Source: Verrucomicrobiota bacterium
Lineage (GTDB): Bacteria; Verrucomicrobiota; Verrucomicrobiia; Methylacidiphilales; JBCBYL01
NCBI GenBank assembly: GCA_039815855.1
Contig: JBCBYL010000002.1
Location: 1-47,929 of the forward strand
Reading direction: 5' to 3'
DNA length: 47,929 nucleotides
A program made the position numbers and the translations under genes. Numbering within the stretch: position 1 is the stretch's first letter; every line of letters starts with the position of its first letter. The notes below the pieces were generated by a model. It worked only from the letters and a program-made list of their open reading frames with translations, searched no databases and had not been told where the DNA came from. Below, in pieces: positions 1 to 47,929 of this stretch.

Positions 1-1
1 A

Positions 2-25
2 CCAAAATTCTCTAGAGAATTTTGG
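2..25 (-). terminator. Inverted repeat (possible terminator hairpin) overlapping the stop codon of the four-helix-bundle gene
   Basis: Perfect 24-nt palindrome ccaaaattctct/agagaattttgg. It could fold as a 10-bp stem with a ctag loop that contains the TAG stop on the - strand. The downstream U-tract cannot be assessed because the window ends. Confidence 0.2.
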
Positions 26-341
26 TCAACTCTTCGGTTTCTATCATCAGGCCAGATAGCTTCGTAGCCGGAATCAGCTTTGAATCGCTGAAGAGCTCTA
101 ACCAGTAGGCGCTTTCTTCCAGTTCCTTGAGGCATTCTCCCAGTTTTGCTCGAAATTCTGCCGTGCTCCGTGCCCTTACCGCTTCGCGATAATTCGCTCC
201 GACTGAAGTGGCAGACCGCAGTAATTGATGTCCCAATACTTGAGCGGCTCCTCTCGAAGGAAGAGTTCCATAGAGACGGATTACTCTCAAAGAGAACTGC
301 TTGGTTCTCTCTTTGAGCATCTCTCTGATCTCGCTCATCAT
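12..341 (-). CDS. Four-helix-bundle protein (23S rRNA intervening-sequence protein family)
   Basis: 109-aa ORF. The motifs LRSATSVGANYREA and EESAYWLEL match this family as I remember it. It starts 30 nt downstream of the nrdA stop on the same strand. Confidence 0.75.
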   Translation of the reverse strand: MMSEIREMLKERTKQFSLRVIRLYGTLPSRGAAQVLGHQLLRSATSVGANYREAVRARSTAEFRAKLGECLKELEESAYWLELFSDSKLIPATKLSGLMIETEELTKIL

Positions 342-371
342 TCATCATTCTTAATTGATAATTATAGTATT

Positions 372-3245
372 TTACTGACAGGCCTCACACTCAGGGTCAG
401 TGATTGAGCAGGCCTTCGGTGTTGCCACCTGGCTGGGCTGTTCACGTTGAACCTGCACTTCAGAGGAAGCGGATTTACTCTTCATCCATCTTGGTTGCAG
501 ACCGCGCTTATTAATATCCATGGTCGATTTCTCAATTTGAGTCGCAGCCAAGGAGCGCAGGTAGTAAGTCGTCTTCAGTCCCTTTTCCCACGCGAACTGA
601 TACATATTGGCCAAGGTCTTCCCATCCGGCTTACCGATATAGAGATTCAGGCTCTGTCCCATATCGATCCATTTCTGGCGACGACTGGCGCATTCGATCA
701 GCCATTTCGCTTCCAGCTCGAATGCAGTGATAAAGAGCTGCTTTACATCATCAGGGATACGATCGATCGAAACGATTGATCCATCATAGTATTTGAGGTC
801 ATCAATCATTTCCTCATCCCAGAGCCCACGCTTTTTCAACTCATTGATCAAATAGACATTATTCACCGTGAACTCACCCGAGAGGTTTGATTTCACAAAC
901 AAGTGTTTGTACGCCGGCTCGATCGATTGGCTGACTCCTGATATATTGGAGATCGTCGCTGTTGGTGCGATCGCCATCGTGTTTGAGTTTCGCATTCCGT
1001 GCTCTTTGATCGCTGCACGCACCGTATCCCAATCTTTGGTTTGACTCCGGTCCACATCGACAAATCCACCGCGCTCTTCTTCCAGAAGGTCGAGGGTGTC
1101 GAGTGGTAGCAGTCCGCGGTCCCACTTTGATCCTGAGTAGCTAGGATAGGCACCGCGCTCACCAGCTAACTTCGTGGAGGCTAGAATCGCATAGTAGGAA
1201 ATCGCCTCCATGCTCACATCTGAGAAATCAATCGCTTCAAACGAGGCGTAGGAGACGCCGATTTCATAGAGTGCATCCTGGAATCCCATGATACCCATTC
1301 CAATGGGGCGGTGCTGTAAGTTCGAATTCTTCGCCTCCGGGGTCGGGTAATAGTTGATGTCGATGACATTATCGAGCATCCGGATGGCAGTCGTTACTGT
1401 TTGTTCCAGACGGGTTTCGTCCAATCCTGTTTTCTCCTTGTTGATATGACGGACAAGGTTAACGGATCCCAGGTTACAGACAGCGGTTTCATCTTTGCTC
1501 GTATTGAGGAGGATCTCCGTGCACAGATTTGAGCTGTGAACCACTCCGGTATGATCCTGCGGACTCCGGATGTTGGAAGGATCCTTGAAAGTAAACCAGG
1601 GGTGTCCGGTTTCAAAAAGCATCGTCAACATGCGGCGATAGATATCCACTGCCTCGACCGTCTTATACAACTTAACAATACCAGCCTCAGCCATCGCTTC
1701 ATAGGCTTCGTAACGTTCCTTAAACGCTTTGCCGTAAAGGTCGTGAAGGTCCGGTGTTTCGCTTGGATCAAATAAAGTCCACTGCCCACCTTCGCGAACC
1801 CGCTGCATAAATAAATCTGGAATCCAGTTCGCTGTATTCATGTCATGAGTCCGGCGACGTTCATCACCGGTATTCTTTCTCAGTTCGAGGAAGTCTTCGA
1901 TATCAAGATGCCAGGTTTCCAAGTAAGCACACATCGCACCCTTCCGCTTTCCGCCCTGATTGACGGCAACGGCAGTGTCATTAGCAACTTTCAGGAAGGG
2001 AATGACTCCCTGGCTGGTTCCATTCGTTCCCTTGATGTGAGACCCTGTCGCCCGCACATTGGACCAGTCATTTCCAAGACCTCCTGCCCACTTCGAAAGC
2101 CGTGCATCATCCGAAACCACTTTGAAAATGTGATCCAGGTCATCCATGATCGTGCTCAGATAACAAGAGCTCAGCTGTGGGTGATTCGTTCCTGCATTGA
2201 ATAAAGTCGGTGTCGATGAAACGAAATAGAACTGGCTCAGCACATTGTAGAACTCAATGGCGCGATCCTCTTTATCTGCACCCTCGTTCGCTGCCAAGCC
2301 CATGGCCACCCGCATCCAGAAGTATTGTGGTGATTCGATACGTCGTCCCTCATGGTGAAGCAGGTAGCGATCATAAACCGTCTGCAGCCCGAGGTAGGTA
2401 AATTGCAAATCTCTCTCCAGAACCAGAGCATTGGCAATCTTAGTCAGATCGTACTCTTGTAACCCTGGTGCCAGCCGTCCGACATCGATTCCGAATTCGA
2501 TATAGTCTTTAAACCCTTCGCGGTGCTTTGCGTTGAGTTCGATGTGGTTGAACTCGTCCTGAAGCACTTCCTGGTAAATCCGGTCGAGAAGCAGACGTGA
2601 TGAAACATACGTGTAGGCAGGCTCACGTTCGATCCGTGCTTTGGCTGCCATGATAAGGGCTTGTTCCACCTCAGTTTCTTTCACGCCGTCATAGAGATTT
2701 TGGATCGCCTCATCGGTGATTTCCTGAGATGAGCATACTTGCTCTAAATCGCGACAGGCACGGATGACCTTACGACGCAGCTTCTGGAGATCGAGTAAGA
2801 CGCGGGTCCCATCCTTTTTCTCCATATAGAGGACTGGTTGGGACGCATCTGACTTATTTTCTCCGCGCAAAGCACGGGCCTTCTTTCGCTCCTCACGATA
2901 GACGATGTACCGACGTGCCACACTGTGATGCCCGGCAGACATTAATTCGGTTTCCACGCAATCCTGGATACGCTCCACTTCCAGTTGCTCGCCATGGACA
3001 GCCTTCGCCAGGGTCTTACGTACGACCGCTTCCGTCACATTTTTTACAGATTCCTGAGTGGCTGCATCCAGGTCCTGATCCAAATCAACACCAAAGTCCG
3101 CCTTAAACGCGCTCTCGATCGCTAGTTGTATTCGTTGGTCATTAAATACCTCTTGCCTGCCATCGCGCTTGCGAATAATAAAATCCTGTCTTTCTAGTGG
3201 GTCTACCCCGTTCAATCCCATCTGTCCTTTAGGTGCGTCGCTCAT
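372..3245 (-). CDS. nrdA: Ribonucleoside-diphosphate reductase, class I large (alpha) subunit with N-terminal ATP-cone
   Basis: 957-aa ORF. It has an ATP-cone-like N-terminus ([17 protein letters not shown]), the class I active-site loop SSNLCTEI, and a C-terminal redox Cys pair (ECEACQ). Confidence 0.92.
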
Positions 3246-3440
3246 CCTCTTTATCTCCTGTTTTTACTTAATTTCTTTTAAAATCCACACAGTTGTCGCC
3301 AATTTGTTGTTAAAGGAGCCCAAAAAACCTCGTGGTTTGGCTACTCCATGACCACAAGGTGTTGTGTCCCCAACAAAGAACTATACAAGATACAGCCAGA
3401 GTTTTGCTATTGAGTCAATGGGAAATCTAGGATTTTTCCC

Positions 3441-3484
3441 TTATATAGTATATCGAGAGCCGATTAAGCCACTATATATAGTAT
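3441..3484 (-). promoter_or_regulatory. Candidate tandem NrdR boxes upstream of nrdA
   Basis: Box 2, ccactatatatagtat (3469-3484), matches 14 of 16 positions of the remembered NrdR consensus acacTATATATAGTGT. Box 1, atatagtatat (3443-3453), is a weaker AT palindrome. The box centres are about 28-29 bp apart and lie about 200-240 nt upstream of the nrdA start. Confidence 0.4.
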
Positions 3485-3661
3485 TCATCTTTTTCTAAGT
3501 CCCTGATTTTCATATTTTTACGCATATTAGCGGTACAAGTTGGTTATTTAGAAAAAAATTCTAGGATTCCCTGCCTAGAGCTGCTTGCGCAACTATCTAC
3601 TAAAAAGGAGCCGAACCTATATTCAAAGATTGAAAGGCACAGAGGCACCGATACCTTTTCT

Positions 3662-4309
3662 ATGGTGATGGACATATTGAAAAAAGCTTGGGTTGGGTCG
3701 TTAGAGAACAGGATTGCGGAAATCGTCGAGCTCGTCGGGAAAGTGACGGTAGAGCGCAAAGAATTTCTCGATACCGCTGCTGAGAGGATAGCGAAGGAGC
3801 TGAGCGCCCAGGAAGAAGCGAAGCTGAATTTCATCTGCACCCATAATAGCCGGCGCAGTCACCTGGCTCATGTCTGGGCCACCGTTGCTGCCCACGCTTA
3901 TGGTCTAGTTCATCTCTCTGCGTATTCAGGTGGAACGGAAGCAACCGCCTGTAACGAAAGAACGGTTTCCTCCCTCAAGCGATCGGGCTTTGAAATCAGC
4001 AAAAAGGGGGAGGGTGAAAATCCCCACTATTTGTGCAAATACTCAACCTCGGCCCCAGCCATTGATCTTTTTTCTAAGGTCTATGACCAGGAGGGGAATC
4101 CGGAATCCAGATACTTTGCGATGATGTGCTGCTCAGATGTGGACGAAGCCTGTCCGATCATACATGGAGCCCATGCTCGCATTCCGCTTCATTACCAGGA
4201 CCCGAAGTCGTCTGATGGCACCCCTGAGGAAGCGGCAACCTATGATCAGCGTTCAGAACAAATCGGAGCGGAAATGTTTTATTTGATGCGACAAGTCGCA
4301 TCAAAATGA
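3662..4309 (+). CDS. LMW-PTP-family arsenate reductase / protein-tyrosine phosphatase-like protein with N-terminal extension
   Basis: 215-aa ORF. The P-loop is CTHNSRRS (CX5R-S). The distal cysteine pair in CCSDVDEACP has the 7-residue spacing of thioredoxin-coupled ArsC. About 55 aa precede the P-loop. Confidence 0.7.
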   Translation: MVMDILKKAWVGSLENRIAEIVELVGKVTVERKEFLDTAAERIAKELSAQEEAKLNFICTHNSRRSHLAHVWATVAAHAYGLVHLSAYSGGTEATACNERTVSSLKRSGFEISKKGEGENPHYLCKYSTSAPAIDLFSKVYDQEGNPESRYFAMMCCSDVDEACPIIHGAHARIPLHYQDPKSSDGTPEEAATYDQRSEQIGAEMFYLMRQVASK

Positions 4310-4375
4310 AGAAGTTCGAATACAGAAGGCAGAGTTTCAATCTACGCTTCCTGCTCTCTGCTTACCGCTTCCTGC

Positions 4376-7300
4376 TCACCGATACCTCTTCCGCTTTGGC
4401 GCGGGGTCTGGGTCTTTAACCCGGAGCTTTACTTTCTCAGGTCCTAATTTTTTCCGCAGTTCTTTGAGGACCGGGTAGCGAAGGTCCAAGTGAAAGCGCT
4501 GACCTGATTCCATGACTGCAGCCCCGCCCTTCTCTCCCGGGATAACCAGACAGAGCGGTGTGGGGCCATGATGATCCTCAGTTACTTTTTGAATCTGAGC
4601 AAAATGAGTGGGCTCACATTCTTCCCTTGAGAGGACGAGATAAACTTCCCTGATCTCAGCAGGACATAATTCATCCAGGGTCTGAATCTGGTAGGGAACA
4701 ACCTTGGCCTCTTCCTGTCGGGACCGCTCAATCTGGCAGGTGAGCACAATCGGGGTGCCGGGCTCCAGCTTTTCTCCGAATTGAGCATAGGTATCCGGCC
4801 AGACCATCGCCTCGACGGTCCCTACCCGGTCTTCGACGACGAGCCGTGCGAAGGGCTTCTTGCTCTTCTTGGCGATGCGCACCTCCCTGGCTGAGATGAG
4901 TCCTGCCAGTCGCACAATCGCCCGGTCCACCTCGCCGGCGACCTCAGCAGTCTGGTGGCTACGGAAGGCTCTGAGATCAAATTCAAATTCATCAATCGGA
5001 TGTCCACTAAAGTAACAGCCGAGGAGTTCCTTCTCATATTGCAATGACTCCGCTTTAGGCCAGAGCCTTCGTTTTTCAAGGACATCCGTGTTCTCGGATT
5101 GGAGATCATCTGAAAGACCATCATCAAAAAGACTGGACTGACCCGCCGCCCGGTCACGGGCGTCACTGGATGCTCTCGCCAGTGCTGGCTCGATCAATTC
5201 CATCATTCCTGCCCGGTTCGGATGAATCTCATCGAACGCACCTGACTTGACCAGGGCTTCGATGGTTCGGCGATTCAACGCTCCGAAATCCACTCGACTA
5301 CAGAAATCAGCCATACTCTGGAATGGCCCTCCTTCCTGGCGAGCACTGACAATCGCTTCAGAAACCCCGACTCCCACATTCTTAATGGCTGCCATTCCGT
5401 AACGGATCGATTCTGAAGCGTGAGCAGAATCGCCCTCAATCGAAAATTTCACGGCACTCTTATTGATGGAAGGACAGAGGACATCGATCCCCATTTCACG
5501 CGCTTCCGAAATAAAGAGTGAAATCTTATCGGTATTATCGAGATCATTACAGAGGAGGGCACAAAGAAAGTGAGTCGGGTAATTCGCTTTCAGGTATGCG
5601 GTCTGGTAGGAGATGATGCCGTAAGCTGCACTGTGAGATTTGTTAAATCCGTAACCAGCAAATTTCTCCAGGAGGGCAAAAATATCGGTAGCTTTCTTTT
5701 TCGGGATTTGATTGAGCTCCGCGCAGCCCTGGATAAACCTCTCCCGCTGCTGATCCATGACCTCCTTCTTCTTCTTACCCATGGCACGACGGAAGAGATC
5801 CGCTTCTCCGAGACTGTATCCGGCGAGGAGCTGTGCCGCTTTCATGACCTGCTCCTGATAAATCAGAAAGCCATAGGTCTCTTTGGAAATTTCTTCCAGA
5901 AGGGGGTGATCGTAAGTGACTTCTTTTTCTCCCTTTTTACAGGCAATGTAGTCCGGTATCAGTTCCATCGGCCCCGGACGATAAAGTGCAATCAAGGCGA
6001 TAATATCATCGACCGAACTCACATCGAATTGACGGCAAAGCTTTCTCATCCCCGGAGATTCCACCTGAAAGACGCCCACGTTCCGCCCCTGATTGAGCAA
6101 TTCGTAGGTGGCAGGATCATCCAGTGGTAACTGGAGCGGATCAATTTTGATCCCACGGGTTTCCTGAATAAAATCAACCGCGTTCTGAATCACGGTCAGG
6201 GTCTTAAGCCCCAGGAAGTCCATTTTCAGCATCCCGACCGACTCCAACATCCCCATGCTGTACTGGGTCATAATGTTCCCATGATCATCACGGGTCAGAG
6301 GCATGTGTTCAGTGAGTTCCCCGTCCGCAATCACCACCCCAGCCGCGTGGGTCCCTGTCTGGCGGGCCATCCCCTCTAGCTGCAGGGCGTGATTGATACA
6401 TTCGTTGGCTTCATCCTCCGAATCATAGACGGTCTTAAATTCCGGATTCTCGACCATCGCTTTTTCGATCGTAATCTTGGGGTCCTTCGGAATCATATCG
6501 GCAATCCGGGACGCATCTCCAAATGACATTCCCATCACCCGAGCCACATCTCGCACCGCCATCTTGGCCCCCATCGTTCCATAAGTGACAATCTGAGCCA
6601 CTGAGCGCTGACCGTATTTTTCACGGACGTAATGAATGACTTCCGCACGCCGGTCCTGACAAAAATCCACATCAATATCAGGTGGACTCACCCGTTCCGG
6701 ATTGAGGAATCTCTCGAAAATTAACCCGTAGCGAATCGGGTCCAGATCTGTGATCTCCAGCACGTATGCCACCATACTTCCGGCACCACTGCCCCGGCCC
6801 GGGCCTACCGGAATACCGTTCTCCTTCGCATAACGGATAAAGTCCCAAACGATGAGAAAGTAACTGACAAAGCCCATCTTTTCGATGATCCCCAGCTCGT
6901 AGTCGAGCCGTTCGGTCAGCTCAGGATCGGTGTCAACCTGGTCACCGAAGCGCTGACGTAATCCCTGATGACAAAGCTCTCTGAGATAAGCTTCCCGCTC
7001 GACCCCCTTCTCAACCGGATAAGCCGGGTATTTATTCACTCCAAATTCCAGGTTCAGATCACACCGTTCAGCAATCTTCACCGTATTCGCAATCGCTTCC
7101 GGAACATCTTGGAAGAGGTCGCGCATCTCTGCTTCCGATTTGAGATAGAATTCACTGGAGAGTTGAACCTCTCGATCCGCATCATCGATCCGAGAACTGG
7201 TGCGGATGCAACTCAGGATATCATGGGTCTGGGCATGATCCTTCTTCACGTAGAAAACATCATTCGTCGCCACTAATGGAATGTGGAGTCGCTGACTGAG

Positions 7301-7849
7301 TGCGACTAACTCCTGACGCAGTTGACCGTCACCGGTCAGGCCGTGATCTTGAATCTCCAGGTAAAAGTCATCAGGGCCCCAGACACTCTTGAGCTCAGTT
7401 GCCAAAGCCTCGGCCTCCTCTTTCAAACCATTGATGATCAGTTGGGTGATCTCTCCGCGCCTGCCTCCAGAGAGAGCGATGAGGCCATCCCTATGATCCC
7501 TCAGCATATCCAGGGGGACCTTCTTTTCCGATCCTTCTGACTCTAAGTGACCGTGGGTGACAATTTTCATCAGGTTCACATATCCCACATCATTCCTGGT
7601 CAGAAGAATCAGGCTGCCATGTCCCTGCTTTCCTCGATCCAGACAGATCTCTGCACCGAGAATCGGTTTAATCTCAGCACTCTGTGCCTTTTGATAGAAT
7701 TCAATGGCTCCGAACATATTGCCCAAATCCGTCAGGGCTAACGCTTCCATCCCGGTTTCCTTTGCGGACTTGACTAGATCTGGGACGCGGCATGGTGCTT
7801 CCAGCATGGAATACATCGAGTGCACATTAAGGTGGACGAATCCGGACAT
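4376..7849 (-). CDS. dnaE: DNA polymerase III alpha subunit
   Basis: The ORF is open to a GTG at 7870, but the ATG at 7849 (MSGFVHLNVHSMYSMLEA, a typical PHP-domain start) is preceded by GGAGG/GGAAGG. Polymerase core, HhH and OB-fold regions are recognisable. About 1157-1164 aa. Confidence 0.95.
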   Translation of the reverse strand: MSGFVHLNVHSMYSMLEAPCRVPDLVKSAKETGMEALALTDLGNMFGAIEFYQKAQSAEIKPILGAEICLDRGKQGHGSLILLTRNDVGYVNLMKIVTHGHLESEGSEKKVPLDMLRDHRDGLIALSGGRRGEITQLIINGLKEEAEALATELKSVWGPDDFYLEIQDHGLTGDGQLRQELVALSQRLHIPLVATNDVFYVKKDHAQTHDILSCIRTSSRIDDADREVQLSSEFYLKSEAEMRDLFQDVPEAIANTVKIAERCDLNLEFGVNKYPAYPVEKGVEREAYLRELCHQGLRQRFGDQVDTDPELTERLDYELGIIEKMGFVSYFLIVWDFIRYAKENGIPVGPGRGSGAGSMVAYVLEITDLDPIRYGLIFERFLNPERVSPPDIDVDFCQDRRAEVIHYVREKYGQRSVAQIVTYGTMGAKMAVRDVARVMGMSFGDASRIADMIPKDPKITIEKAMVENPEFKTVYDSEDEANECINHALQLEGMARQTGTHAAGVVIADGELTEHMPLTRDDHGNIMTQYSMGMLESVGMLKMDFLGLKTLTVIQNAVDFIQETRGIKIDPLQLPLDDPATYELLNQGRNVGVFQVESPGMRKLCRQFDVSSVDDIIALIALYRPGPMELIPDYIACKKGEKEVTYDHPLLEEISKETYGFLIYQEQVMKAAQLLAGYSLGEADLFRRAMGKKKKEVMDQQRERFIQGCAELNQIPKKKATDIFALLEKFAGYGFNKSHSAAYGIISYQTAYLKANYPTHFLCALLCNDLDNTDKISLFISEAREMGIDVLCPSINKSAVKFSIEGDSAHASESIRYGMAAIKNVGVGVSEAIVSARQEGGPFQSMADFCSRVDFGALNRRTIEALVKSGAFDEIHPNRAGMMELIEPALARASSDARDRAAGQSSLFDDGLSDDLQSENTDVLEKRRLWPKAESLQYEKELLGCYFSGHPIDEFEFDLRAFRSHQTAEVAGEVDRAIVRLAGLISAREVRIAKKSKKPFARLVVEDRVGTVEAMVWPDTYAQFGEKLEPGTPIVLTCQIERSRQEEAKVVPYQIQTLDELCPAEIREVYLVLSREECEPTHFAQIQKVTEDHHGPTPLCLVIPGEKGGAAVMESGQRFHLDLRYPVLKELRKKLGPEKVKLRVKDPDPAPKRKRYR

Positions 7850-7928
7850 GGCCTTCCAACCTACCTCCACTTGAAAGATCGAAAAGCCGAATCACGTGTC
7901 CCGGCAGCAAAAGGCGAGCAGCTCACAT

Positions 7929-8390
7929 GGCGCAATGATCTTTGGTGGTGAGTTCATCTCCCGTCATTGCGCTTGCCACGGCGAAGCTCTACGCGACTTG
8001 TGGGGTCGTAGTACGGCGGCTGCCGCACGAAGCCCCAAGACGGGAGAGCGTAGCGACGCGGCAATACGCTGTTCACGAATCCTGAGTGAACACTCCTATA
8101 CTCATTTCATTCTCGTTTAGTTTAACCGGAACAAAGTGGAGGTTAAAGAATCCAGATCGATTGACGTAAATCAACAAAGCCTGTCCACACCCTTGAGCCC
8201 TTGCGAATGGATTGCTTCACTCTGTTCGCAATGACCCAAGGTGGTGAATTCGTCTGTTGTCATTGCGAGGAGCGTAGCGACGCGGCAATCCAGACCGTAT
8301 GACGTAGAGGGGCCATACCAGTCAGCACTCTTAAGTCCTTACGTGTGGCTCCGGCTTCGTGCGGCAGGCGCAATGATCTTTGGTGGTGAG
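7929..8390 (+). repeat. Composite GC-rich hairpin repeat element, copy 1 (between divergent dnaE and rpsU)
   Basis: It is bounded by an exact 24-nt direct repeat ggcgcaatgatctttggtggtgag (7929-7952 and 8367-8390). It contains an 89-nt imperfect stem-loop closed by ctcccgtc/gacgggag (7958-8046). It also carries the modules gtcattgcgaggagcgtagcgacgcggcaatcc, ggattgcttcactctgttcgcaatgacc and atccagaYcgNNtgaYgta. It is homologous to 20484-20942 and 25225-25525. Confidence 0.85.
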
Positions 8391-8413
8391 CAATCCAAAA
8401 CCATTTCTTCTCA

Positions 8414-8442
8414 TTGACACCCATCTAAGGAGCCATTAGCTT
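8414..8442 (+). promoter_or_regulatory. Candidate sigma70-type promoter for rpsU
   Basis: ttgaca (8414-8419), then a 17-nt spacer, then tagctt (8437-8442). The -10 element is weak, and promoter rules for this phylum are uncertain. Confidence 0.25.
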
Positions 8443-8479
8443 TCAAACCCATTTTCACAGGAAGAGAGGTGATTATTTC

Positions 8480-8668
8480 ATGACTGAAGTCAAACTGAAG
8501 AAAGGCGAATCTGTCGACAAAGCACTGCGTCGGCTGAAGAAAAAGTTGGATCGCGAAGGAACCCTTCGTGAGGTCCGCATGCGTCGTAACTACGAAAAGC
8601 CGAGCGATCGCAAACGCCGCAAAGCGAAAGAGCCCAAGATCAATTACTGGGGCAACTTCCAACTCTGA
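8480..8668 (+). CDS. rpsU: 30S ribosomal protein S21
   Basis: 62-aa basic ORF with ESVDKALRRLKKKLDREG...YEKPSDRKRRK, typical of S21. An SD-like agaggtga lies 8 nt upstream. Confidence 0.93.
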   Translation: MTEVKLKKGESVDKALRRLKKKLDREGTLREVRMRRNYEKPSDRKRRKAKEPKINYWGNFQL

Positions 8669-8695
8669 CCTTCTAGTTAGAAGTTTTCATTTTAA

Positions 8696-8733
8696 CCCGA
8701 CTAGCGCAAGCTGGTCGGGTTATTTTGTTTTTT
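8696..8733 (+). terminator. Rho-independent terminator after rpsU
   Basis: The stem is cccgac-t-agc / gct-g-gtcggg with a GCAA tetraloop, followed by ttattttgtttttt. Confidence 0.75.
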
Positions 8734-8734
8734 G

Positions 8735-9688
8735 ATGTCTACTGAACCACCATCTGATCTTTCCATTTCCACATGTTGGAATTCTCACCGTCATGAGGAT
8801 GGTTGGGACCTCCTTTCTGAGCTCAAGGAACTGGGTTTCCATCAAGTCGAACTCAGCCACGGCATCCGGTTTAGTCTCTGGCCCGGAATTCTTAAAGCGG
8901 TAGAGGAAAAGCTGGTCAGTATCTCATCCTTACACAATTTTTGCCCTCTCCCTATGGGCTTTACCCGTGCCAATCCGAACTGCTATGAATTTTCTGATGA
9001 GCGGACTCGAGTTCGTCTCAGAGCCATCAAGCAGACAAAGGAAACGATCGATCATGCTTCCCGCTTTGGCGCGAAGGCCGTGGTTCTTCACTTGGGCTCC
9101 ACTGGCCAATCAAGAGCCACCGAGTCTCTCGAAGCACTTCTCAAAGCCGGAAAGCTCGGATCACGCCGCTTTGTCGAACTCAAACTTGCAGCCATTCAGG
9201 AGCACGAGGAGAAGATTCCAACTGTATCCCGACGGGTCAGGGAAGTGCTTGATGAAATTGTACCCCATGCGGAAAAGAAAGGTGTCATGTTGGGCTTTGA
9301 GTGCCGTGAGGAAATTGAGGAATTCCCCATCGATCATCTTTTTGAAGAATGGCTCGCGCGTTATCCGGACTCCGTGGTTGGATACTGGCATGATTTCGGC
9401 CACGCCGCACGTAAGGATGCGATTGGATTCATCGATCATGAGCAGCACCTGGATCGACTCGGATCGAAGTGTATCGGTTGCCATTTCCATGACTTTAAGT
9501 GGCCTGTGCGCGACCACTGCTGCCCGGGAAAGGGTGAAATTCCCTTTCATCAATATCTCCCTAAAATCCGTAAGGACGCCTTGAAGGTCCTGGAACTTTC
9601 TCCTCGCGTCAAATCAGAAGACGTCCAGTCTTGCCTCTCATGGTGGAACGCGCTGAGTCAGAACCTAAGTCAAACCGGTCCAAGCTGA
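8735..9688 (+). CDS. Sugar phosphate isomerase/epimerase (xylose isomerase-like TIM barrel) family protein
   Basis: About 317-aa ORF starting at ATG 8735, with an in-frame TTG at 8732. Family-like segments are GFHQVELSHG, AVVLHLGS, GFECRE and YWHDFGHA. Confidence 0.65.
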   Translation: MSTEPPSDLSISTCWNSHRHEDGWDLLSELKELGFHQVELSHGIRFSLWPGILKAVEEKLVSISSLHNFCPLPMGFTRANPNCYEFSDERTRVRLRAIKQTKETIDHASRFGAKAVVLHLGSTGQSRATESLEALLKAGKLGSRRFVELKLAAIQEHEEKIPTVSRRVREVLDEIVPHAEKKGVMLGFECREEIEEFPIDHLFEEWLARYPDSVVGYWHDFGHAARKDAIGFIDHEQHLDRLGSKCIGCHFHDFKWPVRDHCCPGKGEIPFHQYLPKIRKDALKVLELSPRVKSEDVQSCLSWWNALSQNLSQTGPS

Positions 9689-10680
9689 TCCGGTCCGTCC
9701 TGATCCGCTTTGCGGTCGTCGGCCTCCTCATCGGACTTGTGCTCGGAACAAATCAGTATGACTGGGAGGCCTTCGGTCAGGAATTTTCTAATGCCCATAC
9801 CGGCTGGCTGGTGGGCGCCTTTTTATTTGGCGGAGTGATCCATTTGACCGCCGCCTGGCGCTGGGTGGCCCTCCTCCGCGTCCAGGATATTGACCTTCCT
9901 TACCTGCGAGTGCTCAAGGTCAACCTCATCGGCTTCTTCTTTAATCAATTTTTGCCCAGCACCGTTGGTGGTGACGCCGTGAAAATTTTCTATGCCATGC
10001 GTCAGACTCCCGGGAAAAAGGCGAAAGCGGCCCTCTCCATGATCATGGACCGGGTACTGGGACTGCTTTCCATTCTGTGTGTCACTCTCATCCTGATTCC
10101 ATTTGAGTGGGAGCGGCTCAGTGCGGATCCGAATACAAAAACGATTTCACTGACTTTAGCCGTCATGCTTGGATGTCTGTTTATGGGACTTTTTGTGGCA
10201 GCCGTTTTCCCGCTCAACGTTCTTCCTCAGGCGATCAAGAACCTCTGGCCCAGGGTCCCGAAACGAGACATCTTTGAGACCCTCTATGAGGGCTTCCAAG
10301 CGCATAAACACTATCCCCTCAAGACCACGGTCGCGCTGGTTGCGGCGGTAGCCACGGTCATTCCCGTCCTTGGTTTGGGCAGCTTTATTTCTCATGCCCT
10401 CCATCTCGATATTGGGGTGGGACCGATGACGATCCTCTTTGCACTCGTGCTCTGTGCCATGAGTGTTCCTCTCCCCGGTGGTCACGGCATGAGAGAAGGC
10501 GCCTTTGTCCTCCTCTTCCCGATTTTCAATGTCACGCGGGATGGGATTCCGGTGGGTGATGAGACCGCATTAGCCTGCTCCACCCTCTTTTTAGCCATCA
10601 CCATTTTCTGGGCCTTGATCGGCGGGGGTATTTATTTGTTGTTTTCGCATCAGCTCAAAGCTGAAAATATTGAGCAGTGA
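9640..10680 (+). CDS. Flippase-like / lysylphosphatidylglycerol-synthase transmembrane-region family membrane protein
   Basis: Polytopic membrane ORF with the hallmark FFFNQFLPSTVGGDAVKIFY. The start is ATG 9640 (in-frame TTG at 9631), which overlaps the upstream gene. Confidence 0.6.
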   Translation: MVERAESEPKSNRSKLIRSVLIRFAVVGLLIGLVLGTNQYDWEAFGQEFSNAHTGWLVGAFLFGGVIHLTAAWRWVALLRVQDIDLPYLRVLKVNLIGFFFNQFLPSTVGGDAVKIFYAMRQTPGKKAKAALSMIMDRVLGLLSILCVTLILIPFEWERLSADPNTKTISLTLAVMLGCLFMGLFVAAVFPLNVLPQAIKNLWPRVPKRDIFETLYEGFQAHKHYPLKTTVALVAAVATVIPVLGLGSFISHALHLDIGVGPMTILFALVLCAMSVPLPGGHGMREGAFVLLFPIFNVTRDGIPVGDETALACSTLFLAITIFWALIGGGIYLLFSHQLKAENIEQ

Positions 10681-12008
10681 GTCTTTACGCCGGTGCTGAA
10701 TCCATTGTCCGCAAACTAAACGAGGCGGGCTTTACCACCTACTTTGCAGGTGGCTCCGTGCGCGATCAGCTCCTCGACCGGAAGAGCAAAGACATCGACA
10801 TTGCCACCAGCGCAACGCCGGAAGAGGTCCAGTCTCTTTTTCCCCGGACCACGGATTTGCAGGGAAAGGTCTTCGGCGTCATCCGTGTCATTGAAAACGA
10901 TCTCGTCTATGAGGTGGCCACCTTCCGGAAAGATGGAGCATATCAGGATGGCCGCCGTCCCACTGAGGTCGAGTTTTCCAATCCGGAAGAAGATGCCAAC
11001 CGGCGTGACTTCACCATCAATGGACTTTTTTATGATCCAGTGGAAAAGAAAGTCATCGACTTCGTAGGTGGCCAGGATGACTTAAAAACGAAAACGCTCC
11101 GAGCCATCGGAGATCCAGAAGCACGTTTCCGTGAAGACCACCTACGCCTCTATCGGGCCATCCGCTTCGCTGCAGAATTCGATTTCGAAATCGAGGAGCT
11201 GACTTGGAAGAAAATTTGTGATTTATCTCACCTCGGAGGCGACCTGGCTCCTGAACGCGTCCGCGATGAAATGATCAAATCCCTCACCGGTTCCAATCCA
11301 CTGCGCGCCTTCGATCTGCTCGATCGATCCGGCCTCTTCGCGCCCTGGATCCCGGAAATCGCTGAAATGAAAGGAGTGGAACAACCTCCTCAGTTTCATC
11401 CTGAGGGGGATGTCTTCGTCCACGTCCGGATGATGGTCGGGATGCTGAACAATCCGGACCCTGTGCTCGCTCTCTCAGTCCTTCTTCATGATATCTCTAA
11501 ACCGGAGACCTACAGTGTCGACCCCGACGGCAGGATCCGCTTTACCGGACACGAAACGAAAGGCGCCCGAAAGTCAGAAGACATCTTGAGACGACTAAAA
11601 TGCTCCAATGAGCTCATCGAATCCGTCAGTGCCTGCGTGGCGAATCACATGGCGTTTAAGGACGTTCCGGATATGCGGGTTTCCACCCTGAAGCGGTTCA
11701 TGGCCCGACCCTGGATCGAGACCGAGCTGGAACTCCATCGCATCGACTGCACCTGCAGCCACGGCGACTTGGAAATTTACGATTTCCTCCTCGAGAAAAT
11801 CGAAGAATTTTCGAATCAAGAAATCAAACCGGACCCCTTCGTCAACGGGCGCGACTTAATCTCGATGGGAATGAAGCCCGGCCAGGAAATCGGCAAAGTC
11901 CTCACTCAACTCTACGATGAACAGCTAGAAGGAAAATTCCTCAGTCGGGATATCGCCCTCCAACGAGCCAACAGCCTCGTCCAGGCGACCTACGGCCCCG
12001 CAGCTTAA
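10677..12008 (+). CDS. cca: CCA tRNA nucleotidyltransferase (polyA polymerase head domain plus HD domain)
   Basis: 443-aa ORF with GGSVRDQLLDRKSKDIDIAT, RRDFTINGLFYD, and a C-terminal HD-type segment (LLHDISKP, GHETKG). The GTG start overlaps the upstream stop (GTGA). Confidence 0.85.
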   Translation: MSLYAGAESIVRKLNEAGFTTYFAGGSVRDQLLDRKSKDIDIATSATPEEVQSLFPRTTDLQGKVFGVIRVIENDLVYEVATFRKDGAYQDGRRPTEVEFSNPEEDANRRDFTINGLFYDPVEKKVIDFVGGQDDLKTKTLRAIGDPEARFREDHLRLYRAIRFAAEFDFEIEELTWKKICDLSHLGGDLAPERVRDEMIKSLTGSNPLRAFDLLDRSGLFAPWIPEIAEMKGVEQPPQFHPEGDVFVHVRMMVGMLNNPDPVLALSVLLHDISKPETYSVDPDGRIRFTGHETKGARKSEDILRRLKCSNELIESVSACVANHMAFKDVPDMRVSTLKRFMARPWIETELELHRIDCTCSHGDLEIYDFLLEKIEEFSNQEIKPDPFVNGRDLISMGMKPGQEIGKVLTQLYDEQLEGKFLSRDIALQRANSLVQATYGPAA

Positions 12009-12050
12009 CCTAAGCGATTCCACCCGCTACCTGCACGAATTACCAATCCC

Positions 12051-14684
12051 ATGATTGCAGATGAGCTCAGCCAGAAGATTCAAGTCGTCATTCCTGCTTA
12101 TAACGAAGAAGCATCTCTCCCCATCGTTCTCAAAGAACTCAAAACACTAGGACTCCATCGAATCCGGGTCGTGGATAATGGGAGCCAGGACCGGACTCGG
12201 GATGTTGCGCGTGAACATGGAGCAGAAGTCATTTCTGAAAACAAACGCGGTTACGGACAAGCTTGCTGGACCGGGTCCCAGAACTTGGATGATCAGGTCG
12301 AGTGGCTTCTCTTCTGTGATGGGGATGGCTCTGACGACCTCACATCTGTCCTCGATTGGGCCCATCAGCTGGATGACTACGACTTCATCCTCGCCAACCG
12401 TCAGGCCACCCCTGAAGGAAAAAAAGAGCTCAGTCCCGTACAAGCGTTTGGCAGTGCCTTATCCGGAACACTCATTGGCCTGGGCTGGGGCCGGTTCTTC
12501 TCAGACCTCGGCCCGATGCGGATGATCCGACGAAATTCCTATGAAGAATTACAAATGAAGGATCGAGGCTTCGGTTGGACTGTGGAAATGCAGGCACGTG
12601 CAGTTGAGAACGGGCTACGAGTCAAAGAAGCCCCTTCTGGATATCGCCCCCGTCAGGCCGGGTCTTCTAAGATATCAGGGACGATCAAAGGCAGCTTCAA
12701 AGCGGGCACCATTATTCTCTCTACTCTGGGTAAACTCTGGTGGCAGAAAAAAACACCCTCTGTTGGGCTTCCTCTTTTTTTCATGTTCCTCGGAACACTC
12801 CTCTTACTTCCCTACAGCAATCTTCTCATTCCCGGCAATGCCCCACCCTTCCTGCTCGGGTGTGGCCTCCTTCTAGCAGGCTGGCTAGGAAGCTTAAGGG
12901 CCAGAAAGATCAAACAAACGACCTTCTGGATTGTAGCCATCGGAATTCGACTCCTTCTCCTTCCGGCTGAGCCCGGTGATGACATCTGGCGCTATCTCTG
13001 GGAAGGATCTATCCAGGCAGAGGGATTTAGCCCCTACGTTCATCCTCCTTCCTCGCCCGAACTGGAGCACTTGCGCAGCGAAATCTGGTCCGGCATTAAC
13101 CATAAAGAGGTCACAGCGGTTTACCCCCCATTGACTCAACTTATTTTCAGGTTGGTTGCTCAGCTTTCCCTGAGTGTGTGTGCATTCAAGCTGCTCTTCA
13201 TCGCCGCTGACCTGCTGATCTGTTGGAGGTTGCTTCAATTTCTACCGACTAGGAAAGCGATCATCTATGCCTGGTGCCCCGCTGTGCTTTATTCCTTTGC
13301 GGCTGGAGGGCATTACGACAGTCTTTTTCTGCTTCCTCTCGCTTTTGCTGCATTTCTCCCGTCGCTTTCCAGCCCTAGCAATCGATTCCTCTCTCTGCAG
13401 TCTCTGCTCATTGGTGTCAGTGTTGCCCTGAAGTGGGTCTCTGCCCCTTTGATGGTATGGGTCCTGTATCAAAGCTGGAAGCGGGGTGGCTTGAAACTCG
13501 TCATCTCCCAATGCCTCGTCTCTATTATCCCTTTGCTATTCTCCGCCTTCCTCTTTTTCACGTTCATTCCGGAGGTTCCACGCTGGCCGGAAGAATTTAC
13601 CCAAGTGGCACGCAGTGCAGAATTCCTTCCCTGGCTAGTCGGTATGGGTTGGGAGTGGTCAACGAGCAATAACTGGATTTTCCTATTCCCCATCATCATC
13701 GCCATCTTTGCAGGAGTCTTCCGCTTCCGCTCTTTCACGGACTACGCGGGCTACTTTTTTCTCATTCTGCTCATCTGCTCTCCAGCCTTTCATTTTTGGT
13801 ACGTTTGCTGGCCTCTTCTCTTTTTTGCCCGACGTCCCAACCCTTTCATGATGACCGCCGCGGTCACCGCCTTCCTCTACTTTCTACTACCCCACCGCTA
13901 CAGTGTTCTGGGAGAAGGGGCGCCGGAGGCCTGGCACCTCTATCCGCTTGAGCGCCTTACCCTCTGGGCACCTTTCATCGGAGCCCTCTTGGTTCATTGG
14001 AGCTTCGCAGCTAAACCCCCGCGCCTCCTTGTCATGCTGAAGGAACCCGTTCCAGGTCAGGTGAAAACACGGCTCGCGAAGTCAATTGGCCCAGAAAATG
14101 CCTGCCAAGTTTATCGAGCACTGGTTGAACAACAAATCCAACACATTCCGGATCACTGGGTGACCGCGATCCACTATGCTCCTGCTGAAGCAGAAACTTC
14201 GATGAAACACTGGCTTAGCCCCTCTCCCCATTACGTTCCCCAAAGCGAGGGAGACCTCGGAGAAAGACTGATCCATGCTGGACGCGCCGAGTCCAGGCAC
14301 GGATCACCGGTCATGATGATTGGCGGAGATTGCCCCGGGCTAAGCACAACGGTTTTAGAGGAAGCGGAAAAGGCTCTTCAGGAAGTGGATCTTTATCTCG
14401 TCCCCGCCACTGATGGCGGCTATGTCCTCATTGCCTTTAAGACCTTTAATGAACGTCTCTTTCAGGGAATTGAATGGAGTAGCCCGCGCGTTCTGGAGCA
14501 GACCCTGGAACAGGTGAGAGAACAAGATCTCACTTATCGCCTCGCAGCACCGCTCACTGACATAGATGATATCGAATCCTGGAAAGAAGCGTCTCAGTCA
14601 GGAGATCTGAATTGGTTTGAGCCTAAGATGAAACAGGAGCTGGACTCATTGACTCAGTCAACCAGCCAGGCGTCACAATGTTGA
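12051..14684 (+). CDS. Three-domain fusion: GT2 glycosyltransferase, polytopic GT-C/DUF2029-like membrane domain, and DUF2064 (TIGR04282-like) transferase
   Basis: 877 aa. The N-terminus has VVIPAYNEEASLPIVL and CDGDGSDD (GT2, DPM1-like), about nt 12051-12740. The middle has more than 10 predicted TM helices and PGDDIWRYLWEGSIQAEGFSPY (DxxxY...G.sPY loop of GT-C/DUF2029 enzymes), about nt 12750-14010. The C-terminus has LLVMLKEPVPGQVKTRLAKSIG...IGGDCPG...DGGYVLI (DUF2064), about nt 14020-14684. Confidence 0.75.
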   Translation: MIADELSQKIQVVIPAYNEEASLPIVLKELKTLGLHRIRVVDNGSQDRTRDVAREHGAEVISENKRGYGQACWTGSQNLDDQVEWLLFCDGDGSDDLTSVLDWAHQLDDYDFILANRQATPEGKKELSPVQAFGSALSGTLIGLGWGRFFSDLGPMRMIRRNSYEELQMKDRGFGWTVEMQARAVENGLRVKEAPSGYRPRQAGSSKISGTIKGSFKAGTIILSTLGKLWWQKKTPSVGLPLFFMFLGTLLLLPYSNLLIPGNAPPFLLGCGLLLAGWLGSLRARKIKQTTFWIVAIGIRLLLLPAEPGDDIWRYLWEGSIQAEGFSPYVHPPSSPELEHLRSEIWSGINHKEVTAVYPPLTQLIFRLVAQLSLSVCAFKLLFIAADLLICWRLLQFLPTRKAIIYAWCPAVLYSFAAGGHYDSLFLLPLAFAAFLPSLSSPSNRFLSLQSLLIGVSVALKWVSAPLMVWVLYQSWKRGGLKLVISQCLVSIIPLLFSAFLFFTFIPEVPRWPEEFTQVARSAEFLPWLVGMGWEWSTSNNWIFLFPIIIAIFAGVFRFRSFTDYAGYFFLILLICSPAFHFWYVCWPLLFFARRPNPFMMTAAVTAFLYFLLPHRYSVLGEGAPEAWHLYPLERLTLWAPFIGALLVHWSFAAKPPRLLVMLKEPVPGQVKTRLAKSIGPENACQVYRALVEQQIQHIPDHWVTAIHYAPAEAETSMKHWLSPSPHYVPQSEGDLGERLIHAGRAESRHGSPVMMIGGDCPGLSTTVLEEAEKALQEVDLYLVPATDGGYVLIAFKTFNERLFQGIEWSSPRVLEQTLEQVREQDLTYRLAAPLTDIDDIESWKEASQSGDLNWFEPKMKQELDSLTQSTSQASQC

Positions 14685-15972
14685 TCCTCGATCCGAGACG
14701 GGCCAATAAGCCATACAGACCAAAATAAGCCCGATTCACATAAACTGAATGGCGGGAGCCTCTCTGGCCTGACATCTTTTTCAAGGTCGGATGTGACCGA
14801 TTGGCTTCCCCTTGCTCATAGATGGCATCCATGAATCCGGGCTCACCAAAGTCGAAACGTTCATAGCGGAAAGGCTTCGCTAGCACTTCTAAGGTAGGAA
14901 TAATTAATTCCATCAAAGAACGCCGCTCCTCATCCGTATCATTCGGGAGCAGAACATTCAGGGCATTGAGTGCCTTTTCCAATTCCTCCTGGTTCTGAGT
15001 CAAAGAAGGATCGAGGAATCTAAAATTCTTATAATAGAAATCATCACCTAATTGTTTTGTGCAGCCGAAATCGATCGCCCAAAGTTCCTGACCTTGGACA
15101 AGGAAATTCCCAGGGTGAGGATCTGCATGGAACAGGCGAAGCTCGTGGATCTGATAATCATAAAAATCCCAGAGTGCCTGGCCTACCCGGTCTCTGTCCT
15201 CCTGACTGGCATCTGAATCTGCAAATTTGTCTAATGTCGTCCCATCGATCCAGTCCATGGTCAGGACACGTTTGGATGATAATTCAGGATAATATCGAGG
15301 AAACCGGAGGTTGTGGATATGCTGGCAGGATTGGGACAGGTCCTGTGAGCGCTCGAGTTCCAGTTCGTAATCCGTTTCTTCAAACAGGCGTTCTTCTACT
15401 TCTTGAAAATATTGGGAAACATCCGACTCTTTGACTCCCATGATCTGGAGTGCGATCGGCTTCACCACTGCGAGGTCAGACTTCAGACTGGTAGCCACTC
15501 CGGGATATTGAACTTTCACCGCATAGTCGTGATCTCCCTTGCGCGCAAGATGGACTTGACCAATGGAGGCACCCGAGGACGCCTCCGTTGCAAATTCATC
15601 AAACAGCTCGCTGGGTGATCGACCAAACTCGCGCTTAAACGTCCGCACGACGAGTGGGTATGAGAGCGGTGGAGCAGAATATTGAGCCTGGGAAAATTCC
15701 TGTGCGTAGGGCCCGGGCAACAAGTTCTGATCGATGCTGAGCATCTGGGCCATCTTGAGCGGCCCCCCTTTCAGTTCACTGAATGTCTTATAAACCACTT
15801 CAGCATTCTCTTTATGGAGGTCATCAAGATCGGCTTCACCGCGGATTGATTTTTTTCCATAGTGCTTGAGATAATTCATGCCGACTTGAGCACCGGTGCC
15901 CACTAGCTGGGCAGAACGACCAAGTTTACCGGAAGTAATGGACTTCTGACCCTGATGCGAAGCTTCAGACAT
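14623..15972 (-). CDS. ABC1/UbiB-family atypical kinase
   Basis: 449-aa ORF with SGASIGQVHLARKGDHDYAVKVQYPGV and FHADPHPGNFLV, both characteristic of ABC1 kinases. Confidence 0.85.
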   Translation of the reverse strand: MSEASHQGQKSITSGKLGRSAQLVGTGAQVGMNYLKHYGKKSIRGEADLDDLHKENAEVVYKTFSELKGGPLKMAQMLSIDQNLLPGPYAQEFSQAQYSAPPLSYPLVVRTFKREFGRSPSELFDEFATEASSGASIGQVHLARKGDHDYAVKVQYPGVATSLKSDLAVVKPIALQIMGVKESDVSQYFQEVEERLFEETDYELELERSQDLSQSCQHIHNLRFPRYYPELSSKRVLTMDWIDGTTLDKFADSDASQEDRDRVGQALWDFYDYQIHELRLFHADPHPGNFLVQGQELWAIDFGCTKQLGDDFYYKNFRFLDPSLTQNQEELEKALNALNVLLPNDTDEERRSLMELIIPTLEVLAKPFRYERFDFGEPGFMDAIYEQGEANRSHPTLKKMSGQRGSRHSVYVNRAYFGLYGLLARLGSRINIVTPGWLTESMSPAPVSS

Positions 15973-15973
15973 A

Positions 15974-16639
15974 TTAGGAGCAGCTTGCTTTTTCAGAGAA
16001 CGGCGACTTCCATTTCATGTCTGGAACCAGAAAGCGTGCTAAATCAATTGCACTATCCAGAGCCTGAGTACGGACGACATCGAAGGCCAACTTCACTGAC
16101 TTCTCAATGTAAGCATCCGTGCGCTCATATTGCTCACTGTCATCTTTCAAATTGAAATCAATGATACTGCGGAACATCAGGTAAAATCCATCCGGATAAA
16201 CGTCAGAGACTTTACCGCGTCCTGCCACTTCACCACTTTCTCGGCCATGCTCGATAATGCGTTTGATGAAACTCCGGTATTCTTCTTCAAAGCCTTTTAA
16301 CCAGACGGGGCGCTTCCAGAGATCGAGGTCTTTAAATCGGGTCAGCATATTGCTGCGATGATCTAAAATCGCTTCGTTAAAGGCGTAATAAAAAGTGAGC
16401 AATCTTTGTTGAGCAGAAAACTTGGCAAACTCATCACCTGATTCGATCGCTTCGATAACACCTTTAATGATGGACCGCCAATATGACTTCTCGACGACAT
16501 CGAAAGAAGCAAAGTTCTGGTAGAACTCACGTTCACTGATTTCCATCTCACGACAAAATTGCGGCACCGACTCAGGCGCTTTGGCATTTTCACGCAGTTG
16601 GTAGGAGTAATGCTCGAGGATGAGTTCTTTGAGTTCCAT
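15974..16639 (-). CDS. TetR/AcrR-like transcriptional regulator (putative)
   Basis: 221-aa ORF. The N-terminal PESVPQFCREMEISEREFYQNFASFD resembles the TetR HTH segment. Its stop is 1 nt from the ABC1 kinase start, which suggests an operon. Confidence 0.5.
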   Translation of the reverse strand: MELKELILEHYSYQLRENAKAPESVPQFCREMEISEREFYQNFASFDVVEKSYWRSIIKGVIEAIESGDEFAKFSAQQRLLTFYYAFNEAILDHRSNMLTRFKDLDLWKRPVWLKGFEEEYRSFIKRIIEHGRESGEVAGRGKVSDVYPDGFYLMFRSIIDFNLKDDSEQYERTDAYIEKSVKLAFDVVRTQALDSAIDLARFLVPDMKWKSPFSEKASCS

Positions 16640-16685
16640 TTCTGTATTGTAACCTGATGCCTAAGGTACGCAAATGGGAAGAAAG

Positions 16686-17531
16686 CTAGAGTCCTTGCTG
16701 CGCCTCAGATAGTTTTGGACGCTCAAATTGATTCGAAGTGGATTGGGCGCCACCAATCTTAAATGATCCATCTGATTGAGCCACAAATTGTGGTGCTCGG
16801 CCTTGAATTTGCTGATAATCATCGCTCTTCACTAATTTTCCTCCTGCGGTGAGCATCGAATGGGTGTGAACCGTCGAATTACTGATGTGCAAGACATGGA
16901 AATTACCATTCTTATCAAACATGGCTTTGGGCTCAGTATAACCTACGAGCGGACCTAAGCGAGTCGTTCCGTAAACGAGCCGCTGTTCCGGCTCCTCCAC
17001 TCTGCTGTAAAGGTATAGTTGTTCTCCCTCGATAAAAAGGTGAAGCGAATATTCGCGCGATACTCCGTCGATCAACTGGCTTTCACTCCAAATCTCCTGT
17101 CCCTTGCCGATATAAAAGCGGAGAGGCGAAGTTAAAACCGTTCTTCCTCCGGGGATTTTAACCGAAACTTTGACATCATACTGGCCGGTCGAGCGTAACT
17201 GATAGAGAGGAATCAGGTTTACCGCCAGGGCTTTGGATTCCCCGGGTTCCAGAATAAGGTCCGGCATCGATTTTCCCGGGATACTGCGCACTCTCCTTTC
17301 GCTTGAATCGAAGATCAGGAAATTAAGCCATGGATTGATGCCAGTATCCCCATCACTGAGAGCCAGGGGGATATCCCCATCATTGGACAGCTGCACCGTA
17401 TAAACCACCGGCTCATAGAGCAAATAGGAGTCACGATCCGCTTGGATTCTGACAGACAACTGAGCGTGAAGGTCCGTTGCCGCCAACCCGATGACCGCAA
17501 GTGACAAACATACAAGAAAAAGGTTCTTCAT
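16686..17531 (-). CDS. Secreted hypothetical protein
   Basis: 281-aa ORF with a clear signal peptide, MKNLFLVCLSLAVIGLAATDLHAQ. I recognise no family. Confidence 0.6.
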   Translation of the reverse strand: MKNLFLVCLSLAVIGLAATDLHAQLSVRIQADRDSYLLYEPVVYTVQLSNDGDIPLALSDGDTGINPWLNFLIFDSSERRVRSIPGKSMPDLILEPGESKALAVNLIPLYQLRSTGQYDVKVSVKIPGGRTVLTSPLRFYIGKGQEIWSESQLIDGVSREYSLHLFIEGEQLYLYSRVEEPEQRLVYGTTRLGPLVGYTEPKAMFDKNGNFHVLHISNSTVHTHSMLTAGGKLVKSDDYQQIQGRAPQFVAQSDGSFKIGGAQSTSNQFERPKLSEAQQGL

Positions 17532-17556
17532 CTATTGAAGATAGATGAAGAACCTT
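17520..17556 (-). terminator. Perfect 16-bp hairpin (terminator-like) that includes the start codon of the downstream gene
   Basis: On the - strand the sequence is aaggttcttcatctat-cttca-atagatgaagaacctt followed by tttcttgt. The 3' arm contains ATG AAG AAC CTT, the first codons of the 16686..17531 gene. It lies 33 nt after the stop of the 17589..18389 gene. Confidence 0.6.
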
Positions 17557-17588
17557 AATCCAACAAGATTCCTATTCAGGAACTTGAC

Positions 17589-18389
17589 TTAAGCTGTGAT
17601 CGTCGCAATTTCTGCTTCGGCCTGCTGGTCCGCTTGAGCTGCTGCGAGCGCCTTAGACCATGAACCGAAAAAGCGTGGCTTACAAGCTGCCGCAAAGAGA
17701 GCCGGCGCTTCCTGGCGCACATCACTACTTTGCATGCGAACACCTTGATCACGGAGTTCACGGATTCCTGAAACGATGTCTTCTTTCGTCCAGCGACGGC
17801 GGCGGCGAATTGAAGCGTAGTCGATACCTGCTTTTTCTACTGCGGTTCCCCAGCTCCCGAAACGGCGCCTCGCTGTTGCGATCAGTGGGTTTGCTGTCTC
17901 ATCCATTGTTTTGGAGCTGATATCCGCGCCTTCTTGTTTCAAGCGGCGAATCTCATCCAGGATGGTTTGATCATCCCATGACCGGTAACGATAAATTTCT
18001 TCTGGAGCTAAACCGGCTGAGGTCAAAGCAGACTTCCATGACCCAAAATGCTTTGGTCGAATCGCCGCGTGGACCATTGAATTGTATTTGCTCAGCATCA
18101 TCGAGCGGAAAGAAAGATCTACTCCTTGCTCGTGAAGCTTCTGAATGGTTCCGATGATACGATCCTTGGTCCAATCGTTATACTTACGAACGTCGTCGTA
18201 ATCAATCCCAGCTGCGGTTACTGCCGTTTTCCAACTTCCGTGGTAACGGATGCCTGCTGCGAGCAGTTCCTGAAAGTTCTTGCGAACGTAGTGTGAATAC
18301 AGGGGCTTTCCTTCTTCATTCCACTGACGAATTTCATCTAATACATCAGAGGATGACCATTTTCTATTCTTGCGTGTGCGTTGAATCAT
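17589..18389 (-). CDS. Protein made of four tandem homing-endonuclease-associated (HNH_repeat-like) repeats, with no nuclease domain
   Basis: 266 aa. It has four units of about 60-65 aa with the pattern W(S/T)x(D/E)xI(L/I)xxIRxLxxxG...(F/H)GSWxxAxxxAG(I/L). Confidence 0.6.
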   Translation of the reverse strand: MIQRTRKNRKWSSSDVLDEIRQWNEEGKPLYSHYVRKNFQELLAAGIRYHGSWKTAVTAAGIDYDDVRKYNDWTKDRIIGTIQKLHEQGVDLSFRSMMLSKYNSMVHAAIRPKHFGSWKSALTSAGLAPEEIYRYRSWDDQTILDEIRRLKQEGADISSKTMDETANPLIATARRRFGSWGTAVEKAGIDYASIRRRRRWTKEDIVSGIRELRDQGVRMQSSDVRQEAPALFAAACKPRFFGSWSKALAAAQADQQAEAEIATITA

Positions 18390-18540
18390 ATTTTATTCCG
18401 GTTAATTGTTACAAAATGAGATACGCATAAATGATGCCAAAGTTGCGATGCACATTTTTATTCTCTTTAAATCTTTAGTGGTTAGCCGTTTTTTTATCAA
18501 TTTACGCTTTGCTGCGTAAAAGTAGTTTCATTAATTTATC

Positions 18541-19038
18541 TTATTTTAAGACTAAATCAATCATTTCTTCTTTGGCGAACGTAAAGAATCCTTCGAAATA
18601 ATTGCCGGACAACATTTTAGGTATCCAAAATTCATCATCCTTCCACATTTGGTCATAGGGAATTTCATCAATTAGACACCAGAATGGATCCGCTTCATCG
18701 GTTTCTTGAGGATTTCCTGAATAGTCTGACGTCCGGAAGACAGAGCATTCGATGCCCAGACCATCGGTAAATTGAAAGTGCAGCTTTCCAGAGAGTTCTA
18801 AATTTGAAACACGAACGCAGACTTCCTCTTCCGTCTCTCGGATGGCAGCCTGCTCTGCTGTTTCACCGGGATCGATCTTTCCCCCGGGCCCGTTGACCTT
18901 TCCTGCACCCAATCCTCTTTTTTTCCGGATCAGTAAAACGTTGCCATCCACGATCAGAAAGCAGAGCACCGCCCTCTGAGTCGGTTGCCAGCTTGCCCAA
19001 TCGAGGGATTTGAGTTCTTCAATGGTATAGGTCTTCAT
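18541..19038 (-). CDS. NUDIX hydrolase (MutT-like)
   Basis: 165 aa with the Nudix box GPGGKIDPGETAEQAAIRETEEEVCV. Confidence 0.85.
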   Translation of the reverse strand: MKTYTIEELKSLDWASWQPTQRAVLCFLIVDGNVLLIRKKRGLGAGKVNGPGGKIDPGETAEQAAIRETEEEVCVRVSNLELSGKLHFQFTDGLGIECSVFRTSDYSGNPQETDEADPFWCLIDEIPYDQMWKDDEFWIPKMLSGNYFEGFFTFAKEEMIDLVLK

Positions 19039-19094
19039 GAATGGATGATCTGGGAAAGTGCTTAAAAGCAGAGAGCCGGATTGGCACAGTGTCT

Positions 19095-19961
19095 CTACTC
19101 TGTGCTGTTTTGATCAGATAATTTTTGGCTGGCACGCTCCAGAAAAGATCGTTCTTCAGGCGACAGGCTATCCATACCATCGCGGGAAATTTTCTCCAGG
19201 ATCTGGTCGACACTGCTCTCCTCATTTCTCAGTTGAGTCTGATGCGCCTGGCGGCGTTTTTCGATCCGGGCGGACTGACGCTGTGCACTCCAGCCTTGCC
19301 AACTCTCAAATAAAGTAAGCCCTCCGCCGACTCCGTTATATTTCAAATAGAGCCAGGCTGTCGAAACCGAGATCCACATCAAGGCGAGAGAAAGCCACTG
19401 ATGGCTGGCAATATTGACTAGGGTAGAAACAGATAAGAAAATCACCGCCAGCCACTTCGCCTTGATACGGAAGAAGAATTCAACGTTCGGATAAATGGTG
19501 GCAAACCCGATCAGGACGGCGAAGTGAAGATAAAATGACCCGGCTAGAATCATATTGGAGCCGCTAAAAAGAAAAAGTGGAGTCATCAAAGCCGGAGGCA
19601 TTAAAATGAGCATGGCATAGAACCAGGCAAAATTATTTCTCCCAATGAAGCGCTCGACCTCCCGCCCCGTAAAAAAGAACACCACCAACTCGAGAGCGAA
19701 GAATATGTTGCGCTCCGCAATATTATTACAGAAAGCATAAGTCGCAGCTGTCCAAATTTTACCTAAAGAAAGGTTGGCCAGGCTAAAATTGACCCAGTTG
19801 TCCAGTGCCGCTTGAGCTCCAAAGGCAATTACGAATGTCGTGATCAGCATCGTGATGATCTGGGTGACGATAATGATCATGGTCACATCGACCGGAATGC
19901 CTCTCACATAAGTGAGCGGAGCATAAGATCCAGATGATGGTGGCCAATAGCGGTGTCCCAT
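19095..19961 (-). CDS. Polytopic membrane protein, rhomboid-like fold (uncertain) with a charged C-terminal tail
   Basis: 288 aa with about 6 TM helices. The layout IWTAATYAF...GREVERFIG...LAGSFYLHF is reminiscent of rhomboids, but the GxSG motif is not canonical. Confidence 0.4.
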   Translation of the reverse strand: MGHRYWPPSSGSYAPLTYVRGIPVDVTMIIIVTQIITMLITTFVIAFGAQAALDNWVNFSLANLSLGKIWTAATYAFCNNIAERNIFFALELVVFFFTGREVERFIGRNNFAWFYAMLILMPPALMTPLFLFSGSNMILAGSFYLHFAVLIGFATIYPNVEFFFRIKAKWLAVIFLSVSTLVNIASHQWLSLALMWISVSTAWLYLKYNGVGGGLTLFESWQGWSAQRQSARIEKRRQAHQTQLRNEESSVDQILEKISRDGMDSLSPEERSFLERASQKLSDQNSTE

Positions 19962-20069
19962 AGGACTTAGCAGCCTAACCCATCATGACCGACTGAGCAA
20001 GTACGTCACCATATCGTTAAAGAGCCGCCACGGAGTGGCAGAACCTGCCATCAGTGTTATAAAGTTGAA

Positions 20070-20480
20070 ATGAAAGCAACACTTTGCGGACTCGTCATCG
20101 GCATCTTCCTTGGTCTCAGCCCCTTATCGCAAATGGACGTTCTTCCTGGTAAGGCACTCTGGACCCTGGGATTAGGCCTGGGGATCACTTACCTCAGTAT
20201 TGGAGCCCTGGTCGGGTTTCTGCCCCTCATTGGCCCATTTCAGAAGGCCAGTGCCAGCCGTTGGGTGGGAGTGCTTTTCGGTTTTGTCGTGGGAGCCGCC
20301 TATTCGGTTCCCGGCGCCTTCTTCACCATGGCCCCCTACCCTCTGGCAGAGGACGCCGCGCCATATTGGCGTGAATTTTCCGATGGAGGGTTACGAGCCT
20401 TCTTCCTGACCCTCAGCTTTGGGGGTGCCATTGGTGGCCTTTGCGGCCTGTTCCGTAAGAACCTGAAAGTAACTGCCTAA
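20070..20480 (+). CDS. Small integral membrane protein (about 4 TM), hypothetical
   Basis: 136-aa Gly/Leu-rich hydrophobic ORF. I recognise no family. Confidence 0.55.
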   Translation: MKATLCGLVIGIFLGLSPLSQMDVLPGKALWTLGLGLGITYLSIGALVGFLPLIGPFQKASASRWVGVLFGFVVGAAYSVPGAFFTMAPYPLAEDAAPYWREFSDGGLRAFFLTLSFGGAIGGLCGLFRKNLKVTA

Positions 20481-20483
20481 AAA

Positions 20484-20942
20484 GTGGTAAGTCCATCTCC
20501 CGTCATTGCGCCTGCCACGGCGAAGCTCTACGCGACTTGTGGGGTCGTAGTACGGCGGCTGCCGCACGAAGCCCCAAGACGGGAGCGCATAGCGACGCGG
20601 CAAAACGCTGTTCACGAATCCTGAGTGAACACTCCACTACTCATTTCATTCTCGTTTAGTTTAACCGGAACAAAGTGGAGGTTAAAGAATCCAGACCGTT
20701 TGATGTAAGTCAACCAAGCCACTCTGCACTCTAAAGCCCATGCGTGTGGATTGCTTCACTCTGTTCGCAATGACCCGGGATGGTGAATTAGTCTGTTGTC
20801 ATTGCGAGGAGCGTAGCGACGCGGCAATCCAGATCGATTGATGTAAGTAAATCTGTCCAGTCCGCACCCTCACCCTCACGTACGCAGATTGCCTTCCTAA
20901 TTCCTAATTCTTCCTTCTTCACTCTCCCTTCTCAATTCCTCC
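20484..20942 (+). repeat. Composite GC-rich hairpin repeat element, copy 2 (between convergent genes)
   Basis: Colinear with copy 1 over about 345 nt. The long stem-loop is at 20497-20585. Its TC-rich tail (about 20897-20942) overlaps the 3' end of the DUF4174 gene. Confidence 0.85.
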
Positions 20943-21349
20943 CGCCTCATCGGCATCCGGTCAATTAGCTCAAAGACTACCTGCAGGGAAAAGTCTTCTT
21001 TCCTGAAGCGCTCCTTCGTTCCGCCATCGAGTCCGATTAAAGCCAAATCCGCATCTCCCAGGCGCTTTCTCACCTCCGCCAGCACCGCTTCAGATGGGGC
21101 ATTCTTGCTTCCATAGATAGACCACTCCTGATCGGAATGAATGAGGAAAAAGAGCTTCCGCTCCCGGACTTCGATTTGATTCTTAGAGATCTCCTTGCGC
21201 AGCTGGGCCAGAAAAAGAGGATTTTCTACAGATCCAATGACCAGACGCTTTTTCCACTTCAATTCAGCTAAAGACTGTGCCTCAGACATGCCCGCTGCTC
21301 CTAGAAATAAGATGATCAAGCCTATCCGCCACATGCTGTAAGATACCAC
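20897..21349 (-). CDS. DUF4174 domain-containing secreted protein
   Basis: 150 aa with a signal peptide, LKWKKRLVI near the N-terminus, and LIGLDGGTKERF...LIDRMPMRREE, the DUF4174 signature as I recall it. Confidence 0.7.
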   Translation of the reverse strand: MVSYSMWRIGLIILFLGAAGMSEAQSLAELKWKKRLVIGSVENPLFLAQLRKEISKNQIEVRERKLFFLIHSDQEWSIYGSKNAPSEAVLAEVRKRLGDADLALIGLDGGTKERFRKEDFSLQVVFELIDRMPMRREELRRESEEGRIRN

Positions 21350-21412
21350 AACTCTCGCCCCTGCCTTGCTCCTTCTTCATTCTTCATTCTGAATTCCCAA
21401 TTCTCCTCCCTC

Positions 21413-22585
21413 TCAAGCGCGGCAAGCTTCCGCAACCGCCTTCGCCACCAGCGGGGCAACCGAACGATCTAACGCCTCTGGCAGGATGTAATCGGCAGTC
21501 GGATCAGGAACGGCATTTGCCAATGCATGGGCTGCGGCAATTTTCATCTCACCAGTAATCCCGTCCGCCTGAGCATCGAGCGCCCCCCGGAAGATCCCCG
21601 GAAAAGCGAGGACGTTGTTGACCTGGTTGGGAAAGTCACTGCGGCCGGTTCCGATCACCGCCGCCCCGGCAGCTTTCGCTTCATCGGGCATGATTTCCGG
21701 GGTCGGATTGGCCATGGCGAGGATGATGGGGTCCTTAGCCATCCGCTTCACATCCTCAGCGTTGAGAAGGTTTCCCTTACTCACTCCGATAAAAACGTCC
21801 GCATCCACGAGCACCTCTTGAACACTTCCTGTAATCTGCCCGGGGTTGGTGAAACCGAGCACCCCCTTTTTCTCTGGAGTCAGGTTCTCGCGTCCTCCAT
21901 GAATGGCTCCTTTCGAATCACAGAGAATGATCTCACGAACCGGAACACAGGCAGAGCTTTCCTGGCCGACGCAGCGGAGCAATTTGGCAATAGCGGTGCC
22001 CGCTGCACCTGCCCCATTGATGACTACTTTCAGATCTTCCGGGTTTCGTCCTGTTACCTTGCAGGCATTCAGGAGTGCGGCCAGCAGGACGATAGCGGTG
22101 CCATGTTGGTCATCGTGAAAAACCGGAATGTCCAAGTCTTGGAGAGCTTCTTCGATTTCGAAGCAACGCGGCGCCCCGATATCTTCTAAATTGATCCCGC
22201 CAAAGGAAGGAGCAATCCGACGCACGGTATCGATAATTTCCTGCGAATCCTGGGTGTCTAAGCAGATCGGCCAGGCATCGATATTTGCGAATTCCTTAAA
22301 AAGAAGCGCCTTCCCCTCCATGACCGGCATCGCGGCCAGGGGCCCGATATTCCCGAGGCCCAGCACCGCAGAACCATCTGAGACCACTGCGACCGAATTT
22401 GATTTAATGGTCAGATCACGGGCTCTTGACGGATCTTGAGCAATCACCTCGCACGGACGTGCTACGCCGGGAGTATAGCCCAGGCTCAAATCATCACTGG
22501 TTCGGATCGGGAGTTTATTATGAACCGCGATTTTACCGCGAAGTTGCTCATGGAGAATCAGGCTGCGTTCAGATGTATCACTCAT
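21413..22585 (-). CDS. NAD(P)-dependent malic enzyme (short form)
   Basis: 390 aa with LSLGYTPGVA, VVSDGSAVLGLGNIG, FGGINLEDI, FHDDQHGTAIV and NGAGAAG. Confidence 0.92.
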   Translation of the reverse strand: MSDTSERSLILHEQLRGKIAVHNKLPIRTSDDLSLGYTPGVARPCEVIAQDPSRARDLTIKSNSVAVVSDGSAVLGLGNIGPLAAMPVMEGKALLFKEFANIDAWPICLDTQDSQEIIDTVRRIAPSFGGINLEDIGAPRCFEIEEALQDLDIPVFHDDQHGTAIVLLAALLNACKVTGRNPEDLKVVINGAGAAGTAIAKLLRCVGQESSACVPVREIILCDSKGAIHGGRENLTPEKKGVLGFTNPGQITGSVQEVLVDADVFIGVSKGNLLNAEDVKRMAKDPIILAMANPTPEIMPDEAKAAGAAVIGTGRSDFPNQVNNVLAFPGIFRGALDAQADGITGEMKIAAAHALANAVPDPTADYILPEALDRSVAPLVAKAVAEACRA

Positions 22586-22780
22586 GCCTATTGAGATACC
22601 CCAAACTCATCCTTATTCGATCAAAAATAAAGCCTGCGCTCTCTGTGGTAATTCTGTTTAGTGAGGATGGTCTTGAGTTCATTCCTTCACCCTTAACCCT
22701 CCATCCTTCTGACTTCATCCCCCGGGCTTGTTTTTTGATTCCATCCCTACTTCGATGGTGATACGTTTACCTCTACAAAT

Positions 22781-24325
22781 ATGAGAATAAAACTTTCTGC
22801 CATTTTCTATGTCCTGAGCGCAATTGGATGCGTCACGCTCACTGCAGCCACTAAGCCGAATATTGTCTTTCTTTACGTCGATGACTGGGCCTGGTCCGGG
22901 ACACCGATCGCCATGGATGAAGTCCATGAGAATTCACGCATGCCTATCCTCCAGATGCCCAACCTGACCAAGATGGCTGAACAAGGGATGAAGTTCCGCA
23001 ATGCTTACGGAGGACCTCAATGTGCACCGGCGCGGGTGAGCATCCAGACAGGGCAATCGGCTCCCCGTAGTGGCTACACCCTCGTCCTAGGAAAAATCAA
23101 GGACGACTACTACGATATGCGTAAGCAGTGGTCTGGCCTGCCTCTCATCCCGAATGTTTCAGACACCTCTATCAAACCAGATGCCGTCACCATCCCTGAA
23201 GTGCTCAAACCATTAGGCTATGCCAGTGCCCACGTTGGCAAATGGCACATGTATTCCGATCCCGGTGCGGAGGGTTATATCGTCCATGATGGAGACACGA
23301 CCAACACCCCTGGAAACACAATTAAAAGCGGAGGAAAGCAAATCCCAGCTGACATGACCGACCCGAAACTCATGTTCAGTATGGCGGAAAAAGCCCTCGG
23401 TTTTATTGAAGACCAGGCGAAGGCGAATAAACCGTTCTACCTGCAAATGTCTTATTATTCCATGCACGCTGGATCCGAGTGTCTTCCCGCCACCCGTGAA
23501 AAATATGCCAACATGCCCGAGGTAAAAGCCTACTACGAGCGCACCGGACAGGACCCAAATAAACTCAACCGGAAAAGTGATCCGGCGGTCTGGTTTGGCA
23601 TGGGGGAAGACATGGACACCACCTTTGGCATGATCCTCGATAAACTCGAAGCACTCGGCATCGCCGAGAACACCTACGTCGTCATGGCCGCAGATAATGG
23701 GTATCGCCACAAGGAACTCCTCGTCACCGAAGGCATGACCCAGCCCCTACACGCACATAAGTGGTGGGCCTGGGACGGCGGTATCCGCGTTCCAATGATC
23801 GTCACCGGGCCAGGCATCCCGGCCGGAACCACCTTCGAGGGGAATGTGGTCAATTACGATTTCCTTCCGACCTTCTTCGAATGGGCCGGCGGTGATCCAG
23901 AGACGTTGGAGAATATCGATGGGATCAGCCTGGCGGGTTATATGGCTGGGGAAAAGCCCGATGAAACCTTTTTAAAGCGCCCCCTCTATTTCCACGTTCC
24001 GCATTACCGCTCTGAGATCCCTCATTCCGCGATCATTTCCGGCAACCAAAAAGTCATGCACTTCTATGATTCTCCTGACACCCCCATGCTTTTTGATCTT
24101 TCTCAGGACCCGGGAGAAGTGGAGAACATCGCTACCGTTCAGCCTGAAGACCACCAAGCGCTTTTAGGACAAATGATGTCTTATTTTGAAGAAGTCGGAG
24201 CCCGGATCCCGAAAAAGAATCCTGATTTCGATCCTGAAAAATACAAAAGTAACCCCAGTTACAAAAAATATATCGCCTGGGGCGCTTTCGAAGGAAGCCG
24301 CCCTCTGGCCGATGACGAAAAATAA
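22781..24325 (+). CDS. Sulfatase (Cys-type, formylglycine-dependent)
   Basis: 514 aa with a signal peptide, [10 protein letters not shown], the active-site motif [12 protein letters not shown] (C-x-P-x-R), and GKWH. Confidence 0.9.
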
Positions 24326-24379
24326 TTCAGCACAAAGATCCCCTCCCCCCAGTTGGCCTCGCCGCCTGCCCTGCGTTTG

Positions 24380-25213
24380 ATGAAAATAAAATTCCTACTC
24401 CTTATCCCCTTTTTACTGAGTTCCTGTGGCTACTTTAAGTACCAGGAAGTCGAGAGCGTCAAAAAAGCCGAACTCCAGAGCCCGGATAAGGTCATCCAGT
24501 ATTCCACCTATGCCGGCTTGATCGAAAGACTCTTCGATGGCTTTGTCACCATCGACACCGTGCTTTGCCAGGGGAACCACGGTATCGGCACCACCGATTG
24601 CCTCCACGGTGAACTCATCATCATGGATGGCATCCCCTATCGGGTCACTTACGATGGAGTCGTCGAAATCGTAGGCAAAGAGGAAACCACCCCGTATGTC
24701 ACTCTCGCCAATGTCGATCCCGATCAAGCGGTCCTCATTACCTTACCCGCCGGAACCACCGTCCAGGAACTCACTGCCAAAGTCGCTGAACTCGCTGCCG
24801 ATCAATTTCAGAAAAATTTTCCTTATGCCATCCGGTTGGAAGGCAAATTCGCCTCGGCCCGGATGCGCAGTATCCCTAAGTTAGAGAAACCTTTTATTTC
24901 TCTAGCTGATGTCGCGAAGAACCAGAGCATCTTTACCTTTGAAAACGAGTCTCTTTCCATTATCGGATTCTGGAATCCCTCTTATGCAGAGGATTTGAAT
25001 CCACCCCAGTGGCATATCCATGGTCTCAACGCCGCCCGCACCTCTGGCGGCCATGTCCTCGACTTCACCACTGCCGAGGACGTGCAGGTCTCCCTTTGGA
25101 AGCTGATCGGCTTTGATGTCAATCTGCCAGACTCCACGGAATTTGCCGAGGCCGACTTTTCCCAGGACCTCAGCGCTCAGATCCAAAAAGTCAATCGAGA
25201 CAAAGAAGACTAA
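24380..25213 (+). CDS. budA: Alpha-acetolactate decarboxylase family protein with lipoprotein signal
   Basis: It has YSTYAGLIERLFDGFVTIDTVL.QGNHGIGTTDCLHGELIIMDG, WHIHG and GGHVLDF. The N-terminus from ATG 24380 is MKIKFLLLIPFLLSSCG (lipobox LSSC). The ORF is open from a TTG at 24353. Confidence 0.8.
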   Translation: MKIKFLLLIPFLLSSCGYFKYQEVESVKKAELQSPDKVIQYSTYAGLIERLFDGFVTIDTVLCQGNHGIGTTDCLHGELIIMDGIPYRVTYDGVVEIVGKEETTPYVTLANVDPDQAVLITLPAGTTVQELTAKVAELAADQFQKNFPYAIRLEGKFASARMRSIPKLEKPFISLADVAKNQSIFTFENESLSIIGFWNPSYAEDLNPPQWHIHGLNAARTSGGHVLDFTTAEDVQVSLWKLIGFDVNLPDSTEFAEADFSQDLSAQIQKVNRDKED

Positions 25214-25224
25214 GACGCGCATCA

Positions 25225-25525
25225 TTCCGCCCGTCATTGCGCCTGCCACGGCGAAGCTCTAAGCGAAGACGGGAGAGCATAGCGACGCGGTAATCCAGAC
25301 CGTTTGACGTAGAGGGGCCAAGCCTGTCCGCACTCTCAAGCCATTGCGGATGGATTGCTTCACTCTGTTCGCAATGACCAGGAGTGGTGAATTCGTCTGT
25401 TGTCATTGCGAGCGTTAGCGAAGCAATCCAGACCGTATGACGTAGAGGGACCAAGCCTGTCCGCACTCGCACTCCCACGCACGCAGATTGCTTTCCCCCT
25501 TCTTCATTCTAAATTCCTACTTCCC
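25225..25525 (+). repeat. Composite GC-rich hairpin repeat element, copy 3 (short variant)
   Basis: It has the same modules as copies 1 and 2. The apical 47 nt of the long hairpin are replaced by 6 nt. The module atccagaccgtNtgacgtagagggNccaagcctgtccgcactc is present twice (25303-25345 and 25427-25469). The TC-rich tail includes ttcttcattctaaattcc (25500-25517). Confidence 0.8.
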
Positions 25526-25628
25526 CCCTTAAATATATCTCTATTTTTATTATTGCCCCTTAAGCGTTTGTTATTATATTGTATTTACATCGTCATTATT
25601 TTCTTTCTTTCATTAGCAAACGAAATGA

Positions 25629-26375
25629 ATGACACCCATCACTATGAGACATCTTAAGCAGAACCAATTTTCAGTTAAGGGAAATAGAGGGAAAAGAGGG
25701 AAAACATGCTATCTCCACTCTCAGGGTGGATTTTCCCTGCTCGAATTGCTTGTCGTCGTCGGAATCATCGCCCTCTTATCGACCGCCTCCATCGTGGGGT
25801 TAAGGTCGGTTGCCAGTAGCCGGGCGGTGCAAGATACGGCCAGCGGCATCGCAGGAACCGTTGAATTAGCCCGCAGTATCGCCATGTCACAGAATACCTA
25901 CGTCTGGCTGGGCATTGAACAGGTAAACAACCTGACCAACCAACCAACCGATGTCGTCGTGAGTTTAGTCCGGTCCATCGATGGCACAGCAGACCTGACC
26001 GCAGCCAATCTTAGACCTGTCAATAAGCTTCAGCGTTATTCCAACGTCCAACTTGCCGACTTCTCCTCCAGCCCACCACCCGCCAGTGGCCCGATGTCGG
26101 CCCGCTCAACCAGCCAAAGTCTAATGACCTCAGGCAGTAGCACAGCTATTTTCAACTGGCCCCCCACCGGCGGAACCCCTCTTCACATCTTCAACAATGT
26201 CCTGCGTTTCGGGCCTGACGGTTCGGTGCTTTTAGAAGGACTCACCTCCTACGCCATGATCGAGGTCGGATTACAGGAGGCGAATACGCCCGCTGTTACC
26301 GATGTCAGTGTTGGCAATATTGCTGCTGTGCAAGTCGATGGCGTCACCGGTAGGAGCCGGATCTTCCTGCCATGA
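25629..26375 (+). CDS. Prepilin-type N-terminal cleavage/methylation domain protein, GspH/FimT-like (Verru_Chthon cassette-like)
   Basis: 248 aa. The class III signal is ...HSQGG/FSLLELLVVVGIIALL with Glu at +5. The following SRAVQDTASGIAGTVELARSIA resembles GspH/FimT. An alternative start is the ATG at 25644. Confidence 0.75.
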   Translation: MTPITMRHLKQNQFSVKGNRGKRGKTCYLHSQGGFSLLELLVVVGIIALLSTASIVGLRSVASSRAVQDTASGIAGTVELARSIAMSQNTYVWLGIEQVNNLTNQPTDVVVSLVRSIDGTADLTAANLRPVNKLQRYSNVQLADFSSSPPPASGPMSARSTSQSLMTSGSSTAIFNWPPTGGTPLHIFNNVLRFGPDGSVLLEGLTSYAMIEVGLQEANTPAVTDVSVGNIAAVQVDGVTGRSRIFLP

Positions 26376-26926
26376 GACATGGGACAAAACCATCCGGATT
26401 CTCGCTCGTCGAAGTCGTCGTTGCCCTGGGTTTATGCACCTTCTGCCTGACCGTCCTCCTTGCCCTTCTTCCCACTGGGATCGATGCTAAGAAGGAGTCG
26501 GTGGAGTTGACCCAGGCCGCCAGCCTTGCCGCTGAGGTGGTCGCTGATATGCAAGCGGAGATCGACTATCTACGGGCAGCACAAAGCAACCCTAGTCCAC
26601 CTTCCGAAGGGGTAGCAAACGTTTCCCGATTCGGCTTTGCCAGACAGAACGCATCAAATTCCCCCTCTCTGTTAAATCCGGCCTCTTCCTTTTTTATTGG
26701 CCCCGGCGGGCAGCATAAGACCTCAGTGGACAGATCTATCGGTTCTGCCTCCCAATACCGGGTCGATGTCGGATTCGATCCCAGTACGAATAACAACAGC
26801 ATCAATGCGACCGCCGTCCGTATCGTTATCAGCTGGCCCGCGCAGGCACTCGGCACCACAGGCAGTTGGCCGACTGACCTTGATAACTCCTTTGAACTCA
26901 TGACCTACCTGGATTTTTCCCTATGA
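26372..26926 (+). CDS. Prepilin-type N-terminal cleavage/methylation domain protein (minor pseudopilin-like)
   Basis: 184 aa starting MRHGTKPSG/FSLVEVVVALGL with Glu at +5. An ATGA overlap joins it to the upstream gene. Confidence 0.75.
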   Translation: MRHGTKPSGFSLVEVVVALGLCTFCLTVLLALLPTGIDAKKESVELTQAASLAAEVVADMQAEIDYLRAAQSNPSPPSEGVANVSRFGFARQNASNSPSLLNPASSFFIGPGGQHKTSVDRSIGSASQYRVDVGFDPSTNNNSINATAVRIVISWPAQALGTTGSWPTDLDNSFELMTYLDFSL

Positions 26927-28005
26927 GAATGAAGAACAGAGAACGCGGATTTTCCCTCATTGAGATGATTGCCGCCATCTCCGTCTTTACCATCATCTCC
27001 CTCATGATGGTGAGCATGGTGGACGGTGTTACTGGCGCCGTGAGGGCCTCCAATAAAACCTTGGACATGGATAGTGAGGCCCGGCTCATCTTTGGCCTCA
27101 TCCAACGTGATTTAGATCAAATCGTCAGTTCCGGCGCAGCCGATCTGCAAACAATTAAGAAGCCCGATAATGACATCTTCTATTTCTTTACTGAATCACC
27201 CGCTTTTAACGATTTTAATCAGCAGGACACTGGAAAATACTCTGTTGTCGGCTACCGCACTTCTACGAAAAAGAATGACCCCCTCTCCCTTCAACTGGAA
27301 CGCTTTGGGATCGGTCTCGCCTGGGATAGCAATGCTTCTAATGGAGCAAATAGCAATACAGGACCCGATCAGATGGTTTTCACCAGTTACAATCCTACTG
27401 ATGGGACAGTGAGACCTGAAGTGCAGATCAGACCCGAAGGACAATTAGATTCTCAGTCTCGTTGGAATGCTATAATAAATGATGGGATAGCGGCTGAGGA
27501 TTCTCCTTTTTTCTCTGTCATTGGCCCCCAGCTCATCCGCTTTGAATATTGCTTTCTCCTCAAGGATGGATCTTATTCTAATTTTCCGGTGATCGGCCCT
27601 GATCCTAACAACCCACCAACTACCAATGGCAATGACCCCGATAATGGAACAAGCGGAAATGTAGGAGATCGCTTGTTTAATTTGGATACAGGTCGTGCTT
27701 TTGCCTGCACCGCTGTCAACTTGGGGACTGGTAACCGCACTTGGCTTCATCACGGGCTCAATGATGTGGCCGCCATTGTCTTCACCATCGTCCTCATGGA
27801 TGAACGCTCACGCTTGATCGCGGGCGATACCAACCTGCTCGTTTCACGATTTCTGGATCTGGATAATACCGAATTACAAGCTAGTCTTCCCTTAGAAACC
27901 TGGTCTGACGAGATCAATGATCCTAACTTCGCCACCATCGCCGGAATTCCCCTGGAAGCCGCGCAGAATCTCAAAGTCTATCAACGTTTCCTCTACCTCG
28001 ATTAA
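26923..28005 (+). CDS. Prepilin-type N-terminal cleavage/methylation domain protein (GspJ/PilW-sized minor pseudopilin-like)
   Basis: 360 aa starting MRMKNRERG/FSLIEMIAAISVF with Glu at +5. An ATGA overlap joins it to the upstream gene. Confidence 0.75.
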   Translation: MRMKNRERGFSLIEMIAAISVFTIISLMMVSMVDGVTGAVRASNKTLDMDSEARLIFGLIQRDLDQIVSSGAADLQTIKKPDNDIFYFFTESPAFNDFNQQDTGKYSVVGYRTSTKKNDPLSLQLERFGIGLAWDSNASNGANSNTGPDQMVFTSYNPTDGTVRPEVQIRPEGQLDSQSRWNAIINDGIAAEDSPFFSVIGPQLIRFEYCFLLKDGSYSNFPVIGPDPNNPPTTNGNDPDNGTSGNVGDRLFNLDTGRAFACTAVNLGTGNRTWLHHGLNDVAAIVFTIVLMDERSRLIAGDTNLLVSRFLDLDNTELQASLPLETWSDEINDPNFATIAGIPLEAAQNLKVYQRFLYLD

Positions 28006-28007
28006 CC

Positions 28008-31000
28008 ATGTCTATGAAATTCAAAGACCTTAGAACCTCTCAATCCTCACGGCGCGGAGCCGCTCTGATCATTGTTCTGGCCATGATCGTCCTCCTCTCT
28101 GGACTGATCCTGGCCTTCTTCTCCCGCAGCCTCCTCCAGATGCAAATCTCATCGAGTAGCTCCAATCAGGTTAAAGTCGACCAATTTACGCAGGGAGCGC
28201 TTCAACAGGTCATCGGTGATTTCATCGCAGAAATTCAAGATCCAGCCAATAACACCGACCAATCTCCCTACCCTGCTCCAAATGGCGGACGAACTATTTA
28301 CATCCCTAGGAATCCCGAAAACGCGGTTCCTCAGCTCTCTGGGGTGACACTTGCGGATGTTTACAATCCAACACAGCCAACAGGTTTGGAAAATCTCCTG
28401 AAGGTCAGTCGCTCGAATGTGGAATTTTACCCATCCGGTCCAAACCGGGCCGCAGCCGCATCGACCGCCACCCCATCCCTCAATGGCCGCCTCTTCACTC
28501 CAGAACGTTGGAATAAGCCCCTCCTCATGCAGGCCACTTCACTTAGCGACCTTACTCCGGCGGGAAATTTCCCAACTCCGGACTGGATCCTCGTCGCGCG
28601 GGATGGAAGCAACCCGACCACCCTTGCCGCAGCCCAGTGGACTAATAACGGTGCCTCCAGCCAGACCGTGGTCGGACGCTATGCCTTCACCGTTTATAAT
28701 GAAGGCGGCCTTCTCGATGCCAATGTCGCCGGCTTTGATTCGACTGCAGTCGCTAACTTTGGAACGGTGACCAATCCCAGCCAATATAAGAGCAGTGTCG
28801 CTTACGCAGATGTAAGTCAAATTTTTGAGCAGGGTGGAGCATCTCCGTCAAACGCTGATAATCTGGTAGATCAATTGGTCCAGTGGCGAAATGCAGCCAC
28901 GCTCTCGGCAAGTGACCCTTCAGAAAGCTTCTTCCAATGGGCCACCTATAACCCGTTCGGCTTTCTCAGACCGGCCAATCAGCAGCTGTCCGGAACCCAG
29001 AGCGACCGCCAATTCGTCAGCCGCCAGCAACTCATCGAATTCTTTGATGATCGGCTCAACGCCAGCAGCGATAACGCGGTCCTCGATGCCCTCCAATACC
29101 TCGGCACCTACAGCCGGACCCTCAACCAGCCCTCTTTCTACCGTATGCAGGGGCTGGATAGCAGTTTGCCAAACCATGATCCGGGAGTGGGACTTATACA
29201 AACCTACAACGCTGGCCAAACTGCGGGCTGGAATTCAAATTACGGAAATTCAGCGGCGACATTTGATGCCGTAATCAACCCCATTCTCGCTTCAATTACT
29301 GCGGCCACTGCCGGGACACGTCTTGATGGCACCCCTTTTCAAGCACAGGAACCCTTATTGAAAAAACGTTTTCCGCTCAATCGCCTGGCTTGGGTGACCT
29401 ACAAAGGGCCCAGTGCGTCCCTGCCGCCTGGTGATCCACTTATGGTCGCCTTACGAGATGAAGGAATCACTCAAGATTTTCTTGATCGTGGGACCGCACA
29501 AGCCGTTCAAGATGCTTTCGGACTGATTTGGAGTGGCAATAGTGGTGGCCCTAACGGAGTCGCGGGCTATTGGCTTTATGACAACCAACAAGCTCATGCT
29601 TCGCCGGCCGGCTCCAACCCAATCAACCTGCTCAACAACCCAATGACTCCAGCCAACGGAGTCGACAACCAGGGAAGAGAACCCGACTTCTTTGAACTAC
29701 TAAGAGCAACCATCAATGCCGGGGCACTCGGTCGCACCTTGACAACGGCAAATGTGGGCGGCTCCAGCGCATCTACCTCTTATACCAATGACATTGCCCG
29801 CCGTATCAACAACCAGATTATTCAGGTTGGCGCCAATATCATAGATCAATTCGATCCGGACAATTTTCCCACTCGGATTGTTTTTGCCGATGTAAATCTC
29901 CAATCTGCAGGTCGGACCTGGTCATTCTGGGGGGTTGAAGATCTGCCGTATTGGCTTGGTGCCACCGTCGCCAGTGTTGTGATTACTCAACCTGATCCTA
30001 TTCCTAACATGGGAAATATGAACGTTACACAAAATGCGGCTAATCCGGTGCGCAACGTTGCTGGTGGAACGAATCCACTGAGTTACCCTGATCAGACAGG
30101 TGAGGGGATTGCCCTTATGATTCCCTATCTCTGGAATCCGCATGACACTCCCAGTTCACCATTTTCGGACACGTCACCTCTCTCCCCCCAGGAGCTTCGT
30201 ATCTGTGTCAGCACCAACAACCAGGGCCACTGGAGTAGTATTGGCTCTTTCACGGGGACTGGAGTCAGAATGTTTTCTAGAGATCCCGACAATGGAAATG
30301 ATGGCGTGCAAAATCTGGCGGGGAGCTTGGTCTCAAATCCCACCCCCACGGATGGGCCCGAATTTGAAACCAACTGGGATGATGCCAGCTTCATCAGCCA
30401 GAATTCGAATACGGGTGTTTTTGATTTTGCCAGTGATAACCCGACGGCCCTTTATTTCTATCGAAATAATGACAATCCTGCGGATTCAGGCCATGAAGTT
30501 TTCCGAAATCCGACTCCCCTACTCAAACTCGATAATGCCTCTAATCCCGGAACATCAAGGGAGCATACTGGCCTTCATTTGGAAAATTCTAACCTGATTG
30601 TAACGGAAGGCGGTCAAACCGCTGATAACGGAGTGGTAGAGGCTGTCACCGGAGAGCGTTTCGCCGGTTTCTACATGGGAGGCCCCTATCCACTGCGTTT
30701 TAATAGAGAAAACTATTTATTTGATCCTGGCGATCCTTCAGCTATCCCCCCCGTTCCTGAAGATAGGGACACTGCGACCCATACTGTTTTTCAATTTCAG
30801 ACAAACGGAGGATGGAACCGAGGCTTCACTTTCTCTCTGGAATATGCTGACCCAGACAATCCGGGCAATTGGATTATCTACAAACAAATCTTCACTGTTT
30901 ATAATCCTGTCATTGCCTCTGGTACTGGTAATAATGGTATGCCCATTCCCTCCAGAGTTGTGCCTGGAGCAAACCCTGTCATGGCGCGGCCACTGCTTGA

Positions 31001-32087
31001 GGGCCTGAAAACAGCTTCCACCGTCGGCGTAAGGCGCATTGGCATTATGGCATTTGATCCTCGCACCATGAGCTTTGTTTCCAGGCAAAGGAATGAGCTG
31101 CCAGCGTGGATTACAACCACCGAGTCAGGTAATACACTCCCTCCCGGGCTTCAAACTGAGACGATGTCGCCTAGTAATACCTCTGGTGGTAATAAAGGTG
31201 TCTCACTGGCAAAAGATTACTTTTATTTAGACGACGGTTATGTACGGGATAGCGACAATGTGCTTCGTCGGCCCATGGGTGGGTTTGTACCTGATATCAC
31301 TGCCAGAAATGCTTCCACTACAGTTGGTCTCCCAGAAGCCACGATTGATCAGGCGGACGAAGCATTGAATCGGCCTATCATGTTGAACCGGCCTTTCCGC
31401 AATGTGGGAGAGCTAGGACATGTCTTTATCGATAGCCCGTGGAAAAATATTGATTTTTCCTCGCCTGAAAGCGGTTGGACTGGCCTCCTCGATGTCTTCT
31501 GTATTACTGAGGATATCACTCCAAATGGCTTGGCCGCTGGTAAGGTTGACCTCAATACCCGCCAAGCTCCCGTGCTGACGGCGATACTTGTGAATGCTTA
31601 TCGTGATGCCCAAAATGACCCTCCGGCTTTGGTTGATCCGATAACAGAGCAAGAAGCTCTCGGCCTATCGCAAGCCTTGGTGGCTCGAACAAACGCCGTC
31701 AGTAGCGCTAGCCCAGGCCAAGGCCCATTGATACAGGTCGGAGATCTTGTAGGACGGTACGCCACTGGCGCCGATTCGGGGTCGGCTAATGCGGATCCTT
31801 ACAGCGGGTTCAGCCTAGATCTGACTTTATCCGGAACGCCCGACGCCCCTAGTAATGTTGTGCAGCGATTGCGTGAATCTCCTATCCGAGCACTTTCTAG
31901 TGCTGGTCAGGCAGGCACCTGGAATCTCATGATTGACCTCGTCACCCAAACCGGCAAGTATCCTGTCAACGCACGTGATTTAAATGACTTTACGGTCGAG
32001 GCAGAGCGTCGAGTATGGCTTCATGTGGCTATCGATCGCCTCACCGGGGAAATCATTGATCAGCAAATCGAGGTAGTCTCAGAATGA
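28008..32087 (+). CDS. Giant GspK/PilX-like pseudopilin-related protein (Verru_Chthon cassette protein A-like)
   Basis: 1359 aa. The N-terminus SRRG/AALIIVLAMIVLLSGLILAFF lacks Glu at +5, as in GspK. The C-terminal region has RPFRNVGELGHVF and KVDLNTRQAPVLTAIL, which resembles the GspK NxNTA...L signature. It starts 2 nt after the upstream stop. Confidence 0.7.
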   Translation: MSMKFKDLRTSQSSRRGAALIIVLAMIVLLSGLILAFFSRSLLQMQISSSSSNQVKVDQFTQGALQQVIGDFIAEIQDPANNTDQSPYPAPNGGRTIYIPRNPENAVPQLSGVTLADVYNPTQPTGLENLLKVSRSNVEFYPSGPNRAAAASTATPSLNGRLFTPERWNKPLLMQATSLSDLTPAGNFPTPDWILVARDGSNPTTLAAAQWTNNGASSQTVVGRYAFTVYNEGGLLDANVAGFDSTAVANFGTVTNPSQYKSSVAYADVSQIFEQGGASPSNADNLVDQLVQWRNAATLSASDPSESFFQWATYNPFGFLRPANQQLSGTQSDRQFVSRQQLIEFFDDRLNASSDNAVLDALQYLGTYSRTLNQPSFYRMQGLDSSLPNHDPGVGLIQTYNAGQTAGWNSNYGNSAATFDAVINPILASITAATAGTRLDGTPFQAQEPLLKKRFPLNRLAWVTYKGPSASLPPGDPLMVALRDEGITQDFLDRGTAQAVQDAFGLIWSGNSGGPNGVAGYWLYDNQQAHASPAGSNPINLLNNPMTPANGVDNQGREPDFFELLRATINAGALGRTLTTANVGGSSASTSYTNDIARRINNQIIQVGANIIDQFDPDNFPTRIVFADVNLQSAGRTWSFWGVEDLPYWLGATVASVVITQPDPIPNMGNMNVTQNAANPVRNVAGGTNPLSYPDQTGEGIALMIPYLWNPHDTPSSPFSDTSPLSPQELRICVSTNNQGHWSSIGSFTGTGVRMFSRDPDNGNDGVQNLAGSLVSNPTPTDGPEFETNWDDASFISQNSNTGVFDFASDNPTALYFYRNNDNPADSGHEVFRNPTPLLKLDNASNPGTSREHTGLHLENSNLIVTEGGQTADNGVVEAVTGERFAGFYMGGPYPLRFNRENYLFDPGDPSAIPPVPEDRDTATHTVFQFQTNGGWNRGFTFSLEYADPDNPGNWIIYKQIFTVYNPVIASGTGNNGMPIPSRVVPGANPVMARPLLEGLKTASTVGVRRIGIMAFDPRTMSFVSRQRNELPAWITTTESGNTLPPGLQTETMSPSNTSGGNKGVSLAKDYFYLDDGYVRDSDNVLRRPMGGFVPDITARNASTTVGLPEATIDQADEALNRPIMLNRPFRNVGELGHVFIDSPWKNIDFSSPESGWTGLLDVFCITEDITPNGLAAGKVDLNTRQAPVLTAILVNAYRDAQNDPPALVDPITEQEALGLSQALVARTNAVSSASPGQGPLIQVGDLVGRYATGADSGSANADPYSGFSLDLTLSGTPDAPSNVVQRLRESPIRALSSAGQAGTWNLMIDLVTQTGKYPVNARDLNDFTVEAERRVWLHVAIDRLTGEIIDQQIEVVSE

Positions 32088-32836
32088 TAAAATATATCCC
32101 CATTATTCTCATTACTTCCCTTATGATTTCAACATGTGGGGCTCTGGCTCAGGAAAAATCTGAGGGCCTTCAAAAACCACCACTTCCCAAAGGGCCAATC
32201 GTGCGAAAAATCAGTGATAATGAGGCGTGGCGAATATCGATTGGTAGCTTGAGTTCCGAAGAAAAGACTTACTCCAATTTGATGGAATACATGATCAATG
32301 GCAGGGGAAATGAAGGGAAAAGAGAAGTATTCTTACGCCGTGTTAAGCCTGTCTGGCATATCAGTATGAAAGGACAGGAGAAGACGTACGAAATATGGTC
32401 CGATGGCTACCAAATGATCGATAAGGATTCAACTAAGGAAAAATTCGGACTGCTCGACTTTGGTTCTAACAATGTTGATGAAGAGGGAATCACCGAGGAA
32501 GAACTCTACAATGAACCATCAATCGTTGGTGAGATAGCAAATAGCATAAGCGGCGATGAATTCCCCGGCTTCCGGGGGCTCAAACCCAAACACTATCAGG
32601 GCGTCGAGGAGTTCAATGGACAACTGTTTCAAATCTTTCAACGAGGAAGTGTCACGCTATGGGTATTCCCGAAAACTAAGGAGCCAATAGCTTGGAACCA
32701 AGGTAATGAAGTGCGTGTTTTTAAGAGGGTCAATGCTTCTGGCAAAATAAAAATACCCCAGGACATCAAGGCCATTTTTGAGAAGTTTAAGAAAGACCGT
32801 GACGTTCTATTTGTTCCCCCTGCTTACGGTGGCTAG
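32084..32836 (+). CDS. Secreted hypothetical protein, translationally coupled to the cassette
   Basis: 250 aa with signal peptide MIKYIPIILITSLMISTCGALAQ. An ATGA overlap joins it to the giant gene. It is visibly more AT-rich than its neighbours. Confidence 0.6.
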   Translation: MIKYIPIILITSLMISTCGALAQEKSEGLQKPPLPKGPIVRKISDNEAWRISIGSLSSEEKTYSNLMEYMINGRGNEGKREVFLRRVKPVWHISMKGQEKTYEIWSDGYQMIDKDSTKEKFGLLDFGSNNVDEEGITEEELYNEPSIVGEIANSISGDEFPGFRGLKPKHYQGVEEFNGQLFQIFQRGSVTLWVFPKTKEPIAWNQGNEVRVFKRVNASGKIKIPQDIKAIFEKFKKDRDVLFVPPAYGG

Positions 32837-33006
32837 TAAACATACTGCGCTTTTTAAATTAATTCGCTTAAAAAGCGTCAAGAAACCTGCGAATCCTAAG
32901 AGATGCAGAATAAACAACATGACTTAAGAGCTCCTTTTCTGCTTTACGGAACTAAGACGTCGGTGAGATATGAAACAATAAAAACGAGACATTTATCAAA
33001 CCAGCA

Positions 33007-34476
33007 GTGCAAGTCACTCATCACCTCCTAGAGAAGGCAATCATTTATATCACCTTGCTGCGGCGAGGCGTTTTGGCGAGGATCAGTCAGGGGTTGTTGG
33101 TCTTTCTTCTAGGGCTTTCTTCGCTTGCTTTAGCGGAGGACCAGCCTCCCAATATCATTTTCTTCCTCACGGATGATCAGCGGGATGATGTCCTCGGCTG
33201 TTACGGGAACGAACTGGCGAAAACCCCCACCATCGACGACCTTGCCTCAGAAGGAATCCGCTTCGAAAATTCCTTCTGTCAGGTCCCGATCTGCGCTGCG
33301 AACCGCGCCACCATTCTTTCCGGACTATCCCAGCGGACCCACGGACACAACTTTGGCAAACCACCGGTCCCCTCTGAATACATCGCCAGTAGTTACCCGA
33401 AGGTGCTCAAAGAGGCTGGCTACCGCATCGGCTTTGCTGGGAAATATGGAATGAAATTCGCCGACCCGGGGCTTCAGCAGGAATTCGATTTTTTTAAGAA
33501 GATTGACCGCAATCCTTATATCAAAAAACTGAAAGACGGCACCCGGCGCCATGAGACGGATCTCTGTGCTGATGCGACGATCGAATTCATTCAATCCAAC
33601 CCAGAAGGCAAACCATTCTGCATGTCCGTCAGTTTTAACGCCACCCATGCGGAGGACGGTGATAAACGACCGGGCTACCACTTCCAATGGCCGGAATCCG
33701 CCGACGGTCTATTTGACGATATCACCATGCCGGAGCCCTATCAGGCAGATGAGAAATTCTACCAAGCGCTTCCCTCCTTTCTCCAAAACCCTAAGGAACT
33801 CAATCGTCAGCGTTTCTTTTGGCGCTGGGACACTCCTAAAAAATACCAGACCAACATGCGAGCCTATTTCCGACTGGCGAACGGGATTGACCAGGCTATC
33901 GCACGCGTCATCGAAGCGCTCCAAGCCAAAGGGCTCAGTGAGAACACCATTATTATCTACACCGGCGATAACGGGCTTATGATGGGAGACCGTGGTCTGG
34001 CCGGTAAATGGAATCCCTATGAGCAGTCCCTGCGGGTTCCATTAATCATTTATGACCCACGCCTCCCGGAGGCCCTGCGCGGCCAAGTGCTCCCTCACCT
34101 CGCCAACAGCGTCGATCTGGCGCCAACTATGGTGGACTACGCCGGGGTCAATCTACCCGAAGTTTATCAGGGACGCTCTCTCTTGCCCATGATCCGGGGG
34201 CAGCGGATTGCCTGGCGTGAAGACATTTTCTGCCAGCACCACTTTAAACGATTTAACGATTGGCATGCGGTGCGCGACCAGCGCTACAAATACGCGGTTT
34301 ACTATGATCAGCCCTATGAAGCCCTCTTTGACCTTCAGGAAGATCCAGGCGAACTGATCAACCTCGCTGACAACCCTCACTACGCAGACATCCTGAAGCA
34401 GAAAAAAGAACGGCTCCAGGATTACCTCTCCCGTTTCCCAAAGGCTCCAGAGAAGAAACCCAAGAATAAGAAATAG
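33007..34476 (+). CDS. Sulfatase (Cys-type)
   Basis: 489-aa ORF from a GTG. It has PNIIFFLTDDQRDD and the active-site motif CAANRATILSG (C-x-A-x-R). The true start may be a downstream TTG, for example 33073, just before the signal peptide. Confidence 0.88.
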   Translation: MQVTHHLLEKAIIYITLLRRGVLARISQGLLVFLLGLSSLALAEDQPPNIIFFLTDDQRDDVLGCYGNELAKTPTIDDLASEGIRFENSFCQVPICAANRATILSGLSQRTHGHNFGKPPVPSEYIASSYPKVLKEAGYRIGFAGKYGMKFADPGLQQEFDFFKKIDRNPYIKKLKDGTRRHETDLCADATIEFIQSNPEGKPFCMSVSFNATHAEDGDKRPGYHFQWPESADGLFDDITMPEPYQADEKFYQALPSFLQNPKELNRQRFFWRWDTPKKYQTNMRAYFRLANGIDQAIARVIEALQAKGLSENTIIIYTGDNGLMMGDRGLAGKWNPYEQSLRVPLIIYDPRLPEALRGQVLPHLANSVDLAPTMVDYAGVNLPEVYQGRSLLPMIRGQRIAWREDIFCQHHFKRFNDWHAVRDQRYKYAVYYDQPYEALFDLQEDPGELINLADNPHYADILKQKKERLQDYLSRFPKAPEKKPKNKK

Positions 34477-34479
34477 GGT

Positions 34480-35919
34480 ATGTTCATACGATTACACTAC
34501 GCGCTACTTGCTAGTCTAGTCTGCTATGGCTCTCTGGCTGTAGGAAATGAGAGGCCTAATATCCTGTTTATCTCGGCAGATGACTTGAATGACGTTCCGA
34601 CCTTCATGGGGACCTATGAGGGGGCGATTACGCCGAATATGGATCGCTTGGCTGCCAGTGGAGTCGCTTTCCTGAATGCTCATGTGCAATACCCGATCTG
34701 TGGGCCGTCGAGGGCATCCATTATGTCCGGCATTTTGCCGACGACGCTTGGGTATGCAACGCATCCCAATGATAATGCGGTCCAAGAGCGTGCCCAGGAG
34801 TTAGGGGGCGATACGATTCCGAATTACTTTAAGCAAAGTGGCTACAAGGTGATGGGCGTCGGTAAGCTGTTCCATAAGCACTTACCTGAGGGCACTTTTA
34901 CGGAAAGTGGCACACGGGGTGGTGGCTTTGGCGGATTTGGTGGCTCCTACAGCAAACATAAACGCAATTACCCGTATCCCGGGACCGGCACCGATTGGGG
35001 AGTGACCGATACACCGGATAAACCCATGCCGGATGAAAAGAATGCGGATTGGGTGATTCAGCGTCTGCAACAACAACACGATGCACCCTTTCTACTCATG
35101 CTCGGGCTGCTTCGACCGCATGTACCCTGGATTGTCCGGCAGGAGTATTTCGATCGCTATCCGGAGCCGGAAAAAATCCAGATGATGCCTTACAAGGCAG
35201 ACGATTTGGATGATGTTCCTGAGATCAGCCGAAGGCTAAACATCCACTCAGCAATGCCGCAGACAGACTGGTTGATTCGGACAGGTAAATGGAATTTCAT
35301 GATGCATGCCTACTTGGCATCGACGACGTTCATTGATGATCAAATTGGCCGGGTGCTGGATGCTTTGGAGGCGAGCCCCTATGCCAATAATACCATCGTC
35401 GTTTTCTGGTCGGACCACGGTTATCATTTGGGTGAAAAGGGGACGACCCAGAAACACAGCCTCTGGCAGCGTTCGTCGCGGGTGCCATTCATCATCGCAG
35501 GTCCGGGGATCAAGCCGGCCCTATCGAAGCGGGCGGTGGGACTCATCGATCTGTTCCCCACTCTGGTAGAGTTGTGCGGCATCGAACCCCTTGACGCCTG
35601 GGAAGGCCGTAGTCTGGTTCCTCTACTGGAAGACCCGGATAAGCCGTGGGATCATCCAGTCATCACCTCTTGGGCTGGGAGTAATTATGCTGTGCAGACT
35701 GAGCGGTATCGATATATCCGTTACACGGACGGCTCGGAAGAACTCTACGACCACGAGAAAGACCCGCATGAATGGAAAAATTTGAGCGCGCTATCTGAAT
35801 ACGATTCTCTGAAGCAGACGCTTTCAAAAGGCATTCCCACCGTGGATAACTCTAGTCCAACGCATGTGAAATCAATGATCGGAAGCATAAATCGCTACAG
35901 AGATCGTGTGTTGGAGTAA
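34480..35919 (+). CDS. Sulfatase (Cys-type)
   Basis: 479 aa with a signal peptide, NILFISADDLND, and the active-site motif CGPSRASIMSG. It starts 3 nt after the previous sulfatase gene. Confidence 0.9.
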   Translation: MFIRLHYALLASLVCYGSLAVGNERPNILFISADDLNDVPTFMGTYEGAITPNMDRLAASGVAFLNAHVQYPICGPSRASIMSGILPTTLGYATHPNDNAVQERAQELGGDTIPNYFKQSGYKVMGVGKLFHKHLPEGTFTESGTRGGGFGGFGGSYSKHKRNYPYPGTGTDWGVTDTPDKPMPDEKNADWVIQRLQQQHDAPFLLMLGLLRPHVPWIVRQEYFDRYPEPEKIQMMPYKADDLDDVPEISRRLNIHSAMPQTDWLIRTGKWNFMMHAYLASTTFIDDQIGRVLDALEASPYANNTIVVFWSDHGYHLGEKGTTQKHSLWQRSSRVPFIIAGPGIKPALSKRAVGLIDLFPTLVELCGIEPLDAWEGRSLVPLLEDPDKPWDHPVITSWAGSNYAVQTERYRYIRYTDGSEELYDHEKDPHEWKNLSALSEYDSLKQTLSKGIPTVDNSSPTHVKSMIGSINRYRDRVLE

Positions 35920-36156
35920 GCGTAAGTCAGACGTATCTAAAGCAGCAAAATGCGGACTGTCGCATGACACATTATGGCCACTCAATAGTGAGTGACCCGC
36001 ATCTCTTGTAATCCTTAAGCAACTAAGATATGAAACGTGTTAATTTAGTTTAGATAGATGAATTGTTAATTTAGCTTGCTAATTTCCCTTAAACTGAAAA
36101 GATTACGATCAGCTAGCTAATGCGGTAAGAAGCGTTACTAACGAGGTGATGATGCG

Positions 36157-39100
36157 GTGAAAATTCCAACGGTAGTTGTTTTGTTCGTTTTACATGTGCT
36201 GTCCACGATCGGGTGGGCCCAGATCTCGATACGGGCGAATGATACCAGCAATACATCCACGAAGGAGTTTTTTTACCATTGGGATGGTTTCGAGTTTCAG
36301 TGGCATGGGCCAGGAATCGACTTTGTTAAAAGCGGTGACCTGTCCGGATTCCCGGCGAGCGGGAGCAGCTTTAGCCAGCCGTATTCGGGAAATGGTTTTG
36401 CCTATATCATGTCCTCGGTATCCAACTGGGATACCGGCCTGGCCGCGGCCGCTGTGGCGTCCTCCTCTGGACTCCCTCCAGAATCATCACCCTTTATCGC
36501 CTACCTGAATAGCTTAACGTTTGGAACGGTCAATCGACACGGCGGCAATCAATACGGGTTCGGCGTCGATAATGGAGACGCACGAGTCAGTCCGGAAGCC
36601 CGCGAAGATAAGATCGATGTACCCGGTGAGGCGCTGGTGATTTCTTTCGACCTCCAAGGTCAGCTAGACGTAGGTTCTGCAAGCGGATCATTTGGACCCG
36701 AATCTTCTGCTTCGTTCGAGAATATGGGGCTTCACGAGAACGCTCGGTTAATACTCAAGGAACTGGTTATTCGCCCCTGGGCGGCGGGTGTGACCGGGGA
36801 AATCGATTATCTTTTTTACGATGCCAGCGAGGGTACCTTTTTAAAAAATAGCGCGGGTGTCTCAGCCTTTCGCGAATACGTCGATATGCGCACGACAGGT
36901 TCAGTTCTTCAGGGCCCCTGGACGATTGAGCATGGGGATATCCTCATTATCGCGCATCCCACCGATACGACGAAAAACCTCAACCTGATTTCATCCGAAC
37001 TCTGGAGTATGACCTTCGACCTGGAGTTTGACGCACCTACCCCTGCTCCCTTAGACGTTCCCAGCGATCCAGCGGACTTTCCCCAACACCAATACGCGCC
37101 CGGTTTTTCCAACATCTGGCGGACCGATGGAGAATTACTGGCCATGTATCGCACAGAGCCTGGCAACTCCAGCATCCGGACTGTGGTTCAGGACTTTCAC
37201 CGTGGATATCTCCTGACCGAAAACCGGGGATCGACTATTGGTAATAGCCACATCTTTTTCGACCTCACCGATGTCACTTCCGAAAACCCCAGTGTCCCCC
37301 TTCCCGAGGACCGGATACTCACGGAGGCTTTGAAAGTTCCCAACAGGGGGAATATGCACACGGCCTACTCACTCTTGCCGGACTACCGGGTGAATCATCC
37401 CGGAGACAATTACGTAGATTTAGCTGGTCTATCCAACAGCACGCCGAGCATTGCCACGGTCGGCAGACCTCCGGGCTTCTCCGGAGCGGATGGGGGTGCC
37501 CGCAGCGCCTATATTCTCCCGTACCACTACGATTCGCAAGGCAATGGAAAAAGAATCGTGGATGCGCGCACGGGGCAGACGCTCTCTACCTTCGATGAAT
37601 ACGGCTTTGGCAGCGGAACCCTTCCGGTTCCTGTCGGGAACATCCTCCTACTAGCCAAAATTCGCGCCGGTGAACGTGCCATCGCCAGCTATGACATCAG
37701 CGATCCTGCAAACCCGGTACTGCTCGATGTGATGCGAGACTCGGATCCTCGCTGGCGGCATCAGGAAGGTGGAGCTTATGAGCCAGCCATTTACAATAAC
37801 TACTTTGTTGTCCCCCTATCGCTCCGCGGCGGCACCATCGGGTTTGTCGACTACACGGATCCGGGAAACCTACGCATGCACCACATCATCAGCGGCACCA
37901 GGGGTGCTCAGCGCTACATGCAATTTCAGGATCACCGGATGTTTGCCGGGACCGAAGTCATTGATCTCACCCACCTTAACGGAGGCATCACCCCGACGGA
38001 GCACAACTTCCCGGGTCATAAAGGCGAATATATGCTCCCCCTCGGAAATCTGGTGGTTTGCGCTGAGAATTCAGAACAGGGCGGTGACAATCTCGGTGCC
38101 ATTTACGCCTTCCAGGCCGAGCCCGATGTCCGTCCTCCTTCGGTCACCTATCATGTTCCCGCCGCCGACGCGACGGACCAGCTGGTAACAAGTCGCATCG
38201 GAATGGTGATTCACGAGACGCTGGACGCCACCACGATTGATGAAACCACCTTCCGTGTTTTTCCGGTTAGCGATACCACTGAAACCAGCATTCCGGGCAC
38301 CCGGGTGTGGAGTGATAAGGATATTCTCACCTTTACCCCCATGTCTCCGCTTGAACCCGAGACGACCTATCGCGTCGTGGTTGAGGGCTTCACCGACATC
38401 GTCAGCAATCCCATTGGGCGCTATAGCTTTAACTTCACCACGGCCGGTCCGGATTCACTCTTCTACCCCACGGTTACACAAGCCGGCATAACGACCGCGG
38501 AACTAATCGTCGACACGCCCATTGAGTTCTTCCTCAATGCCACCCCGGATGGGGGACAAAACGCCGATACCCTCGAATATAGCTGGGACTTTGGAGATGG
38601 TACCGTGACGGATTGGAGCAACGCAAACCAGACCATCAGTCACGCCTATCAATATCCTGGTAAGTTTGCGGTCCGGGCCCGTGTGCGCAGCGTCAATGCG
38701 CCCGAGCGGGTGGCCATGCGCTATCTACAGCCTTCGGTGTTCTTCAAGGCGGCAGGTGAAGATGGTTTCGAGCCTCGCTTTGAAGCTGAAAGAGGAACGT
38801 TGACCGGTCCCAATAGCGGGATTTTTACCTCAACGGATTCGTCTGGTGGGATGTATGTCGTGGGCGGACCGAATTCCGGGCTTTATTGGGACTTTGATAG
38901 TGTCGGCGGCGCTTTTGATTTTCAATTCCTCATCGCCATGCCGGAAGGAACATCCGTTCCGGGCAATCAAAGTACCTGGTGGCGAATGGGTGTCTACGTG
39001 AGCGAGATTGTCGATGGGGTTGAAACCAACGAGGTTTTCCTTGGGGAGATTGAAACGCGTAGTCTCACCTATGAATACAAGGGCACCTCGGCCTATCTTC

Positions 39101-41892
39101 CACGTGAGGGCCGCTACCGTCTCCGACTGAGGCGAGGTACGGGTGTCCGTGATCCACGGGTCGATTACGTGGATGTGAAGCTGAGCACTGCCCCCATACG
39201 TTTTGAGGCAGAAGGGGTCAGCCTGGAAAATATTGTCAGAGGGGACATTAAGGCCAATGCGGGCGCCTCGGGAGGTTCGCTGGTCGACGGACGGGGCGGC
39301 TTCAATATCCAATGGGATTTCGAAGCTGCGGTCGCAGGGACACACACCCTGAACTTTGCTGTTGGAGTTCCAGGCAGTAGCACACGGTCCATGAGTGTCT
39401 GGATTGATGGGGAGTTGGTTCAGGTCCTGACATCCAGTTTTGTCGGCATCGAAGAGCAAACGATTCTGGTCGATCTGGCTGCCGGAACCCACACCATCGA
39501 ACTGCGCGACACCGAGGGCACAGCAGAATTCAATGTCGACTATCTCGATATCATCGTTCCAGCACACATGTCCGAAGTTGTCCTCCCGCCTCTCAAGAGC
39601 AGTCAGATTGTACTCGATGAGGCGAATCGGCTTATCATCTCAGTCAACCCAGATAATGACACGATCACCGCCATCGATGCCGATCTAGATCCGGCAGTCG
39701 GGAACCCGAGTCCAGTGTGGGAAGTTGAAGTTGCGAGTAATCCGCGTGGCTTGGCGATCGATGTCTTTGGCCGGATCTGGGTGACCTGTTTTGAGGCCGG
39801 GGTCATCACTATCATTGATCCGGTTAACCCCGCCAATAACGTTGACCTGAATCTTGGTTATGGTTCGAAACCTCACGATATTCTCTTTGATCACGAGGGT
39901 AACCGCGCCTTTATTTCTCTCTACGGATATGGACAAATTGTTCAATTGGATGCCACTAACTTCAATGTGATTAGCGTTGTCCAGCCTGGCCCTACGCCCA
40001 CTGCGCTGGCGCTGCGCTCGAATGGAGACGAACTCCTCGTCAGCCGATTCATTTCACCCGCAGATGTTGGAGAGGTCTATTCCATCCGTATCGATCAGGA
40101 TAGTTATGCTATGACCCTCCAGCCCACCATTGAGCTTGCCAAGGACGTCGACAGTGATGATGGTCCGAATTCCGGGCGAGGTCTCCCGAATTATCTTTCA
40201 CATATCACGATTGATCCCGACAACGCAGCAGCCTATATCGCCTCCCAACAAGTGAACACCTTAGCAGGCACGTTCCGTGACAACACGAGCTTAAACCACG
40301 ACTCTACCGTCCGGAGCATTGTCTCACGGATTGACTTCGACACCGGCCAGGAAGATTTCATGAGTCGCATTGATATCAATGATAGTTCCCAACCGTCGGC
40401 ACTTCTTTTCTCGCCTCTTGGTGACTTCCTCTTCGTCGCACTTCAGGGAAACAACGCAGTTAGCGTCATCGATACAGCGACCGGGGTTTCCGTGGACAAG
40501 CTGCTGACCGGACTGACCCCTCAAGGTCTCTGTTTCGATCCGACGACGAACCGGCTCTTCGTTAAAAACTTCATGAGTCGGTCAATTTCCACCTTTGACC
40601 TCAGCGGCTTGTTTTCAGGGGGCAGTGCCTCAAAGCACCCTGACGTGCCGACGGTCACAACCGAAACGTTGACCACAGATGTCCTTCTCGGGAAACAGAT
40701 ATTCTACAATGCCGCAGACGAACGAATGAGCTTCCAAGGCTACCTCTCCTGCGCCTCCTGTCACCAGAATGGTGGACATGACGGCGTGACCTGGGACTTC
40801 ACCCAGCGCGGCGAAGGCTTGCGGAACACGACTGACCTCCGGGGTCGCTCCGGGGTAACCCAAGGCAATGTCCACTGGAGTGGTAACTTCGATGAAATCC
40901 AGGATTTTGAACTCGATATGGTTAATCATTTTGGTGGGACTGGCTTCATCGAAAGCGGTGCCCCCCATCCTTCCACCGGTGCCCCAAACAGCGGAAGGAG
41001 TGCCGATCTCGATGCACTCGCGGCATACGTCACCTCTTTATCCAAGGAGTCTGTGCCTCAAAGCCCTTATCGCCAGGCCGATGGAACCCTGACAGCCGAT
41101 GGCCTGTTTGGCCGTCGCCTATTCGAAGGTGAAATTGTACCTGCCTCCGGAATCAAGTTAAACTGCACGGACTGTCACGTGCCGGAGCAGCAATTCACCA
41201 ATAGCCAGCTTGCCAATGATGTGCTCGATAATCTCACCGTTTTCAATATCGGGACGATGAAAAACAGCTCGGGGACCCGACTCTTTAACGATTTACCGGG
41301 CATCGATACCCCGACACTTTGGGGACTCCATGACGGCGCTCCTTACCTGCACGATGGCAGTGCGGCCACCATTGAAGAAGTCTTCGACCAATTCGATCCA
41401 TCAGCCGCGGTTGGTGAGGACGGAGCTGCTCACAATCTCACCGCCACTGGATACCATCTCACCGCCACAGAGAAAGCGGGCTTGATTGCTTATTTATTAC
41501 AGATCGACGGTCGAGACCGGCAACGGATGAACGCCACCACCTGGGTGAATTCCTGGGGGGATGATTTGGGAGAAATGGACGAGGATTACGATGGGGATCG
41601 CATCAGTAACTATGACGAATATCGCTTCGGGGGGAACCCGACCATCAGCGATGCAGGGGGCCAAAAACCACGGATCGTGGTTGAGGATGGAAACTTAAAA
41701 TTCCGCTTCAACAGGAGGAATAACGACCCCTCGCTCTCCTATCGGATTTTACATTCAACCGATCTGAACAACTGGTCTGAGTTGGTCGATCCTGCCCTCG
41801 AAATGGATATGGAAAATGGTCCCATCGAGGTCCTTGACCTTCCGGCTTCTCCATCCGAGACCAAGGAATTCTTTAAGATCGAGTTCGAGTAG
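36157..41892 (+). CDS. Giant secreted multidomain protein: LVIVD-like propeller region, Ig-like, PKD, two CBM-like modules, YVTN-like beta-propeller, di-heme cytochrome c peroxidase/MauG-like module, and a Ca-binding-like C-terminal region
   Basis: 1911 aa. The GTG start has gaggtga 8 nt upstream, and the signal peptide is MKIPTVVVLFVLHVLSTIGWAQ. IASYDISDPANPVLLDV is an LVIVD-like repeat. TIDETTFRVFPV...TYRVVVEGFTD is SbsA-type Ig-like (about 38180-38445). WDFGDGT marks a PKD domain (about 38480-38735). Two RFEAE(R/G)...VDY(V/L)D modules lie at about 38770-39185 and 39195-39560. The heme motifs are CASCH (40750-40764) and CTDCH (41164-41178), with TPTLWGL...APYLHDGSAATIEEV. DEDYDGDRISNYDEY lies near the C-terminus. 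Confidence 0.85.
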   Translation: MKIPTVVVLFVLHVLSTIGWAQISIRANDTSNTSTKEFFYHWDGFEFQWHGPGIDFVKSGDLSGFPASGSSFSQPYSGNGFAYIMSSVSNWDTGLAAAAVASSSGLPPESSPFIAYLNSLTFGTVNRHGGNQYGFGVDNGDARVSPEAREDKIDVPGEALVISFDLQGQLDVGSASGSFGPESSASFENMGLHENARLILKELVIRPWAAGVTGEIDYLFYDASEGTFLKNSAGVSAFREYVDMRTTGSVLQGPWTIEHGDILIIAHPTDTTKNLNLISSELWSMTFDLEFDAPTPAPLDVPSDPADFPQHQYAPGFSNIWRTDGELLAMYRTEPGNSSIRTVVQDFHRGYLLTENRGSTIGNSHIFFDLTDVTSENPSVPLPEDRILTEALKVPNRGNMHTAYSLLPDYRVNHPGDNYVDLAGLSNSTPSIATVGRPPGFSGADGGARSAYILPYHYDSQGNGKRIVDARTGQTLSTFDEYGFGSGTLPVPVGNILLLAKIRAGERAIASYDISDPANPVLLDVMRDSDPRWRHQEGGAYEPAIYNNYFVVPLSLRGGTIGFVDYTDPGNLRMHHIISGTRGAQRYMQFQDHRMFAGTEVIDLTHLNGGITPTEHNFPGHKGEYMLPLGNLVVCAENSEQGGDNLGAIYAFQAEPDVRPPSVTYHVPAADATDQLVTSRIGMVIHETLDATTIDETTFRVFPVSDTTETSIPGTRVWSDKDILTFTPMSPLEPETTYRVVVEGFTDIVSNPIGRYSFNFTTAGPDSLFYPTVTQAGITTAELIVDTPIEFFLNATPDGGQNADTLEYSWDFGDGTVTDWSNANQTISHAYQYPGKFAVRARVRSVNAPERVAMRYLQPSVFFKAAGEDGFEPRFEAERGTLTGPNSGIFTSTDSSGGMYVVGGPNSGLYWDFDSVGGAFDFQFLIAMPEGTSVPGNQSTWWRMGVYVSEIVDGVETNEVFLGEIETRSLTYEYKGTSAYLPREGRYRLRLRRGTGVRDPRVDYVDVKLSTAPIRFEAEGVSLENIVRGDIKANAGASGGSLVDGRGGFNIQWDFEAAVAGTHTLNFAVGVPGSSTRSMSVWIDGELVQVLTSSFVGIEEQTILVDLAAGTHTIELRDTEGTAEFNVDYLDIIVPAHMSEVVLPPLKSSQIVLDEANRLIISVNPDNDTITAIDADLDPAVGNPSPVWEVEVASNPRGLAIDVFGRIWVTCFEAGVITIIDPVNPANNVDLNLGYGSKPHDILFDHEGNRAFISLYGYGQIVQLDATNFNVISVVQPGPTPTALALRSNGDELLVSRFISPADVGEVYSIRIDQDSYAMTLQPTIELAKDVDSDDGPNSGRGLPNYLSHITIDPDNAAAYIASQQVNTLAGTFRDNTSLNHDSTVRSIVSRIDFDTGQEDFMSRIDINDSSQPSALLFSPLGDFLFVALQGNNAVSVIDTATGVSVDKLLTGLTPQGLCFDPTTNRLFVKNFMSRSISTFDLSGLFSGGSASKHPDVPTVTTETLTTDVLLGKQIFYNAADERMSFQGYLSCASCHQNGGHDGVTWDFTQRGEGLRNTTDLRGRSGVTQGNVHWSGNFDEIQDFELDMVNHFGGTGFIESGAPHPSTGAPNSGRSADLDALAAYVTSLSKESVPQSPYRQADGTLTADGLFGRRLFEGEIVPASGIKLNCTDCHVPEQQFTNSQLANDVLDNLTVFNIGTMKNSSGTRLFNDLPGIDTPTLWGLHDGAPYLHDGSAATIEEVFDQFDPSAAVGEDGAAHNLTATGYHLTATEKAGLIAYLLQIDGRDRQRMNATTWVNSWGDDLGEMDEDYDGDRISNYDEYRFGGNPTISDAGGQKPRIVVEDGNLKFRFNRRNNDPSLSYRILHSTDLNNWSELVDPALEMDMENGPIEVLDLPASPSETKEFFKIEFE

Positions 41893-41974
41893 TCCTCTTT
41901 CACGCTTTATCATAGCGAGAAAGAACTCTGCCATCACCAGAGGATGGAGGGGGGAGGATCCTTAGACAGCTCCT

Positions 41975-42376
41975 CTATCCTTCATACGCTTCGATGACAC
42001 ACCCCGGAATACGGCGGAACTGGGCCACATTCCGCGTCAACAATGGTGTTTCTATCTCAATCGCGGTGCTGGCAATCCAGAGATCATGCGGGCCGGGTAG
42101 TGCATTCTTCTTTTTCAGGATGGCATAGAGAGAGGCAAAGCGTTGCACAATCCGCTCATCAGGCCAAAGAGTCGGGTAACGATCTAGAAAATCGTTCACA
42201 ACTGACGCATCCTGCCCCGTATAGATAGAACCACACAGAAATTCCCCCTTCACTATCCAGGGGATTCCTAAAGACTGGTCTGGGTGATTACGTAACCAAG
42301 CCCAGGCCTTTCCTGCACTTTTCTCCCTCCAGACCGAGATGAGAAAGTTCGTATCGATGAGATAATCAATGGACAT
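41975..42376 (-). CDS. vapC: PIN-domain toxin, VapC family
   Basis: 133 aa with YLIDTNFLI at the N-terminus and conserved acidic positions (E in KGEF, D in HDLWIA). It lies immediately downstream of a small antitoxin-like ORF. Confidence 0.8.
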   Translation of the reverse strand: MSIDYLIDTNFLISVWREKSAGKAWAWLRNHPDQSLGIPWIVKGEFLCGSIYTGQDASVVNDFLDRYPTLWPDERIVQRFASLYAILKKKNALPGPHDLWIASTAIEIETPLLTRNVAQFRRIPGCVIEAYEG

Positions 42377-42401
42377 GAGCGATGTTTATTCCGCTTCCCG
42401 G

Positions 42402-42641
42402 TTAAGAAGGCTCAACTTCATTTGTCGAGTTCCATCGATTCGACCACCTTATCGATTCCCCAATGGCTTTAGACTCATCTTCGGTCATCATCGGAAGTTT
42501 TTCGGCTTCGTTGAGCATGTCTGCTGCCGTTCCTCGCTTAGGGACCGACTTAAGAACCACCTTCGAAAAGGAGTCCGAAGGCCCTGATTTCCACGATTTC
42601 AATCGTTCGTAAGCTTCATCCGTTAGACTGATTGTTTTCAT
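42402..42641 (-). CDS. Putative antitoxin (VapB-like)
   Basis: Taken from the internal ATG at 42641, it is 79 aa. MKTISLTDEAYERLKSWKSGPSDSFSKVVLK resembles the 'putative antitoxin' family found upstream of PIN toxins. There is a 25-nt gap to vapC. Confidence 0.6.
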   Translation of the reverse strand: MKTISLTDEAYERLKSWKSGPSDSFSKVVLKSVPKRGTAADMLNEAEKLPMMTEDESKAIGESIRWSNRWNSTNEVEPS

Positions 42642-42746
42642 GTCAACACAGTACACAGTAACATGGATTAGGTCAATCACCAGACCCCTTTGACATACGG
42701 ATTTTTACTTCGTCTTCCCTGCATTCCTGTGAGATGATTTCCTAAG

Positions 42747-44189
42747 ATGAAAAGAAGGCTTCTAATACTTATTGTTGTCGCCTCTGTTCTTGCTCCTGAT
42801 AGAGGGCGATGCGCTGAATCTCAACCCTCTGAGAAACCGATGAACATCCTCTTTCTCATCATTGATGATCTCAATACCTGGCTTCTCTCGAAGGAGGGCC
42901 GTTATGAGGGCAACGTTGTCGCCCCCCATATCCGGAAATTAGCCGATAGCGGCATCAATTTTACTAACGCCTATTGCTCCAGTCCGAAGTGCTCCCCTTC
43001 GCGCACCTCTTTCCTGAGCGGTGTCGCCCCCTGGAAATCCGGGCACACCAATAATGGTCTGGATATCAAGAAAAATGAAGTGCTGGCGCAGGCGATCGCC
43101 TTTCCGAAACTCCTCCAACAAAACGGCTATGTCATCGGCAGCGCGGGTAAAGTTGGCCACGGATATGACTTTGATTATGAGTCTGACATTCCGCGTGGAG
43201 AAGGAGCGGGGCGGCGTCCTCCCTTTCCTCCCGATGCTCCCTTAAAAGGATTTGGTAAGAAGAACGAGTATGACTGGGGACCGATTCATATTCCAGAAAG
43301 TGAGATGGGGGATACGAAGGTGGCTGACTTTGCCATCCGTGCTCTGGAAATGGATCACGAGAAACCCTTTTTCATCGCTGCCGGCCTCTTCTGCCCGCAC
43401 ATGCCCTGGTATGTGCCTCAAAAATACTTTGATATGAATCCCTTAGAAGAGATCGACCTCCCTCCGTTGAAGGAAGGAGACCTTGATGATGTGCCAGCGG
43501 CTGGAAAAGATCTGGTCAGCTCATTTTATCAATCAGCCCTGAAGGCCGGAAAGTACAAGGAAGGCGTGCAAGGCTACCTGGCCGGAACGTCCTATTCCGA
43601 TTTCCAGATGGGCCGGATTCTGGACACACTCGAAAAAAGTAAATATCGAGACAATACCATCGTCATTCTCTTCAGTGATCATGGCTTCCACGTCGGAGAG
43701 AAAGGCCACTGGCAGAAAGGAACCCTCTGGGAAGATGGGTCGAATACCCTGCTCACGATTCGAGTGCCGGGCATGACCCAGGCTGGTCAGGTATGCGAAC
43801 GCCCTGTCTCCCTCCTCGACCTGTATCCCACCCTCATGGAGCTGGCCGGAATTGAAGCACCCGCTTATCTCGATGGCCAGTCACTGGTGCCATTGCTCAA
43901 AGATGTCACCGCGCCCCGTGAGCAACCCGCCCTGACTGTTTACGATACCCACATTGCCGTCCGCACCCAGCAGCACCGTCTCATTCGCTACGGAGATGGC
44001 AGCATGGAACTCTATGATCATGCTCAGGACCCGAATGAATGGAAAAATCTAGCAAACGATCCCGCTTATACCGACGTTCGCGACCAACTGGCTGCACTCC
44101 TCCCCACCCCGGAAGAAATGGCTCCCATGGCTCCAGGTAAAGTCCGTGGAAAAGGTAAGAGCAGTAAGAGCAAAAAGGATAAGTCCTAG
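42747..44189 (+). CDS. Sulfatase (Cys-type)
   Basis: 480 aa with a signal peptide, NILFLIIDDLN, and the active-site motif CSPSRTSFLSG. The tail is Lys-rich. Confidence 0.9.
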   Translation: MKRRLLILIVVASVLAPDRGRCAESQPSEKPMNILFLIIDDLNTWLLSKEGRYEGNVVAPHIRKLADSGINFTNAYCSSPKCSPSRTSFLSGVAPWKSGHTNNGLDIKKNEVLAQAIAFPKLLQQNGYVIGSAGKVGHGYDFDYESDIPRGEGAGRRPPFPPDAPLKGFGKKNEYDWGPIHIPESEMGDTKVADFAIRALEMDHEKPFFIAAGLFCPHMPWYVPQKYFDMNPLEEIDLPPLKEGDLDDVPAAGKDLVSSFYQSALKAGKYKEGVQGYLAGTSYSDFQMGRILDTLEKSKYRDNTIVILFSDHGFHVGEKGHWQKGTLWEDGSNTLLTIRVPGMTQAGQVCERPVSLLDLYPTLMELAGIEAPAYLDGQSLVPLLKDVTAPREQPALTVYDTHIAVRTQQHRLIRYGDGSMELYDHAQDPNEWKNLANDPAYTDVRDQLAALLPTPEEMAPMAPGKVRGKGKSSKSKKDKS

Positions 44190-44270
44190 CCATTCTCCAT
44201 GGCTTAGGAATACGAGCTAAACCAACGGACTCACCTCGACAGAGAACACACTCTTTTCGAAAAGGAAGAA

Positions 44271-44954
44271 TCATTGAGACGGTTCTAACGTCCGCCAAAT
44301 GAGATTCCGATATTCCGCCTCTGCATCGTAGGTAGCTAAACCGAACGGTACGGTTTCCTCGATGTCGCTGTAAAACATACTGATTTCCCGGCCGGTAATA
44401 TCCACATCGACCACGACCTCCCCATCAATCCAACATCGGATCCTATCGGGTCGCACTCGGATTCGACAATGATACCAGCGCGCTTCCTCGAAGGTGTAAA
44501 AATTGGTCGTATCATTATCAGCCGCACTCATCTCGTCCAAATTAGAAATGCCGACGAGATCCCCTCCCCAGCCTCCACAGATCCAACTGCAATGATCGGG
44601 CCCCACAGGGATGGTCAAGCCGAGAAAAATGTCCTGCCCCCCGGTTCGACGCGCCTCGAGTTCGATTTCATAATCGATACGTGCTGGAAGCTCCCCCTTC
44701 CAGGTCACTCCGCTCATATACTCCCCCACTTCGAGTTTCATTACCCCTTCAGTGATGTGAAATGATCCACCCCTCTCGATAGCGGCCCGTTCCCAATCAT
44801 CTTTCAGGGGACCACTGAGGAGATGCAGTTCTTCGATCACACCCTCTTGCTCGGAAGGCGATTGAACTAACTTCTCTCTGGAGCATGAAAGAATGATCAC
44901 TCCCAGGCCGAAAGTGATAAGACGTTTCAGCGTGATCAAATTGATCTTTATCAT
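44271..44954 (-). CDS. Lipoprotein with a LamG/DUF1080-like jelly-roll domain (tentative)
   Basis: 227 aa with lipobox ILSC. IDYEIELEARR, GGWGG, WYHCRIRV and a C-terminal YRNLIWRTL are reminiscent of DUF1080 (3-keto-disaccharide hydrolase-like) proteins. Confidence 0.4.
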   Translation of the reverse strand: MIKINLITLKRLITFGLGVIILSCSREKLVQSPSEQEGVIEELHLLSGPLKDDWERAAIERGGSFHITEGVMKLEVGEYMSGVTWKGELPARIDYEIELEARRTGGQDIFLGLTIPVGPDHCSWICGGWGGDLVGISNLDEMSAADNDTTNFYTFEEARWYHCRIRVRPDRIRCWIDGEVVVDVDITGREISMFYSDIEETVPFGLATYDAEAEYRNLIWRTLEPSQ

Positions 44955-45164
44955 TTTAAAGTGAGGGTGTGAGAAATAATCGTGTTCTCGTCGATTTCTT
45001 ATTCCGTCTTTATATCGAGGTAAAAAAGTTTACTGCTCCCGTGGCGCTGAAGTGCAGTCAAAGTTATACTTCAAGTACAGATTGCTAAGCTTGACCGCTC
45101 AAGAGGTAAATCGAAAGATGATGTTCGCCTGTTTCAATCCATTTTTCTAAACTGTCATGCAACG

Positions 45165-47222
45165 ATGAAAGATTCCCTGTCCGATGCTGATTTTCTCAAG
45201 GCCTATTCCGAGGCCTCGTTGGAGCTGGGAGAATTTGATCAGTTCCGGGATGAGATTGAGTCAACCCGTTACCTGGATGAGGAATTTGTCTCCGAAGGCG
45301 GTATTAAACGTGTTTATAAGGCTTTTGACTCTACCGGGAAGCGCACCGTGGCTCGCGCCTTTCCCAAATCGGAGGAATCAAAATATCATGATACCTTTGT
45401 CCGGGAGGCTCGGCTGCACACACAATTGGAGCACCCGAATATCATTCCGATCTATGATATGGGCGTGGAGGAGGGCAAACCGTACTTCTCCATGAAGTAC
45501 ATCGATGGGGGAACCCTGCATGAGTATATCGAGGAGATGGATCCGGCAGTGCGCCAGAGTTCTGAGCACTTGAATTCGGTTTTTGACATTTTTCTCAAGG
45601 TCTGTGACGCGGTTTCCTACGCCCATTCTAAGAATATCTTACACCTCGATATCAAGCCGAAGAATATCTATCTCAATGAGTATGGGGAAGTGTATGTGGG
45701 GGACTGGGGACTCTCACGCGTGGTCGATCCCATTCTACTCGAAGAAAAGCTCTCCTACGATTCCTTAGGGCAATGCACCTTTTACGGCCATTTAACCGGC
45801 ACCCCCGGCTTCATGGCACCGGAGCAATGCCAGAAAGGAGCAAAGAAGGGCTACACCAGTGATATCTATTCGCTGGCGGTGCTACTGGTCTACTTACTCA
45901 CCGGGAAAATGGTGGTCACTGGCAGTCCGGATGAAATGATTCAAAAGACCATCGCCGGAGACCTCTTACAGCTAGACGGGTTATTAGACGATCGTTTATG
46001 CGGTGTCTTAGAGAAAGCGCTCGCTACCGATCCGTCACACCGGTATCCCTCCGTCAAAGAATTCTTGATCGACATCAATGCCTACCGCAACGGTTTCCTC
46101 ACGTCGACCGAGCAGTTTTCGGTGCTCAAACTGGCTGTCGCGATTTACAACCGAAATAGACTGGCATCAAATCTCATCATTGGTTTTGCCGTCATTCTTT
46201 TTTCGATCTCCGTGTTCTTCGTAATGGAAATCAGCCAGGCTCGGGATTATGCACTGACTCAGGAGAGGATCAGTAAGGAGAGGCTGGAACAGTATCTGGA
46301 AAGTGAAGAGGAACGCTCCAAAACGATGACCCGGGCCTATGGTTTTCTGCTCAGTGAAGGAATCGATAATTATACCCGCCGTAAATCGGGAGCCGGATTC
46401 TCGCATGAGAATTTTTTAGATGCTGAGAATATGGCGAAGACCGCACTCCAGTTTGATCCTGCCTCGCCGGAGGCTTGGGCGCTCAAAGGAAAAATCGACC
46501 TCGTCTATGGTCGTTTTAAACAGGCCTATGAGGCTTTTTCGAAGGCCGGAGCTGGATACGAAACTTATCAAGAATTATGCCAATTCGCAGAAAGCAAGGA
46601 TATCACCCAACTCCCGGATCTGGTCGCGATACTGAATCGCATACGGAGTATCGATGATAATCGCCTGTTCAATCACATGATATTCAAGGAAATGTATCGA
46701 CCCCGGCCATTGCCAAAGCAAATGGAGTTTGTCCGTGCCTTTTTGATTCTCCGAAATAATTTAGACGATTCCGTCCATTTCCAGTTTGATGAATCCCGCA
46801 TGGCATTGGATCTATCTACCAACCCGAAGTTGGAAATCCTGTACATGCTACAAAACCTTCCGCTCCGGGGGCTGGATTTATCTCACTCGGGTGTGCGCAC
46901 AGGTGATTTCATCCACCTGCAAAACTTACCGCTGGAATCTTTAGATGTTTCCCATACGTCCTTTGACGATTCTAAAATGAAGTTGTTAACCAATAAGCCA
47001 CTGGAATTCCTCTCGTTGGAAAATTGTCCGGTCAGCAACCTAAGACCACTGCAGGGGATGCCTCTGACGTATTTGAATGTGAAAGGCACGAACTGCTCTG
47101 ACTTTCGTGTTCTGAAAACACTGGCTCAGTTGGAAACGGTCGTCTGTTCGCCAAGCCAAAAATCAGCCATCGAACAAAACCTGCCTGCCGGGAGTCAGGT
47201 CAGAATCATGACGCAACAGTAA
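45165..47222 (+). CDS. Membrane-anchored Ser/Thr protein kinase with extracytoplasmic TPR-like and leucine-rich-repeat region
   Basis: 685 aa. The kinase motifs are HLDIKPKN, VGDWGLSR and GTPGFMAPE. One TM helix is LIIGFAVILFSISVFFVMEI (about 46170-46240). The C-terminal LRR-like units include LQNLPLRGLDLSHSGV, LQNLPLESLDVSHTSF and PLEFLSLENCPV. Confidence 0.85.
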   Translation: MKDSLSDADFLKAYSEASLELGEFDQFRDEIESTRYLDEEFVSEGGIKRVYKAFDSTGKRTVARAFPKSEESKYHDTFVREARLHTQLEHPNIIPIYDMGVEEGKPYFSMKYIDGGTLHEYIEEMDPAVRQSSEHLNSVFDIFLKVCDAVSYAHSKNILHLDIKPKNIYLNEYGEVYVGDWGLSRVVDPILLEEKLSYDSLGQCTFYGHLTGTPGFMAPEQCQKGAKKGYTSDIYSLAVLLVYLLTGKMVVTGSPDEMIQKTIAGDLLQLDGLLDDRLCGVLEKALATDPSHRYPSVKEFLIDINAYRNGFLTSTEQFSVLKLAVAIYNRNRLASNLIIGFAVILFSISVFFVMEISQARDYALTQERISKERLEQYLESEEERSKTMTRAYGFLLSEGIDNYTRRKSGAGFSHENFLDAENMAKTALQFDPASPEAWALKGKIDLVYGRFKQAYEAFSKAGAGYETYQELCQFAESKDITQLPDLVAILNRIRSIDDNRLFNHMIFKEMYRPRPLPKQMEFVRAFLILRNNLDDSVHFQFDESRMALDLSTNPKLEILYMLQNLPLRGLDLSHSGVRTGDFIHLQNLPLESLDVSHTSFDDSKMKLLTNKPLEFLSLENCPVSNLRPLQGMPLTYLNVKGTNCSDFRVLKTLAQLETVVCSPSQKSAIEQNLPAGSQVRIMTQQ

Positions 47223-47312
47223 GACTGGTCCGGCACTGATGAAAAAATCACTGGCCAAGGATACTGTTTTCGTTTCAAGAAGAAAGACAGATAGGTGAAT
47301 TTTGGACAGGCT

Positions 47313-47929
47313 CTATTTCTTCTTTTTGCCTGACTTCGAGCCCCGGTAGGGTTTCAAGGTTTCGTTGAGTTGCTTGGCGATCTCCAGCGACTTGTTCTGG
47401 CGGATCAGATTCGCCCGTTCCTCAGGATCGTTGGTGTGATCGTAAAGCTCCCATTGGTCGAGTGATTCTCCGTAACGGGTGAATCGATACTGCTCTGTCC
47501 GGATGGAATAACCGACATTGTTCTGGCCAATTGCTGGTCGTGCCCAGGCCGCCTTTGGATTCTCCATCAAGGGGCGCAGTGATGCGCCTTCAAGTTTGCT
47601 TTGGGGCGTCAATCCTGCCAGATCGGTCACCGTAGGGTAGATGTCCAAGAGCTCGACCACGCGCTCACAGTCCCCTGGGGCCATTCCCGGAGCAGCGATG
47701 ATCAGCGGTGAACGAAAGGCCGTTTCGTAGTTCTTGAACTTATACCAGAGGGCTTTTTCTCCGATGAAATAACCATGATCGGACCAGAAGACGATAATCG
47801 TTTTGTCCATGAGACCATTGTCCTCTAGTGCATCGAGCATCAAGCCCACTTGAGCATCAAGAAATGTAATGGACGCAAAGTAGGCCTGCCGCAAACGACG
47901 GATATGCTCGATGGGCATGTCTTTGATAT
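47313..47929 (-). CDS. Sulfatase, C-terminal part (5' end lies beyond the window)
   Basis: The reading frame is open to the window edge. IIVFWSDHGYFIGEKALW, DIYPTVTDLAGL and ELYDHTNDPEE are typical of the sulfatase C-terminal half. The tail is Lys-rich. Confidence 0.85.
   Translation of the reverse strand, partial: IKDMPIEHIRRLRQAYFASITFLDAQVGLMLDALEDNGLMDKTIIVFWSDHGYFIGEKALWYKFKNYETAFRSPLIIAAPGMAPGDCERVVELLDIYPTVTDLAGLTPQSKLEGASLRPLMENPKAAWARPAIGQNNVGYSIRTEQYRFTRYGESLDQWELYDHTNDPEERANLIRQNKSLEIAKQLNETLKPYRGSKSGKKKK

Follow-up and report, generated by a model that had tools for sequence, protein, structure and literature searches.

Three intergenic arrays built from an oriented arm

The window analyzed here, the whole 47,929-nt (48-kb) stretch at the start of contig JBCBYL010000002.1 of a Verrucomicrobiota bacterium, contains three intergenic, gene-free loci (loci 1, 2, and 3; 7929-8390, 20484-20942, and 25225-25525) that have ordered modules in common. 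Locus 1 separates a divergent gene pair (dnaE on the minus strand and rpsU on the plus strand), locus 2 a convergent pair (the plus strand encodes a 136-aa membrane ORF and the minus strand a DUF4174 gene), and locus 3 a tandem pair (acetolactate decarboxylase and a prepilin-type protein, both on the plus strand). The flanking genes confirm the three different contexts reported in the initial annotation of this DNA. A repeat search of the window shows 91% identity over 300 nt between 7945-8244 and 20484-20783, and 84-85% identity within a 121-nt family present in loci 1, 2, and 3 (8149-8269, 20688-20808, and 25292-25412), and the claim of shared, ordered modules at the three loci is borne out. 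The modules are as the initial annotation described them, but the true ends reach slightly beyond the intervals that it gave, with array 1 extending to 8396. Among the larger ORFs scanned in the window, none encodes a transposase, a RAYT, or a GIY-YIG/Ssn protein, in agreement with the earlier statement that no transposase is present.

The arrays are built from one conserved, oriented unit, the "arm," which reads YGTCATTGCGAG-[small variable hairpin]-GCAATCCAG or, in its fuller form, (C/T)GTCATTGCGAG, a small variable hairpin, and GCAATCC(AG). The core 9-mer of the arm, GTCATTGCG, occurs nine times in the window (six times on the plus strand and three times on the minus strand), and all nine occurrences are within the three loci; in shuffled versions of the window the mean is 0.38, and 0 of 100 shuffles reach nine. 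The plus-strand arms read c/tGTCATT...GCAATCCAG, and the minus-strand arms (8209-8235, 20748-20774, and 25352-25378) have G at position -1. Arms are joined in two ways: in a head-to-head dimer, present intact once per locus, a minus arm is followed by a 23-nt loop (conserved in the window loci) and a plus arm; in a tail-to-tail junction, a plus arm is followed by a linker of ~55 nt and a minus arm. Array 1 is framed by a direct repeat of 24 nt, GGCGCAATGATCTTTGGTGGTGAG, whose exact copies at 7929-7952 and 8367-8390 correspond to the end of a variant minus arm plus the start of a loop, that is, to a partial extra unit; the earlier observation that the framing repeat is exact and is itself a module junction is thus correct.

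Array 1 (features here and below are on the plus strand unless stated otherwise) starts with a remnant of a variant left arm, GGCGCAATGATC, and the loop TTTGGTGGTGAGTTCATCTCCC (7929-7962, including the first copy of the direct repeat). It continues with an expanded, CGTC-tagged right arm, R' (7963-8066; cccGTCATTGCG...GCAATA), which has an interior expansion of ~34 nt and a nested 43-nt hairpin (7997-8039), and with an AT-rich insertion of ~83 nt (8067-8149), found in loci 1 and 2 only, that splits the arm tail (GCAAT before the insertion, ATCCAG after it). A tail-to-tail linker, ATCCAGATCGATTGACGTA...CCTGTCCACAC... (8150-8208), leads to a left arm on the minus strand, GTCATTGCGAACAGAGTGAAGCAATCC (8209-8235), a 27-mer that is identical in all three loci and that has G, instead of C/T, at position -1. 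The lineage-specific 23-nt loop of the head-to-head dimer, CCAAGGTGGTGAATTCGTCTGTT (8236-8258), and the canonical right arm, tGTCATTGCGAGGAGCGTAGCGACGCGGCAATCC(AG) (8259-8291), complete the dimer, and a second tail-side linker (8292-8348) connects it to the right end of the array (8349-8396), which comprises a variant left arm, GGCTTCGTGCGGCAGGCGCAATGATC, a truncated loop, TTTGGTGGTGA, and an arm tail, GCAATCC (8390-8396), and which includes the second copy of the direct repeat.

Array 2 begins 4 nt past the stop codon of the upstream ORF with a loop remnant and an R' arm that carries the nested 43-nt hairpin (20484-20605; R' arm at 20502-20605), followed by the second copy of the AT-rich insertion (20606-20688), a tail-to-tail linker (20689-20747), a head-to-head dimer (20748-20830; minus-strand left arm at 20748-20774, loop at 20775-20797, and right arm at 20798-20830), and a linker that ends in a cut-off left-arm start, GATTGC (20831-20892; GATTGC at 20887-20892). 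Array 3 comprises an R' arm that lacks the nested hairpin, cccGTCATTGCGCCTGCC...GCGGTAATCC (25233-25296), a tail-to-tail linker, AGACCGTTTGACGTAGAGGGGCCAAGCCTGTCCGCAC... (25297-25351), a head-to-head dimer (25352-25429; minus-strand left arm at 25352-25378, loop at 25379-25401, and a short right arm, GTCATTGCGAGCGTTAGCGAAGCAATCC, at 25402-25429), and a linker that again ends in a cut-off GATTGC (25430-25491; GATTGC at 25486-25491). The R' arms of the three loci are 64-104 nt in length; those of loci 1 and 2 have both the nested hairpin and a tail split by the AT-rich insertion, and the sharing of these nested features indicates that the 300-nt composite was copied as a block. We conclude that the three loci are BIME-like mosaics of arms with nested insertions, which supports the earlier description of the repeat as modular, degenerate, and similar to a tandem array. 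All three composite arrays, which lie in one replichore, point the same way, and to that extent the claim that all copies have the same orientation holds; single arms, however, occur on both strands. Three loci would be co-oriented by chance with a probability of 0.25, and the whole window has a negative GC skew; the shared orientation is therefore not independent evidence.

Comparison with related genomes is informative for locus 1. The closest DnaE proteins in GTDB representatives are 62-65% identical to the DnaE encoded in the window, and three Verrucomicrobiota metagenome-assembled relatives (DnaE 62-63% identical, RpsU 92% identical) retain the divergent dnaE/rpsU arrangement. The dnaE-rpsU spacer is 176-383 nt in the three relatives, where it contains no arms, and is 609 nt in the window, where array 1 lies upstream of a conserved, promoter-like TTGACA...TAG element of rpsU. 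Since the related spacers lack arms, the comparison provides evidence that the dnaE-rpsU array was gained in the lineage of the window relative to these genomes. We see no target-site duplications around the arrays, and likewise no precisely defined empty site. An independent assembly of the same organism (Logan, run SRR22824272) is 100% identical to 20804-25259 and ends inside arms on both sides. Breaks within arms are as expected for a multi-copy repeat and suggest that the source genome contains many copies of the arm.

Conservation and folding of the arm

To define the distribution of the arm, we scanned one genome per GTDB species for the dimer pattern TCGCAATGAC-N15-30-GTCATTGCGA. The scan returned at least 120 loci, and almost every bacterial phylum is represented among the matches listed, with carriers in Chloroflexota, Bacteroidota, Bacillota, Spirochaetota, Alpha-, Delta-, and Epsilonproteobacteria, Rickettsiales, Cyanobacteria, Planctomycetota, Nitrospirota, and others. 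Nearly all of the matches listed have the outer flanks GATTGC...GCAATC(Y), and their interiors and loops are variable. The exact 27-mer minus arm of the window is present at 35 loci in more than 10 phyla (carriers include Aminicenantes, Gracilibacteria, Legionella, Bacteroidota, Pelosinus, Rhodoferax, Cyanobacteria, and Nitrospinaceae), with no Verrucomicrobiota genome among the matches to this exact 27-mer. The recurrence of the arm across phyla excludes the scenario in which only the three copies in the window exist. Of 503 distinct arms elsewhere, 97% have C or T at position -1 and ~2% have G, and the tail after GCAATC is Y, then A or C, then G; this tag and this tail agree with those of the published Neisseria NTS repeat, CGTCATTCCCGCG..GCGGGAATCYRG.

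The modules between the arms behave differently. Two scans of JGI metagenome contigs found no other copies of the window loop and linker, and 2.1 Mb of fetched loci contain no real blastn match to the loop, the linkers, the 43-nt hairpin, the AT-rich insertion, or the CT-rich module; the latter result implies that the linker is not a recognizable remnant of an ssn gene. In these comparisons, it is the arms alone, not the loops or linkers, that are conserved across phyla. Among viral contigs, matches to the head-to-head dimer are limited to 10 stretches, and phages are not an obvious main carrier. Literature matches to the letter strings of the repeat and of its spurious peptides were to unrelated primers only.

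As ssDNA, the head-to-head dimers of the window have predicted folding energies of -18 to -21 kcal/mol (z = -3.5 to -5.4; -18.0 kcal/mol and z = -3.8 for the dimer of array 2; -21.4 kcal/mol and z = -5.4 for the dimer of array 3). Single window arms, unlike the perfect NTS hairpin, are predicted to form only weak folds in isolation (z = +0.3 to -1.3). The predicted arm fold comprises a 5-bp outer stem, ATTGC/GCAAT, an internal loop, and an inner stem of 2-5 bp (mini-hairpin), and in 70% of 284 distinct arms shuffling of the interior gives a less stable fold. The arrays have no counterpart in Rfam: there are zero matches at the gathering score anywhere in the window, and matches at locus 1 with E up to 10 are noise. 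A hairpin with a T-run after it is absent from all three arrays; rpsU, by contrast, is followed by a clear one, its terminator at 8693-8722.

A GIY-YIG nuclease family and the known repeat classes

Repeats of this kind have been described twice. Di Nocera et al. (BMC Genomics 2013; PMC3733652) classed them as CGTC-tagged REPs (families CGTC-1 to CGTC-4, including Neisseria dRS3 and Rickettsia RPE-4 and RPE-6), having a CGTC or TGTC tag, stems that start with A-T pairs, a CCA tail, and mostly a head-to-head dimer arrangement, and found no dedicated transposase for them and no RAYT flanked by them. Chenal et al. (Nat Commun 2025; PMC11893778) started from SsnA, a GIY-YIG protein of 94 aa (cd10448), and found that its homologues in many phyla are flanked by repeats resembling the Neisseria NTS, CGTCATTCCCGCGMAVGCGGGAATCYRG, which they termed "Ssn-related motifs" (SRM); Ssn is encoded in 81% of SRM-rich genomes. 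SsnA binds the repeat as ssDNA only and on one strand only, cuts just upstream of it, and ignores dsDNA and RNA, and meningococcal SsnA restricts transformation by NTS-flanked DNA; the published biochemistry covers Ssn proteins of Neisseria, N. elongata, N. wadsworthii, and Wolbachia (PMC11893778). The same authors point to the IS-like architecture NTS-ssnA-NTS and to a parallel with REP/BIME/RAYT systems (PMC11893778). The initial annotation had considered the repeat class widespread but poorly described; widespread it is, in more than 10 phyla, but it was catalogued in 2013 (PMC3733652) and linked to Ssn in 2025 (PMC11893778).

The window arms agree with the SRM/NTS class in most respects. 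Each is an oriented semi-palindrome with 5' (C/T)GTCATT and 3' AATC-Y-R-G, and the plus-strand arms have the orientation-defining flanks of SRMs, 5' HGTC(A/T)(C/T) and 3' ...AATC-Y-R-G; the arms are multi-copy, intergenic, and clustered, as is the case for SRMs (nine arms in three intergenic clusters in 48 kb), and have a wide phylogenetic spread. They differ in that the stem is ATTGC/GCAAT with an internal loop and a mini-hairpin, vs. the perfect NTS stem ATTCCCGCG/CGCGGGAAT. The published SRM pattern, HGTCWYN(0-2)YYVSBRHN(0-5)WNVSBRGN(0-2)RNCYNB, matches none of the window arms, and its sole match in the window, at 37272, is unrelated. Agreement with the CGTC-tagged REPs is likewise close: the tag of the window arms, cGTC or tGTC, is unpaired, their stem starts ATT...AAT, and their tail is CCAG; they occur predominantly as head-to-head dimers (the dimer type found at the at least 120 loci elsewhere) and have no associated tyrosine transposase. 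The CGTC-tagged REPs, however, have a continuous stem of 8-9 bp and a loop of 4-5 nt, whereas the stem of the window arms is interrupted and the R' arms are expanded to 64-104 nt; in this comparison, which is with family descriptions in the text rather than with consensus sequences, the five phyla given as carriers of CGTC repeats also do not include Verrucomicrobia.

To ask, without prior bias, which genes accompany the arm, we clustered the ORFs located within 600 nt of the motif at the loci listed from the at least 120. The clusters comprise spurious ORFs, housekeeping families, and one small, recurrent family of ~95-aa proteins, which contain a GIY-YIG domain (PF01541, E = 6e-14). All five of the listed GIY-YIG genes have an arm within 130 nt, upstream, downstream, or both. 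In the reverse test, a profile of the ~95-aa proteins retrieved 80 homologous genes from GTDB genomes: arms of the window type ("GC-type") are present on both sides of the gene, plus-oriented upstream and inverted downstream, in 26 of the 80; Neisseria NTS-type (GTCATTCCCG-type) arms are present on both sides in 25; none of the 80 has arms of mixed types; and 72 have at least one arm. Core 10-mers, with one mismatch allowed, are ~65-fold above chance beside the genes and ~35-fold denser there than in distal flanks. The results show that the GC arm type brackets ssn homologues as repeat-ssn-repeat in other genomes, as do published SRMs; the ssn genes are small and encode single-domain, site-specific ssDNA nucleases. 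One homologue, from N. gonorrhoeae, is flanked by the canonical NTS, CGTCATTCCCGCTCAGGCGGGAATCT, which ties the homologue set to the published SsnA. No NCBIfam model matches these Ssn proteins.

Arm type and protein type go together. In 69 of 71 cases, a protein and its nearest protein neighbor agree in arm allele; proteins with GC-type arms have K-[AG]-G-S-R-x-K-K directly after the conserved R-E-K motif, and proteins with NTS-type arms have K-x-W-x-R-x-W-K at the same place. The segment after R-E-K is a candidate determinant of arm specificity, and the proteins that partner GC-type arms form a distinct K-A-G-S-R subgroup, a further difference from the published SRM/NTS systems. By its sequence, the window arm is a "GC allele," YGTC-ATTGCGAG-[mini hairpin]-GCAAT-CCAG, a second major allele of the repeat, beside the allele with the stem ATTCCCGCG...CGCGGGAAT. 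The printed SRM pattern detects 31 of 34 NTS-type ssn loci vs. 2 of 37 GC-type ssn loci and is thus too narrow for the GC allele; since a major allele is largely missed, published counts of SRM-Ssn association are probably underestimates. The covariation between arm allele and protein (G/K vs. W/W) leads to a hypothesis for how 95-aa nucleases may read ssDNA hairpins and bears on proposed programmable ssDNA cutters.

Interpretation of the arrays

We conclude, with a probability of roughly 0.78, that each of the three loci is a BIME-like mosaic in which copies of a single hairpin repeat, oriented and pan-bacterial, are clustered, and that this repeat belongs to the SRM/CGTC-REP class and has an Ssn-based mechanism. 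The repeat class is already known; the Verrucomicrobium member is new, and the novelty is modest, consisting of the missed allele and the candidate protein-DNA covariation. The three loci of the window are to be read as clusters of a selfish or domesticated repeat, not as genes or riboregulators.

That the arms are structured noncoding RNAs, transcription terminators, or mRNA-stabilizing elements maintained by selection at the RNA level would be in keeping with their strong hairpins, with the positions of locus 2 (between convergent genes) and locus 3 (downstream of a gene), and with the known effect of REP-type elements on mRNA stability in E. coli. We reject this account, which the initial annotation had offered in part, as most improbable: the arrays lack an Rfam family and a hairpin with a T-run, the arms are not confined to one strand, locus 1 is placed between two divergent promoters and upstream of the conserved rpsU -35/-10 element, cross-phylum conservation is limited to arms, and SsnA does not bind RNA (PMC11893778). 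A conventional MITE, the deletion derivative of an IS that encodes a DDE transposase and has terminal inverted repeats, was also among the earlier suggestions, and the order right arm, short linker, left arm does resemble TIR-spacer-TIR, with the same geometry found elsewhere with a gene in place of the linker. That gene, however, encodes a 95-aa GIY-YIG nuclease, not a DDE transposase, target-site duplications and a transposase in the window are not seen, and the arms, unlike the terminal repeats of ISs, are near-identical across phyla; we regard the MITE reading as barely credible.

REP-like is the correct choice among the options that the initial annotation offered, and the arrays could then be classical BIMEs, with REPs or REPINs mobilized by a RAYT (a Y1 HUH tyrosine transposase of the IS200/IS605 type). 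The architecture is indeed very similar: REPIN/RAYT, the textbook case (PMC3116915), and the window arrays both comprise short, imperfect, intergenic palindromes in alternating orientation with doublets that form long ssDNA hairpins (PMC3116915, PMC2817692), and in both systems the nuclease gene is single-copy and has copies of its repeat on its flanks, and the mechanism probably operates on ssDNA. The enzymes differ (HUH/Y1 vs. GIY-YIG), as do the tags (GTAG vs. YGTC), and REPs are lineage-specific, whereas the window arm is near-identical across phyla. The window arms have no GTAG tag and no flanked Y1 HUH gene, the sole gene family found recurrently bracketed by arms is GIY-YIG, not Y1 transposase, Di Nocera et al. 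saw no RAYT flanked by CGTC repeats (PMC3733652), and none is in the window, so that mobilization by a RAYT is very unlikely. IS200/IS605 elements and their palindrome-associated derivatives also recognize subterminal ssDNA hairpins and cleave beside them, but TnpA/TnpB, defined left and right ends, and guide-sequence logic are not seen for the window arrays. Finally, the arrays could be orphan relics of a past SRM/Ssn invasion whose cognate Ssn has been lost, inert and persisting only by drift or local recombination. The window contains no ssn gene, the arms are degenerate, truncated, and interrupted by nested insertions, the minus-strand arms have a noncanonical -1 base, and Ssn is encoded in 81% of SRM-rich genomes rather than in all of them (PMC11893778); but the 91% identity of the 300-nt composite in loci 1 and 2 and the identity of the 27-nt arm in three loci argue for fairly recent copying or constraint, and the breaks of the independent assembly in arms suggest many copies. 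We consider the relic account unlikely, though not negligible.

On the preferred reading, an SRM/CGTC-REP cluster with an Ssn-based mechanism, a putative Ssn of the K-A-G-S-R type would be encoded elsewhere in this genome; the window has no visible ssn, and the GC allele is known here from sequence, the cleavage data being from Neisseria and Wolbachia homologues. When DNA is single-stranded, during replication or repair or as incoming transforming DNA, Ssn would bind the arm hairpin strand-specifically, by analogy with the published Ssn proteins (PMC11893778), and would nick a few nucleotides 5' of the YGTC tag, inside the 23-nt loop of a head-to-head dimer or in the upstream flank. The minus-strand arms may not be cleavable, since they have G at -1, which is rare elsewhere. 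The arms may be spread and kept via Ssn, either by RAYT/REPIN-like cut-and-paste or copying of ssDNA or by break-induced recombination. The 300-nt block common to loci 1 and 2, nested insertions included, suggests that composites may also be moved or copied whole. The effect of the arrays on flanking genes is probably neutral or mildly regulatory.

A stronger form of this proposal is that Ssn/SRM is a GIY-YIG-driven mobile system acting on ssDNA, a counterpart of RAYT/REPIN, in which arm dimers and composites of ~300 nt transpose and the helix after the catalytic Glu sets allele specificity (K-A-G-S-R-x-K-K for GTCATTGCGAG arms and K-x-W-x-R-x-W-K for GTCATTCCCGCG arms), the window being a case of recent activity. 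We put this forward tentatively, as a possibility that we ourselves rather doubt; if it is true, the gain of the dnaE-rpsU array and the 91%-identical 300-nt block would represent recent activity in an uncultured Verrucomicrobium.

Two practical points follow from the distribution of the repeat. The repeat is a common cause of assembly breaks. It also explains very common spurious ORFs (..VIASEAKQS.., ..DCF.LAMT.., and ..HCEERSD.AI..) in bacterial genomes and metagenome-assembled genomes of almost every phylum; the initial annotation had likened such translations to ORFs annotated in many phyla, and the repeat itself is present in many phyla.

Correspondence between arm allele and Ssn protein motif

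The 80 stretches carrying homologues of Ssn, the small GIY-YIG single-stranded-DNA nuclease (L157-L236), show a co-variation between the allele of the flanking arms (oriented hairpin repeat units) and a sequence motif of the encoded protein: that is, GTCATTGCGAG arms occur with the motif K-[AG]-G-S-R-x-K-K, and Neisseria-type (NTS) arms, GTCATTCCCG, occur with the motif K-x-W-x-R-x-W-K. None of the Ssn homologue genes in this set has mixed flanks, and in 69 of 71 cases a gene and its nearest protein neighbour share the same arm allele. We also ran the degenerate search sequence for the Ssn-related motif, as printed in the methods of PMC11893778 (Chenal 2025), against the same 80 stretches; the printed sequence matches 31 of 34 NTS-type loci vs. 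2 of 37 loci of the GC type, the type present in the window.

Regular dimer arrays in other genomes, and the dimer motif in viral contigs

In L018 (101-360), L096 (3762-4500), L060 (1936-2380) and L108 (315-470), the same arms as in the window are paired as head-to-head dimers (minus-strand arm, loop, plus-strand arm) that repeat in regular tandem arrays, with a period of ~100-160 nt in L018, L060 and L108 and an irregular period in L096. Among the matches listed, the carriers of such arrays are a Spirochaetaceae MAG, the cyanobacterium Dapis and two further genomes (L096 and L108). These four arrays are cleaner than the arrays in the window, which are degenerate. The head-to-head dimer motif was present in only 10 stretches (L317-L326) among 2.9 million viral contigs of IMG/VR; these stretches may be genuine phage DNA or host sequence beside prophages.

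Arm tags, nested insertions and array ends in the window

In the window, the canonical tag is confined to plus-strand arms: position −1 is G in each of the three minus-strand arms (bases 8236, 20775 and 25379), which read GGTC rather than C/TGTC. Elsewhere, ~2% of 503 arms have this base, and so do none of the 35 arms whose 27-mer is identical. Nearly all 4-kb bins across positions 1-47929 have a negative GC skew, and the plus strand is thus probably lagging-strand sequence across the whole window. With the plus strand lagging, the template of the leading strand would carry the arms that have the canonical tag, a placement based on three loci only.

The R' arms (expanded plus-strand arms) of loci 1 and 2, and only these, contain nested insertions: a 43-nt hairpin (7997-8039 and 20536-20578) and an AT-rich segment of ~83 nt with a TGTTCAC/GTGAACA hairpin (8067-8149 and 20606-20688), the latter splitting the arm tail as GCAAT|CC. 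Neither element was matched by anything in 2.1 Mb of sequence from other loci. The two elements could be further small mobile modules aimed at arms.

At the right ends of arrays 2 and 3, a truncated GATTGC is followed directly by a CT-rich repeat, TGCYTTSC..CTTCTTCAYTCT..AATTCC (family D4 of the repeat search; 20890-20940 and 25489-25525). The final codons of the called DUF4174 ORF are CT-rich repeat (20897-20940), and a solitary copy (21362-21398) in the DUF4174/malic-enzyme intergenic space supplies, in minus-strand reading, an AAGGAG just 5' of the DUF4174 start codon.

Surroundings of the arrays

A promoter-like element of rpsU, TTGACA-N17-TAGCTT (8413-8440), lies immediately 3' of array 1 and aligns with TTGACA...TTTAGTA of three related genomes; because the aligned element sits immediately downstream of the array, the insertion of array 1 left the rpsU promoter undamaged. 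The relative L237 (CAYGPJ010000027.1), from a MAG labelled 'uncultured Blastochloridaceae', has DnaE and RpsU 62% and 92% identical to those of the window, and its DnaE, RpsU and dnaE/rpsU synteny are closest to the window and Verrucomicrobiota MAGs; the contig is probably mis-binned or its MAG mislabelled.

At a distance of 2 kb from array 2, a minus-strand ORF of 266 aa (17589-18389) matches the Pfam family 'Homing endonuclease associated repeat' (PF18780, E = 3e-21); the ORF has no flanking arms, and no nuclease domain was detected in it.

Follow-up and report, generated by a model that had tools for sequence, protein, structure and literature searches.

A GspH-I-J-K-type cassette with a giant K-like subunit and a predicted LolA-like partner in a Verrucomicrobiota genome

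The minor-pseudopilin tip complex of type II secretion, GspH-I-J-K, represented by ETEC GspIJK (PDB 3CI0) and P. aeruginosa XcpVWX (PDB 5VTM), is encoded by four genes that follow one another as H, I, J and K, of which the first three specify G/F-x-x-x-E prepilin N-termini and K lacks Glu at +5. In M. xanthus several sets of minor pilins and PilY1 coexist, and a periplasmic accessory protein, TfcP, is also cluster-encoded (PMC7541494, PMC8833165). Related systems have also been connected with glycans. In V. alginivorum alginate induces a pseudopilin, and one member of the alginate-induced cluster is a PulG-like pseudopilin gene that has 67 paralogues (PMC13274419). On fucoidan, a planctomycete raises the expression of a type II secretion system (PMC11685898). 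The type IV-like pilus of Akkermansiaceae, MUL2, has been proposed to attach to fucose-rich glycans; it is reported to show lower conservation among Chthoniobacterales and to be missing from Methylacidiphilales, and glycans accumulate in the periplasm of Verrucomicrobiota (PMC13174399). For the Verru_Chthon cassettes defined in NCBIfam (models D, B, C and A: TIGR02596, TIGR02598, TIGR02599 and TIGR02600), no mention was found in the literature searched.

The cassette described here lies within a 47,929-nucleotide stretch of Verrucomicrobiota DNA (the window) and comprises five genes:

25629-26375, + strand: gene 1 (P1), 248-aa ORF; GspH-like minor pseudopilin, cassette-D-like
26372-26926, + strand: gene 2 (P2), 184-aa ORF; GspI/PilV-like minor pseudopilin, cassette-B-like
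26923-28005, + strand: gene 3 (P3), 360-aa ORF; GspJ-like minor pseudopilin, cassette-C-like
28008-32087, + strand: gene 4 (P4), 1359-aa ORF; giant GspK-like subunit
32084-32836, + strand: gene 5 (P5), 250 aa; exported protein with a predicted LolA/RseB fold, translationally coupled to P4

The coordinates, sizes and strand of all five ORFs agree exactly with those of an earlier sequence-only reading, and the class III N-termini that it described are all present. P1 (QGG/FSLLELLVVVGIIALL), P2 (PSG/FSLVEVVVALGL) and P3 (ERG/FSLIEMIAAISVF) have Glu at +5, and P4 (RRG/AALIIVLAMIVLL), which has Ile at this position, resembles GspK-type subunits in lacking the Glu. The coupled junctions were likewise confirmed, with ATGA overlaps between genes 1/2, 2/3 and 4/5 (...CCATGAGAC, ...CTATGAGAA and ...GAATGATAA, respectively) and a TAA stop separated by 2 nt from the next ATG between genes 3 and 4 (GATTAACCATG). 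These start/stop overlaps are conserved across family loci, and the G/F-x-x-x-E processing motif of genes 1-3 is strictly kept across dozens of them. The four pilin-like genes are consecutive and follow the canonical GspH, GspI/PilV, GspJ, GspK order, and their assignment as an H-I-J-K-type minor-pseudopilin set with a giant K-like member is supported.

Profile searches place the small proteins near both the Gsp and the Verru_Chthon families. P1 (QGG/FSLLE) matches Pfam N_methyl with 25.9 bits (gathering score 21.2), and its top NCBIfam matches are cassette D (31.7 bits over residues 35-185; cut-off 70) and GspH (29.8 bits; cut-off 80). P2 (PSG/FSLVE) is matched best by cassette B (39.6 bits; cut-off 51.4), followed by PilV, XpsI and GspI. 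P3 (ERG/FSLIE) also exceeds the N_methyl gathering score (27.0 bits); its top NCBIfam match is GspJ (28.7 bits; cut-off 64.85) and cassette C scores 17.2 bits (cut-off 256.5). When 20 proteins each of genes 1, 2 and 3 were pooled and scanned, TIGR02596 matched 20 members, TIGR02598 20, TIGR02599 19 and GspH 18, the cassette counts being those expected if each cassette model picks out the gene to which it corresponds. Sequence comparison of the globular parts of genes 1-3 with solved pseudopilins detected no match. Because N_methyl scores exceed the gathering score in P1 and P3 and dozens of independent loci share the five-gene arrangement, the cassette is not a chance pattern.

P4 (RRG/AALIIVL) contains three regions of interest:

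28041-28244, + strand: GspK-type N-terminal helix, P4 residues 12-79 (hhalign, NCBIfam)
29958-31157, + strand: variable, indel-rich, strand-rich region, P4 residues 651-1050; candidate specificity domain
31386-31595, + strand: GspK-like helix-hairpin-helix/NxNT core, P4 residues 1127-1196 (hhalign)

In an hhalign comparison of a P4-family profile with a 45-member GspK profile, residues 12-79 aligned with GspK 3-70 (probability 93.8%, E 1.7e-7), and NCBIfam matched residues 16-72 with T2SS_GspK (21.9 bits) and Verru_Chthon_A (22 bits; cut-off 332.3). The core, RPFRNVGELG...VFCI...GKVDLNTRQAPVLTAIL, aligned locally with the GspK motif SELR...VCvLP...INvNTa (E 7.5e-5, probability 62%), and the middle and extreme C-terminus of P4 gave no profile match to GspK. 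Column conservation is 0.17-0.40 in residues 651-1050 versus 0.45-0.73 in the flanking parts, and K paralogues of one genome share 48% identity in the N-terminal part, 28% in the middle and 51% in the C-terminal part. The AlphaFold model of residues 160-1359 (pTM 0.85, pLDDT 76.6) has long beta strands in the variable region, which we regard as a candidate specificity domain. In a Foldseek search of 350,542 PDB chains with the P4 model, the top three matches were XcpX/GspK, with E values of 0.4-0.8 that are not statistically significant, and weak matches to staphylococcal adhesins were also returned (E ~2). Pfam detected neither a PilY1/PilC beta-propeller nor a von Willebrand factor A domain in P4. 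The K family retains 61 invariant residues in a 51-sequence alignment and 93 in a 30-sequence alignment.

The fifth gene, which had been described just as a coupled secreted protein, proved to be a conserved, LolA-like component. P5 has a signal peptide (MIKYIPIILITSLMISTCGALA/QE) that aligns with those of its relatives (77 representative homologues), and the 4-nt ATGA overlap of its start with the K stop recurs in 26 of 45 loci. Its model (pLDDT 85.2, pTM 0.78) returned RseB (E 4.4e-4), LolA (E 1.6e-3, TM 0.42), MucB and LolA-LolB in Foldseek, with probability 1.0, and P5 is thus predicted to adopt a LolA/RseB-like fold; it has no Pfam or NCBIfam match and no detectable sequence similarity to LolA, RseB or MucB. 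Gene 5 lies behind K in 44 of 60 orphan loci versus none of five machinery-linked loci, some of the latter being close relatives of each other.

The Verru_Chthon A-D models had been named in the sequence-only reading as defining cassettes of this kind. They are indeed the best or near-best NCBIfam matches of genes 1-4, in the order D, B, C, A, with GspH, PilV/GspI, GspJ and GspK as runners-up. Membership did not hold: since all scores fall far below the curated cut-offs, the cassette is, judged by profile scores, a sister family of the Verru_Chthon cassettes and not a member. None of 36 K-family proteins scanned came near the cassette A cut-off (332 bits), the best match (E 1.9e-9) covering only the N-terminus. 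The GspH/I/J/K scores are similarly well under their equivalog cut-offs, with coverage extending little past the N-terminal helix. P4 homologues of ~1250-1450 aa form at least 598 protein clusters, and species genomes contain 444 family loci; nearly all of the family is verrucomicrobial. In NCBI the homologues are labelled "hypothetical protein", and JGI calls several "Tfp pilus assembly protein PilX". The cassette is common in Chthoniobacterales and Methylacidiphilales; at least six loci occur on CP170506.1, a complete Chthoniobacteraceae genome, and many MAGs carry 2-3. Paralogous cassettes share 37-42% identity in genes 1-3. K is split into two ORFs in some relatives (L033, L046, L055 and L077), and the five ORFs of the window are intact.

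The surroundings of the cassette in the window include the following features:

22781-24325, 33007-34476, 34480-35919, 42747-44189 and 47313-47918 (partial): sulfatase genes
25214-25628, + strand: non-coding gap of 415 nt 5' of gene 1; presumed promoter region
32848-32877, no strand assigned: AT-rich 10-bp inverted repeat, CGCTTTTTAA-(10 nt)-TTAAAAAGCG, starting 12 nt past the P5 stop

The gap follows an acetolactate-decarboxylase-like ORF that ends at 25213. This presumed promoter region contains one sigma-70-like site (25553-25580), a kind of site that shuffled sequence contains at least as often. The inverted repeat is not a canonical intrinsic terminator, as no T-run follows it on the + strand. 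The proposed location at the edge of a sulfatase island requires adjustment: the stretch is sulfatase-rich and is bordered on the left by housekeeping genes, but the cassette lies just inside it, since sulfatases occur both at 22781-24325 and from 33007 onward. No LacI regulator adjoins the cassette in the window. Across the family, recurrent neighbors are SSF (sodium:solute) and MFS sugar transporters, LacI regulators, sulfatases, GH2/GH3/GH30, SASA/GDSL esterases and CBM9. Among the 43 loci spanning 20 kb or more, 33 had at least one such neighbor, a raw count from genomes that are rich in these genes anyway, and cassettes are usually flanked by glycan-utilization genes.

The earlier claim that the window lacks filament machinery was borne out. 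Pfam scans of the 24 other non-overlapping window ORFs of at least 150 aa revealed no secretin, T2SSE/F, PilM-Q or prepilin peptidase, and a six-frame regex scan found exactly three E+5 prepilin motifs in the window, those of P1-P3; therefore no major pseudopilin is concealed in a small ORF. A link to machinery came from the complete Chthoniobacteraceae genome, in which a full-length cassette paralogue (L038) lies directly 3' of gspD-gspE-gspF-(unknown ORF)-gspG. The secretin at this locus has the N0 domain of GspD together with Secretin_N repeats; the locus also encodes T2SSE and T2SSF, and its GspG shares 36% identity with E. coli GspG (E 3e-23); PilM/N/O/P/Q and PilT are absent from the locus. 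This is the only complete machinery found beside a family member, and its position directly before the cassette ties the family to type II secretion. GspF also adjoins the cassette in L050 and L052, and a GspE-like ATPase in L071 and L075. At least five further copies in the same complete genome are orphans, i.e. without machinery. Taken with the L038 arrangement, these copies support the earlier suggestion that the machine used by the window cassette is encoded elsewhere.

We infer, with somewhat better than even confidence, that the cassette serves a type II secretion-type filament as an accessory "orphan" priming/tip module, several paralogous versions of which would be expected in each cell. 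A prepilin peptidase encoded elsewhere would process the four pilin-like proteins, which would form a staggered H-I-J-K complex in the inner membrane with the 1359-aa K-like subunit as its cap. This complex would then dock on a single shared GspD/E/F platform and prime polymerization of the GspG pseudopilus. K would carry ~1000 extra residues between its retained GspK-like N-terminal helix and helix-hairpin-helix core, and the variable, strand-rich residues 651-1050 may be the specificity determinant. Each cassette might thereby fit the shared secretion machine to its own locus, to the enzymes or the polysaccharide handled there (here the exported sulfatases), a role that we favor because cassettes sit in different glycan-utilization loci. 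The LolA-like protein, co-made with K, would most likely act as a periplasmic partner or chaperone that shields a hydrophobic element, either the K N-terminal helix ahead of assembly or a lipoprotein cargo's lipid anchor; this is the most speculative step of the scheme.

The K size and its variable, strand-rich middle could equally suit an adhesin. In such a case the cassette would prime a true extracellular fiber, built by a type IV pilus or type II secretion-like machine, and K would combine PilX/GspK with a PilY1-like adhesin, its variable domain binding a particular sulfated polysaccharide or particle surface for attachment and substrate capture, not cargo selection. The 1359-aa length resembles that of PilY1-class tip proteins, JGI's PilX name and the second-best match of P2, PilV, point the same way, and precedents exist in the M. 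xanthus minor-pilin/PilY1 sets with TfcP (PMC7541494, PMC8833165) and in MUL2 (PMC13174399). We nonetheless consider a tip adhesin rather unlikely, as the sole complete adjoining machinery (L038) is of the type II secretion type, with a GspD-type secretin and GspG-type major pseudopilin and without PilM/N/O/P/Q or PilT, Pfam found no propeller or von Willebrand factor A domain in P4, and the staphylococcal adhesin matches are weak.

The scarcity of machinery near most cassettes raises the thought that no pseudopilus is polymerized at all. On this view the N-terminal helices would keep the pilin-like proteins anchored in the inner membrane, and these proteins would form, with the LolA-like protein, a periplasmic scaffold for oligosaccharide uptake or retention ("selfish" uptake). 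The adjoining sugar transporters (SSF, MFS_2) and periplasmic enzymes, the periplasmic glycan accumulation in Verrucomicrobiota (PMC13174399) and the restriction of the LolA-like component to orphan cassettes (44/60 versus 0/5) fit this arrangement. It appears improbable, however, given that the strict G/F-x-x-x-E motif of genes 1-3 argues for prepilin-peptidase processing and filament-type assembly, and that in a gsp operon the place of H-I-J-K is taken by a full-length paralogue. That the proteins are minor pilins of a competence-type (ComG-like) pseudopilus for DNA uptake, or decaying duplicates without present function, seems very improbable. Weak NCBIfam matches to ComGD/E/F/G and the split K of four relatives would suit these possibilities, but the ComG matches are weaker than the Gsp and cassette ones and cover the N-terminal helix only, competence genes are absent nearby, and the intact window ORFs, the dozens of invariant K residues and the preserved start/stop overlaps speak against decay.

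The accessory-module reading can be set against the described systems. The Verru_Chthon cassettes share the phylum and multi-copy habit, and their A model (1296 positions) is close to P4 in length; the A and C models match only the N-terminal helix of the present proteins, and the conserved fifth gene distinguishes the present family. MUL2 (Amuc_1098-1102) is from the same phylum and is a pilus-type system for glycan attachment and uptake that is tied to use of mucin or fucose-rich sulfated glycans, but it encodes a secretin-type channel, PilM and an archaeal-type pilin, has no H-I-J-K set and, unlike the present cassette, is single-copy. M. xanthus clusters 1-3 resemble the cassette in providing alternative four-pilin sets and a large tip protein for one machine, and TfcP, a periplasmic accessory that supports the large tip protein (PMC7541494, PMC8833165), recalls the fifth gene. 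PilY1, however, is a separate non-pilin protein, whereas the large protein of the present cassette is the K/PilX-type pilin itself; the M. xanthus accessory is a cytochrome c and not a predicted LolA-like fold; and those sets serve type IVa pili, whereas the machinery linked to the present family is of the type II secretion type. P5 is like the open beta-barrel proteins LolA, RseB and MucB in predicted fold and periplasmic export, yet TM-scores are merely 0.3-0.4, there is no sequence similarity, and its place beside a GspK-like gene is unlike the genomic setting of the Lol and sigma-E systems. A close counterpart is GspH-I-J-K itself, with the same gene order and N-termini and with the N-terminal helix and helix-hairpin-helix/NxNT core common to GspK and P4. 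P4 is ~4 times the length of GspK (1359 versus ~330 aa), with ~1000 inserted residues that include the variable strand-rich region, and P1 and P3 are enlarged to 248 and 360 aa from ~170 and ~195 in their H and J counterparts. Unlike GspH-I-J-K, the present cassette has a LolA-like fifth gene, is detached from its machinery and is multiplied in the genome.

Five consecutive genes on the forward strand of the window make up the cassette, and the sequence-only reading of their limits, N-termini and junctions was borne out when we read the sequence again.

The five cassette genes in the window (coordinates, strand, product)
25629–26375, +, P1, small prepilin-like protein, 248 aa
26372–26926, +, P2, small prepilin-like protein, 184 aa
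26923–28005, +, P3, small prepilin-like protein, 360 aa
28008–32087, +, P4, giant GspK-like protein, 1359 aa
32084–32836, +, P5, exported protein, 250 aa

P1–P3 each begin with Gly at –1, Phe at +1 and Glu at +5 followed by a hydrophobic helix, and P4 begins RRG/AALIIVL, with Ile and no Glu at +5. ATGA overlaps join P1 to P2, P2 to P3 and P4 to P5, and the P3/P4 junction is TAA-CC-ATG. A six-frame motif scan of all 47,929 bases found only three prepilin N-termini with Glu at +5, those of P1–P3. That secretion machinery is missing from the window was also confirmed: Pfam scans of its 24 other substantial ORFs revealed no secretin, ATPase, platform protein, major pilin or prepilin peptidase, and the motif scan added no major pilin.

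The left side of the window consists of housekeeping genes, including ribonucleotide reductase, DnaE and CCA-adding enzyme (Pfam), amid which lies a gene (17589–18389, –) whose 266-aa product carries a homing-endonuclease-associated HNH_repeat domain, with no obvious mobile element around it. Pfam also assigned five sulfatases, starting at 22781, 33007, 34480, 42747 and 47313 (the last partial), a 3-keto-disaccharide hydrolase-like protein and a Ser/Thr kinase. Between sulfatase and cassette is an acetolactate-decarboxylase-family protein (24353–25213, +; Pfam AAL_decarboxy, E 1e-58) with a lipoprotein-like N-terminal signal, LLLIPFLLSSC; acetolactate decarboxylase is normally cytoplasmic and an exported or lipidated form is unusual. 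A 1911-aa protein encoded between sulfatase genes (36157–41892, +) has Big_5, PKD and SMP-30/gluconolactonase-like regions and, towards its C-terminus, a di-haem cytochrome c peroxidase/cytochrome c region. There are no signs of a mobile island, as GC content is flat across the cassette and the window contains no tRNAs or Rfam matches. Promoter and terminator scans around the cassette gave no excess over shuffled expectation. A 10-bp AT-rich inverted repeat, CGCTTTTTAA...TTAAAAAGCG (32848–32877), lies 12 nt past the P5 stop and is not followed by a T-run; the next sulfatase gene follows P5 by about 170 nt, and the cassette may or may not be co-transcribed with the sulfatases.

To which family do these proteins belong? 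The best NCBIfam matches of P1 were Verru_Chthon cassette D (TIGR02596; 31.7 bits, cut-off 70) and then GspH (29.8, cut-off 80), and those of P2 were cassette B (TIGR02598; 39.6 bits, cut-off 51.4) followed by PilV, XpsI and GspI, with the GspI equivalog at 16.9 bits against a cut-off of 44.35. P3 matched GspJ best (28.7 bits, cut-off 64.85), with cassette C (TIGR02599; 17.2 bits, cut-off 256.5) among other weak pilin-family matches, and P4 matched cassette A (TIGR02600; 22.0 bits, cut-off 332.3) and then GspK (21.9, cut-off 130). These matches were restricted to the N-terminal helix in P2–P4, P1 being the exception. The order of best matches gives the gene order D-B-C-A or, equivalently, H-I-J-K. 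When 20 members each of the gene 1, 2 and 3 families were pooled in one scan, 20 matched cassette D, 20 cassette B and 19 cassette C, numbers that fit a one-to-one match between models and gene families, and secondary matches were to GspH (18 members), PilV (13) and GspJ (10). None of 36 scanned proteins of the K family (P4 and its homologues) came near the 332-bit cut-off of cassette A, the best match having an E value of 1.9e-9 and covering the N-terminus only. The pointer to Verru_Chthon cassettes in the sequence-only reading holds for the best-match order and the multi-copy four-gene layout, but membership in cassettes A–D is rejected, every score lying well under its curated cut-off. Of the other models it had named, Pfam N_methyl was above the gathering score in P1 and P3, with P2 below (19.1 vs 21.2), but Pfam T2SSK was not detected in P4. 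TIGR02532 was likewise above its cut-off in P1 and P3, and the prepilin motif (Gly-1, hydrophobic +1, Glu+5, hydrophobic helix) is kept in about 38 loci. In searches against PDB chains, matches of the gene 1 and gene 3 profiles were confined to the N-terminal pilin helix, and no pilin was matched by that of gene 2. Judged by profile scores, the P1–P4 family is a sister of the TIGRFAM Verru_Chthon cassettes and not a member, in agreement with the NCBI name of its homologues, "hypothetical protein". The literature searched contained no mention of "Verru_Chthon cassette" and no description of these cassettes.

Homologues of P4 number at least 598, at about 1250–1450 aa, with 444 matches in one-genome-per-species contigs, and the hosts are almost all Chthoniobacterales, Terrimicrobiaceae, Methylacidiphilales and Verrucomicrobiales. 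JBCDJI01 is a 53%-identical relative, and carriers in culture include Verrucomicrobium sp. BvORR034/106, LR76 and LW23. In an alignment of 51 K sequences many Trp, Arg, Asp and Gly positions are invariant, and the N-terminal (1–650) and C-terminal (1051–1359) parts are conserved, with a variable, indel-rich middle (651–1050). P4 has the K-type N-terminal helix and lacks Glu at +5 (RRG/AALII, Ile at +5), as GspK does. The GspK reference was a profile of 45 diverse bona fide GspKs. A tblastn of GspK against plasmids returned almost only E. coli pO157-type genes, a set of too little diversity. In profile–profile comparison (hhalign), P4 residues 12–79 align to GspK 3–70 with a probability of 93.8% and an E value of 1.7e-7, and P4 1127–1196 (RPFRNVGELG...VFCI...GKVDLNTRQAPVLTAIL) aligns to the GspK helix-hairpin-helix/NxNT core (E 7.5e-5, probability 62%). 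The middle and the extreme C-terminus of P4 gave no significant alignment to the GspK profile, the P4 profile reached only 43% probability against a single E. coli GspK, and the P4 family profile matched no PDB chain. In a good AlphaFold model of P4 residues 160–1359 (pTM 0.85, pLDDT 76.6) the chain forms helical stretches and several regions rich in strands, with a further helical region at the C-terminus and three long terminal strands. Its Foldseek matches at ranks 1–3 of 350,542 PDB chains were XcpX, XcpX and GspK with E values of only 0.4–0.8, perhaps no surprise for a query of 1200 residues with so large an insert. We read P4 as a putative GspK-type subunit, homologous at its N-terminus, that would carry about 1000 inserted residues.

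P5 carries a signal peptide, which is lost in the public gene call (protein P0121; 237 aa from Met14); the family alignment supports the 250-aa form, starting at the ATGA overlap with the P4 stop, as the probable true start. Searches of its sequence against Pfam, NCBIfam and the PDB gave no match. A word-indexed search with P5 recovered only P5 itself, and an exhaustive search of representatives found 77 relatives of 225–260 aa. A P5 homologue (gene 5) directly follows K in 45 of the 78 homologous cassette loci analysed, with a 4-nt gene overlap in 26 of these. The P5 model, a confident one (pLDDT 85.2, pTM 0.78), matched RseB (E 4.4e-4) and LolA (E 1.6e-3, TM 0.42) in Foldseek, and also VioE, MucB and LolA-LolB; for RseB, LolA and MucB the match probability was up to 1.0 at E values of 4e-4 to 2e-3, with TM scores of only 0.3–0.42. 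The matched structures share the LolA-like open beta-barrel, which in the LolA/RseB superfamily has a helical lid and which typically shelters hydrophobic ligands, and P5 is predicted to adopt a LolA/RseB-like fold. Gene 5 is found after 44 of 60 orphan cassettes, those without secretion machinery nearby, vs none of the five with gsp genes beside them (hypergeometric p about 0.0025), a contrast whose true support is weaker than this value because the five linked loci are non-independent.

The family is tied to secretion machinery most directly by locus L038 in the complete genome CP170506.1 (Chthoniobacteraceae SH-KS-3), where the order is gspD-E-F-x-G-cassette. The secretin has a GspD N0 domain and repeated Secretin_N domains and is followed by a T2SSE ATPase, a T2SSF platform protein, an ORF without assignment, and a GspG that aligns full-length with its E. 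coli counterpart at 36% identity (E 3e-23). Directly after GspG comes a full-length cassette comprising genes 1–3 and a 1327-aa K; the window cassette has no such position after gspG. The unassigned ORF (L038:5647–6891, +; about 370–414 aa) is without a Pfam match or a homologue at any of the other 77 loci, and might be a GspC/L/M analogue. A Mutator-family transposase (L038:14278–15564, –) lies directly after K, at the place expected for gene 5. Elsewhere, gsp genes beside the cassette are GspF in L050 and L052 and a GspE-like ATPase in L071 and L075. At least five more cassettes on CP170506.1 (L025, L030, L032, L037 and L039) have no machinery nearby, giving at least six copies on this genome, and many MAGs hold two or three. 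Together, the L038 operon and the orphan copies show that the H-I-J-K set of a type II secretion-type operon comes from this family, whose copies are mostly orphans, the window cassette among them. The CP170506.1 paralogues share 37–42% identity in genes 1–3 and, in K, 48% in the N-terminal, 28% in the middle and 51% in the C-terminal part; they have diverged as whole cassettes.

Several loci depart from the common arrangement. L063:869–14229 holds two complete cassettes (genes 1–3 and K) head to tail on a single contig, with gene 5 absent between them. In L011, L023 and L045 (Verrucomicrobiales MAGs) one protein of ~830–900 aa precedes K with no recognisable genes 1–3, which may reflect fused or strongly diverged pseudopilins or an artefact of the simple ORF caller. 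In L033, L046, L055 and L077 (region about 10001–14100) two adjacent ORFs, each about 700 aa long, take the place of an undivided K; these could be sequencing frameshifts or decaying copies. The MAGs of L006/L007, L055 and L064 are labelled Blastochloridaceae, Pyrinomonadaceae or Bryobacteraceae, not Verrucomicrobiota, and mis-binning, mislabelling or rare transfer could account for this.

The ORFs that flank the cassettes in the 78 loci were clustered, and Pfam served to name the top 20 clusters. The commonest neighbours are PATR-repeat proteins with PEP-CTERM tails (19 loci), followed by sodium:solute (SSF) symporters and LacI regulators (10 loci each), sulfatases, SASA esterases and GH2 (7 each), and GFO/IDH/MocA oxidoreductases and GDSL esterases (6 each); GH3, GH30, CBM9, BD-FAE, MFS_2 sugar transporters and PA14 also recur. 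Of the 43 loci that span 20 kb or more, 33 include at least one glycan-use family, a lower bound and a raw count without genomic background, and two precomputed neighbourhoods give the same glycan-locus picture. The large PATR-repeat proteins, with autotransporter-type beta-strand repeats (L032:5138–7336, +; L080:4918–7611; L069:782–7483; L053:4258–7410; and others), end in a PEP-CTERM-like tail, VPEPSTWAL...RRRK, and none is present in the window. We dropped them as a sixth component, as their position is unfixed and only 5 of the 19 loci have them immediately upstream on the same strand; they may be functionally linked, as surface proteins sorted by exosortase, or merely abundant in these genomes.

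Minor pseudopilins prime assembly of the pseudopilus and cap it. Verrucomicrobiota are major degraders of sulfated algal and mucin glycans and, to our knowledge, do so without SusC/D-type systems of the Bacteroidota Sus paradigm. In the mechanism we consider probable as a whole, a prepilin peptidase encoded elsewhere would process P1–P4, which would form an H-I-J-K priming and tip complex that docks on a shared GspDEFG machine; the variable region of K would provide locus-specific recognition and P5 would be a periplasmic partner of K. On this favoured reading, the cassette would fit a single secretion machine to the polymer or the enzymes of the glycan locus around it. Its plausibility draws on the textbook role of minor pseudopilins and on several precedents. 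In M. xanthus, one type IVa pilus machine works with alternative minor-pilin/PilY1 sets and a periplasmic accessory factor (PMC7541494, PMC8833165). V. alginivorum over-expresses a pseudopilin on alginate, and its alginate-induced cluster holds a PulG-like pseudopilin gene with 67 paralogues (PMC13274419). On fucoidan, expression of the type II secretion system rises in a planctomycete (PMC11685898), and Akkermansiaceae use a pilus locus for glycan attachment and uptake (PMC13174399), although this MUL locus is type IV-like and not the same system.

The main rival, that the cassette forms the tip of a surface-adhesin pilus, seems to us unlikely. Type IVa minor pilins act with a separate PilY1 bearing a C-terminal beta-propeller, whereas Pfam found no PilY1/PilC domain in any cassette protein, and the machinery linked in L038 is of the GspD/GspG type, not PilM/N/O/P/Q/T. 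A bolder form of the secretion-tip reading, which we hold to be rather doubtful, is that each polysaccharide-utilisation locus has its own exchangeable tip (H-I-J-K plus the LolA-like partner) for a single type II secretion machine, and that the variable domain of K recognises the glycan or the (lipo)protein enzymes of the locus, so that the tip decides what is secreted or captured by the machine. If true, specificity in secretion or glycan capture would be modular and encoded locus by locus, an arrangement without a described counterpart.

Enzyme export and substrate capture in Verrucomicrobiota are poorly understood, and a large, unnamed, phylum-wide family, multiplied per genome and placed within glycan-utilisation loci, can now be tied to the type II secretion pseudopilus. 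For what was a cluster of "hypothetical proteins" it can thereby be tested whether one secretion machine is fitted with locus-specific tips, and even if that idea is wrong the members can be annotated as minor pseudopilin-like proteins. For type II secretion biology the family adds two oddities, a putative GspK-type subunit that is four times as large as usual and bears a variable insert, and a coupled protein of predicted LolA fold confined to orphan copies.

The cassette is of a kind already known, from minor pseudopilin tip modules and from the uncharacterised TIGRFAM cassettes. Like the Verru_Chthon cassettes, its family combines three small prepilin-type proteins with a single protein of ~1300 aa and is multi-copy in Verrucomicrobiota. 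It differs from the known kind in forming a separate, unnamed family, in the enlargement and variable insert of its putative GspK-type subunit, in a conserved fifth gene of predicted LolA fold that is restricted to orphan copies, and in its systematic placement in glycan-utilisation loci.

Follow-up and report, generated by a model that had tools for sequence, protein, structure and literature searches.

A secreted di-heme protein with CBM35-like modules from a Verrucomicrobiota bacterium and the large family to which it belongs

The stretch of DNA analysed here (the window, 47,929 nucleotides from a Verrucomicrobiota bacterium) contains an open reading frame (ORF) that encodes a secreted multi-domain c-type di-heme protein of a large family, a conclusion that is well supported. 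The protein joins sugar-binding modules to a two-heme unit and may perform oxidative chemistry on or near polysaccharides. An earlier note, made from the sequence alone, had proposed a series of domains for this ORF, nearly all of which hold in Pfam, NCBIfam and PDB profile searches. In particular, the carbohydrate-binding modules (CBMs) and the di-heme module, on whose recovery in domain searches that note had staked its proposal, are real. The architecture is not one of a kind: in a family-wide survey, a fixed core of LVIVD propeller, Big_5, PKD, YVTN propeller and di-heme domain is common to at least 91 full-length protein clusters.

Architecture of the secreted protein

The GTG start of the ORF is preceded by a GAGG Shine-Dalgarno-like motif about 11 nt on its 5' side and by an in-frame stop at 36139-36141. 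Homologues align over the full length at 48-68% identity, the nearest being P0002 (68%), and Q22 is invariant in 8 homologues. From the N-terminus, the domains follow the order N1, N2, Big_5, PKD, two CBM35-like modules, YVTN propeller, di-heme domain and tail:

36157-41892, + strand: whole ORF, 1911 aa, GTG start, stop codon within the coordinates
36157-36222, + strand: Sec-type signal peptide, aa 1-22, without a lipobox Cys; predicted cleavage between MKIPTVVVLFVLHVLSTIGWA and Q
36223-37041, + strand: N1, aa 23-295, subfamily-specific beta-sandwich not assigned to a family
37054-38124, + strand: N2, aa 300-656, divergent LVIVD-type beta-propeller, the "head" of the family core
38125-38451, + strand: Big_5 Ig-like domain, aa 657-765, Pfam PF13205, E 5e-13 (match aa 657-762)
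38464-38754, + strand: PKD domain, aa 770-866, PF00801 and PF18911, E 1e-8 (match aa 793-844)
38764-39180, + strand: CBM35-like module 1, divergent, aa 870-1008
39190-39558, + strand: CBM35 module 2, aa 1012-1134
39574-40641, + strand: 7-bladed YVTN/NHL-type beta-propeller, aa 1140-1495, like hydrazine synthase beta
40654-41526, + strand: di-heme c-type cytochrome domain of the bCCP/MauG superfamily, aa 1500-1790
40750-40764, + strand: heme motif 1, CASCH, aa 1532-1536, invariant in the family
41164-41178, + strand: heme motif 2, CTDCH, aa 1670-1674, invariant in the family
41527-41889, + strand: conserved tail, aa 1791-1911, with W..WG, a DxDGD..E..G.P loop and a beta domain of about 80 aa

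Residues 1-658 gave nothing usable against Pfam, NCBIfam or PDB, either as a single sequence or as profiles; the one apparent match in PDB, to designed Tako8 WD40 repeats, was set aside because it arises from the repeats and no stretch of it is significant by itself. The earlier note had overlooked that the first 300 aa contain a separate domain, N1, which has no sequence match in Pfam or PDB and is restricted to P0001-8, P0015-17, P0019 and P0021. Modelled alone with AF2, N1 reaches pLDDT 69.9 and pTM 0.75, and Foldseek returns nothing significant for the model (top match CBM22, E 0.034), so we did not adopt a CBM assignment for it.

For N2, the LVIVD-like character claimed earlier is borne out by profile homology and by the propeller fold of a model, but not by a direct Pfam match: against PF08309 the window protein has no match at E<=1, and only one of 8 homologues gives any hit (best E 0.4). 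The N2 profile matched 196 proteins, bona fide Pfam LVIVD propellers among them. In fact, it reaches P0083, P0105 and P0119 at E 5e-11 to 4e-7, and these proteins carry 5-8 LVIVD repeats each (Pfam E 1e-40 to 1e-67); the family member P0040 has a weak direct LVIVD match. The AF2 prediction for aa 23-660 has low confidence (pLDDT 61.5) and supports "beta-propeller" and nothing finer: N2 is all-beta in it and its Foldseek matches are beta-propellers. Among homologues N2 has a mean pairwise identity of 60% and carries motifs that include YDISDPANPVLLD, HRMFAGTEVIDLT, HKGEYMLPLGN and CAENSEQG, and across the wide family only some 21 of its 367 positions reach 90% conservation or more. Neither a cofactor nor a metal site could be assigned in this head, and copper ligands or a Tyr-Cys pair were not identified either. 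A scan of GTDB representative genomes with N2 patterns found 1 genome only; it undercounts because the patterns are subfamily-specific, and an exhaustive HMM search gave the true breadth.

The next modules are more readily placed. Both the SbsA-type Ig-like domain and the PKD domain of the earlier note are recovered by Pfam at the E values listed, the latter with WDFGDG at aa 810. Its two modules running from RFEAE to VDY(V/L)D, called CBM6/35-like, are also CBMs, by two different routes. The profile of module 2 matches every solved CBM35 (5x7o at 7e-16, 3wnk at 1.5e-11, 2w3j, 2w47, 2vzp and 4qb1) over positions 3-122, and its single sequence finds 3wnl at E 2e-5. The profile of module 1 has no direct match in PDB; it aligns with module 2 in hhalign at 99.4% probability (E 3e-21), and thus would count as a CBM35 via module 2 only, by profile-profile homology. 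The conserved EAE...D(Y)xD residues would fit the structural calcium site of CBM6/35.

At the C-terminus, the DxDxDG stretch that had been noticed before the tail is DEDYDG at aa 1808, within the conserved DxDGD...E..G.P motif; that it binds calcium is a guess. The tail matched nothing in PDB or NCBIfam. In P0004 and P0008 it lies inside the protein, and P0090 has several copies of it, which led us to reject the idea of a C-terminal sorting signal.

The YVTN propeller and the di-heme domain

The second propeller is YVTN-like, as had been proposed, with a match to 1l0q at E 8e-19 as a single sequence and 9e-38 as a profile. The profile also finds the beta subunit of hydrazine synthase (HZS; 5c2v_B, 1.9e-18) and YncE (1e-17), and in NCBIfam the propeller matches TIGR03866 (3.6e-11) and, at 25 bits, falls just below the 27.85 cut-off of TIGR02276. 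Its best match is an archaeal surface-layer protein; together with the size of the protein, its Ig, PKD and propeller content and its lectin-type modules, this looks adhesin-like. The protein could then act chiefly in adhesion or as a structural part of the cell surface, its hemes serving extracellular electron transfer and not catalysis. We regard this as highly improbable, because the most conserved part of the family is the heme domain (70 of 291 positions at least 90% conserved in 91 clusters) and not the binding modules, two hemes make a poor wire, and the superfamily is enzymatic.

The di-heme peroxidase-like module of the earlier note is confirmed by a match to CCP_MauG (PF03150; E 4e-9, 37.6 bits against a cut-off of 25.6) and by its two CXXCH motifs, one per lobe. 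All complete core clusters have exactly two such motifs, whose invariance was read in 23 and in 91 family sequences. The C-lobe motifs of the superfamily, PTL(W/R) and PY(L/F)HDG, are kept and align with those of bCCP and MbnH: IDTPTLWG (aa 1716-1723) and APYLHDG (aa 1728-1734) fall on the corresponding motifs of 3o5c, 1iqc and 6e1c. The family profile finds HZS gamma as its nearest solved relative (2.7e-28), then bacterial cytochrome c peroxidases at 1e-15 to 1e-17 (3o5c at 6.6e-17, 1iqc at 2.8e-15), 6e1c (1.7e-15) and MauG (5.7e-7). As the best solved relatives of the two adjacent domains are HZS gamma and HZS beta, the propeller/di-heme unit is a member of the fused "HZS beta-gamma-like" proteins, which are widespread.

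This kinship raises the prospect that the unit performs small-molecule nitrogen or sulfur redox, as HZS gamma does in reducing NO to hydroxylamine, and that the glycan-related parts are incidental. The best PDB and NCBIfam relatives are indeed HZS gamma and beta, and a C-terminal His-containing helix is common to the family and HZS gamma. We consider such chemistry very unlikely here. The window contains no alpha-subunit-like multi-heme gene, and the NCBIfam hydrazine synthase models stay far under their cut-offs (gamma, NF052341, 39.8 bits against 625; beta-gamma, NF052342, 33.6 against 1250; beta, NF052340, 14.5 against 560). In non-anammox HZS homologues, moreover, the key catalytic residues are not conserved and a Trp typical of CCP and MauG is present (PMC12758564); in our family, Trp1574 in HWSGNFDE is invariant (23 and 91 sequences). 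We tentatively equate this residue with the Trp of FWDGR from the shape of the motif and from that study (PMC12758564), because the CCP HMM alignments missed the stretch. On these cut-offs we rejected membership: the protein is a homologue of hydrazine synthase without being one itself.

Could the protein instead be a surface-tethered, H2O2-detoxifying cytochrome c peroxidase, with propellers, Ig domains and CBMs that just hold it on a glycan-rich envelope or on algal surfaces? Its superfamily and its retained PTLx and PYxHDG motifs would fit, CBMs could act as anchors, and relatives are often annotated as cytochrome c peroxidase in source records. The proposal is nonetheless an unlikely one. 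In the 1iqc alignment, the Met of ...VETM..., the canonical ligand of the electron-transfer heme, falls on Phe1746, in a column that is not conserved in the family. Curated peroxidase, MauG (TIGR03791, 30.2 bits against 443.85) and MbnH (TIGR04039, 47.2 against 362.85) models also remain far under their cut-offs, on which ground we rejected MauG and MbnH membership. No extracellular electron donor is obvious, and a five-domain core kept so strictly, with its conserved propeller head, is more than detoxification would require.

Family breadth and gene neighbourhood

The di-heme domain has at least 1138 relatives at E<=1e-20. Around the fixed core, the subfamily of the window protein has added the N-terminal beta-sandwich, the CBM35 pair and the conserved tail, and other members of the heme family bear CBM6, PA14, RICIN or malectin modules. 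In P0010 and P0011 a galactose/glyoxal-oxidase-like head lies upstream of the PKD/propeller/di-heme unit and takes the place of the LVIVD head, a hint that oxidase chemistry may be coupled to peroxide here. These fusions number two proteins only, one of which has other domains separating the oxidase from the heme unit.

The CBM35 pair sits after PKD and ahead of the second propeller, as an insertion found only in a small Verrucomicrobiota/Opitutales subfamily. The CBMs joined a conserved core late and in this subfamily alone; since most family members lack a CBM, glycan binding is not a property of that core. One MAG holds at least 6 paralogues, whose CBMs are their most divergent parts (27-30% identity, against 62% for the heme domain). 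That paralogues vary their CBMs and keep the redox core suggests different glycan targets.

The earlier note had counted four sulfatase genes around the ORF. They are present, two upstream and two downstream, and the window holds a fifth:

22781-24325: fifth sulfatase gene
33007-34476 and 34480-35919, + strand: two tandem S1 sulfatase genes, Pfam Sulfatase E 1e-49 and 4e-50
42747-44189, + strand: downstream sulfatase gene, beyond a reverse-strand toxin-antitoxin pair
47313 to the end of the window, - strand: sulfatase gene, cut by the window end

From this setting it had been argued that the protein itself is a non-hydrolytic, oxidative enzyme of sulfated polysaccharides (of the fucoidan, carrageenan or ulvan type), in one pathway with the flanking sulfatases. 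In favour of this, the two upstream sulfatases, on the same strand as the ORF, have signal peptides and Cys-type FGly motifs and are predicted to be secreted. Sulfatases occur near 6 of the 10 informative loci of the family; at L096 and L099 one adjoins the family gene on the same strand, and at L003, L006 and L097 one lies within 10 kb. L003 also holds a fucosidase, and the CBM35 modules are at hand.

Several observations nevertheless weigh against this proposal, which we find unlikely. The linked sulfatase is absent from the other 4 informative loci (L001, L004, L098 and L101) and is not common to the six paralogues of one genome. The genomes of these loci are sulfatase-dense; with 5 sulfatases in the 48 kb of the window, one of which is flanked by the housekeeping genes for malic enzyme and acetolactate decarboxylase, adjacency by chance is likely. 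A 237-bp AT-rich gap separates the upstream sulfatases from the ORF, and the downstream gene is not co-transcribable with it owing to the intervening reverse-strand pair. Most of the family lacks CBMs, and we know of no polysaccharide-cleaving chemistry of bCCP/MauG-type hemes. The neighbouring sulfatases probably reflect the general glycan-foraging content of the genome and are not dedicated partners.

The toxin-antitoxin pair between the ORF and the downstream sulfatase, of the PIN type, had escaped the earlier note. When 32.7-42.8 kb was scanned for promoters and terminators, the sites were no more numerous than in shuffles. The paralogue P0006 is preceded by genes of 1323 and 232 aa, both without a Pfam match; the ORF, too, follows two such genes, of 1359 and 250 aa, but the idea of a conserved operon was rejected, as BLASTP found no similarity between the two sets.

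Beyond sulfatases, fucosidase, GH10, GH99, esterases and beta-helix proteins lie near several members, and such glycan-gene loci often come with ECF sigma/FecR pairs; at L098, L101 and L001 the family genes sit among unrelated genes. Of the earlier proposal, then, a redox role near glycans fits the lectin and CBM modules, the glycan-gene neighbours and the oxidase fusions, whereas the link to sulfatases is weak.

A possible mechanism and its relation to known systems

To bring these observations together we propose, tentatively and at somewhat less than even confidence, a secreted di-heme family protein that is tethered to glycan by its CBM35 pair and whose di-heme unit acts as a peroxidase-type partner to the propeller head. 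The protein would be exported by Sec, its two hemes would be covalently bound in the periplasm, and it would then be released or displayed, passage of the outer membrane being assumed. The CBM35 pair would tether it to polysaccharide. The N-terminal heme (CASCH) would be the reactive site, with H2O2 or a similar small molecule as oxidant, and the C-terminal heme (CTDCH), which by sequence alignment is probably bis-His ligated with His1759, as in HZS gamma, and not His/Met ligated like that of canonical peroxidases, may relay electrons via the conserved Trp1574. The di-heme unit would either consume peroxide made by the head or re-oxidise and mature the active site of the head, a role modelled by analogy on the peroxidases that serve copper radical oxidases and on MauG acting on its partner. 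It counts against this mechanism that hydrazine synthase, the closest solved relative, performs nitrogen and not peroxide chemistry.

A bolder and improbable extension is that the core, with its LVIVD-propeller head, Ig spacers and HZS beta-gamma-like di-heme unit, is a self-contained extracellular machine, oxidase and peroxidase in one, and represents a new "auxiliary activity" class among the redox enzymes that act on carbohydrates. If it were true, a glycan or a substrate bound to one would be oxidised by the head, and with the peroxide so formed the di-heme unit would maintain the head in its active state; alternatively, it would equip the head with a cofactor derived from protein. The subfamily of the window protein would direct the reaction, by means of its variable CBM35 pairs, to particular polysaccharides of marine origin, possibly sulfated ones.

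The view of polysaccharide breakdown has been changed by redox enzymes that work without hydrolysis, among them LPMOs, copper radical oxidases and cellobiose dehydrogenase, and to our knowledge almost no comparable redox enzymes have been described for marine sulfated glycans or in PVC bacteria. A single odd ORF has become a defined, widespread family with at least 91 full-core clusters and more than 1100 heme-domain relatives. It gives experiments three points of entry, namely a strictly conserved di-heme domain, an interchangeable propeller head and fast-diverging, lineage-specific CBMs among paralogues, and it suggests where to look for the function of the many non-anammox homologues of hydrazine synthase beta-gamma. 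Even if the function were ordinary peroxide removal, there would still be a large unannotated group of surface heme proteins.

That the combination of modules had not been described, as the earlier note held, is too strong, for both CBM-bearing secreted cytochromes and fused propeller/di-heme homologues have been published (PMC8981238, PMC10916295, PMC12542752; PMC12758564). A literature search for LVIVD combined with cytochrome c peroxidase returned no paper. Cbp2D and Cbp2E of Cellvibrio japonicus and TERTU_3803 of Teredinibacter turnerae are secreted, CBM-bearing c-type cytochrome proteins for which a redox role in extracellular carbohydrate chemistry has been proposed (PMC8981238, PMC10916295, PMC12542752). 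Compared by published description, they are, like the window protein, large secreted mosaics of CBMs and CxxCH heme domains, and TERTU_3803 also bears an SGL-type beta-propeller. However, their CBMs belong to CBM2 and CBM10 and not to CBM35, and their hemes sit in small mono-heme X183/X132 domains, unlike the bCCP/MauG-type di-heme domain found here.

Copper radical oxidases require activation by a peroxidase, and natural peroxidase partners exist (PMC12951238). P0010 and P0011, in which a galactose-oxidase-like domain is fused to the propeller/di-heme unit, resemble such AA5 oxidase-peroxidase pairs, although the fungal AA5 partners are separate proteins with unrelated heme peroxidases and the head of the window protein is LVIVD-type and not Kelch/galactose-oxidase. 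A further parallel is SBP56 methanethiol oxidase, a propeller enzyme distantly related to LVIVD proteins and encoded in an operon with SCO1 and a MauG homologue (PMC5739008). The N2 profile does not match the SBP56 structures, and the link runs only via LVIVD proteins that weakly match SBP56. As in the window protein, a beta-propeller is genetically coupled to a MauG-like di-heme partner, one presumed to mature SBP56; in the window there is no SCO1 gene, and propeller and di-heme domain are fused.

With bCCP, MauG and MbnH (PF03150) the protein shares two CXXCH motifs at the expected spacing, PTL(R/W) and PY(F/L)HDG, and matches to 3o5c, 1iqc, 6e1c and 3l4m. It departs from them in the fusion of the di-heme domain to a propeller and in Phe1746 at the canonical Met ligand position, and, unlike for MauG and MbnH, no separate substrate-protein gene (preMADH or MbnP) lies nearby. 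Fused HZS beta-gamma homologues exist outside anammox bacteria (PMC12758564). The window protein is without an alpha-subunit partner gene and carries four to six domains more than these (N1, the LVIVD propeller, Big_5, PKD, two CBM35 and the tail), yet, like them, it places a YVTN-type propeller before a di-heme domain (reference 5c2v chains B and C).

Anatomy of the secreted protein

The longest ORF of the region, 36157..41892 (+), translates without interruption into 1911 residues. Its GTG codon at 36157 is the first start past an in-frame stop (36139-36141) and has a GAGG motif about 11 nt 5' of it. When a collection of 5.8 billion proteins was searched, seven full-length homologues at 48-68% identity emerged, all from Verrucomicrobiota/Opitutales MAGs, which confirms the ORF called in an earlier, sequence-only note. 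The N-terminus, MKIPTVVVLFVLHVLSTIGWA followed by Q, resembles a Sec signal peptide that lacks a lipobox, with cleavage predicted after MKIPTVVVLFVLHVLSTIGWA. The source belongs to a poorly sampled Verrucomicrobiota lineage, because DnaE from the window is at most 62% identical to that of any species-representative genome (top match, a Verrucomicrobiota MAG).

Domains and motifs of the protein (aa)
23-295, N1, beta-sandwich
300-656, N2, LVIVD-type propeller
657-762, Big_5 (Pfam, E 5e-13)
793-844, PKD (Pfam, E 1e-8)
870-1008, CBM module 1 (profile-profile homology to module 2)
1012-1134, CBM module 2, RFEAE...VDYLD (CBM35 by profile)
1140-1495, second propeller, YVTN/NHL-type, seven-bladed (profile against structures)
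1500-1790, di-heme domain, bCCP/MauG superfamily (family profile)
1532, heme motif 1, CASCH
1670, heme motif 2, CTDCH
1791-1911, tail module with DxDGD loop, conserved

Most of the domains read from the sequence by the earlier note proved real. The Ig-like (Big_5) and PKD domains are direct Pfam matches, and the YVTN-like propeller matches 1l0q (9e-38), hydrazine synthase beta (1.9e-18) and YncE (1e-17). The peroxidase-like module carries two CXXCH motifs, and Pfam finds CCP_MauG (E 4e-9) and Cytochrom_C in the protein; its family profile matches hydrazine synthase gamma best (2.7e-28), followed by bacterial peroxidases (6.6e-17 and 2.8e-15), MbnH (1.7e-15) and MauG (5.7e-7), and its PTL(R/W) and PY(F/L)HDG motifs align with superfamily members. 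The tandem RFEAE modules are indeed CBMs: an eight-homologue profile of module 2 matches essentially all solved CBM35s (5x7o 7e-16, 3wnk 1.5e-11; also 2w3j, 2w47, 2vzp and 4qb1), and module 1, which has no direct match, is homologous to module 2 (99.4% probability, E 3e-21).

The proposed LVIVD-like N-terminal region is right for N2, by transitive homology only. N2 has no direct Pfam match; when its profile was run exhaustively against 1.84 billion representatives, 196 relatives emerged, the weakest of which are bona fide LVIVD propellers, and its structure model, of low confidence, is an all-beta propeller. N1 is a separate beta-sandwich with relatives detectable neither by sequence nor by fold comparison. 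For the tail no known relatives were found; a sorting signal was ruled out, the tail module being internal in some homologues.

A conserved core with variable binding modules

An HMM was built for each domain and searched against all retrieved proteins, which were clustered at 50% identity. The order N2, Big_5, (PKD), YVTN propeller, di-heme is common to 91 clusters, and each complete member carries two CXXCH motifs, no more and no fewer. Conservation across the clusters peaks by a wide margin in the di-heme domain, where 70 of 291 positions are at least 90% conserved (N2, 21/367; second propeller, 19/356). A search with this domain alone gathers no fewer than 1138 relatives (E<=1e-20), from Myxococcota, Bdellovibrionota, Chloroflexota, Gammaproteobacteria and further groups. 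At source these are labelled just "cytochrome c peroxidase", "YVTN beta-propeller protein" or "hypothetical"; no database source gives family members a functional name. In several distant members (e.g. P0045, P0053, P0076, P0154), GG(T/N)VYQAED... directly follows the di-heme domain and is similar to the (R/Y)xEAE with which CBM6/35 modules begin, which hints at C-terminal CBM-like modules undetected by HMMs and Pfam.

The CBM35 pair between PKD and second propeller is confined to P0001-P0008 and P0017; a single CBM sits at this junction in one further protein. N1 and the tail are likewise restricted. One Opitutales MAG, GCA_049599475.1, encodes at least six paralogues (loci L001, L003, L004, L006 with two copies, and L008; also L010-L015), each in a different neighbourhood, and is the only match to the subfamily's N2 motifs among 185,579 species representatives.

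Mean pairwise identity per domain: all eight full-length proteins; paralogues within GCA_049599475.1
Di-heme: 62%; 62.5%
Big_5: 61%; 56%
N2: 60%; 54%
CBM module 2: 35%; 30%
CBM module 1: 33%; 27%

Should the paralogues direct the same chemistry to different glycans, a conserved redox core with fast-diverging CBMs is what one would expect to see. Directly 3' of paralogue P0005 (L003:16445-20917) lies a 1490-aa protein that has CBM_6, CBM_35_2, Big_5 and PKD but lacks the heme domain, in the manner of a relative or partner without heme.

Gene neighbourhoods

The sulfatases flanking the ORF have signal peptides and Cys-type formylglycine motifs, and the earlier note had proposed to couple the protein to them. 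This coupling is not supported. Scored within about 8-10 kb of a family member, a sulfatase is present in the window and at L003, L006, L096, L097 and L099 (in the window, L096 and L099 it directly adjoins the family member, with both genes on one strand) and absent at L001, L004, L098 and L101; L008 and L100 were too short to be tallied. Sulfatase neighbours are not common to the six paralogues of GCA_049599475.1. Background density is high, since the window has five sulfatases in 48 kb, one of them between housekeeping genes, and enrichment near family members cannot be shown. A 237-bp AT-rich gap precedes the ORF, consensus scans around it were uninformative, and a toxin-antitoxin pair separates it from the next downstream sulfatase.

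Other genes of the window
17589-18389 (-), 266-aa protein with homing-endonuclease-associated HNH_repeat domain (3e-21), among housekeeping genes; may be a mobile-element remnant
25629-32836 (+), operon-like run: three genes (248, 184, 360 aa) with N-terminal methylation motifs of prepilin type, then a 1359-aa and a 250-aa protein, no Pfam match; possibly a pseudopilus or type II secretion-like cluster, immediately 5' of the sulfatases
41975-42376 (-), PIN-domain (VapC-like) toxin gene (Pfam PIN 6e-9)
42402-42680 (-), upstream 92-aa putative antitoxin ORF
44271-44954 (-), 3-keto-disaccharide hydrolase-like (DUF1080-type) gene, between downstream sulfatases
45165-47222 (+), Ser/Thr protein kinase with TPR repeats, between downstream sulfatases

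The genes upstream of P0006 at L008 (1323 and 232 aa, no Pfam match) were considered as counterparts of the window's 1359-aa and 250-aa genes; BLASTP shows no similarity. At L006, a kinase and a sigma factor adjoin a paralogue.

Other glycan-degrading genes recur beside family members (GH29 fucosidase, GH10, GH99, esterases, beta-helix proteins), making a glycan-foraging setting plausible. ECF sigma/FecR-type anti-sigma pairs also recur, immediately upstream of P0004 (L004), P0020 (L096, whose anti-sigma carries a LamG domain) and P0024 (L097), with none in the window; this suggests trans-envelope signalling control of the genes they adjoin. Of the proposed redox role on glycans, the CBM and heme modules and a plausible glycan link survive; sulfatase coupling and uniqueness are not supported, and direct oxidative processing of sulfated glycans seems unlikely.

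The heme unit and known systems

Two conserved c-type heme sites lie in a domain of bCCP/MauG-type fold, and the same chain carries CBM35 modules and a signal peptide. Tests of superfamily membership place its di-heme domain within the superfamily; canonical bCCP, MauG, MbnH and hydrazine synthase identities were each rejected by that family's tests. In the alignment, Phe1746 takes the position of the canonical peroxidase Met that ligates the electron-transfer heme, and His1759 (in GAAHNL), together with the helix after it, aligns to the C-terminal segment MHGRTSHL...LVEYL of hydrazine synthase gamma, a subunit with bis-His coordination at its second heme (PMC12758564). This sets the domain apart from canonical peroxidases and speaks against plain peroxide detoxification, an improbable role here.

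An oxidase-partner role is suggested by domain substitution. In the giant proteins P0010 (Prosthecobacter; L101:8001-17216) and P0011, a galactose/glyoxal-oxidase-like copper radical oxidase and many lectin-type modules (malectin, PA14, CBM6/35, LamG) lie upstream of the YVTN-propeller/di-heme unit; these would be natural oxidase-peroxidase fusions, worth their own study. Copper radical oxidases produce H2O2 and need one-electron activation by peroxidases, and natural peroxidase partners exist (PMC12951238); SBP56 methanethiol oxidase, a propeller enzyme and distant LVIVD kin, is encoded alongside a MauG homologue that is presumed to mature it (PMC5739008). We envision the di-heme unit as a redox partner that would use peroxide and serve the N-terminal propeller head, N2; the CBM35 pair would tether the whole protein onto polysaccharide. 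This joint reading is tentative: confidence is high as to the protein's identity and low as to its mechanism. That the protein serves instead as an adhesin or in electron transfer is very doubtful.

Secreted proteins combining CBMs with heme, a combination the earlier note took to be undescribed, are in fact published: Cbp2D/Cbp2E of Cellvibrio japonicus and TERTU_3803 of Teredinibacter turnerae (PMC8981238, PMC10916295, PMC12542752). TERTU_3803 also has a beta-propeller; all three differ from the window protein in their CBM families and small mono-heme domains. Our literature search found no paper describing the five-domain core or the CBM35-bearing subfamily, and none on LVIVD together with cytochrome c peroxidase. 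The window protein is thus both a multi-domain member of the bCCP/MauG superfamily and an extracellular cytochrome with CBMs. What makes it valuable is chiefly the large, conserved and unstudied family that it brings to light, more than the single gene.

A propeller fused to the di-heme domain is an arrangement that the protein shares with hydrazine synthase beta-gamma. Fused beta-gamma homologues are reported to be common outside anammox bacteria, where they are without the real enzyme's catalytic residues and carry a Trp typical of CCP and MauG (2025 study, PMC12758564). Hydrazine-synthase-like small-molecule chemistry is a quite unlikely function for the window protein; its propeller/di-heme unit, with an invariant Trp1574 as putative counterpart of that Trp, fits these non-anammox homologues, for which the family offers a lead.
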